Positions 1 through 64,000 of a stretch of 64,000 bases of DNA are shown piece by piece. Position numbers and translations under genes: made by a program. The DNA lies in NCBI GenBank assembly GCA_030431975.1, contig JAUIHP010000014.1:38235-102234 (forward strand), given 5' to 3'. Under the pieces are notes generated by a model, which was not told where the DNA came from, did not search any database, and worked only from the letters and a program-made list of their open reading frames with translations. Source of the stretch: a bacterium (lineage in GTDB: Bacteria > Eisenbacteria > RBG-16-71-46 > CAIMUX01). The stretch's first letter is position 1. The number at the start of each line of letters is the position of its first letter.

Positions 1-48
1 CGGACGAGCCGAGCGTGGTTTCAGCCGTGAAAGAATCTCGAATCGGTG

Positions 49-1122
49 CTAAGCGGCATCGCGCGTCTTCGAGTCCGGCGCGGCGCCATCTTCCTGGGGC
101 GACGGCTGTGGAGTGGTTTGCTGTTCGGCCGTCGCCGGGATCTCGACGAAGAAGACCGCGCCTTGCTTCGTTCGGTTCTGTGCCCAGATGCGGCCCGCGT
201 GATGGTGGATGATCTCTCTGCAGATCGAAAGTCCCAGCCCGGTTCCACCCGCTCCCGTCGCGGTTCGATTCGACTGGCGGAACGCTTCGAAGATCGTGTC
301 GATCTCGTCCTCTGGGATTCCCACGCCGTGATCCCAGACGCAGATGCGAAGATGTTCGTTCGAGAACGAAGCGATGATCCCAACCGTTGTACCGTCCGGG
401 GTGAAGCGAATCGCGTTGGCGACGATGTTGCGCAGAACCTGAAGCATGCGGGCGCGATCCATGCCGACGGGTAGGGTGATTCGCGAACGCCACTTCAGGC
501 GAATGCGTTTCGCAGCGGCGATCGGCTTCATTTCTTCGACCAGAGTCGAGATCAGAGCGGGTACCTGGCAGCCTTCCAGATCCAGTCGGACCGTTCCGTC
601 CTCGAGCTTGGCCAGGTCGAGCAGGTCGTTGACAAGAGCGAGCTGACGTTTTCCCGAATCGTGGATTCTCTGGAAGTAGCCGGCCAGCTGTTCCTGCGAG
701 GCGGTCCGGACCTTTGCCATTCCGATGGAAGCGAAACTCAGGACACCGTGGAGCGGCGTGCGCAGCTCGTGCGAGACGTTGGCCAGCAACTGTCCCTTGA
801 TCTGGCTGGCTCGCTCGGCGTCGTCCTTGGCTGCTTCCAGTTCAGCCGTACGTTCCTGGACTCGAAGTTCCAGCTCCTCGCCCGCAGCAATGGCTTTGTC
901 GTGGGCGACTTCCAGCTCCTTGACGGTCTCTTCCAACTCGGCCTGAGTTTGAAGCATGACTTTCTTGCTGAAGTTGGAGACGGCTTCGGACGTTTCGGCC
1001 ACGCGCTTCCACTGCCGAGCCTCACGTTCGGCACGCCGGAGCTGCCGCTGCAGTTTCCCAAGCTCGCTAGATTTCTCTGCAGTCAGCCCGCCGATGTCGC
1101 GGCTTTCCCTGGCCGGGTCCAT
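49..1122 (-). CDS. Cytoplasmic sensor histidine kinase (HisKA + HATPase_c), coiled-coil N-terminus, no TM segment
   Basis: H-box LANVSHELRTPL; N, G1 and G2 boxes (NAIRFT, DHGVGI, GAGGTGLGLSI). 10 bp downstream of the FIST gene on the same strand. Confidence 0.85.
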   Translation of the reverse strand: MDPARESRDIGGLTAEKSSELGKLQRQLRRAEREARQWKRVAETSEAVSNFSKKVMLQTQAELEETVKELEVAHDKAIAAGEELELRVQERTAELEAAKDDAERASQIKGQLLANVSHELRTPLHGVLSFASIGMAKVRTASQEQLAGYFQRIHDSGKRQLALVNDLLDLAKLEDGTVRLDLEGCQVPALISTLVEEMKPIAAAKRIRLKWRSRITLPVGMDRARMLQVLRNIVANAIRFTPDGTTVGIIASFSNEHLRICVWDHGVGIPEDEIDTIFEAFRQSNRTATGAGGTGLGLSICREIIHHHAGRIWAQNRTKQGAVFFVEIPATAEQQTTPQPSPQEDGAAPDSKTRDAA

Positions 1123-1131
1123 GGACCGAAA

Positions 1132-2433
1132 CTACTTCCGGCCGAGAAGCACGGTGATACAGGTCTCGTTGTGAAGGATGGCTTCTGAGCCCGGCGCGGT
1201 TGGCGCGATCTCACCGTAGACGTAAAGACCGGCCAGTGGAAAGTCGCAGTCGTCTCCGACCGCTCTTTGCAAAACGTCGATCTCCTCTGCGGCGCGGGTG
1301 CCCAGCACCCATTTGCGCGCGGCGCAACTGAAGAGAAGCCCGATCTCGGGCTTGGGACCGGGGAAGCGCTCGATGGCCTGCTGCATCGAGTTTGTCGAGC
1401 CGGAAAGAATCCCTTCCGGAAGAACCTGCGTCATTCGAACCCAGCTGCCCGGACGGACCTCACCGGCAAAGCGAACCGTTCCGTCCTCGCGGCCCGTGCC
1501 GAGCACGGCGCGCAAGGCATAGTCGCCGTCCGGGTCGTCGAAGACCGCGAGCGGGAACTCGCCGAGGCTTCCGTCCGGAACGTATCCGTAGTTCTTTTCG
1601 TAGACCTCGATGGCTGGGCGTCCCGCGATCTCGGAAACGAGGTGCCCCTCCGAGGCTGTGACCTGATGGGCTTCTCCGATCGGGAACCAACCGGAGGACA
1701 CACCCCAACTCGCTGCAATTTCCCCGAACAGATAGAGCACCGGAAGCGAGTCCTGCAGGACCTGGGTGCCGGCGACTTCGACCATTCTGGAGAACTCCCG
1801 ATGATCGCCCGTAAGCCCGCCGAGGACCGGACAGTTCGGACTGTCGATTCGGTCATTGAGTTGGCGCACGACCTCCGACGCGTTCGTGCTCGGGGCAAAC
1901 GTGGTCAGGACAAGGGCGGGGGCCTCCCGGCCGCTTAGTGGCTTCGAGGCCTCGGCAACTGCGGAATCGATGTCCTTGCTGAGGTTCGTGCCCAAACCGA
2001 TCGCCGCCTCGATGTCGTCGCCGGAAATCAGGGTGAGGACGACCGAGTCCATCTGGAAACCGCCGCTCGAAGAAACCTCCCCGTCGCTGCTCCCACCGAT
2101 CAGTGGAAGCCCCGGCCATTCTTCGTTCAGGGCATCGAGGACGACCTGATGTTCGTACTCGACGGACATGAAGAGGAGTCCGGCCTTGGGAGTCTCCCCT
2201 TCCAGTTGCTCACGGCAGATGCGGATGACTTCCAACGCTGCATCTTTGGCGTCGACCTCGTCACTGTGTCCGACGACTGCACGCATGACTCCCCCTTTGC
2301 GGCTTCCGAAGAGCGGCAAGAATGTCCCTGACGGCTGCACTTTCTTATCGGCGTTCTCGGAGGGGGTTCTGAGACAAAACGGGCGAGCGGCCTTCTGCTG
2401 TAACGGCTTACAGATACCGCAGCCGACAGTCAT
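1132..2433 (-). CDS. FIST-domain signal transduction protein (FIST_N + FIST_C)
   Basis: 433 aa; characteristic FIST N/C-domain sequence features (my recollection). Directly upstream of the histidine kinase. Confidence 0.7.
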   Translation of the reverse strand: MTVGCGICKPLQQKAARPFCLRTPSENADKKVQPSGTFLPLFGSRKGGVMRAVVGHSDEVDAKDAALEVIRICREQLEGETPKAGLLFMSVEYEHQVVLDALNEEWPGLPLIGGSSDGEVSSSGGFQMDSVVLTLISGDDIEAAIGLGTNLSKDIDSAVAEASKPLSGREAPALVLTTFAPSTNASEVVRQLNDRIDSPNCPVLGGLTGDHREFSRMVEVAGTQVLQDSLPVLYLFGEIAASWGVSSGWFPIGEAHQVTASEGHLVSEIAGRPAIEVYEKNYGYVPDGSLGEFPLAVFDDPDGDYALRAVLGTGREDGTVRFAGEVRPGSWVRMTQVLPEGILSGSTNSMQQAIERFPGPKPEIGLLFSCAARKWVLGTRAAEEIDVLQRAVGDDCDFPLAGLYVYGEIAPTAPGSEAILHNETCITVLLGRK

Positions 2434-2496
2434 GCCGACGGCCCGGGGCCGGATGGGTGTGGTGGTGATCGGGAGGCGTGCTCTGCTGGTGGCTCG

Positions 2497-2892
2497 CTAC
2501 GGTCGGGCGGGTTGGCGGGTGGCGACCAGAAGTTGTTCGATCTTCCGTGCGGTCTCCGAAGGCAATTCCGGATGACGGGCCATATCGAGCAGCGCCTGCT
2601 GCGCCGCATTCGGGTTGCCGCGTGACAGCGCGATTCGTGCCGCCATGAGGGAGGCCTCCCACAACGTCGGTTCAATCCGAGTTGCTTCCTGCAGGTGGCG
2701 CAAGGCGCGATTCGCATCCTGCTTTCGCCAGGCCAAGCGGCCCAGGGCGAAGTGCGCATAGGCATCGTTCGGATCGATATCGATGAGCCCGGCAAAAACC
2801 CGCTGCGCCGCATTGTCCTGGCCTTCCAGGATCAGTGAGTAGCCCAGTTCCCGGGCGACGGCCAGTTCGGCGTTTGTCCAGTTGTCCTTCAT
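2497..2892 (-). CDS. TPR protein, T3SS class II chaperone-like (LcrH/SycD or YscY-like)
   Basis: 131 aa, three TPR-like helical hairpins (AYAHFALGRLAWRKQDANRALRHLQEA). Size and pattern of T3SS TPR chaperones; lies downstream of sctU in the same operon. Confidence 0.5.
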   Translation of the reverse strand: MKDNWTNAELAVARELGYSLILEGQDNAAQRVFAGLIDIDPNDAYAHFALGRLAWRKQDANRALRHLQEATRIEPTLWEASLMAARIALSRGNPNAAQQALLDMARHPELPSETARKIEQLLVATRQPARP

Positions 2893-2895
2893 CGG

Positions 2896-3333
2896 TCAGC
2901 CCTTTGTTGCCATGCGCTGAAGCAGGCTTTCACGAGCGCGAAAGAGAACTTCGAGAGTGCGGACCAACTCCCCTCTGGGCCCTTCGCCCCCCGCCGGGTG
3001 ACGGGTCAGCAGTTCCCGATTGGCCGCGTGCAGTTCCGTCGCGTTCCAGCTGCGAGTTCTTCCCTCGGGAAGCGGCGGCGGGGGAAGGAAGCGATCCCCG
3101 CGTTCTGCATCGAGGGCGTTCCGGACAAGCCCGCGCCGGGAGGGGACGCGCATGTCCCGAAGGATGCGGTCCATCTGGGTCTTCAGGGACTCGAGACCGG
3201 CGACCTCCTCGTAGAGCGCCTTGGAGACCGACGTTCCGGCGTGGGATCGATTCGGCGTTGCGACATCGGAAGCAAGGTCCGGTCGCGATTGCATCCCGGT
3301 CGATCGTGCAGATGTCGGTTCGATTTTGGACAT
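2896..3333 (-). CDS. Hypothetical 145-aa protein in T3SS operon (possible SctX-like substrate partner of the adjacent TPR chaperone)
   Basis: ORF tightly packed between sctU and the TPR gene (4 bp gap); no recognisable domain. The small-protein + TPR pairing resembles yscX-yscY. Confidence 0.4.
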   Translation of the reverse strand: MSKIEPTSARSTGMQSRPDLASDVATPNRSHAGTSVSKALYEEVAGLESLKTQMDRILRDMRVPSRRGLVRNALDAERGDRFLPPPPLPEGRTRSWNATELHAANRELLTRHPAGGEGPRGELVRTLEVLFRARESLLQRMATKG

Positions 3334-3384
3334 AGGTCGTCTCCGTTCTCAATCGTTTGGGAGGGCACCGGCCCCACGTCGGCT

Positions 3385-4446
3385 TCAGCCCTGCTTCTGT
3401 TCGTAGACCCAGTTCAACACGCTCGCGACCGCGGCGTAGAGGTCCTCGGGAATGTCGTCACCCACCTCCAGTTGGATGAGGGCATGTGCCAACGGGACAC
3501 TACGCATGATCGGGATTCGGTACTGCCGCGCGACCTCGCGGATCTGTTCCGCCACGAGGCGTTGGCCTTTGGCCATGACCTGCGGCGCCCGCATCTTTCC
3601 CTTCTCGTACTTGATGGCGATGGCCAGATGGGTCGGGTTGACGATGACGACATCCGCGTTCTTCACATTCTCGACCATGCTGTGCTGCAGGATCTCGGTG
3701 TGCATCCGTTTGCGGTGACCTTTGTACTCCGGGTCGCCTTCCTGCTGCTTGTGCTCGCGTTTGACTTCGTCTTTGGACATCTTGAGCTTCTTGATGTGCT
3801 GCCACCGTTGGATGAAGACGTCGACGGCGCCAATGACGATGAAGACAAGTCCGATTCGCAGCGTGAGGTCCTTGATCAGGTCGCCGGTGAGAACTCGACT
3901 CTTCTCGAGGGAATGGCGGACCGTCAGTGCAACGTCCCGGACCTGCTCGTTGAGTACGACGTAGACGAAGACTCCGACGATGATGATCTTGAGGATCGAC
4001 TTCGCCAACTCGATGTAGGTCTGAGCCGAGAAGAACTTGTTCTTGGCTCCTTTGATCGGGTCGAGTTTGCTGAGCTGCGCCTTCATCGGCTCTCCCGTGA
4101 AGAGAGGGCCCACCTGGGCGAAGGCGACGAGTCCCCCGAAGACGAAGGCGACGGCCAGGAACGGGCCGATGACCTGAAACATCACGTCGAGCGAAGTCTT
4201 CAGAAGCTCGAACGCGGAGTCCGGTGTCAACGGAGGCGCCACGATCGACTGTCCGAGGTAGTCAACCATGTGGTCCGAGAGCAGCTGCATGGTGCGGCCG
4301 CCCTGAAAGACCAGGGTCATACTCAAGGCCAGAAACGAAAGAGCCATGGTCAGGTCCTGGCTCTTGGCGACCTGTCCCTTCTGTCGCGAATCGCGCAGTT
4401 TCTTGGGTGTGGGTTGTTCTGTTTTTTCGCCGCTGCTCTCAGCCAT
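3385..4446 (-). CDS. sctU: Type III secretion export apparatus switch protein SctU (FlhB/YscU family)
   Basis: N-terminus EKTEQPTPKKLRDSRQKGQVAKS as in FlhB/YscU; four TM helices; NPTH autocleavage motif (VIVNPTHLAIAIKYE). Confidence 0.92.
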   Translation of the reverse strand: MAESSGEKTEQPTPKKLRDSRQKGQVAKSQDLTMALSFLALSMTLVFQGGRTMQLLSDHMVDYLGQSIVAPPLTPDSAFELLKTSLDVMFQVIGPFLAVAFVFGGLVAFAQVGPLFTGEPMKAQLSKLDPIKGAKNKFFSAQTYIELAKSILKIIIVGVFVYVVLNEQVRDVALTVRHSLEKSRVLTGDLIKDLTLRIGLVFIVIGAVDVFIQRWQHIKKLKMSKDEVKREHKQQEGDPEYKGHRKRMHTEILQHSMVENVKNADVVIVNPTHLAIAIKYEKGKMRAPQVMAKGQRLVAEQIREVARQYRIPIMRSVPLAHALIQLEVGDDIPEDLYAAVASVLNWVYEQKQG

Positions 4447-4472
4447 CTTTCTTTCCTCGCGCCCGGGACGCG

Positions 4473-5297
4473 CTAGCTTCCGGTGTATCCGATGAAGCGG
4501 TAGAAGCTGATGAGCATCTCACGGCCGTAGAGGTCGAACTGGTCCATGAGGACGCGCATGACGAGCAGGACCATGAAGACACCGATGGCGACCTTGGCCG
4601 GCTGCGAGACGACGAAGACGTTGATCTGCGGTGACGCCCGATTGATGATGCCGAACCCGACGTCGGTCAGAAAGAGCGCGATCAGGGCCGGCGCGGACAG
4701 CTGCACCGCGATAACGAGCACGTCCGCGGAGAGCCGGGCCAGCTCACGAAGAATGGGCGCCGGTCCGTCGGCAAAAGCGGGGAACTCCGTCACCGGCAGC
4801 ACCTCGAAGCTCGTGAAGAATCCTTTCAGAAAGACGAGATGGCCCCCCGCGATGAGAAAGAGAACGATCGCGGTCTGCGTGTAGAGCTGTCCGAACACCG
4901 AAGTCCGTTCCTTGATCTGAAAGACCATGGTCTCGGCCATGTTCGTGCCGCGTTGCGTGTCGACGAGGCGGCCTGCCGCGGAGAAGCCCGCGAAGATAAG
5001 TCCTGAGATCCAACCCAACGTCGCCCCGATGGCGAGTTCCTTGACCAGCAGATAGAAGTAGGGAAGCCCGGTCGGAATCGTGTCCCCGTTCGTCGATCCG
5101 AGAAGGGGCAGCAGAAGAACGATGAACGTAAACGATGTCGCCATCTTGACCGGTCCGGGAACGACCTGTCCTCCGAGAAACGGATTGAAGAAGAGGACGA
5201 GCATGGAACGCGCAAAGACGAGGGCCGCGAGCTGGATCAGCTCAGTGGGCGCGAGTGCGAACCCGAGCGATTGGTACCACTGGTCCAGCAACGTCAA
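4473..5297 (-). CDS. sctT: Type III secretion export apparatus protein SctT (FliR/YscT family)
   Basis: Multi-TM FliR-like sequence. Start re-assigned to TTG at 5297-5295, which overlaps the sctS stop (TTGA) and implies translational coupling; the longer ORF (to 5366) would overlap sctS by 72 bp. Confidence 0.85.
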   Translation of the reverse strand: MTLLDQWYQSLGFALAPTELIQLAALVFARSMLVLFFNPFLGGQVVPGPVKMATSFTFIVLLLPLLGSTNGDTIPTGLPYFYLLVKELAIGATLGWISGLIFAGFSAAGRLVDTQRGTNMAETMVFQIKERTSVFGQLYTQTAIVLFLIAGGHLVFLKGFFTSFEVLPVTEFPAFADGPAPILRELARLSADVLVIAVQLSAPALIALFLTDVGFGIINRASPQINVFVVSQPAKVAIGVFMVLLVMRVLMDQFDLYGREMLISFYRFIGYTGS

Positions 5298-5566
5298 CCG
5301 CCTGCGATCCGGGGAATCAGAGAATAGACCCGCTGAGTGAAAACGACGAGCTGAGAGACCAACCACGGCCCGGTCAGAGCCAAGGCGAGAAACGTGACGA
5401 CGATCTTGGGAACGAAGGTCAGCGTCTGCTCCTGGATCTGCGTCGTGGCCTGAAAGACGGAGATGAGAAGCCCGATGCCGAGACTTGCGATCAACGCCGG
5501 CCCCGAGATGAGAAGGATGAGGACGAGCGTCTCGTTCAGCAGTTTGAAGATGAATCCGGTGTCCAT
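5294..5566 (-). CDS. sctS: Type III secretion export apparatus protein SctS (FliQ/YscS family)
   Basis: 90 aa, two TM helices, typical FliQ sequence (LLISGPALIASLGIGLLISVFQATTQIQEQTLTFVPKI). Confidence 0.92.
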   Translation of the reverse strand: MDTGFIFKLLNETLVLILLISGPALIASLGIGLLISVFQATTQIQEQTLTFVPKIVVTFLALALTGPWLVSQLVVFTQRVYSLIPRIAGG

Positions 5567-5584
5567 GTCACTCTCCTGATCCGG

Positions 5585-6430
5585 CTAGAGATAGCCGAGA
5601 ATCAAACCTTCCACGATGAGGAACCAACCATCGACCAGAACGAAGAGCAGCAGCTTGAAGGGCAGTGCGATTGTCGTCGGTGAGAGCATCATCATTCCAA
5701 GGGCAAGCAGGATGTTCGACACGACCATGTCGATGATGAGGAACGGGATGAAGATGATGAACCCGATCTGGAACGCCTCTTTCAGTTCACTGAGGACAAA
5801 GGCCGGGATCAGTACCTGAAAGCTGCTCGGATCGACCGGTCGGGTCGGATCGTTGGCCAGCCTCTGCGCAAGCTCGACGAAGAGCAGCCGTTCCTTGTCG
5901 TGAGTGTGCACGTCAAGGAAGTCCCGCAAAGGCTCCCGCCCGGTCTTGGCGCCGTCGATCAGAGCTTTCACGTTCTGTTCGCTGAAGATCTTGGCCGAGG
6001 ACTGTCCGTCGAGACCCGTCGCGTCGTAGATCTTCTGTGCCGTCGGGATCATGACGAAGATGGTCAGAACGAAGGCCAGTCCCGTCACGACCTGATTTGG
6101 TGGAATCTGCTGCGTCCCGAGCGCGTTGCGAACGATGGAGAGAACGACCGAGATCTTTACGAACGAGGTCAGCATGATGAGGATGAAGGGCGCGAGAGAG
6201 AGTGCGCCCATGATGACGACGAGCGTGATCGGACTGGACTGGCCGGTCTGCGCGAAGGCCGCCTCTGGGACCGCAAGGAGTACGCAGAGTGCGGCCAGGA
6301 CGGCGGTCCATCGCCCGGCCCGGGCGAGGCCACGGGTCACACTTCGCAGGCCCGCTCCGGACGGAACCTTTGCCGTCTTCGACTGCGATCTATGGACCGA
6401 TTCAGGCCCAATCAGGGCTGGGTTCCGCAT
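5585..6430 (-). CDS. sctR: Type III secretion export apparatus protein SctR (FliP/YscR family) with signal peptide
   Basis: FliP signature regions (PFILIMLTSFVKISVVLSIVRNALGTQQIPPNQV; FQIGFIIFIPFLIIDMVVSNILLALGMMMLSP). Start placed at ATG 6430 with an AGGAG RBS, giving a cleavable signal peptide (AVLAALCVLLAVPEAAFAQ). The ORF extends to 6568 but that N-extension is unlikely. Confidence 0.9.
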   Translation of the reverse strand: MRNPALIGPESVHRSQSKTAKVPSGAGLRSVTRGLARAGRWTAVLAALCVLLAVPEAAFAQTGQSSPITLVVIMGALSLAPFILIMLTSFVKISVVLSIVRNALGTQQIPPNQVVTGLAFVLTIFVMIPTAQKIYDATGLDGQSSAKIFSEQNVKALIDGAKTGREPLRDFLDVHTHDKERLLFVELAQRLANDPTRPVDPSSFQVLIPAFVLSELKEAFQIGFIIFIPFLIIDMVVSNILLALGMMMLSPTTIALPFKLLLFVLVDGWFLIVEGLILGYL

Positions 6431-6443
6431 CCTTTCAGGACTC

Positions 6444-6845
6444 CTATTCCTCGTCCTCCAAGTCCGCAGCTCGTGCTGCGGGCTTGGTGTCTTCCAAAAC
6501 ATCCAACAAACGAACCTGTTGATCCGTGACTCCAAGGACGTACTCGCGCGACCCGGACCGGACGACACAAACGGAACGTCGACCGCCGAGGTGAAGCTGC
6601 TCGACCATCTCCAGTCTTCCCTTGCCGACCAGACGCCCTCCGAGGAACTTCGGAAGGACCCACTTGATCACCGCGTAGATGATGAAGCTGATCAGCGCCA
6701 GATAGAGCACGGTCTGGATCAGGGTTCCGAGCGGATCGATTTCCCGAAGACCCGGACCGAGCGACGACTCGAGAGAATCCGCGCTGACCTGGGCCCAGGC
6801 CGATCCGAAGACCATCGGGGCAATGCCTGTCACCACAATTGCCAT
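6444..6845 (-). CDS. FliO-like single-pass membrane protein between sctQ and sctR (flagellar-type export-gate assembly factor)
   Basis: TM helix (LIQTVLYLALISFIIYAVIKWVL) followed by GRLEMVEQLHLGGRRSVCVVRSGSREYVLGVTDQQVRLLDVL. This matches the FliO pattern (…ERVVVVDV.D.RLVLGVT..QINLL) and FliO's gene position. Start uncertain; the ORF runs to 7079 through a low-complexity region. Confidence 0.6.
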   Translation of the reverse strand: MAIVVTGIAPMVFGSAWAQVSADSLESSLGPGLREIDPLGTLIQTVLYLALISFIIYAVIKWVLPKFLGGRLVGKGRLEMVEQLHLGGRRSVCVVRSGSREYVLGVTDQQVRLLDVLEDTKPAARAADLEDEE

Positions 6846-6978
6846 CACAGTGCGGAGGGTCGCACCGGCGAGGGCGGCGACATCCACGGCGCCTGTAGCG
6901 ATGCTCGAACCGGTGTCGCCAGTCGCGGCTGCGGAGGTTTCCGAAGCGCCGTCCGCAGCGTCTTTCGGGGACCGTGGC

Positions 6979-8412
6979 CTAGGTGAGCTCGGCAATGCGT
7001 ACGCCCAACTCACCGTCGACCTTGACCAGATCTCCGACACCGATGACGCGGTCTTCGACGACCAGGGAAACCGGCGCACTGGGATCCCGTCCCATCTCGA
7101 TTACGGATCCCGGACTCAGCTGAGCCAGTTCACGAAGGGTCAACCGGATCCGGCCGAGCTCGACACGAACGGTGACCGGGGTCTCTTCCGCGACCTGGCG
7201 ACCCGCGCCGGACGTGTCACCGGGCGCCGTATCGCCCGGATGCGTCGACTCCGGATCCGGACCGGTGTTTTGCGAAGTGTCATTCATGATCTTTGCCTCC
7301 GATTCTTCGGCGTGACGACCCGGTACGATCGATTCGATGCGAACGCGCAAGGTCTCCGCGTCGTCCTCGATCTGAGTCTGCAGGCGAACGAGTCCGTCCT
7401 GTGAATGCGCGAGCGGCAACTCGCCGCTCAGGTGTTGGCCGTCCCACTGGAAGTTTCCGGTGTCGAAAAGAAGAATGTCTGTCGGTTCCAGACGCTCGAT
7501 GTCACCGAGGGTGAGGGCCGCGGCTCCCAGTCGTCCCCGAAACTCCACCGGGTAGGATCCAAGGGTTCGGAACCAGTGGTCCGAGCGCGAACGGCGACCC
7601 ATTTGGTCGCCCGCGGAAATCTGTCCGGACTTGCGGGCGTTGCTCAAAGCGCGCCACGGGACGGCCAGACGGAACGGAAGGGAAAGTTCGGCGACGACGA
7701 GAACGCCGGATACGGTGTACCAGTCCTTCTTGCCGCCATTGCCCCAATCCAAAGGAGCGTTTTCGCTGGCAACATCGAGAACGGTGATCGGCATCCACGG
7801 CGCCAATAGCTGCGACCTCTCGGAAACGCCCGCCGCGATTCGCTCGGCAAAGAAGGCGAGCACTCCCTTTTCGACGGTGGAGATAAGGTCGGAAGCGCCG
7901 AGACGTTCCGGTGCGACATCGACGACCGCACCGACGATGGAGCGGACGGCAGCCAAGGGCATTTCGAAAACGGCACGCAGGTCGGGTTGTCCGAGTCCGT
8001 AGTGAACCCGTACGGAGTGCGGTCCTCCGTCCCAGGGATCGGATTCGGCCGGACCGTGTCGACGGATGTGGACGAACTCGTCGACGGAGGACGGCGCGCC
8101 CGAGAGGCCGCCCTGCATCGGAACGGTCATCCCCAGAGTGTCCGCCGTCGTCTCGGGACTCTTGGACGACGGGGCCGTCGAGCTTGCGGCCCGGGAGGCC
8201 AGGCTTGCTTCCGGTCGTTGAAGTCTTTGCAGAGTGATCCCAACCGCTCTACGCAGTTGACGGAAGGCTTCCGGGCCGGGGAGGACCCGCGAAAGCTCCT
8301 GCATGGCGTCGACTTCCGTCCGCGAAAGCTCGGGGATGTCTTCAAAGCGATAAGGCTGGGCGCTCATCGTTGCGGCGGTGTCTCCGCGATGCTCCTTCCA
8401 CGTTACGACCAT
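6979..8412 (-). CDS. sctQ: T3SS cytoplasmic-ring / sorting-platform protein SctQ (FliM/FliN-YscQ family, C-terminal SpoA domain)
   Basis: C-terminal SpoA/FliN motif (TVRVELGRIRLTLRELAQLSPGSVIEMGRDPSAPVSLVVEDRVIGVGDLVKVDGELGVRIAELT). 477 aa; alternative start at 8367. Confidence 0.85.
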   Translation of the reverse strand: MVVTWKEHRGDTAATMSAQPYRFEDIPELSRTEVDAMQELSRVLPGPEAFRQLRRAVGITLQRLQRPEASLASRAASSTAPSSKSPETTADTLGMTVPMQGGLSGAPSSVDEFVHIRRHGPAESDPWDGGPHSVRVHYGLGQPDLRAVFEMPLAAVRSIVGAVVDVAPERLGASDLISTVEKGVLAFFAERIAAGVSERSQLLAPWMPITVLDVASENAPLDWGNGGKKDWYTVSGVLVVAELSLPFRLAVPWRALSNARKSGQISAGDQMGRRSRSDHWFRTLGSYPVEFRGRLGAAALTLGDIERLEPTDILLFDTGNFQWDGQHLSGELPLAHSQDGLVRLQTQIEDDAETLRVRIESIVPGRHAEESEAKIMNDTSQNTGPDPESTHPGDTAPGDTSGAGRQVAEETPVTVRVELGRIRLTLRELAQLSPGSVIEMGRDPSAPVSLVVEDRVIGVGDLVKVDGELGVRIAELT

Positions 8413-8424
8413 GGGTCACAAGCC

Positions 8425-9462
8425 CTAGAGACTATAGTCGGTTCGGCTGCCACGCGAGCGCGAACCGGCCGGGCCGGAAGGGTTTCGGTTCGAGGAGTTT
8501 CCGGCCGTCGGATCCGTGCCGGCGTAGCGCCCGCTGCGGGGATCGTAGTACGGATCCTGGGCGGGGTCCGCGAGCGGATCGGCGTACGGGTCCGCGTGAG
8601 GATCTTCGTCGGGGTTGGACTGACCTTCGCCTTGCGCACCCCCGCCGGAGTTGCGGAAGGCCTCCGCGTCCTGGACCTCGACGCGGACCTCGTTGACTTT
8701 CAAGCCCTGTGACTCCAGCCGGCGCACCAGGTCACCCATCTGGGCTTCGAGTGCGGCCTTGGTCGCGTATTGGCCAACCTCGAAGACGGCCTCCAGGCCC
8801 ATCGGGCCGGAGCTCATCTTGACTCCCATTCCGCCCATGACCGAGCCCTTGAGGTCCATCTGCACTTCCGTCGCGCCGGTGCGGTTCTGGCCGACCCGGA
8901 AGGCTTCGACCATCTTCGACATCACGGTCTTGAGATCGTGCGGAGGAATCGCGTTTCCGTTCTTGGACGGGGCCTGGGCCGACTCCGGCTTTTGGACGTT
9001 CTTGGCGGACTCGGCGGCGGCCGCGGAAGAGTCCGAGTCCTTCGAGGAATCCTCGACTCGGTCTGCCTCTCGCGCACCGTTTCGGGAGTCTGCCTCAGCT
9101 GGGCTGGCTGCGCTGGCCGGGTTCGCGGAGGACGAAGTCGAACGGTGTGACTCGGCCCGGGTCGAAACCTCTTCGGCCGCGCGACTGCCGAGAGCTAGGT
9201 CGAGGTCCGACCCGGAGCCGAGTCCGGCGGGGGAGCCGGACGATCCCGCCGAGAGTCCGTGTGAAAGCGATTTCGAGCCGACCGGCCCGCGAGCGAAACC
9301 GGGGGAGGAACCCGGGCCCTTTCCCGACGTCGAACCTTCGGCTTCGTCCTCTTCGCCGCCGACCAGGAAGTCGTCGAAGCTCTTGCTGCTCTTCTCCTTG
9401 GCGGATTCCGGACGGGGTCGGTCCGGAAGGTTGTGAGGGCGATGATTGTCGATCCGCGTCAT
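8425..9462 (-). CDS. sctP: Needle/hook length-control protein SctP (FliK/YscP family, T3S4 / Flg_hook C-terminal domain); S/G/A/P-rich low complexity
   Basis: C-terminal region (ATEVQMDLKGSVMGGMGVKMSSGPMGLEAVFEVGQYATKAALEAQMGDLVRRLESQGLKVNEVRVEV) resembles the FliK/YscP T3S4 domain; the rest is long and disordered. Start placed at ATG 9462 with a GAGGAA RBS; the ORF extends to 9570. Confidence 0.6.
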   Translation of the reverse strand: MTRIDNHRPHNLPDRPRPESAKEKSSKSFDDFLVGGEEDEAEGSTSGKGPGSSPGFARGPVGSKSLSHGLSAGSSGSPAGLGSGSDLDLALGSRAAEEVSTRAESHRSTSSSANPASAASPAEADSRNGAREADRVEDSSKDSDSSAAAAESAKNVQKPESAQAPSKNGNAIPPHDLKTVMSKMVEAFRVGQNRTGATEVQMDLKGSVMGGMGVKMSSGPMGLEAVFEVGQYATKAALEAQMGDLVRRLESQGLKVNEVRVEVQDAEAFRNSGGGAQGEGQSNPDEDPHADPYADPLADPAQDPYYDPRSGRYAGTDPTAGNSSNRNPSGPAGSRSRGSRTDYSL

Positions 9463-18055: not shown

Positions 18056-19732
18056 TCAACGGCGGCCGGGGATCTCCAGGTGACACAGCGCACAGGAGTA
18101 GTCCCCGGCTTCCAACGCCTTCTCCGGGTCAAAGTCCGGTCCATGCGGGCTGACCGACCAACCTGTTTTCGCGGAGTGGCACTGTAGACAGTCCGTCTGC
18201 TGGTGACACGACGCGCACGCATCCAACCCCGTCCGCGCCGCGTTCGCATGATCCAACAACCACAGCGGCTCCGCATCGTGATACGACCCGGACTGGCTGC
18301 GAGTCGGCGCGATTCCCGACGACTGGTGGCAGTCGCGGCAGAATCCCTCCAGGGAGTGACAATCGACGCAACCCGGATCCCGGGAATTCGCGCTGGCCGC
18401 GTGCCGAACGAGGAAGTTCGGCGGGTGGAACCCCCCGACCGCGTTGGCTGAGGGGAAGTCCGAGCGGTGGCAGTCGATGCAGAAACTCTCGGCATGACAA
18501 ACGGAACAGTCACGATCCCGCATGTCCATGTCGGAATGGTGGTGACGGAACTCCGGCGTGTGATCGAGAGGGATCAACGGGAGAATGGGAAGCCCTTTTG
18601 CCTCGCTCGGTGCGTCGTACATAGCGGCGAAGAGAACGCTGGTTCCCTCTTCATGACAGCCGACGCAATTCGACTTCGTATGGCAGTTCGTGCACCGGGC
18701 CGGGGTCTCATTGGCAACCCGTCCGTGACTCGTCCACCAGTTCGGATCCTCATGGGTGGCCGGGGCGGGCCAGCTTCCCGGTAGATCCTGCACAAGTTCC
18801 GCAACGCGAGTGTCGGAGGACAAAGCCTGAATCGCCGCCACGCCCTCGGCGTTGAAGTGACAACGCTCGCAGCTCTCTTGCGAATGGCAGAACTGACAGG
18901 TGGAGGGATCGTCTCCGTGGTTGTGGAAGAACGACCCAGTTTGATGGGACTCCGGTTGTGGAAGAGACGCGACCCATGAACTCGGACCCTCCGTCTCCAC
19001 CAACGGGTAGTGACACATGCTGCAGTCGTTCTGCGGTTCAAAGTGGTTGGCGAGGTTCTGCTCGTGACACTCGCTGCAGTTGTCCAATGACGCCCGCGCG
19101 ATCGAGTCTACCCTTGGCGCGTCTTCTTGGCCGTCCGTGAGCGGCAGCGCCTGCGGAACCGACGCTCCGCTCGGGCTTTGATGGCAGACCGTGCAGTCGA
19201 GGACGACTCCAGCTTTCTCATCATGAGCTTTGTGATCGAATCGAAGGTTGCTCGTGCGCGGACTGCGCGTCCAGTTGACTTCCCGAAGCGTGTTCCCGTC
19301 ATGGCAGGTGCCGCAGTCCTCGGACTCAACGGTGTGGAGTTCGGGAGTTCGGCCTCTCGGGTTGTGACAGACTTCGCAGGTGGGGAAGGCACCTGCATGC
19401 ACGGAGTGGAGGAACACGTCCTGCGTACCGTCGTTGGCGCCGATGCCGGTGCCTGAGGTTTCGGTCGAAAGCGCGGCCTCTTGCTGCGCGACAGCGTCTC
19501 CGACGAGCCCGATTGGGAAGAAAAGTAGAAGAGCGAGGAAAACGGCAGTCTTGATGAAGGTCCGAAAGGACTGGGGCGGAACGATGAACTCGGACGGAAC
19601 CATGAACTCGGACGGGACCATGAACTCGGACGGAGCCAGTGACTCGGACGGAGCCGGCACGAGGGGGCATGCGGGCGTGTTCGTGGGCATAGGGCGCCCC
19701 GACTTCCGATGATTGAAAGCGAGATTCTTCAT
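18056..19732 (-). CDS. Multiheme c-type cytochrome, 16 CxxCH motifs
   Basis: 16 CxxCH counted (CEVCH, CGTCH, CTVCH, CSECH, CSMCH, CQFCH, CERCH, CTNCH, CVGCH, CSVCH, CIDCH, CVDCH, CRDCH, CASCH, CLQCH, CALCH). N-terminal hydrophobic signal/anchor; N-terminal PSEFMV x4 repeat. Confidence 0.9.
   Translation of the reverse strand: MKNLAFNHRKSGRPMPTNTPACPLVPAPSESLAPSEFMVPSEFMVPSEFIVPPQSFRTFIKTAVFLALLLFFPIGLVGDAVAQQEAALSTETSGTGIGANDGTQDVFLHSVHAGAFPTCEVCHNPRGRTPELHTVESEDCGTCHDGNTLREVNWTRSPRTSNLRFDHKAHDEKAGVVLDCTVCHQSPSGASVPQALPLTDGQEDAPRVDSIARASLDNCSECHEQNLANHFEPQNDCSMCHYPLVETEGPSSWVASLPQPESHQTGSFFHNHGDDPSTCQFCHSQESCERCHFNAEGVAAIQALSSDTRVAELVQDLPGSWPAPATHEDPNWWTSHGRVANETPARCTNCHTKSNCVGCHEEGTSVLFAAMYDAPSEAKGLPILPLIPLDHTPEFRHHHSDMDMRDRDCSVCHAESFCIDCHRSDFPSANAVGGFHPPNFLVRHAASANSRDPGCVDCHSLEGFCRDCHQSSGIAPTRSQSGSYHDAEPLWLLDHANAARTGLDACASCHQQTDCLQCHSAKTGWSVSPHGPDFDPEKALEAGDYSCALCHLEIPGRR
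19583..19655. repeat. Tandem 18-bp repeat x4 (catgaactcggacggRRcc) encoding PSEFMV repeats in the cytochrome N-terminus
   Basis: Read directly from the sequence at 19583-19655. Confidence 0.8.
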
Positions 19733-21318
19733 CGGCTCCTCCGGTCCGCGTGTCCGTAGCTGAAGCGGTACTCGATAGCCGCGCCGACCCGGAGTTGGTT
19801 CCAGTCTGCGTAGTCCGGTCGATTGTCATAGGACAAACGGTGCCAACCCGCTGAAGAGCGAAGGGAGACGTCCTGCCAACGGATTCCGCCTTCGACGCCA
19901 CCACCCCAGATCCAGTCGGTTCCGACTCGCGACTCCCGCGTCTGCTGCGTCATCAGCAGGTGAACGCCCAAGTGACCGGAGCGGTCGCCGGAGCGGCCTC
20001 CGAAGATGCGACGGGCCGAGGTCGAGGCGCGCGTTTCCGCGGCGCCGAAACCGACATCGACTCGGAAGTCCGCGCCAAGGTTCCAGGCCGGCGTGACGTA
20101 GTCCGAACCCACGTCGACCCACCATCCGTCGTCCCGATCCGGGACGGCCAGGGTCTCTTCTCCCGAGTCTTCGTAGGATCGGTAGGTCGCTGCGCCCCGG
20201 AGGGACAGCGTTCGATCCGGTCGGGAACTGGGAGTCGGAACCGACCATGTTGCAGCCAGCCGTCCCTGTGTGAATCCTACCGGTGAGAACGCTTCCCAGA
20301 TCGTCCAGAGATCGAAGTACGGACGCCGGTAACGTCCCTCGGCGACCATGTTCAGTCGCTGGTGAACTCGCGCCTGCAGACGTGCGCGAGCATCGTTCCA
20401 ACGACCAACGGCGAAGTCGTAGTCGGTGGAACCGTCTATGCTGAAGACGCCGTGGCGCAGCCGCAGGTCGAGAGCACCGCGTTCGGAATAGAGCGCACCC
20501 CGGTCGGTTCGGATCTCCCGTTGATAGAGAGCGACCAACGTGGCGAACTCGGCTGGGCGAAGGTAGAGTTCTCCGCCGATGAGGTCGGCGTCGTCGTTCG
20601 GCGCCCGCTCGTCGATTTCCTCGAGCAGGAAGCCGGTCAGGGGCTGACCCAGGCCGCGGACGAGGGAACGGCCTCCGTAGACTTCACCTTCGATACGAGG
20701 GTGCGCCCGCCAAAGTACGGAGCCACCATCGAACTCGTACCAACCGAGTCCGGCCCGTTTGGCCTGGCGCCCGGCGCGCATCCTCAGGTTCCAGCGATCG
20801 AGTTCGACATAGCCGGAAATGAAGTCGAAGTCCTGTTGGCTTTTCGGCCAAAGCGCATCGCTGCCGGTTCGGTTGCGCAGATGGACTCGACCGGACAGTC
20901 CCTGTATGTCCGTCCACCCCGTCATTTGCAGCTCGTGACTGACCGGCAGGGCCGACTCGACCTCTCCCGGTGTGTACCAGTAACAGGAGTCGCCCGGAAC
21001 GCAGGTAACGGCGGTTCCGTCCTCGAGAAGGCGGCGAGTGTCCTCTCCCTCGACTTCGCTTTCGGGGATGGCTTGGCGGTAGAGAGGGCGAGACTCGACG
21101 AACGCGACATGGCTCCGCAAGGTCCCCCGGAATCCCGAAGCCCACACGTCATCTGTGTGGGCGGAGGCAAGCCAGGCAGAGGCGATGATCAGCCCCAGAG
21201 CCACCGGACGTGGCCAAACCGAACCGGGCCAAACCGAACCCGTCACATGAGACGTCGGAAGGGAAGGCACCTGCCGGCGAGACTCCGGGCGATGAGAGAC
21301 CCATCGATGAAGGGTCAT
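19729..21318 (-). CDS. Putative outer-membrane beta-barrel (porin partner of the multiheme cytochromes, MtrB/OmbB-like role)
   Basis: Signal peptide (RPVALGLIIASAWLASA); long alternating hydrophobic/polar strands (e.g. LRVGAAIEYRFSYG). Sandwiched between two multiheme cytochrome genes. Start placed at 21318 to avoid a 66-bp overlap; the ORF extends to 21381. Confidence 0.5.
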   Translation of the reverse strand: MTLHRWVSHRPESRRQVPSLPTSHVTGSVWPGSVWPRPVALGLIIASAWLASAHTDDVWASGFRGTLRSHVAFVESRPLYRQAIPESEVEGEDTRRLLEDGTAVTCVPGDSCYWYTPGEVESALPVSHELQMTGWTDIQGLSGRVHLRNRTGSDALWPKSQQDFDFISGYVELDRWNLRMRAGRQAKRAGLGWYEFDGGSVLWRAHPRIEGEVYGGRSLVRGLGQPLTGFLLEEIDERAPNDDADLIGGELYLRPAEFATLVALYQREIRTDRGALYSERGALDLRLRHGVFSIDGSTDYDFAVGRWNDARARLQARVHQRLNMVAEGRYRRPYFDLWTIWEAFSPVGFTQGRLAATWSVPTPSSRPDRTLSLRGAATYRSYEDSGEETLAVPDRDDGWWVDVGSDYVTPAWNLGADFRVDVGFGAAETRASTSARRIFGGRSGDRSGHLGVHLLMTQQTRESRVGTDWIWGGGVEGGIRWQDVSLRSSAGWHRLSYDNRPDYADWNQLRVGAAIEYRFSYGHADRRSR

Positions 21319-23603
21319 GATCCCTCCAGGATGCGTTGCCGGTACTTGGCCGGGGAGGTCAGCATGTGACACTCGACGCAAGTCTTCGCATCGGTCTGCC
21401 GCTCTGCGACATGTTCGGAGATTCCCGTGTGGCAGGTCTGGCAGTACTCCGGTTGGGGGTGCAGCATGGAGACAATGTTTCGGTTATGACAGTCCGCGCA
21501 GTGGAAGTGCGGATTCTCGACGGAGTGCGCCGCCTGGATGTTGTATCCCGTGTGGCAGCTCGAGCAGTTGCGCCCTTCTTCGTGATGAGAGTCGTGACAT
21601 CCCGAGCAGTCTGCGGCGTCTGCAGAAACCGCCATCGTCAGTGACTGCGTATGGCATTCCTCACAGGCGACCGAGGCGTGACGAGCATGGGACCAGGCGA
21701 CGTCCCGCTCGGGTTGATTGCTTCCGAACTCGTTGCGAACGGAAACGGCCACGGTCATGGTTGTCGGTTTCTCCGGGAGTCGTTCCATCCCGGAATGACA
21801 ACGTGCACAAGCCCGGCTACCGGCGCTCTGCTGCAGGCCGTCGCCGTCGCCCGAGTTCCTCCGTTCCGCCACGGCTTTGTACTCGGCGAAGGTTTGGACG
21901 TGATGGCAGCGGTGACAATCCGTGTCGGAAACGAAGGTTTTTCCGTGGTCGGGATCGAAGGTCTTCCCGTCCTCCTGGAAGAGTTCGGCCGGTGAGTGAC
22001 ACTCGGAACAATCGGTGTCGACCGCGACGTGGGCGGCGTGCGGAAACGCGCTACCAGAACCGAGTCCGCGAGAGCCGGAACCGACTGATCCCATGCCGCC
22101 GGAGGCGACGCGGGTCGAGCGGGAAGCAACGCCAGTCGGGCCGGAGGCAGCTGCTCCGGCGCCGCTGCGGAAGGGGTCCACGTCGACCCCGTAGTGGCAG
22201 TGCATGCACTCGTTCTCCGCGACGGCAGGACCGAGTGCCGGGCGTCTCGGTGGAATGCGTCCGGCAAGGCGATAGGCCTCTTCGGTAGACTCGATGGCAT
22301 CGCGCAGGATCGCATCCGAGGTCGTGAGGTTGTGCACTCCTCCACCCTTGTCGATCCAGTCCACGAGCTCCCGGGCCCGCTCGAGAGCGGCTGTGACTTC
22401 CGTCGACGCGTTCGAACCGATGGCGTCCCCGGCCGTCTGTATGTACCTGATGCTGGCTTCGGTTCGCTGCGTCATGCCTGCGGCCCAACCCGCGGAAAGG
22501 CCGTCGAACTTCTGTCCGTGACAGCTGACGCAGCTTTCGGTCAGCCCCAGGAGGTGTCCTTCGCTTCCCTTGGCTTCGTGACAAGAGCGGCACCCGAGTC
22601 GGGCCAGGAACTTGACCGACGGTTGTGCGGAGGCGTCACCCGGGATCAAACCGGCGAAGAGAAGTTGTTGAGGCTCGTGGTAGGTGGAGTCGATCTCCGC
22701 GGAGTCGAACTCGTCCTCTGTGTGGCAGGTGCTGCAATCCAGGGAAACCGCATCGAGAAGGTTGCCGACCTCATGGGCAATCTCGGTGTGGCACCGCGCA
22801 CAGGAAGGGCCTTGTCCTCCGCTGTAGTGTGCGCGGTGGATGTCGGCTCCGGCCGTCCCCGGCTCATACCGAAGCTGAGCCCGTTCAAGAGGCTGACTCG
22901 TTCCGGCGGAGAGATGACACTCCGCGCAGGATGCGGGATCCACCGCGCCCGTTCCACGAACGACATCGAAGTGGCACTGCAGGCAGGACAAGCCGCGCTC
23001 GGTCACGGTCGCATGATTGATCGGTGGTCGGCCGATGCCGGCGGGCGCCTGGTGCAACGCGACTCCGTGACAGGTTCCGCAGTCGGACTCGGGGAGAACA
23101 GCCAGCCGAGCCGTCGTATTCGACCGGGTGTCCCGGCGTCCCGTGGCCTTGGCGCCGGTCGCAGTTCCTGTCCCGGTTCCTGCGACCTCCTCGTTGTTCC
23201 AGAAGGTGTCACCGTGACAAAGCACGCATGAACTCGTCGAGAGTCCAAGATCGATGTCTCCGCTGGAGTGCGTATGACAAGCGGAACAGTCGAGGTGCTC
23301 CTGGCCTTCGGCCCCCGGGTGCGAGATGTGGGCGAAACGTACGCCGCCCCAGACCACTTCCTCGCTCAACTCGCTCGTCGCGTGACACTGGGTGCAGGTC
23401 GTTCCGGATGCGTGTCCAGTGATGTTCGAGGCAAAGTCCGTGCTGTGGCAATCGCTGCACGCCAGATCGGCGTGCGGACGCGGCGACACCGGCGCGGCAC
23501 GATCCAGACCCGCTGTGTGATCGCCGTCCTTTGAGTTTTCGGAGCAAGCCAACAAACCCAAAGCGAGGACGGCCGCAGCGACGGATGTCCCCTGCAGTCT
23601 CAT
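21315..23603 (-). CDS. Multiheme c-type cytochrome, 21 CxxCH motifs, probable lipoprotein
   Basis: 21 CxxCH motifs counted; signal peptide with lipobox-like AVLALGLLACSEN. Confidence 0.9.
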   Translation of the reverse strand: MRLQGTSVAAAVLALGLLACSENSKDGDHTAGLDRAAPVSPRPHADLACSDCHSTDFASNITGHASGTTCTQCHATSELSEEVVWGGVRFAHISHPGAEGQEHLDCSACHTHSSGDIDLGLSTSSCVLCHGDTFWNNEEVAGTGTGTATGAKATGRRDTRSNTTARLAVLPESDCGTCHGVALHQAPAGIGRPPINHATVTERGLSCLQCHFDVVRGTGAVDPASCAECHLSAGTSQPLERAQLRYEPGTAGADIHRAHYSGGQGPSCARCHTEIAHEVGNLLDAVSLDCSTCHTEDEFDSAEIDSTYHEPQQLLFAGLIPGDASAQPSVKFLARLGCRSCHEAKGSEGHLLGLTESCVSCHGQKFDGLSAGWAAGMTQRTEASIRYIQTAGDAIGSNASTEVTAALERARELVDWIDKGGGVHNLTTSDAILRDAIESTEEAYRLAGRIPPRRPALGPAVAENECMHCHYGVDVDPFRSGAGAAASGPTGVASRSTRVASGGMGSVGSGSRGLGSGSAFPHAAHVAVDTDCSECHSPAELFQEDGKTFDPDHGKTFVSDTDCHRCHHVQTFAEYKAVAERRNSGDGDGLQQSAGSRACARCHSGMERLPEKPTTMTVAVSVRNEFGSNQPERDVAWSHARHASVACEECHTQSLTMAVSADAADCSGCHDSHHEEGRNCSSCHTGYNIQAAHSVENPHFHCADCHNRNIVSMLHPQPEYCQTCHTGISEHVAERQTDAKTCVECHMLTSPAKYRQRILEGS

Positions 23604-24463
23604 CTAAAGATCGCCCATATGACGAGTACGGCCAGGGTCAGGCCAATGGCGATGGCACTGAGTCCGATGGTCGCAGCAAACATGTAGAGCCAACGAGGCG
23701 GCGGAGCGACTTCCTTCTCAGCAAGCCTTCCTTCACGCTTCAGACGTTCATACTCCAGAGGATGTTCTTCCTCGATGTACTGATGGGTGGCCCGCCCGGT
23801 GAAGATGACCAGATCCAGGGGGAACTTGTCCGGGCGAAGCTGTCCGTTGAAGAAGTGAATCGTGAACTTGAAGACGAGGGCGAGAAGCGCTTCCAGTCCG
23901 TGAATGATGATGGCCACGTTGAAGATCCAGCCTGGGAAGAAGCGACTGAAGAACTCCGGAAACCATAGAAGAAGGCCGGTGCCGCCGATGACGGTCGTTC
24001 CCCAGGTCACCGCCCAGTAGTCGAACTTCTCCAGATAGCTGTAGCGCTCGAACTTCGGCATCGGAGCGCGCCCGAAGAAGTACCGGAACATCTGCGCCAT
24101 GTCCTTGCCGTCCTTGGCCTTTGGAATCATGGAGTTCGGTCCGGTGAAGAACTCCTTTTTGTCCTCGGCGTGGGCGAACTTCCAGATCAAAGAAGCGAAG
24201 TGAAGGAAGGCATAGGTAAAGGTGATGACGGCGCAGCATCGGTGGATGATCGCGGCGGTCCCGATTCCGCCGTGCATTCGTACGAGAAAGTGTGCCCAGG
24301 GTTCGTTGAGGAAAAGCAAGGGGAGCCCGGTCATGACCAGTCCGAAGAACGAGACGATGATCATGAGGTGCAGGATCCGCTCGAGCCTCCCGAAACGCTT
24401 GATGTAGGGCCCCGATCCCCGGTCCGAGGACGAAAGCGCGTTGGCCGCAGGGTGATGCATCAA
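23600..24463 (-). CDS. Membrane di-heme cytochrome b subunit (Ni_hydr_CYTB / FdnI-like, PF01292-like)
   Basis: 287 aa, 4-5 TM helices with conserved His (HLMIIV…, HGGIGTAAIIH, HFASLIW, IIIHGLEAL). Ends overlap the flanking multiheme cytochrome genes by 4 bp. Confidence 0.75.
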   Translation of the reverse strand: MMHHPAANALSSSDRGSGPYIKRFGRLERILHLMIIVSFFGLVMTGLPLLFLNEPWAHFLVRMHGGIGTAAIIHRCCAVITFTYAFLHFASLIWKFAHAEDKKEFFTGPNSMIPKAKDGKDMAQMFRYFFGRAPMPKFERYSYLEKFDYWAVTWGTTVIGGTGLLLWFPEFFSRFFPGWIFNVAIIIHGLEALLALVFKFTIHFFNGQLRPDKFPLDLVIFTGRATHQYIEEEHPLEYERLKREGRLAEKEVAPPPRWLYMFAATIGLSAIAIGLTLAVLVIWAIFR

Positions 24464-25953
24464 GGAGTGTCTCCCTTCGCGGACTCATCGTGGTTTCGCC
24501 GAATGAACCGGGCGCTTCGCTCGATCACGCTGCGTGACAACCAGAGCAAGGTGTGGATGCCAAAGAACGTGAAGACACACGCCAGCAGTGTCCGCATCGC
24601 GAGGTACGCGTAGTAGAGAATCGGGTAGTTCTCGCGATCGTTGCGGTTGCCGTGTGAATGATAGAGGACGAAATTCGTGTTCGCTCCTGCGTGGCACTCG
24701 CCGCAGGTGTCGACGAGGTTGGCCGGGTGGACGGTCGACTTCGGGTCATCCGCGGACAGGTTGGCGTGGGCGGTGTGACAGTCGCTGCACTTGGCGCCAA
24801 GCGGTCCGCCCAGCCGGGTGATCTTGCCGTGGTGGGTTTGATCATAGGTGGCGTAAAGCTCTTCGTGACAAGAGCCGCACTCTTCAACCACATCAGCGCG
24901 CCACGCCTCGTCCGGTGCGACGACCCCGTGAGAGGAATGGCAACTCGTGCACACCGGCGCCTCGTGTTCCGCTTCGGGGTTGGCTTCCCGTAGGGCCTTC
25001 CCGTGAGCGCTCGCCTCGACGACCTCGAGTACTCCCAGATGACAGTCTCCGCACGTCGCCATGACGTTGTTCCGGTGGACCGAGGAACGCTCGTCCACCG
25101 AGGGAAGAATGAGGTGCGGGCGGTGACAGTCGCTGCACGTTGCCGATACGGTGAGACCGGAGTTCTCTATCGCCAGGCCATGCACGGTTTCGTGATACTG
25201 CGTGGCTGCGTGCGCCGCAACGCTGTCCTCCGGGTCGCTGAAGTAGGCTTCGATGATTCGGGGATCCTCGTGGCACTCGCTACAGAGTGCCGCCTCGTTG
25301 AGTGGGTGAATCGGTGACTCCCGATCGCTGGCTGGAAGAATGCGGTGCACCGAGTGGCATCGCGCACAGTCGGGCGTGTCGGCGCCCTCGACGGTGCCGA
25401 TCCCGTCGTTCAGGACGTCGTTCAGGCGATCGTCCGAGGCGCCGTTCGGTTCGCCGCCTCTTCCGCCTGAGGAACTGTTTCCCGCGGGTTCGGTCCGACC
25501 GGTGAATCCCGGGCCGTGGACGGAGGCGTGCCACAGCGTCTGCTGATCCTCGTGGCAGTCGGCACAGGCCGCCGTCGACGTGTTCGGCTGGTGCGGGTAG
25601 GCATCGTCATAGCCCGAATGGCAGGACGTGCAAGAGAGCGAGTCGTGCGCCGAGCCGACCAGATGGGAGTCCGGCACGAGCAGAAGCGCCTCGGCCTCGC
25701 GGGACTCGCCTTTGCCGACCAGAAACTCGGCGTCCCCATGACAGCGATTGCAGTCGACCACCTGGGCATGAGCCGGACGAGTCAGGGGGGTGTTTGCCAG
25801 GCCCGGCCAGCCCAGGAGGTCTACCAAACCCACAAGGACTACGAGACCCAGAAAGAGAAGGATCGCGGTGGGGGGCGCGACCCTGGACGGGTACAGCCTC
25901 CTTGATGTCTGCCCGGTCGGAGTACGGCGTCGGAGCCTAGGACGAAGCCACAT
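24460..25953 (-). CDS. Multiheme c-type cytochrome, 11 CxxCH motifs, N-terminal membrane anchor
   Basis: 11 CxxCH motifs; N-terminal TM (AILLFLGLVVLVGLVDLLGW). First gene of the cytochrome operon. Confidence 0.9.
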   Translation of the reverse strand: MWLRPRLRRRTPTGQTSRRLYPSRVAPPTAILLFLGLVVLVGLVDLLGWPGLANTPLTRPAHAQVVDCNRCHGDAEFLVGKGESREAEALLLVPDSHLVGSAHDSLSCTSCHSGYDDAYPHQPNTSTAACADCHEDQQTLWHASVHGPGFTGRTEPAGNSSSGGRGGEPNGASDDRLNDVLNDGIGTVEGADTPDCARCHSVHRILPASDRESPIHPLNEAALCSECHEDPRIIEAYFSDPEDSVAAHAATQYHETVHGLAIENSGLTVSATCSDCHRPHLILPSVDERSSVHRNNVMATCGDCHLGVLEVVEASAHGKALREANPEAEHEAPVCTSCHSSHGVVAPDEAWRADVVEECGSCHEELYATYDQTHHGKITRLGGPLGAKCSDCHTAHANLSADDPKSTVHPANLVDTCGECHAGANTNFVLYHSHGNRNDRENYPILYYAYLAMRTLLACVFTFFGIHTLLWLSRSVIERSARFIRRNHDESAKGDTP

Positions 25954-26727
25954 CTTCTACGAGACCTCCGTTTTCAGATTCAAGAGGAGTTTCAGGGGTT
26001 CCCGGAGATGCGGCCATACGAAGATGTGCTTATTGAGTCCGAAATTCCATTGTGGGGCAGGATACGCCCCCGTAGCGAAGGGTGCTAGCGGACCGTAACC
26101 GAGGAAGCGGTAGTGATTGAGCGAGGGGTTCTCGTTCTCCGCAAGGCGCGACGACGACGGAGCTGACCCAAACGTAGGTCTCTCCACGCAAATGCCCGAG
26201 CTGAGGTATCAAAATGCCCACCTCATCCGTCCAGGAACGAGTTCGGCGGTTTGTGCTCTGGTTGGTGATCCATCCGGAAACGCCGCCCCCGATGGCCGGA
26301 TGGCTCGAGGGGAACGCCCACAACAGGGCGGTAGCATTCATTCGGGGGCGAGGCCGTTTCAACCCCGGTGGATGCGACCCTGCATCGTGTGACGGTGATC
26401 GGGGGCGGCATTTCCGGGTCTGGCGCCCCCTATCGAAGACTGCTTCGAGGCATCCGAGTCGAACCTCTCCGGGATTTCCATTCTCTCGGCGGTCGGCTTC
26501 ACAGCGTCGCCCTCTCCTGAATGCCGCCCGGAGCCCTTCCCTAGAATAAGTATGCGCGATGCTTATCCCACGATGGATCAGACTTTCTAAACCTGTATCA
26601 CCCGCTGCGTCGAGCCAGTCCTTATGAAGCCTCGAGAAAGGTCTCGGGGAACGAACGATACCGGCAGGTCCGGCCGACGCCGTCCGCTCGGAGTGGCTGT
26701 CAAAGGCCGGACAAGGGGGACCGAGGA

Positions 26728-28527
26728 ATGAAGCTAGGGTTGGTATTGGCGATGTCAGCGGCTGTGGCCGTCCCGGCGTGGTCGGCGAACGAGTACACGC
26801 AGACGCACCATGTAACCTACATGGGAGCGGGTGGAGTCGAGGTCGAGGGTGAGCGGTGCGGTGTCGTCGCCCCGGACCTCGAGGAGCAGCAGCGGGTCCA
26901 CGGTCAGATCCAGGAATGGATCGACGTCTTCGGGGACGGCGGCGTCCACAGCGCTGTGACGACGATCCCGGTCGCTTTCCACGTCGTCCAGGCCAACAAC
27001 GGTTCGTACAATGTTTCCGACCAGCAGATTCAGGACCAGATTGCGGTCCTGAACGCAGCCTATGCCGGGACCAACTTCCAGTTCTCCCTGGCCAGCATCG
27101 ACCGGACCCGGAACAACCGCTGGACCCGCCACAGTCCGGGCTCGTCCGCCGAGGCCGAGATGAAATCGGCGTTGGCCATTGACCCGACCACGACCCTGAA
27201 CTTCTACACCGGAAACCTGGGAGGCGGTCTCCTGGGCTACGCCACATTCCCGTGGATGTACGCCGAGGACAGTTTCATGCACGGCGTCGTCTGCCTCTAC
27301 TCGTCTCTGCCGGGCGGTACGGCTGCTCCGTACGACGAAGGGGACACGGGTACGCACGAGGTCGGACACTATCTCGGTCTCTACCACACGTTCCAGGGGG
27401 GGTGTAGCGGTGACGGCGACTTCGTCGGCGATACCCCGGCGGAAGCAAGCCCCGCTTCCGGATGTCCGGTCGGGCGGGATACCTGCGCCGGAGGAGGTCC
27501 GGACCCGATTCACAACTTCATGGACTACACGACCGACGCCTGCATGTTCGAATTCACGAACGGCCAGTCCGCTCGCATGGATGCTGCCGTTGCAGCGTAC
27601 AAGCCCGGGCTGGGTGGTGGTGGTTGCACGGAAACGGTACCGGCGGCGCCGTCGGCCCTCTCCGCGAACGCAATCAGCGACAGCCGGATCGACCTCAGTT
27701 GGAGTGACAACAGCAGCAACGAGGATGGATTCATCATCTCCCGTGGCGGCAGCGACATCGCGACGGTCGGCGCCGGGGTCACCAGCTACAGCGACAACGG
27801 CCTCACCTGCGAGACGAACTACTCCTACGCCGTCCGCTCTGAGAACTGTGCCGGGGAATCTGCGAGTTCCGGTTCGTCATCGGCCATGACCGGAACCTGT
27901 CCGGCGGGACCGACGGTTCACGTTTCTGCAATCGACCTCTCCGTTTCCTCCCAGGGACCCTGGCGCAGGGGTGAGGGCTACGTCACCGTCGTCGACCAGA
28001 ACGGTAGTCCGGCAGCCGGGATCAACGTCAGCGTCAGCTGGAGCGGATCAACCACCGGCAGCAGCAACGCGACGACCGCAGCCGACGGACGGGCTTTCGT
28101 GGAGTCGCCTCGTTGTCGGTGCAACAGTAACTGCTTCACTGCCAGCGTGACCAACCTCAGCGGAGCCGGTGTGACGTACGACTCGGGTTCGAACGTCGAG
28201 ACCACCGACGAGACCGGGAATGCCTGCGGCGCCCGTATTCAGCCGGCAACGGCAGGCCTGTCCGTCTCCAGCAGTCCGGAGCCGTTCCGGTCCGGAGCAC
28301 GGATCACCTACGCCACGCCTTCCGCCGGAGCGGTTCGGTTGGCCGTCTACGACGTGAGTGGACGTCAGATTCGGGTCCTCGTCGATCAAGGCCTCTCGGC
28401 GGGAACGCACTCGACCTCTTGGGACGGTCGGGATGATCGCGGCCTGGAAGTGGCGGCCGGAGTCTACTTCTATGCCCTGCAGGTGGGCGACGAGTCAGTC
28501 ATTCACAGGACCCTGCGTATTCGATGA
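26728..28527 (+). CDS. Secreted zinc metalloprotease, M43 pappalysin/ulilysin-like, + FN3 domain + Por/T9SS C-terminal sorting domain
   Basis: Signal peptide; HEVGHYLGLYHTF zinc site and DTP; central fibronectin-III-like region. C-terminus …ARITYATPSAGAVRLAVYDVSGRQIRVLVDQGLSAGTHSTSWDGRDDRGLEVAAGVYFYALQVGDE… is typical of the TIGR04183-type T9SS CTD. Confidence 0.85.
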   Translation: MKLGLVLAMSAAVAVPAWSANEYTQTHHVTYMGAGGVEVEGERCGVVAPDLEEQQRVHGQIQEWIDVFGDGGVHSAVTTIPVAFHVVQANNGSYNVSDQQIQDQIAVLNAAYAGTNFQFSLASIDRTRNNRWTRHSPGSSAEAEMKSALAIDPTTTLNFYTGNLGGGLLGYATFPWMYAEDSFMHGVVCLYSSLPGGTAAPYDEGDTGTHEVGHYLGLYHTFQGGCSGDGDFVGDTPAEASPASGCPVGRDTCAGGGPDPIHNFMDYTTDACMFEFTNGQSARMDAAVAAYKPGLGGGGCTETVPAAPSALSANAISDSRIDLSWSDNSSNEDGFIISRGGSDIATVGAGVTSYSDNGLTCETNYSYAVRSENCAGESASSGSSSAMTGTCPAGPTVHVSAIDLSVSSQGPWRRGEGYVTVVDQNGSPAAGINVSVSWSGSTTGSSNATTAADGRAFVESPRCRCNSNCFTASVTNLSGAGVTYDSGSNVETTDETGNACGARIQPATAGLSVSSSPEPFRSGARITYATPSAGAVRLAVYDVSGRQIRVLVDQGLSAGTHSTSWDGRDDRGLEVAAGVYFYALQVGDESVIHRTLRIR

Positions 28528-28685
28528 TCGGGGCCACAGAGGGACCAGAGCACATCAATCCATGACCGACGGGTTGATGTCTCCCTACAGCAAAGGCCGG
28601 AGCCTCAATTGAGCGCTCCGGCCTTGCTGTAGGTGCGGGGCCGCACTGGGTCTGTGCCGGAGAACCGCGCCCTTGCCGCCGTATC

Positions 28686-30467
28686 TCAGTACCTCCGACG
28701 GACACTGATGTCCCGGGTGGAATCGGAGAGGAACGGCCGGTAGGTTGCGAGAACGGGACGACTCTGCGGCGCGCTCTTCTCCTCGAAGACGGACACCTTC
28801 AAGTCCTGCAGAGTCTCCCAAGGGCGCGGCCCCTCCATGTCCAGCGGGAAGCTCACGGCTGTGTTCTTCATTGCAAGTGCATAGAGGTGGTGGCCCTCCC
28901 ATTCGAACCGGGCGGAGATCTCCTCGCGGCGGTAGCCCTGCTCGACCAGACTTTCCGCCGCCAACCAGTGCGCTTCCAGCCGATCTGCCTGCGCCCGATT
29001 CCATTCCCAGGAGAACAGGGCGAGGGCCGCAGTCGCGACCAGTGTCAGTGCTGAGCGCAGTCGTCCCCCGGTCGCACTGAGCGGTCTGGGATGGGGCCTT
29101 CCGGCCCAGATGAGCGCCGGAAGGAACAACGGCAGAAGATAACGATCGTAAAAGGACTCGGCGAACAGCATCGGGAGAAACAAGGTCAGGGACAAACCCG
29201 TCACGATGACAGCGGCGTTCCGGCTTGGGAGTACGAACCGAGTTCCCGGGACGGAGCGCCGGTTCCGGCACCGAACGTTGGCTGCGATCTGAGCTACGGA
29301 CCGGAGCGACAGTAGCGCGACGACCAAAGGAAGAAGGTAGGTGAGGCATTTCCAGAACCACGGAAAGGGTAAGGGACTCGCCATTCCGGATACTGTGCCG
29401 ACGGTGGCCTTGCAGAAGTAGTTGCCCTGCAGAGGGAAGTAGTTGAGTCGCGGAGTCCCGACGTCGACCCAGACGAAGTGCACGGTGAGGACCAAAGCAC
29501 CGCTTAGAACAAGGACGGCCCCCAATCGCGTCCTCGTCGGACGGGCCAGACCGGCCCAAAGAAGCGGGGACGCCACGAACGCAACGAGGAGGCTCCCGCC
29601 CAGCAGTTGGCGCATCGACTCGCCGAAGAGCCTGAGCGCAGCACCGAATCCGAACGCAGACTGTTTCGGTGTGTTGGCCAGCCCTTCCCACATGACCGCT
29701 CTTGGTATGAGGAGCCATGCCAGTCCGACCGCCAGGGCCAAGGGAGTGATCGAGACCAGAGCCGGGAGCCGGCCCGAACGGCCGCGCGAAACCAGAAGAA
29801 GGGCGCCGCTCAATCCCAGGAGCGCACCGGGTTGCCTGGTCAGAAAAGCTGCGGCCACCACGATGCCGAAGCCCAAAGAACGCACTGGACTGGGATGCTC
29901 GTAGGCACGCAGAGCCAGCCAGATTCCGAGCACACTCAACCCGAAGAAAGAGAAGTCGCTGTTGAAGGAACCGGCCAGTGGAAGTGCAAGCGGGTTGAAG
30001 ACGAGAAGCGTCGCTCCGCCGACAGCGGAGCTGCGACTCAGGCCACACCGGCGAAACACCGCGAACCCCGCGCCGGCGACTGCTGGAATCCAGGCGAAGG
30101 TCGCCAGTCGGAGGGAGCCATATCCGTCTCCGAGGATCTTTCCGAAGAGCGTCCCCCAGAAGAGGTGGAAGATCAGGGTCGGATCTCCCCATCCGACATC
30201 GACAAAGCCTTCACCCTCGAGCCAGTGTTGGACGCCGAGACGGTAGGCCCAATCGTCTCCCTGCGCGACCTCCCGAAGGGGCGAGGGCCCGAGGGTCGCA
30301 AGTGCCAGGAGGATGGCGCCCAATACCAAAGCGATGGCCGGAGAACCCGCCGCCGTTTCGGCCCCGGGTGCCGGGGTGCGATCCGAGGCGTCGGAGTCGA
30401 CTCTGAATATGGACATGCTTCCCCGAGCGGTTGTGTACTGCAGATCGCGAAGTTGCGGCAGACACAA
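28686..30467 (-). CDS. Polytopic membrane protein, glycosyltransferase family 39/83-like (ArnT/PMT-type)
   Basis: >10 predicted TM helices with a periplasmic C-terminal domain; GT-C-like topology. The true start is probably internal (MSIF…). The overlapping ORF 28585-30192 is judged spurious. Confidence 0.45.
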   Translation of the reverse strand: MCLPQLRDLQYTTARGSMSIFRVDSDASDRTPAPGAETAAGSPAIALVLGAILLALATLGPSPLREVAQGDDWAYRLGVQHWLEGEGFVDVGWGDPTLIFHLFWGTLFGKILGDGYGSLRLATFAWIPAVAGAGFAVFRRCGLSRSSAVGGATLLVFNPLALPLAGSFNSDFSFFGLSVLGIWLALRAYEHPSPVRSLGFGIVVAAAFLTRQPGALLGLSGALLLVSRGRSGRLPALVSITPLALAVGLAWLLIPRAVMWEGLANTPKQSAFGFGAALRLFGESMRQLLGGSLLVAFVASPLLWAGLARPTRTRLGAVLVLSGALVLTVHFVWVDVGTPRLNYFPLQGNYFCKATVGTVSGMASPLPFPWFWKCLTYLLPLVVALLSLRSVAQIAANVRCRNRRSVPGTRFVLPSRNAAVIVTGLSLTLFLPMLFAESFYDRYLLPLFLPALIWAGRPHPRPLSATGGRLRSALTLVATAALALFSWEWNRAQADRLEAHWLAAESLVEQGYRREEISARFEWEGHHLYALAMKNTAVSFPLDMEGPRPWETLQDLKVSVFEEKSAPQSRPVLATYRPFLSDSTRDISVRRRY

Positions 30468-30583
30468 CCTGGACGGGACAAACTACGGGTTTGATACCGC
30501 CTCGTGTACGAGGCGCGGGGATCCACTGCGGAAGGGAAGGGCGGGTAGGCGGGGTAGGTTGACGAGCAGCGACGAGAGAAAAG

Positions 30584-31303
30584 CTACCCCGAATCGACAC
30601 CGCGCTTCTTCACCAACGCCCCCAGATTCTTCAGGGCTCGGGCATGCACTCGCGACGTCCAGGACTTCGAAAGCCCGAGCGTGGCTCCCGCTTCCTCCAG
30701 CGTCATGTGGTTGAAGTAGTAGTTCTCGAGGACCGCCCGTTCCTTTTCGTCCATCTGTTCCAGTGACTCTCGAACGATCTGGACGACCGAAGCCAACTCG
30801 GCAGCTTCTTCCGGACTTTCCTGGTCTCCGGCGATGTCGCCCATCGATTCGTGGTCGAGCGACAAAAGTCGGGCCCCGGCGATCCGCATGATCGTGTCCC
30901 GGGTCGCGGAGATTTCGTCTTCCAACGTCATCGAGCCGTGTGAACCCGAGTTGGAGTCGGCCGAGTCGGTCAGGATCTCGTTCGTGGCCGCCTGAAAGTT
31001 GACGTCCCAATCCGGGTCTTTCTCGAACCAGGCCATCTTCCGGATGCCGTCGTAGATTGCGCCGCGAATCCGGTAGTAGGCGAAGGTCTTGAACTGAACC
31101 CCTCGGGCGGGATCGAAGCGGCGGCTGGCTTCGATGAGGCCGATCTGCCCGTAGGACTCCAGGTCACCCAGCTCGACGAAGTCGGGGAGTCCACGCAGGA
31201 TCTTCTTGGCCAGCGCCGTGACGAATCCCATGTACTCCACGACCAGCTGGTCGGGATTGACGGGGCCGCCGGGGACGGAACCGGAAGGTGTGGAATCGGT
31301 CAT
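30584..31303 (-). CDS. fliA: Sigma-70 family sigma factor, FliA/WhiG (sigma-28)-like
   Basis: Region 2 sequence FDPARGVQFKTFAYYRIRGAIYDGIRK is close to FliA (FETYA.QRIRGAM.DELR); region 4 HTH (MTLEEAGATLGLSKSWTSRVHARALKNL). 239 aa. Confidence 0.75.
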   Translation of the reverse strand: MTDSTPSGSVPGGPVNPDQLVVEYMGFVTALAKKILRGLPDFVELGDLESYGQIGLIEASRRFDPARGVQFKTFAYYRIRGAIYDGIRKMAWFEKDPDWDVNFQAATNEILTDSADSNSGSHGSMTLEDEISATRDTIMRIAGARLLSLDHESMGDIAGDQESPEEAAELASVVQIVRESLEQMDEKERAVLENYYFNHMTLEEAGATLGLSKSWTSRVHARALKNLGALVKKRGVDSG

Positions 31304-31424
31304 CGCACGGAACTTCCTTGCCGAATTACAAATCTCGAGCGTGGCAGGAGTCTAGCCTAGGATGCGCTCAAAAAGGGGCGTCAACCCCGTTTGGTGCAGT
31401 TGATGGAACGCGCGAGCCGCCAGT

Positions 31425-32249
31425 TTGGATAGTATGGGAGTGGACTTGGATCACTCGGAAAGTCGGAGTCAGAACGCTGTGCGGAAGCGCGTGCAGACAC
31501 GGAGTCAAAGCCCGGTGCGGGAACCCAACCAGAGTCAGGAGCCAGAACCGAATCCACGGGTTTCTTGGCAGGGAAAAGCGCTTCTTGCCGGCTGGCCGGT
31601 TGTTCTCGTTCTCTTTGCGGTCAGCTGGACTTTCGGTTGCGGCTCGGACTCGACGAAGCCGGATCCGCCCTCCGTATACAGGTATCCGGCGACTCAGGAT
31701 GAACTCATCGCGGCCTACAGAGACGCCTACGAGTTCCGGATTGCCGATGACGTCGATGAGCTTCTCACCGATGACTTTGTCTTCCACTTCGCTCCCATCG
31801 ACATCGACTCGTTCCAGGTCGCCGGAACCTGGGGCAAGGACGAAGAGATGGCCTCGTGCCGTCGCCTTTTCGGTGGAGAGCAGGGCATCTGGCCGACGGG
31901 TGAGCTACGGGCGCCCATCGATTCCCTTTTCTACTTCGGACTTCAGGTACGTCCGGAGAAAGAGTCCGAGTGGGAACTCGATCCGGATTCCGGACTCTGG
32001 GAACGCCCGTATCTGGCTTCGATGGTCATTCAGTACGACGACGGGTGCATCGACATCGTGTCCGGGGTGCAGCGCTTCGGTGTCCAGGACATGTCGGAAG
32101 TCGGCGGTCCGAACGGAGAGCAGGCGACCGGCTTCGCCATTCGGGAATGGCGCGATACCGGGCTCATCGGAGTACGTGAAGAAGAAAATCCCCAGCTGCA
32201 TGTCGCGAGCTGGGGATACGTGAAGGCGAGCTTTCGAGTTCGAGAATGA
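31425..32249 (+). CDS. Hypothetical lipoprotein ending in a WGxVKxxF motif
   Basis: Lipobox (VVLVLFAVSWTFGCGSD); C-terminus …VASWGYVKASFRVRE. Start uncertain (the ORF starts at TTG 31425). Confidence 0.5.
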   Translation: MDSMGVDLDHSESRSQNAVRKRVQTRSQSPVREPNQSQEPEPNPRVSWQGKALLAGWPVVLVLFAVSWTFGCGSDSTKPDPPSVYRYPATQDELIAAYRDAYEFRIADDVDELLTDDFVFHFAPIDIDSFQVAGTWGKDEEMASCRRLFGGEQGIWPTGELRAPIDSLFYFGLQVRPEKESEWELDPDSGLWERPYLASMVIQYDDGCIDIVSGVQRFGVQDMSEVGGPNGEQATGFAIREWRDTGLIGVREEENPQLHVASWGYVKASFRVRE

Positions 32250-32270
32250 CCGCCACGGCTGCGGCTGCGG

Positions 32271-32801
32271 CTACGGCTCCGTGCAGGCGTAGTCCGTCGC
32301 CGTACAGGCGCTGTGGCAGCCGATGCAGTTCTGGACGACGATATCGTCCTGGACCTCCCGGTCCCGGTTGGCTTCGATCCAGATCCAGTCGCCATTGTCC
32401 GGATCCGTTCCCGCCGGACCCTTGACCATGATGACGAAGCCCACGACCGAAGCCTCATCGCAGGCGTCGGAGTTGTGCATCGTCTTGACGAAGGTTGCGC
32501 CTTCCTCAAAAGGATAATTGCCGTCCAGGTAGTCCTGGGCAGAGGCCGGATCGGCGTGCACGATGATGAAGTTTCCGTCGTGCGGGTTACTGAAGCGACA
32601 GTCCCGAACCTGGACCCAGGTATCACGGTAGTCTGCCGGGAACGGGGCGATCTCAGGCTCGACAACGGGTTCGGTGGGATCGTCGTCGTCATCGCCGCAG
32701 GCCGCCGAGAAGAGCATGAGGCCTGCGAGTCCACATGCGAACAAGCCGGAAAAGAGGGCCGCGCGTCGATTGCGCGGCCCGGACCATTGATTCTGCGTCA
32801 A
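32271..32801 (-). CDS. Monoheme c-type lipoprotein, cytochrome P460-like
   Basis: Lipobox (LFSAACGDD); single CxxCH near the C-terminus (QNCIGCHSAC), as in cytochrome P460-family proteins; ~176 aa. Confidence 0.5.
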   Translation of the reverse strand: MTQNQWSGPRNRRAALFSGLFACGLAGLMLFSAACGDDDDDPTEPVVEPEIAPFPADYRDTWVQVRDCRFSNPHDGNFIIVHADPASAQDYLDGNYPFEEGATFVKTMHNSDACDEASVVGFVIMVKGPAGTDPDNGDWIWIEANRDREVQDDIVVQNCIGCHSACTATDYACTEP

Positions 32802-32824
32802 GAGAAGAGCCTTCCTGGGATCTA

Positions 32825-33979
32825 CTACTTGTAGCGCCAGACAGCCCGAATGCGGTGATTGTGGGTGTCGGCGATGAACAGGTTACCGACGGAATCGAAC
32901 TCGATTCCGTACGGGCGGTCAAGCTCTGCCTCGGCCGGGTGGCCTCCGTCACCGGAGAAGCCGGCGACGTTCGGTCTTCCGGCAAACGTCGTGATGATTC
33001 CGGTCTGCTGGTCGACCTTGCGAATCACGTTGTTCCGCGTGTCGGCGATGAACAGGTTTCCGTGCGGACCAACGGCGACGTCGGAAGGCCAGGCCAAACG
33101 GGCCTCGGTGGCGAGCCCGCCATCTCCGTCGAAGCCGCGACGTCCACTACCGGCCACCGTCGTGATGATCCCGTTGGTGTCGACCTTGCGGACCACGTTG
33201 TTGACTGTGTCTGCGAGGTAGTAGTTGCCGTCGGCGTCGAAACAGGCCTTGCCCACCGGGGGAGCGGACTGACCGACCGGAAGGAAGATCTGAGCGTCAA
33301 TGGCCGGTCCGCCGTCGCCGGCGTAGCCTGGAACATGACTGCCGCCGACGATCGTGCTGATGATGCCGTTGGTGTCGACCATGCGCACACACTGGTTGGC
33401 GAGGTCCGAGATCCACAAGTTCCCGACTTGGTCGAAGACGGCGCAACTCGGAAGGTCGAGGATGGCTTTGGTCGCAGGCCCGCCGTCCCCGCCGAGGTCC
33501 CGCGCACCCGTACCTGCGATGAGGGACATCATTCCCGTGTCGAAGTCGAGCTTCATCACCTTGGAGTTGTGCCAGGCGGAAAGGACGAGGTTTCCATCCG
33601 ACGGGTCGAAGGAGACCTGGGTCGGGTGGTTGAGCTTGATGTCCTTTGCCGGACCCTCGAGCGCGTCACCGAGTTCTCCCGTACCGATCAGGGTCGAGGA
33701 GACGCCGTCTTCGACGACGCGGACGCGATGGTTGTTCCAGTCGAGAACGTACATCCGGCCGTCGGGACCGAAGTTCACGTTCTGCGGAAGGGATAGATGG
33801 ACGGTGAGAGCGTCACCGTCTGTGCCTTGACCGTTGATGCCGGTTCCCATGACCGTGGTGATTCGGTCGTACGCCTCGACCTGAGGCTCCGGTTCGGTCG
33901 GGGACCCGTTGTCATCACTGCACCCCGTCGTCAGCCCAAGGGCGAGGAAGGTGGCGGCGGCGAGACGGATCGTGTTCAT
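32825..33979 (-). CDS. NHL-repeat beta-propeller lipoprotein (paralog A)
   Basis: Lipobox (LALGLTTGCSDD); repeated NHL units (IAGTG…GDGGPA…A.L..P.GVA.D..GNLYIADT.NHRIRKV). Start placed at the MNTIRL ATG. Confidence 0.8.
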   Translation of the reverse strand: MNTIRLAAATFLALGLTTGCSDDNGSPTEPEPQVEAYDRITTVMGTGINGQGTDGDALTVHLSLPQNVNFGPDGRMYVLDWNNHRVRVVEDGVSSTLIGTGELGDALEGPAKDIKLNHPTQVSFDPSDGNLVLSAWHNSKVMKLDFDTGMMSLIAGTGARDLGGDGGPATKAILDLPSCAVFDQVGNLWISDLANQCVRMVDTNGIISTIVGGSHVPGYAGDGGPAIDAQIFLPVGQSAPPVGKACFDADGNYYLADTVNNVVRKVDTNGIITTVAGSGRRGFDGDGGLATEARLAWPSDVAVGPHGNLFIADTRNNVIRKVDQQTGIITTFAGRPNVAGFSGDGGHPAEAELDRPYGIEFDSVGNLFIADTHNHRIRAVWRYK

Positions 33980-34038
33980 AGGGACGTTGGTTCGGGAATT
34001 CTTGATTCGCATTTCCTGATGTCCTCGATGCCGCTTTC

Positions 34039-35250
34039 CTAGAAGGAAACGCGACGGATCCGGTGGTTGTACCAATCGGCGATGTAGAGATTGCCTTCCG
34101 CGTCGAACTCGAGTCCGATCGGGCGGTGGAGTTGGGCTTCCGTGGCCGGTCCCCCGTCACCGCTGAATCCGGCGTCGCCGGTTCCGGCGACCGTCTCGAT
34201 GATTCCGGTTTCGACGTCCACGGCGCGGACCCGATTGTTCAGCTCGTCCGCAATATAGATGCGCCCGTCCGGGCCGAAGGCCAGATCCTTCGGGTAGTTG
34301 AGCGATGCATCCGTCGCGAGCCCGCCGTCACCGGCGTAAGCTCCGGTACCGTTGCCAGCGAAGGTCTCGATGGTGTTTGCGATGAGGTCGACACGTCGGA
34401 TCCGGTGGTTGTTCGTGTCACTGATGTAGAGCCGCCACTGGTCGTCGAAGACGATGGATCCACCCGGCGGAGGGTTGCCTCCGGCTGGCAGGTTGATCAT
34501 GGCGTCAAGTGGGTCCCCGCCATCACCCCCGTAGCCCTGCTGGCCGTTCCCGACCACCGTTTCGATGAGGTCGGTCGCGGAGGAAATTCGGCGTACGCGT
34601 TGGTTACGTTGATCGAGAACGAAGAGATCGTCATCCGGGCCGAGGATCGTGCACTGCGGCTGGCTGAGGATGGCGTCGCGACTCGGCCCGCCGTCACCCC
34701 CGAACCCAGCTCCGGCTCCGCAGACGACGAGAACGCGCTCGGTGTTCGGATCGTAGGTGCGAAGCTTGTGGTTGTGCCAGGCCGTCAAAAGGATGATGCC
34801 GTTCGGAAGTTCGATGAGCTGGGTCGGGTGGTTGAGGTGAACGTCCGTTCCCAAGGCCCCCGGAGCTTCGAGATCGGACAGGTCGTCAGGTCCATCTCCG
34901 ATGAAGTCGGTACCGATCACCGTTCGGAGCGTGTTGTTCTCGACCAGTCGGACCCGGTGGTTGTTCCAATCGAGTATGTAGGCGTCCCCGTTGGAGACGA
35001 ACTGGACATCGATCGGCCAATAAAGAAAGGTTTCCTCGAGCGGCAGCCCATCTCCGTTGAACCCGGCTTGACCCGTCCCGATCCAGGTGCAGATCTGGCC
35101 AGGCGAATCACAATCCGGCTCCGGCTCGGGGACGACCGTGTCGTCGCTGTCCGAGCTGCATCCGGACAAGAGTCCGAAGCTCAGAACAAGGGAGCACAGA
35201 AGAAAGGGCCGAACGCTATTTCGCGTGCGTCGGACGAAGTTCGTTTGCAT
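34039..35250 (-). CDS. NHL-repeat beta-propeller lipoprotein (paralog B)
   Basis: Lipobox (LSGCSSDSDD); same NHL repeat architecture as the upstream paralog. Confidence 0.8.
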   Translation of the reverse strand: MQTNFVRRTRNSVRPFLLCSLVLSFGLLSGCSSDSDDTVVPEPEPDCDSPGQICTWIGTGQAGFNGDGLPLEETFLYWPIDVQFVSNGDAYILDWNNHRVRLVENNTLRTVIGTDFIGDGPDDLSDLEAPGALGTDVHLNHPTQLIELPNGIILLTAWHNHKLRTYDPNTERVLVVCGAGAGFGGDGGPSRDAILSQPQCTILGPDDDLFVLDQRNQRVRRISSATDLIETVVGNGQQGYGGDGGDPLDAMINLPAGGNPPPGGSIVFDDQWRLYISDTNNHRIRRVDLIANTIETFAGNGTGAYAGDGGLATDASLNYPKDLAFGPDGRIYIADELNNRVRAVDVETGIIETVAGTGDAGFSGDGGPATEAQLHRPIGLEFDAEGNLYIADWYNHRIRRVSF

Positions 35251-35637
35251 AATTAGATCAGTTTCTCCCTGGCAGAACCCCCGAAGAGAATATCACGGTA
35301 CGTCCCGCGCTCTTGCATCGGAATTTTGGGCCCACATCGATCCTTGCGTGAACCTGAGCTTCTGGATCGCTGCCCCCGGTCTTCTCAGTCCGGCCCTCTG
35401 GTACTCCGGAGGTTGTTGGAACAACATTCTTCCGACGACGAATCCCCGGCACTCGGACCCGCGGAACCAAACGCTTTCGTACAGGGAGCGCGCATTTGGG
35501 GCGTTCAACCCAAGATCGTTTGACTTCGAAGCGATCCGGTTAATAAACTTTTCCTGCGCCTGCAACGCCCCGTTGCTTGCGTCCGGCGGGCCCACTCCTC
35601 AAAAACAGCCGCCAAACCTACATGCACGGAGGTTGCC
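35251..35637. promoter_or_regulatory. Divergent intergenic region between the NHL paralogs (minus) and the ASPIC/UnbV paralogs (plus)
   Basis: 387-bp non-coding gap separating oppositely oriented gene starts; presumably holds both promoters. Confidence 0.4.
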
Positions 35638-44072: not shown

Positions 44073-46298
44073 ATGAGCATCTCTAGTTGTGGACGGAAGA
44101 TTGCGGACGGGATGGGGCTTTGTGTTTCAGCGCGGCGGCCGTTTCGGCGACGACTCACCGTCGTCCTTCTGGGGCTGCTGTCGTTAAGCTCTTTCACTTC
44201 GGTCGGTGCGACGATTCGGCCGGTCGCGGCGTGGGGAGAGGAGGGGTCTGGGCCTGGAGAATTCCGGTTTCCTTCGAAGATCGCGGTCTCCTCAGACGGA
44301 CACGTTTTCGTCTCCGACACCGAGAACCACCGAGTCCAGGTTTTCGATTCGCTGGGAGAACCCATCCGTCAATGGGGAGAGGAAGGCACGGGACCGGGCC
44401 AGTTCAGTTGGCCGCAGGGGATCTTCCTTCTCCGTCACTCGGTTCTCGTCGTCGACGCCAACAACCACCGGATTCAGGAATTCACGTACGACGGGACTTT
44501 CGTTCGGACGATCGGCCGGCAAGGAAGTGGCCGTGGTGAGTTCTTCTATCCCAACGATGTTGCGGTCGACGAGCACGGGAACTTCTACGTGTCCGAGGAA
44601 GGGAACGGCCGCATCCAGAAGTTCGACCCGGATTGGAGTTTCCTGCGGACTTGGGGGAACTCCGAGGATGGTAGTTCCGAGTTCGCACGACCCGGCGATC
44701 TCGCCATTCGCGGTTCCAGAATCTACGTCTCGGACCAACTCAATCATCGCGTCGCCGTTTTCGATCTCGACGGTCGGCCGATCGGAAGCTGGGGGGATCA
44801 GTACAACTCAGGAAACGAGCCGGGCCAGTTTCATTGGCCGTGCGGGATCGCACTTGGGCCGAACTATGCTTTCGTGGTGGATCAGTTCAATCACCGAGTC
44901 CAGATGTTGGATATGAATGGACAGCCGATTCTCAACTGGGGGAGGGCCGGTCGCGATCCGGGGCGGTTTCTCTTTCCCCTCGACGTCGCCATCGGACCCG
45001 ACGGTCGGATCTTCGTTCTGGAGTACACAGGCGGCCGAGTCCAGGTGTTCCAGTGGACGACCGCTGAAGACATCGGGGTGAAATTTCAGCATGACTTTGG
45101 GGAGCGCGGCTCCCAGCCCGGTCAGTTTCTCGTACCTGGCGATGTCGCGGTGGCTATGGATGGAACGGTCTTCGTCTCCGAGAGGGAGGGAAATCGGATC
45201 CAGCGGTTTACGCCGGACGGAGAGTTCCTCGGGACCTGGGGCGAGCACGGAGTGGGCGACAGCCGTTTTCGTGGTCCGAGAGGGATCACCGTGTCGGATG
45301 ACGATCGGGTCTACGTCGTCGATCGAGGCGGAAACACGATCAAGACGTTCGATCTCGAGGGGAACTTTCTCTTCAAGTGGGGTGGCTTTGGACGGTCTTC
45401 CGGTCGATTTAACGAGCCCTACGGAATCGGAAACGACCGGTTTGGAAACGTCTATGTTTCGGACCAAAGAAACCATCGAGTACAGAAGTTCGATGCGGAA
45501 GGTGAGTTCGTACGGGAGTGGGGCGGCCAGGGAACAGACTCCGGTCTGTTTCTGAGACCAGGGGGCGTGGCCGTGAGCCGCGAGGGAATCGTCTACGTGA
45601 TCGACACGGGCAACACGCGTGTGCAGATGTTCAGCCCGGACGGGGGATACCTCTATGAGTGGGGGCGGTACGGTGCCGAGGGAGAGCGTTTGATCCAGCC
45701 GGTCGGTATTGCGGTGGCCCCGACTGGATACGTCTACGTTTCGGACTTCGGAGATCGCAGAGTCAAGGTCTTCGACGAGTTCGGTACCTTCCTCTTCCAT
45801 TGGGGCGGGATTGGTTGGGGAGACGGTCTCTTCGATGGGCTGGCAGGTCTCGGTGTCGGACAGGACGGCGCCGTCTACGTAACCGAGGCATGGTATGCCG
45901 AGGTGCAGGTCTTCGAGCCGTTCTTCGCCGAAGAGGCCGTCGACCTCAGCTCGGACTACGACATCGTCGGGCCGGTTGGAAAGGAGTCCGTTTCATCGGG
46001 GACGGTTGCCGCTGCGAAGTCCGAGCTCACGTCGTCGCGACTACCGGTCCGGGTGATGGAGAATCCCTGCCGAGGAGCGATCGCTTTCGAGCTTCAGGCG
46101 GGTACCGGTCCGGTCCGTCTTTCGATCCACGATGTCCGGGGCCGAAAGCTCCATTCGTCATGGCAGGAGCGCTCCGCTGCGGGGCCTCGTCGTTTCGTTT
46201 GGGAGGGACCCTGGCAGGGCGTCTCACCGGGTACCTATTTCTACCGCTGGGAGTCGGAAGACCAATCGTCCGCAGGGAAGGTCACCGTCGTTCGGTGA
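44073..46298 (+). CDS. Large NHL-repeat beta-propeller protein (>=2 six-bladed propellers) with Por/T9SS C-terminal sorting domain
   Basis: Signal peptide; ~12 NHL units (G.G.G.GEF..P.GIAV…NHRVQVFD); C-terminal CTD (…VRVMENPCRGAIAFELQAGTGPVRLSIHDVRGRKL…GTYFYRWESED…). The ORF extends upstream to 43851, but the first ATG with a GGAGGAG RBS is at 44073. Confidence 0.8.
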   Translation: MSISSCGRKIADGMGLCVSARRPFRRRLTVVLLGLLSLSSFTSVGATIRPVAAWGEEGSGPGEFRFPSKIAVSSDGHVFVSDTENHRVQVFDSLGEPIRQWGEEGTGPGQFSWPQGIFLLRHSVLVVDANNHRIQEFTYDGTFVRTIGRQGSGRGEFFYPNDVAVDEHGNFYVSEEGNGRIQKFDPDWSFLRTWGNSEDGSSEFARPGDLAIRGSRIYVSDQLNHRVAVFDLDGRPIGSWGDQYNSGNEPGQFHWPCGIALGPNYAFVVDQFNHRVQMLDMNGQPILNWGRAGRDPGRFLFPLDVAIGPDGRIFVLEYTGGRVQVFQWTTAEDIGVKFQHDFGERGSQPGQFLVPGDVAVAMDGTVFVSEREGNRIQRFTPDGEFLGTWGEHGVGDSRFRGPRGITVSDDDRVYVVDRGGNTIKTFDLEGNFLFKWGGFGRSSGRFNEPYGIGNDRFGNVYVSDQRNHRVQKFDAEGEFVREWGGQGTDSGLFLRPGGVAVSREGIVYVIDTGNTRVQMFSPDGGYLYEWGRYGAEGERLIQPVGIAVAPTGYVYVSDFGDRRVKVFDEFGTFLFHWGGIGWGDGLFDGLAGLGVGQDGAVYVTEAWYAEVQVFEPFFAEEAVDLSSDYDIVGPVGKESVSSGTVAAAKSELTSSRLPVRVMENPCRGAIAFELQAGTGPVRLSIHDVRGRKLHSSWQERSAAGPRRFVWEGPWQGVSPGTYFYRWESEDQSSAGKVTVVR

Positions 46299-46372
46299 TC
46301 CGTTGACAGCCCGGGACCCGGCGTCTTAGGCTGCGATGCAGCCGGGATTAGTCGAGCTTTTGCAAGCCTTCG

Positions 46373-47935
46373 ATGGGAGCGGATGTGGCGGATACTCCTC
46401 GCGATCAATGGAAGTCCAAACTCGGGTTCATCCTGGCGGCTTCCGGTTCCGCCATCGGTCTCGGCAACATCGTCTTCTTCAGCGCGAATGCCTACAAGTA
46501 CGGCGCCGGCGCGTTCTACGTCCCTTACCTGATCGCGCTCTTCCTGCTTGGCATCCCTGTCATGATCATGGAACTGGGGATTGGGCACCGCGCGCAACGG
46601 GCCTATCCTGAAGCGATGTACCGAATCGGCGGGATCAAGGGCGAGTGGATCGGCTGGTTCGGGCTCCTCAACGCCAGCGTCATCACGATGTACTACATCA
46701 CGATTCTGGGCTGGGTGCTGGGGATGTGGATCGGCGCTTTCGGTTCCTTGTGGGAGCCACAGGCCGTTCCTGCTTTCGACCTGCCATCCGGAACGCTCTC
46801 GAACTCGATGTCGTATTTCTTCGACATGATTTCCAAGTTCGAGACCGTTGCCTACGTCGTCATCGTTTGGATTCTCAACGCGGCAATCGTCTGGTCAGGG
46901 ACGAAGTCGATCGAGCGCGCGGTCAAAGTGTTCGTCCCGTTGATGTGGATCTTCATGATCGTCCTCATCTTCCGCGGCATCACGCTTCCGGACGGACCGC
47001 AGGGAATCATGCTGCTCTTTACCCCGGACTTTGAAGTCATGAAGGACTTCGAAGTATGGCAGGGCGCGTTCTCCCAGATCTTCTTCACCCTGTCCCTGGG
47101 CTTCGGAATCATGGCCACCTACGCGTCCTACCTTCCGAAGAAGTCGGATCAGTCGTCGAACGCGTTGACCATCTCGTTCATGAACTGTGCCTTCGAGTAC
47201 ATCGCGGGGCTGGCCATCTTTGCGATTCTCTTTGCCTTCGCCATCGTTCCCAAGGCGTCGACGCTCAGCATGACCTTTTTCGTTCTGCCCGAAGGAATCG
47301 GTTCGTTCCCGGTTGGGGTGCAGCTCTTCGGGATCATGTTCTTCACGCTACTCCTGACGGCCGGACTGACGTCCTCGGTCTCGCTGGTGGAGGCCCTGGC
47401 CGCCGGGGTCATCGACAAGTTCAATCTGCCGAGAAAGACCGTTGTCCTTATCGTTTCGGCCATCGGAGTCATTGGATCCGTCATGTTTGCCCTTCCGATG
47501 GTCATCGATCCCGGATTGGCCGGGAACGGGACCTTGGGTCTGACCCTCCTCGACTTTTTCGACCACTGGGCGTTCTCCTACGGGCTGCTCATTTGCGGTC
47601 TTCTCGAGTGCCTGCTGGTCGGTTGGGTGTTGGGGCCGGAGAAGCTTCGGGAGTCGATCAATCCGCACGCCAAGATCAAGGTCGGACCGATCTTCGACTG
47701 GATGATCAAGGTCGTGATTCCTGCCGTCATCCTCGTCATCCTCGGGTTCTCCATAAAGAACGAGATGTCGGGCGACGGCCTCTACGGAGGTACGACGGAG
47801 ACCGGCACCATGCAGAATCTTCACGTCCTCGTCCTGGCCGGTTGGCTCGTCTTCACCATTCTTGGGGCCATGGCGCTGACCGCAGCGGGTGGTTTCCGTC
47901 GGCGGTCCGACGCCGGAGGCGATTCGGATGTCTAA
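46373..47935 (+). CDS. Neurotransmitter:sodium symporter (NSS/SNF) family transporter
   Basis: WKSKLGFILAASGSAIGLGNIVFFSANAYKYGAGAFYVPYLIALFLLGIPVMIMELGIGHRAQ is the NSS signature; ~12 TM helices. Confidence 0.85.
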   Translation: MGADVADTPRDQWKSKLGFILAASGSAIGLGNIVFFSANAYKYGAGAFYVPYLIALFLLGIPVMIMELGIGHRAQRAYPEAMYRIGGIKGEWIGWFGLLNASVITMYYITILGWVLGMWIGAFGSLWEPQAVPAFDLPSGTLSNSMSYFFDMISKFETVAYVVIVWILNAAIVWSGTKSIERAVKVFVPLMWIFMIVLIFRGITLPDGPQGIMLLFTPDFEVMKDFEVWQGAFSQIFFTLSLGFGIMATYASYLPKKSDQSSNALTISFMNCAFEYIAGLAIFAILFAFAIVPKASTLSMTFFVLPEGIGSFPVGVQLFGIMFFTLLLTAGLTSSVSLVEALAAGVIDKFNLPRKTVVLIVSAIGVIGSVMFALPMVIDPGLAGNGTLGLTLLDFFDHWAFSYGLLICGLLECLLVGWVLGPEKLRESINPHAKIKVGPIFDWMIKVVIPAVILVILGFSIKNEMSGDGLYGGTTETGTMQNLHVLVLAGWLVFTILGAMALTAAGGFRRRSDAGGDSDV

Positions 47936-48365
47936 GAGTACCGTGCTTTTCTCTGCGGCTTGGTTGGCGCTACTCCTCTTCGGCATGGGCCTTCGGTCCG
48001 TGACCGCGGCCGATCTTGAACTCGCGCTGGAACATCCGACACGCGGAGAGGCCGTCGAGGTACGGCTAACCGGCGTCGAGAGTGCGGCTGGGGTTCAGCT
48101 GACGGCCGCTTACCGTCCCGGAAGTGCGACCGAGGTTTCAGAAACCGTCGGAATTTTCGGAAGCGACGGGGTTCTCCAGTGGTCGCCGACCGATGCGGGC
48201 CTTTCCGTTCTTTCGGCCAACTCGGGAGACGAGAGTCTCGCCTCTCGGAACGTCTCGATTCGCTTCGACTCCACGCCTCCACTGGGGATGCTCATTCTCC
48301 TTCTTGCCGGATTGCTCCTCTTCGGCGGGACGACCGTCATGCTGCGTCGAGCATTGGAGGCGTAG
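47928..48365 (+). CDS. Small membrane protein (hypothetical), start overlapping the transporter stop
   Basis: N-terminal signal/TM (MSKSTVLFSAAWLALLLFGMGL) and C-terminal TM (LGMLILLLAGLLLFGG). Start ATG at 47928 overlaps the transporter stop. Confidence 0.45.
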   Translation: MSKSTVLFSAAWLALLLFGMGLRSVTAADLELALEHPTRGEAVEVRLTGVESAAGVQLTAAYRPGSATEVSETVGIFGSDGVLQWSPTDAGLSVLSANSGDESLASRNVSIRFDSTPPLGMLILLLAGLLLFGGTTVMLRRALEA

Positions 48366-48425
48366 CCACCGCACCTGCTAGACTCCCCGCTTTCACCGTT
48401 TGTTTTGTGGAGGGGTCGCACGCCT

Positions 48426-49649
48426 ATGGTTGTCTCCAAAGATCAGTTCAATAGCAGCAGTGGAAATCTGCTCAACCACGTGCCGTCGGTCAATCTCGGG
48501 GCGTTCGACGTGTCCCACGACGCGAAGACGCACAAGCTCGAGATCAGGATCAAGGTCCACCTCGTTCCGGCTCCGGACTCACAGCTGCAGCTGACGAAGT
48601 TTGCCACCGAGTACAAGAAGCAGATCCCGCAGATCTGGAACAAGAAGGCCAAGATCGTCTGCACGAAGACGGGCTGGGACGACGTCTACTACGAGCCCAC
48701 GTTCGTCGTCGATGTCGTCGGTCTTTCGGACTGTCACTTTCGGGTCGAAGTGACGCCGGAGACCGAGTCCGATCACCTCATGGGGCCCGTCGCCGTAGTG
48801 ACTCCTGATGCGATTGCCGGGGCGACCGACGGGTTCGCTCCGCGGTCCGCCTCGTTCGGCGCCCAGGCCACGGTGAGCAAAGAGATCGGCGCTTATCGGC
48901 GGAACATCATCTATGACCTGTCCAAGGCGCCGATCCAGGTCGTGCTGCAAAAGTCGCCGCTGCAGGATCCGGTCGGCCGGCAGCAGTTGGAAAAGTTCGC
49001 TCGGGAGATCATGCACCTCAAGGTGCCGCGAAAGTTTCGATCTTCGCGTCGACCCAAGCTGACGATCGAGGGTTGCGGCACCGGCGATCGTGCGAAACGG
49101 GCCAAGGACGCGGCAACCTATCTGAAAGCCTGTGGTCTCAAGAACACCATGACGGAGAAGGCCGACGGTCCCGCGACGGGTGAGCCGAGCGTGAAGTTGT
49201 TCTTCGACAAGCAGGAGCTGGTCAATCTGTTCCCGGAAAAGTCCGCAAGCTCCAAGAGTCTCTTCAAGCAGGTCACCGTGGCGCACGAGCTCGGCCACAT
49301 GTTGGGGCTACCGGACGAGTACCTTTGCATGCATGCGCGGACGGACGATGCCATGCAGGGCATCTACTCGATGACGGCGCCACAGGTGAAGTCGTTCAAA
49401 GGGCACGGACTCTCGATCGGCGACGTCAAGACGGTGGACGGAGTCGAGGTCGTGCCTCACATCGTTCAGCACCAGACGGCCTTCGTCCAGCTCTGCTCCA
49501 GGGCCAAGGTCAACCCACCGGAGTTCGGGCGCATGACTTCCAGCATGATGTCCAACGGTATGGTCCTGCACCCGCATCACTTTGTGACAATCTGGGAAGC
49601 AGTTTGTCAGTTCTCGGGGTTTGAGGACTGGAGAGTTCAGGTTCTCTAG
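48426..49649 (+). CDS. Zinc metalloprotease, M64 (IgA-peptidase)-like HExxHxxGLxDEY motif, no signal peptide
   Basis: HELGHMLGLPDEY motif; GGAGGGG RBS before ATG 48426; N-terminus MVVSKDQFNSSSGNLLNHVPSVNLG is Ser/Asn-rich with no hydrophobic core. Confidence 0.6.
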   Translation: MVVSKDQFNSSSGNLLNHVPSVNLGAFDVSHDAKTHKLEIRIKVHLVPAPDSQLQLTKFATEYKKQIPQIWNKKAKIVCTKTGWDDVYYEPTFVVDVVGLSDCHFRVEVTPETESDHLMGPVAVVTPDAIAGATDGFAPRSASFGAQATVSKEIGAYRRNIIYDLSKAPIQVVLQKSPLQDPVGRQQLEKFAREIMHLKVPRKFRSSRRPKLTIEGCGTGDRAKRAKDAATYLKACGLKNTMTEKADGPATGEPSVKLFFDKQELVNLFPEKSASSKSLFKQVTVAHELGHMLGLPDEYLCMHARTDDAMQGIYSMTAPQVKSFKGHGLSIGDVKTVDGVEVVPHIVQHQTAFVQLCSRAKVNPPEFGRMTSSMMSNGMVLHPHHFVTIWEAVCQFSGFEDWRVQVL

Positions 49650-49681
49650 CCCAGCGAGTGCGCCCGAGAAGGAGGTTTCAA

Positions 49682-52582
49682 ATGAGACGGTTGGCAATGG
49701 TTCTGGGAGTCCTGCTTCTTTTGGTGGTCGGGGCGATCCTTGTGCTGCCCCGTCTTGTCTCCGAGGAGATGTTGCGTGCCCGGTTGGTGAGCGCACTCGA
49801 AGGGCAGCTCGAACGTCCCGTCTCGCTGGAGGGCGTAGGTTTCGGCTTCCGCCCGGTTCCGTCGCTGCACGCTGAGGGCGTCACCTTGGGACGGACGCCG
49901 AAACAGCCGCAGGAAGTTCATGTCGAGAGTCTCGACCTTTTTCTGGCCCTCCGGCCTTTGCTGAAACGGCAGGTCGAGGTGAAGAGCCTTTCGATCGATG
50001 GACTGAGAGCCGACGTCTACCTCGTGGACGAGCCGGATCCGGAGGGCGAGTCGGCGGAGTCGACACCCGGAGGAAAGGCCGGTGGATCGGTCGGTGGGTC
50101 CGCGGGCGACACAGCGACGGGCGACACGGCGACAGGCGACACAGCGACAGGCGACACAGCGACAGGCGACACAGCGACAGGCGACACAGCGACAGGCGGC
50201 ACGACGACGGGTAACGCCCGTGAAGGCTATGCCGTCAACATCGAGGCGTTCGTTCTGCGCAACGGCGAAGTCCGCGTCCTTCGTGGGGACGAAGTCGTCC
50301 TGCGGCTGACCGGACTGGAAGAAGATCTCTCCGCCACCCTGACACCCGCCGGCAAGCTGGAGCTGGCTGGGGAGACGCGGGTTGCGGACTGGGAGTTGAA
50401 CACGCCGACGGGCCGCTTTGGACGAGAGATGCCGGGCGTGTTGCAAAAGTCGCTGAGCTACGACCCATCCCAGGAGCTTCTGCAGATCGACGAAGCCTCG
50501 CTGAAGTTGGGTGATCTTCCCATTGCCCTGCGTGGAAGCGTCGAACAGCTTTCCGACGTACCGCAGCTGAATCTTTCCTTCGAGGGTGGGCCGGCTGAGT
50601 TGTCGAACATCGTCGGGCTGCTTCCATCTTCGTGGATCGAACAGGCGGCGGGGATTCAGTCATCAGGACGCGTGTCGGTACAGGGCACGGTCGCGGGGCC
50701 GGTCGGTCCGGGCGTGGAACCGAACTTCGGATTCACTCTGGACCTGGCGGATGGGAAGGTGTCCGGAGGCGAGCTTCCGGCTGCGATCGAACAGATCGCG
50801 GCGCGCTTGCTCCTGAGTCCGAGTGAAGTCGAGATCGAGACTCTTACGCTCAAGAGTCAGGACTCGGACCTCGATGTGCGTGGAACGGTGAGCAACTATC
50901 GCGAGAAGCCGAAGCTTGACCTCGCGGTGGACGGGAATCTCGACCTGGCGATGGTAACCGCTATGCAGGCGGATCCGAACGCGCCACGGTTGGGCGGGCG
51001 AGCGGTCGTCCAGGGCGTTGTCCGGGGTGATCTGCCTGAGGTGTCGGCCAAGACGACCGGCCGGTCCGACCGCGCCGGCGGCACCAGCACCAGCACCAGC
51101 ACCAGCACCGGGTCCGGCTCCGGCAGTGCGATGCCGGGGAGCGCTAGTTCTCTCGATCTTCTGAGCGGACTCGAGACACTGGCCACGTTCGATCTGCGAG
51201 GTGTTTCGGTGGACGGTCTGGAGCACCCGATTCGCGGGCTGGGCGGCAAGGGTTCACTTCGAAACCAGGCACTTCGTGTCGAAGGCCTCGCCTTTCGCGT
51301 CGGCGAAAGTGACCTGCAGTTCGACGGAACCGTCGATGACTACCGCGCACTGATTCCCGAACCGGGAAACACCGTGAAGTCGAAAGCCGACGTCACTCTT
51401 CGCTCGTCCCTGCTCGACCTCGACGCGTTTCAGCCGACGGCGAACGGTGCGGCCTCGAGTCGCGGCGGGGCTTCGGGCACGGGTGCTTCAGGCACGGGTA
51501 GCACGGGCGCCACAGGTGATTCCGGCGCTGGCGGCGAATCCGGAACGTCGAAGGGTGCCGCGGAAGCCACGGGCTTCGAATTGTTCGCCGACCTTCTCGG
51601 AAGGCTTCGAGGCCCGGTTCGGCTCGATATCGACAATGCTCGCCTTCAGAGAATCAACTGGAACAACGTTCAGGCGCAGGGCTCGGTCACCGACGGAGTG
51701 ATCGACGTCACGGGTCTGGTTGCGAAGGCGTTCTCGGGAACGGTCACGATGCGAGGCGACATCGATGTTCGAAACACCGAGCGTCCGCGGTTCGATCTCA
51801 GTATCGGCGCCTCGGAAGTCGCCGCCGCAGAATTCCTGACCTCGAACCCGGGTCTGGCCAAGCTCTCGGGTCTAGGTGGTTTCTTCAAAGGCAAGATGGA
51901 GTTTCGGGCCGATGCTGCAGGTGCGCTTGCCAAGGACCTGTCCCTCGACGTTCGTGCGTTGACGTCTGCCGGAGATCTGCAGGTGCGCGATGGCGAACTC
52001 AGCGGCCATCCGGCGCAGCTGGCTCTTTCGACCTACCTGAACCAAACGGATCTTCAGCGGCTACCGATTCGGGACTGGTTGCAGCCGTTCCGGATCCGCA
52101 ATGGTCGTGTCGAGTTCGAAGACCTTCGCGTACAAGCGGGAGACTTCACGCTGATCGGAAACGGATTCACGGGATTGGACGGCGAGATGGGTTTGCGCGG
52201 AGAGTTGCAGATTCCGGAGGCAAAGGTCGGCGCGTTGCGTTCCAAGCTCCCCGCAGCCGCACAGAAGATTCTTCTCGGTGACGGCGCGGGGCCGGTGTTG
52301 CTACCGGTCAAGGTGACGGGACCGGTCAACAAGCCCGCGGTGCAGATCGACGACGAGAAGTTGACGGCGCGCGCACGGGCGCAGGCAGAAGCCGAGGTCC
52401 AGCGGAAGAAGGATGAACTCAAAGACAAAGCGCGCAAGGGAATCGAAGACAAAGCCGGTGACCTCCTCAACGATGTGTTGGGCGGAAAGACGCGTAAGGA
52501 CTCGACGTCGGCTGCTGCGGACACGACGCGAACGGTGGAGAAAGAGGTTCGCGGACTGATCAAGGGATTGTTCGGCAAGTAG
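49682..52582 (+). CDS. AsmA-family outer-membrane assembly protein (AsmA/TamB-like), N-terminal anchor, internal low-complexity repeats
   Basis: N-terminal TM (MRRLAMVLGVLLLLVVGAILVLPRLV); AsmA-like N-domain (…LEGVGFGFRPVPSLHAEGVTLG…); ~960 aa; GDTAT x6, (TS)n and G/S/T/A-rich tracts. Confidence 0.75.
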   Translation: MRRLAMVLGVLLLLVVGAILVLPRLVSEEMLRARLVSALEGQLERPVSLEGVGFGFRPVPSLHAEGVTLGRTPKQPQEVHVESLDLFLALRPLLKRQVEVKSLSIDGLRADVYLVDEPDPEGESAESTPGGKAGGSVGGSAGDTATGDTATGDTATGDTATGDTATGDTATGGTTTGNAREGYAVNIEAFVLRNGEVRVLRGDEVVLRLTGLEEDLSATLTPAGKLELAGETRVADWELNTPTGRFGREMPGVLQKSLSYDPSQELLQIDEASLKLGDLPIALRGSVEQLSDVPQLNLSFEGGPAELSNIVGLLPSSWIEQAAGIQSSGRVSVQGTVAGPVGPGVEPNFGFTLDLADGKVSGGELPAAIEQIAARLLLSPSEVEIETLTLKSQDSDLDVRGTVSNYREKPKLDLAVDGNLDLAMVTAMQADPNAPRLGGRAVVQGVVRGDLPEVSAKTTGRSDRAGGTSTSTSTSTGSGSGSAMPGSASSLDLLSGLETLATFDLRGVSVDGLEHPIRGLGGKGSLRNQALRVEGLAFRVGESDLQFDGTVDDYRALIPEPGNTVKSKADVTLRSSLLDLDAFQPTANGAASSRGGASGTGASGTGSTGATGDSGAGGESGTSKGAAEATGFELFADLLGRLRGPVRLDIDNARLQRINWNNVQAQGSVTDGVIDVTGLVAKAFSGTVTMRGDIDVRNTERPRFDLSIGASEVAAAEFLTSNPGLAKLSGLGGFFKGKMEFRADAAGALAKDLSLDVRALTSAGDLQVRDGELSGHPAQLALSTYLNQTDLQRLPIRDWLQPFRIRNGRVEFEDLRVQAGDFTLIGNGFTGLDGEMGLRGELQIPEAKVGALRSKLPAAAQKILLGDGAGPVLLPVKVTGPVNKPAVQIDDEKLTARARAQAEAEVQRKKDELKDKARKGIEDKAGDLLNDVLGGKTRKDSTSAAADTTRTVEKEVRGLIKGLFGK
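50105..50209. repeat. Tandem 15-bp repeat x7 (ggcgacacagcgaca) encoding (GDTAT)n inside the AsmA-family gene
   Basis: Read directly from the sequence; an adjacent (accagc)x5 tract at ~51081-51110 encodes (TS)n. Confidence 0.85.
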
Positions 52583-52763
52583 GCTTGCGTTCGGCCTGCA
52601 CCTTCTCTCGCTCTCCTTGCTTCTCCACTGACGCGGGTCGCGCTTCGTGCGACGAAAGAAAAAACAACACGAGCTGTATCTCCGTGACTCCTGCCAGCCC
52701 TGTAAGACGGCTGGCCAAAAAGACGAAGAAAAACATCTTGGTTCTCTTTGAAGGAGTCACGAA

Positions 52764-53432
52764 ATGTACATGCGACGTTTGCTCAGTCTGACCATTGTTC
52801 TTTGCTCTACGGCCATCCTCTTCGCTTGTTCTGAGAGTACGACCGAACCGTCCGAGTCCGTACAGTCCGAACCCACTCTGTCTGAGACGATGGGACCCGC
52901 AACCACCGCCGTCCCCGTTCCGCAGATCAAACAGTACTATCCCCTCAGCTGCGACCGCGTGAACGATCTGCTTGCGTCCGTGCAGCAACTCATCAATCAG
53001 GGTGTCGTTCCTCAGTCGACCTACAACCAGATCGTGCGGAACCGGAACCGTCTCTGTAACGACGATCAGTATTTCTATGACTTTGTTACCGGCGTGAACT
53101 TCACCTTCGGTCGTTCCGAGAATCGCGGCGGCGGCGGAACGATGGACGGCGTGGAATGGCGTCTCGAGAACATCTTCGGCGGCAAGGTCGGTGGAGGAAA
53201 ACTCCACGTGACGCATGACGGCAACGGCAACATCGTCGGCTTCACCGCGTCGGGTGGTGTAGCACTCGGCGAGGCTGAGGCCAAGGAAGTCGGATGCTGG
53301 ACGGAGAGCTGTCCGGGCGGCGGCAGCCAGGATTGTTGCTCCTACCAGATCGAGTGGACCCAGAGCTATGCCTGGATCATCGAGAACATCGTCAAGAGCG
53401 AGCCGGAAGACTTTTGCGCTCCCTGTCCCTAG
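52764..53432 (+). CDS. Cys-rich hypothetical lipoprotein (lower-GC gene)
   Basis: GAAGGAG RBS; lipobox (LCSTAILFACSES); 11 Cys. Local GC is roughly 55% against ~68% for the window. Confidence 0.55.
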   Translation: MYMRRLLSLTIVLCSTAILFACSESTTEPSESVQSEPTLSETMGPATTAVPVPQIKQYYPLSCDRVNDLLASVQQLINQGVVPQSTYNQIVRNRNRLCNDDQYFYDFVTGVNFTFGRSENRGGGGTMDGVEWRLENIFGGKVGGGKLHVTHDGNGNIVGFTASGGVALGEAEAKEVGCWTESCPGGGSQDCCSYQIEWTQSYAWIIENIVKSEPEDFCAPCP

Positions 53433-53452
53433 TCTGAAGGGCAGAGAGACCA

Positions 53453-53495
53453 AGAAGGGGCTGGGCCGTTGAGGTCTGGCCCCTTCTGGTTTGTG
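53453..53495 (+). terminator. Putative intrinsic terminator hairpin after the lipoprotein gene
   Basis: agaaggggc…(loop)…gccccttct 9-bp GC-rich stem followed by GGTTTGTG. The T-tract is weak. Confidence 0.4.
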
Positions 53496-53851
53496 CGGAG
53501 TTCGGGATCCAGGTCCCTGCCGGGTCACTGGTCGTCATTGGTCCTAGTGCGCTTGTCCAGGCACGAGGCTCCGTCTCGCTCTATGCGCGAAAATCCGCGT
53601 TTTCTGCGGAAATTCCGACATGGAACCAGTAAGGGGGCAGGAATCATGTTGAAATGTCCGCACTTATAGGGTCGAGTCCACTGAGAGTCGCCGGGGGCGT
53701 TGAGCCTGGTTCGCTCTTTGGTGGCGTGAATCCACCAAGTCAATCGGCGAAGGGCAATCGTGCCGAAGCTACGAGTCGGAAAGTCTTGCAACACCGTGTA
53801 GTCTCCACTTCACGGAGCTGTTCTTGGAACCGATGCGGCAAGGAGCCATTT

Positions 53852-64000: not shown

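Follow-up and report, generated by a model that had tools for sequence, protein, structure and literature searches.

Diderm bacteria rely on porin-cytochrome conduits to respire minerals, to corrode metals and to connect electrically with electrodes or partner cells, and nearly all known examples are from Proteobacteria and Desulfobacterota. In the MtrCAB, MtoAB and PioAB systems of Shewanella, Sideroxydans and Rhodopseudomonas (PDB 6R2Q), a large outer-membrane barrel is genetically coupled to a dense bis-His multiheme cytochrome and linked to an inner-membrane quinol dehydrogenase. MtrB is a barrel of 26 strands with an N-terminal CxxC, MtrA carries 10 hemes and MtrC is a surface lipoprotein; MtoAB and PioAB have a core of one barrel plus one cytochrome. 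The Pcc (OmaB-OmbB-OmcB) and Ext systems of Geobacter follow a logic of cytochrome, porin-like protein and cytochrome served by Cbc-type quinol oxidases, and the Pcc cytochromes have 8 and 12 hemes, the lipoprotein cytochrome being extracellular. PCC3 and PCC4 of Fe(II)-oxidising Proteobacteria are bioinformatically defined clusters (He et al. 2017, PMC5566968) that combine a non-Mtr porin with very heme-rich, low-complexity cytochromes (periplasmic median 21 hemes) and a b-type inner-membrane protein.

Inspection of a 64-kb window, that is, the whole stretch of DNA analysed here (64,000 nucleotides from an Eisenbacteria contig), revealed a module of comparable composition. Five contiguous minus-strand genes, A to E, occupy positions 18056-25953 with 11, 0, 21, 0 and 16 CxxCH motifs, 48 in sum; the motif count and coordinates agree with those of an earlier note made from the DNA letters, and the coordinates also agree with genes called independently on the source contig. 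The 4-bp overlaps reported in that note hold for the B/C, C/D and D/E junctions (ATGA); A and B overlap by 1 nt (TGATG). GGAGG-type ribosome-binding sites precede D and E. Every cysteine of A, C and E belongs to a CxxCH motif, and among the open reading frames of 80 aa or longer in the window, no other carries more than one such motif, so that their clustering lies far beyond chance. A gene-free gap of 775 nt (25954-26727) separates A from a divergent M43 peptidase gene and presumably holds the promoter or regulatory region of the operon; a sigma-70 consensus scan of the gap found no candidate, and an Rfam scan of the whole window gave no match. An open reading frame of 405 aa that overlaps the gap (26030-27247, minus strand) is Arg/Pro-rich, is not called on the source contig and is probably spurious.

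Gene A (24460-25953, minus strand) encodes an undecaheme c-type cytochrome of 497 aa, with 35.7 aa per heme, an N-terminal signal or anchor and one C-terminal transmembrane (TM) helix at 455-473 that carries a conserved His467; its Pfam matches are limited to generic c7, c3 and MtrC-domain families. Gene B (23600-24460, minus strand) encodes a di-heme cytochrome b of the FdnI/HydC type, 286 aa long, that narrowly passes the cutoff of Pfam Ni_hydr_CYTB (32.4 bits against 30.1) and matches TIGR01583 at E = 2e-12. B has five hydrophobic helices, with conserved histidines in TM1, TM2 and TM4 (two in TM4), and residues H31, H73, H87, H187 and H202 are conserved to at least 95% among 29 homologues. 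The TM histidine of A is likewise kept in homologues, of which 9 are split and 20 are fused, the latter from 20 related loci in which A-like and B-like domains form a single open reading frame that matches Ni_hydr_CYTB. Compared with the published description of CbcL (bioRxiv 10.1101/2021.04.15.440034), A and B share with it a total of six TM helices, histidines in TM1-3 and two histidines in TM5, and together they display the feature of the CbcL/MtoC/MtrH family, namely a multiheme c-type cytochrome joined to a six-TM di-heme cytochrome b with an FdnI-like histidine pattern. CbcBA is also encoded by two genes and has a C-terminal TM helix on its c subunit. The heme number differs (11 in A, 9 in CbcL (GSU0274), 7 in CbcA), and the 3-23 hemes reported for the family include the 19-heme fused relatives of A and B. 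Judged from their sequences, A and B are a split CbcL-type quinol:cytochrome c oxidoreductase, of which A would constitute the periplasmic arm and B the membrane part. The quinol-oxidising inner-membrane entry point that had been suggested for this pair is thus a stronger reading by virtue of the CbcL-type pattern and the fusions.

Gene C (21315-23603, minus strand) encodes a lipoprotein cytochrome of 762 aa with 21 CxxCH motifs and the lipobox LLAC. Among 13 21-heme relatives, conservation reaches at least 90% for the full set of 42 motif cysteines and for 19 additional histidines. The 21-heme relatives start with a NapC/NirT TM module (PF03264, 31.5 and 36.6 bits, cutoff 24.1), and C itself, which gave no match to PF03264 at E <=0.01, has the lipobox in place of this TM anchor. 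Because relatives from its 21-heme family are fixed to the inner membrane by a NapC/NirT anchor, C is probably a membrane-tethered periplasmic bridge rather than an OmcB-like surface cytochrome, in contrast to the extracellular lipoprotein cytochrome of Geobacter Pcc. The large cytochromes that adjoin D in related loci are inner-membrane-anchored, either as NapC/NirT-headed 21-heme proteins or as 19-heme fusions with cytochrome b, which leaves E as the sole candidate outer-membrane cytochrome.

Gene D (19729-21318, minus strand) encodes a protein of 529 aa that lacks CxxCH motifs and had been proposed as an outer-membrane beta-barrel, a fold that structure prediction returned with a pLDDT of 84 and about 24 strands (counted from DSSP only). 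The structures that align best with the model come from classes with 22-26 strands and room for a polypeptide inside (FimD, TonB-dependent receptors and MtrB), whereas the alignment with 18-strand Occ channels covers just about 280 of 480 residues. MtrB ranked fourth in the Foldseek search at a TM-score of about 0.4, with no specific similarity beyond that of a large barrel. At the sequence level, D had no match in Pfam or NCBIfam at E <=0.01, where MtrB/PioB barrels are represented by PF11854 and TIGR03509, its profile retrieved nothing at E <=10 from the PDB sequences, including 6R2Q chain B, and none of 45 D-family members matched the MtrB_PioB profile PF11854 even at E <=1. The family has an invariant Cys106-x5-Cys112 pair, differing from the CxxC of MtrB, and a conserved PFFELWTIWGAFSPVGF loop. 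On these sequence searches, D founds an unnamed family of predicted barrels.

Gene E (18056-19732, minus strand) encodes a hexadecaheme cytochrome of 558 aa with a Sec-type signal and no lipobox, which is absent from nearly all homologues as well; in this genome both D and E have unusual N-terminal extensions ahead of their signal peptides. Alignment of 37 E-family sequences revealed 16 invariant CxxCH motifs and exactly 16 other invariant histidines, and the spacing in E of 29.8 aa per heme is as low as that of MtrA-type wires (about 33 aa per heme, PMC5566968). Related loci without exception (77 of 77) have an E-like gene immediately downstream of D, which encodes 16 hemes in 57 of the 74 complete open reading frames; this constant linkage marks E as an obligate partner of D. 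Since the invariant distal histidines match the CxxCH motifs in number, we propose that E is an all-bis-His electron wire across the outer membrane. Synteny and analogy suggest that E would be located physically inside D; the model of E built from the 37-sequence alignment (pLDDT 59.5, pTM 0.43) is too poor for comparison of shape or fold.

The parallel to Mtr and Pcc conduits drawn in the earlier note stands as a functional analogy and not as detectable homology. In addition to the PF11854 result, the MtrA/DmsE/PioA model TIGR03508 (cutoff 192 bits, ten CxxCH) does not match E and matches only 1 of 37 E-family members, at E = 0.0055; A scores 52.9 bits, below the cutoff and with 11 hemes, not 10. 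The four-domain architecture of MtrC/OmcA lipoproteins, two pentaheme and two beta-barrel domains, was not found in A, C or E, which contain only the isolated heme domain PF22113 (42-49 bits) and have no full-length match to MtrC structures. Further differences are the 16 hemes of E against the 10 of MtrA, and the absence from A-E of a surface lipoprotein of the MtrC type. What A-E has in common with MtrCAB, MtoAB and PioAB is the coupling of barrel and dense bis-His cytochrome and the link to a quinol dehydrogenase, and its two-protein core D-E resembles that of MtoAB and PioAB. With the Geobacter systems it shares gene logic, Cbc-type quinol oxidation and the proposed job, but the cytochromes flanking D, with 21 and 16 hemes, are set apart by description from those of Pcc, and Pfam and NCBIfam gave no Geobacter-specific match, the GSU2203-family decaheme model reaching 31.9 bits against a cutoff of 325 in A only. 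PCC3 and PCC4 resemble the module in their non-Mtr porin, heme-rich cytochromes and b-type protein, and are also set apart by description: their inner-membrane protein, with 5 TM helices and two WX3HX13H motifs, is ferric-reductase-like and unlike the FdnI type of B, the extracellular cytochrome of PCC3 has a median of 34 hemes, and both clusters are mostly from Proteobacteria. Desulfovibrio ferrophilus DFE_0448-0451 and DFE_0461-0465 are likewise clusters of large secreted multiheme cytochromes, but they encode beta-propellers and lack a porin, and the authors who described them report no apparent conduit of the porin-cytochrome kind; A-E, which is defined by its barrel, is therefore not a DFE cluster. 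FeGenie DFE matches are "widely annotated" in Gemmatimonadota MAGs (PMC11316326) and may in part reflect A, C or E.

Taken together, we estimate a probability of roughly two in three that A-E is a complete envelope-spanning porin-cytochrome conduit for extracellular electron transfer, whose protein families show no detectable relationship to Mtr or Pcc. The observed gene anatomy and synteny point to extracellular electron transfer; its direction and its extracellular partner are inferred. Electrons from A and B would be relayed over the periplasm by the lipid-anchored 21-heme chain of C, assuming the cellular location proposed above, and would pass through the outer membrane along the 16-heme, all-bis-His wire of E, held in or on the barrel D of about 24 strands. 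E would exchange electrons, in either direction, with partners that are insoluble or unable to permeate, for example Fe(III)/Mn(IV) minerals, humics, electrodes or other cells. The 64-kb window showed neither a surface lipoprotein cytochrome nor genes for type II secretion, pili or nanowires. A more tentative proposal, to which we give about one chance in three of being correct, is that D-E is an independently evolved minimal two-protein conduit, in which the 16-heme, all-bis-His E threads D and fills the roles of both MtrA and MtrC, and which is fed directly by inner-membrane-anchored, periplasm-spanning 19-21-heme quinol oxidases without a soluble shuttle.

Inward flow of electrons is an unlikely alternative, according to which the conduit would serve uptake through oxidation of Fe(II), Mn(II), a cathode or a partner cell and A and B would be a quinone reductase, as proposed for MtoAB-MtoC/CymA and PioAB. 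Proteins of the CbcL/MtoC/MtrH type are present in Fe(III) reducers as well as in Fe(II) oxidisers, and no sequence feature tells the two apart (PMC6295460), a survey of Gemmatimonadota states that annotation cannot separate iron reduction from iron oxidation (PMC11316326), and the outer-membrane part of the module, a barrel with one cytochrome and no surface lipoprotein, is nearer to MtoAB and PioAB than to MtrCAB. In the window, however, nothing ties the operon to carbon fixation or a high-potential acceptor chain, and related loci contain quinol dehydrogenases of both the NapC and the CbcL type, a combination typical of, albeit not exclusive to, reducers.

An interpretation that confines the module to the periplasm is more doubtful still. 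A-E would then be a Hmc/Tmc/Qrc-like or capacitor-like network acting on soluble substrates, with D as a co-transcribed porin for substrate import. The hexadecaheme composition of E would recall HmcA, whose 16 hemes lie in c3-like domains within an Hmc membrane complex that has FeS and NrfD-like subunits; we reject this identity since E does not match the HmcA model (NF045713, cutoff 400 bits) and the matches of 6 of the 37 family members are weak (best E = 4e-5) and far below that cutoff; nor did E match any Hmc structure. The operon has no HmcB-F-like genes and no FeS, NrfD-like or catalytic subunits, the barrel predicted for D is bigger than the 18-strand Occ channels, and a generic porin would hardly account for the ATGA coupling of D and E and their linkage in 77 of 77 loci. 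A third possibility is that the cytochromes are catalytic enzymes of the nitrogen or sulfur cycle. The earlier note had named the NrfA and HAO types as one of two outcomes that would refute its reading, the other being a D that does not fold as a barrel, and neither outcome was obtained. Enzymes of the NrfA, HAO and octaheme tetrathionate reductase (OTR) types are common multiheme proteins, and A has weak, sub-threshold NrfH/NrfB/NapC-type matches. Yet the A-E cytochromes carry no catalytic-enzyme signature and no CxxCK or other atypical motif, the best NrfA match has E = 0.27, HAO and OTR gave no match, and E has one invariant distal histidine for every heme, so that this possibility is effectively refuted.

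Soils, sediments and wastewater harbour Gemmatimonadota and Eisenbacteria in abundance; both phyla are largely uncultured, and we know of no recognised metal respiration in Gemmatimonadota. The module is widespread in both phyla, the D-E family being present in hundreds of Gemmatimonadota genomes, and our literature searches found no earlier description of it in Gemmatimonadota. A conduit function would give these phyla a conduit family of their own. Should the minimal conduit proposed for D-E be correct, its occurrence in hundreds of species would make Gemmatimonadota, a major phylum of soil and sediment, a large overlooked electroactive guild. Searches with FeGenie or Mtr markers are blind to D-E, since the models in use today match neither the barrel nor its cytochrome, and a combined D and E profile could provide a specific and easily deployed metagenome marker of the potential for extracellular electron transfer. 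The module also suggests an alternative and testable design for crossing the envelope, in which long inner-membrane-anchored heme chains meet a two-part outer-membrane unit.

Adjacent to the module is gene F (16813-18030), which had been described as a second porin-like outer-membrane protein located upstream. The position does not hold, since F is encoded on the plus strand, downstream of E and converging with it. Its assignment as an outer-membrane protein is retained, and F is a DcaP-like channel (PDB 6eus, E = 2.3e-6). Its opposite strand, its DcaP-like character and its absence from 80 of 80 related loci led us to reject it as a second conduit porin.

Gene calling on the public source contig (Logan ERR3428548; also the 180-kb NCBI contig) returned five consecutive minus-strand genes at 18056-25953, with ORFs in exact agreement with the earlier note: A (24460-25953, 497 aa, 11 CxxCH), B (23600-24460, 286 aa, none), C (21315-23603, 762 aa, 21 CxxCH), D (19729-21318, 529 aa, none) and E (18056-19732, 558 aa, 16 CxxCH). 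Every cysteine of A, C and E falls within their 48 CxxCH motifs, and no further ORF of at least 80 aa within the 64-kb window carries two or more of them. The A/B junction reads TGATG, the B/C, C/D and D/E junctions read ATGA, and GGAGG-type ribosome-binding sites precede both D and E; thus, A-E form a translationally coupled operon. Ahead of it, a 775-nt stretch (25954-26727) without a called gene separates A from a divergent M43 peptidase gene, and neither a sigma-70 consensus nor an Rfam family was found there. An Arg/Pro-rich ORF overlapping this stretch (26030-27247, minus strand, 405 aa) looks spurious.

D has no match in Pfam or NCBIfam. Its AlphaFold2 model (45-sequence alignment; mean pLDDT 84.3, pTM 0.76) places a signal-peptide helix ahead of 24 long beta-strands, as counted by DSSP on this single model, in line with the barrel that the earlier note had proposed. 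Foldseek ranked FimD first and MtrB fourth, all with TM scores of about 0.4, and D is therefore predicted to be a large barrel without a close structural relative. The D-family profile retrieved nothing from PDB sequences at E <= 10, and none of 45 family members matched MtrB_PioB, even at E <= 1. When 1.84 billion representatives were scanned exhaustively, the family proved discrete (648 matches at E <= 1e-3, 205 at E <= 1e-30). Its members, almost all 480-510 aa long, share two hallmarks: an N-terminal loop holds an invariant cysteine pair (Cys106-x5-Cys112), and strands 14 and 15 are connected by a highly conserved PFFELWTIWGAFSPVGF loop. Species-representative genomes contain 310 D loci, the best 80 of which are nearly all from Gemmatimonadota, plus Eisenbacteria, and originate from marine sediment, soil, lakes and sludge. 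D of the window is at most 46% identical to any other sequence, its organism being a divergent relative.

An E-like gene directly follows D on the same strand in 77 of the 77 related loci with sequence beyond D (among the best 80 of 310). Complete copies mostly harbor 16 hemes (57 copies), with 12 in a subclade of 12 copies and 9, 13 or 14 in the other five. Across 37 aligned sequences, all 16 CxxCH motifs and exactly 16 other histidines are invariant, as expected if every heme were bis-His coordinated and E were an electron-transfer wire without an open catalytic site. With 29.8 residues per heme, the soluble part is as densely packed as MtrA-type wires (about 33 residues per heme, as cited in PMC5566968), and the C-terminal half of E repeats a di-heme unit (HxxHG...CxxCHx4CxxCH) five times. 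The N-terminus of homologues is of Sec type and has no lipobox; a conserved FPHxxH comes after it. Only c3/c7 fragments matched among solved structures, and the predicted structure of E was of too low quality for use. E is not a member of the MtrA/DmsE family, which a single member of 37 matches (E = 0.0055), nor to HmcA, with weak matches in six of 37 (best 4e-5) and a cutoff of 400 bits. The shorter E of the subclade that includes 'Ca. Benthicola marisminoris' (about 315-324 aa, 12 hemes; loci L013, L016, L020, L029, L035, L036, L041, L045, L049, L051, L052, L060 and L074) aligns solely with the C-terminal repeat half of the window E. D and E of the window carry odd N-terminal extensions of 40-58 aa before their signal-peptide hydrophobic cores, absent from homologues, and within these extensions, at the 5' ends of both genes, lie short in-frame tandem repeats (minus strand; E, 19577-19652, 18 bp x 4.2, PSEFMV x 3; D, 21212-21240, 15 bp x 1.9, GSVWP x 2). 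Despite the extensions, the ribosome-binding sites at the annotated starts are good, and the starts are ATGA-coupled.

At the inner-membrane end, B scores 32.4 bits for prokaryotic cytochrome b561/Ni_hydr_CYTB, above the Pfam threshold of 30.1 bits, its top NCBIfam match being formate dehydrogenase gamma (E = 2e-12). His31, His73, His87, His187 and His202 of B are at least 95% conserved in 29 homologues and lie within hydrophobic helices, while A ends in one transmembrane helix whose His467 is kept in all homologues. Counting this helix as TM1, A and B together place histidines in TM1, TM2 and TM3 and two in TM5, exactly as described for Geobacter CbcL in the CbcBA paper (bioRxiv 10.1101/2021.04.15.440034); CbcBA likewise consists of separate b and c subunits, the latter anchored at its C-terminus. 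The A-like and B-like parts are fused in 20 of 29 related loci into one ORF (~950 aa, 19 hemes) that includes the Ni_hydr_CYTB domain. This Rosetta-stone fusion, together with the breadth of the CbcL/MtoC/MtrH family of inner-membrane oxidoreductases (3-23 hemes, 15 phyla; PMC6295460), supports A+B as a putative quinol:cytochrome c oxidoreductase, or the reverse.

C has a canonical lipobox; its 42 motif cysteines and a further 19 of its histidines are all shared by 13 relatives of 20-21 hemes. These relatives start with a transmembrane helix and a NapC/NirT module (31.5 and 36.6 bits, Pfam threshold 24.1), and are thus predicted to be anchored in the inner membrane, facing the periplasm. The gene immediately upstream of D in many loci is a 19-heme-plus-cytochrome-b fusion; in another clade it encodes an 8-9-heme protein, sometimes a lipoprotein, aligning with the C-terminal third of C. 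The large inner-membrane cytochromes around D have long heme chains, at about 35 aa per heme, that could reach across the periplasm. With these cytochromes at the inner membrane, E would be the only component left for crossing the outer membrane, and C would be a tethered bridge in the periplasm, rather than a surface protein like OmcB or MtrC.

From sequence, predicted fold and synteny, the basis of all functional statements here, we infer a route in which A+B would oxidise quinol, electrons would run along C to E, and E, seated in barrel D, would hand them to an extracellular acceptor. Inward electron uptake through the same components could also occur, since CbcL-type proteins work in both directions. 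A network confined to the periplasm, with D as a solute porin, is disfavoured by the 77/77 linkage of D and E, their ATGA coupling, the size of the D barrel and the lack of Hmc-type accessory subunits. Catalytic cytochromes of the NrfA or HAO type, the alternative named in the earlier note, are effectively excluded: CxxCK is absent, the best NrfA match has E = 0.27, and neither HAO nor OTR is matched.

As a porin-cytochrome conduit, the A-E module would functionally resemble MtrCAB/MtoAB/PioAB, Geobacter Pcc/Ext and the bioinformatic PCC3/PCC4 clusters. Neither D nor E tested as a member of the Mtr family, and no description of this barrel-cytochrome module was found in the literature on Gemmatimonadota: in a large marine survey, three MtrABC operons and FeGenie hits are all that is mentioned (PMC11316326), and the name of the 'Ca. 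Carthagonibacter metallireducens' MAG (locus L044) rests on a hydrogenase argument, not on cytochromes. We therefore rate A-E as a known principle realized with apparently new protein families (Pcc, Ext and PCC3 were compared by their published descriptions) and with a distinct layout in which a two-part outer-membrane unit is fed by long inner-membrane-anchored heme chains. Identity with the D. ferrophilus DFE clusters, which FeGenie flags widely in Gemmatimonadota (PMC11316326), was rejected, as these have beta-propellers and no porin, whereas A-E has a barrel. Three genes 10-25 kb from the operon (34039-35250, minus; 40688-41920, minus; 43851-46298, plus) encode NHL-repeat/six-bladed beta-propeller proteins; six-bladed propellers occur within the DFE clusters too, which may be coincidental.

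The neighboring gene F (16813-18030, plus strand, 405 aa) is convergent with E, with stop codons 25 nt apart, and encodes an outer-membrane protein whose full length is homologous to DcaP, a dicarboxylate channel (PDB 6eus, E = 2.3e-6). Because F is missing from 80 of 80 related loci, it was rejected as a conduit part. Type IX secretion C-terminal domains (Por_Secre_tail/FlgD_ig-like) on a secreted M43 metallopeptidase with fn3/Ig domains (26728-28527, plus) and a secreted FG-GAP/ASPIC protein (35638-37512, plus) fit an FCB-group (Gemmatimonadota-like) host. Immediately downstream of the operon region is a flagellar export/basal-body cluster (4473-15313, minus; FliR, FliP, FliN, FliK-like, FliI ATPase, FliH, FliF), and 49-2433 encodes a FIST-domain protein and a histidine kinase.

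Many related loci carry a conserved gene pair downstream of E that is absent from the window (L011, 11244-13717; also L012, L013, L016, L019-L023, L029, L034-L036, L038, L043, L045 and L051). One product (roughly 400 aa) has four CxxCH in class-I cytochrome c/cbb3-type domains and the other is a nonaheme cytochrome (roughly 420-460 aa); the pair may link to an oxidase or other acceptor branch. Locus L035 (contig CAXMRU010000218.1) is labelled Akkermansiaceae, yet has the full Gemmatimonadota-type set (21-heme, 11-heme, 19-heme-plus-b fusion, D and 12-heme E) in a layout nearly identical to L016, and is probably a mis-binned contig.
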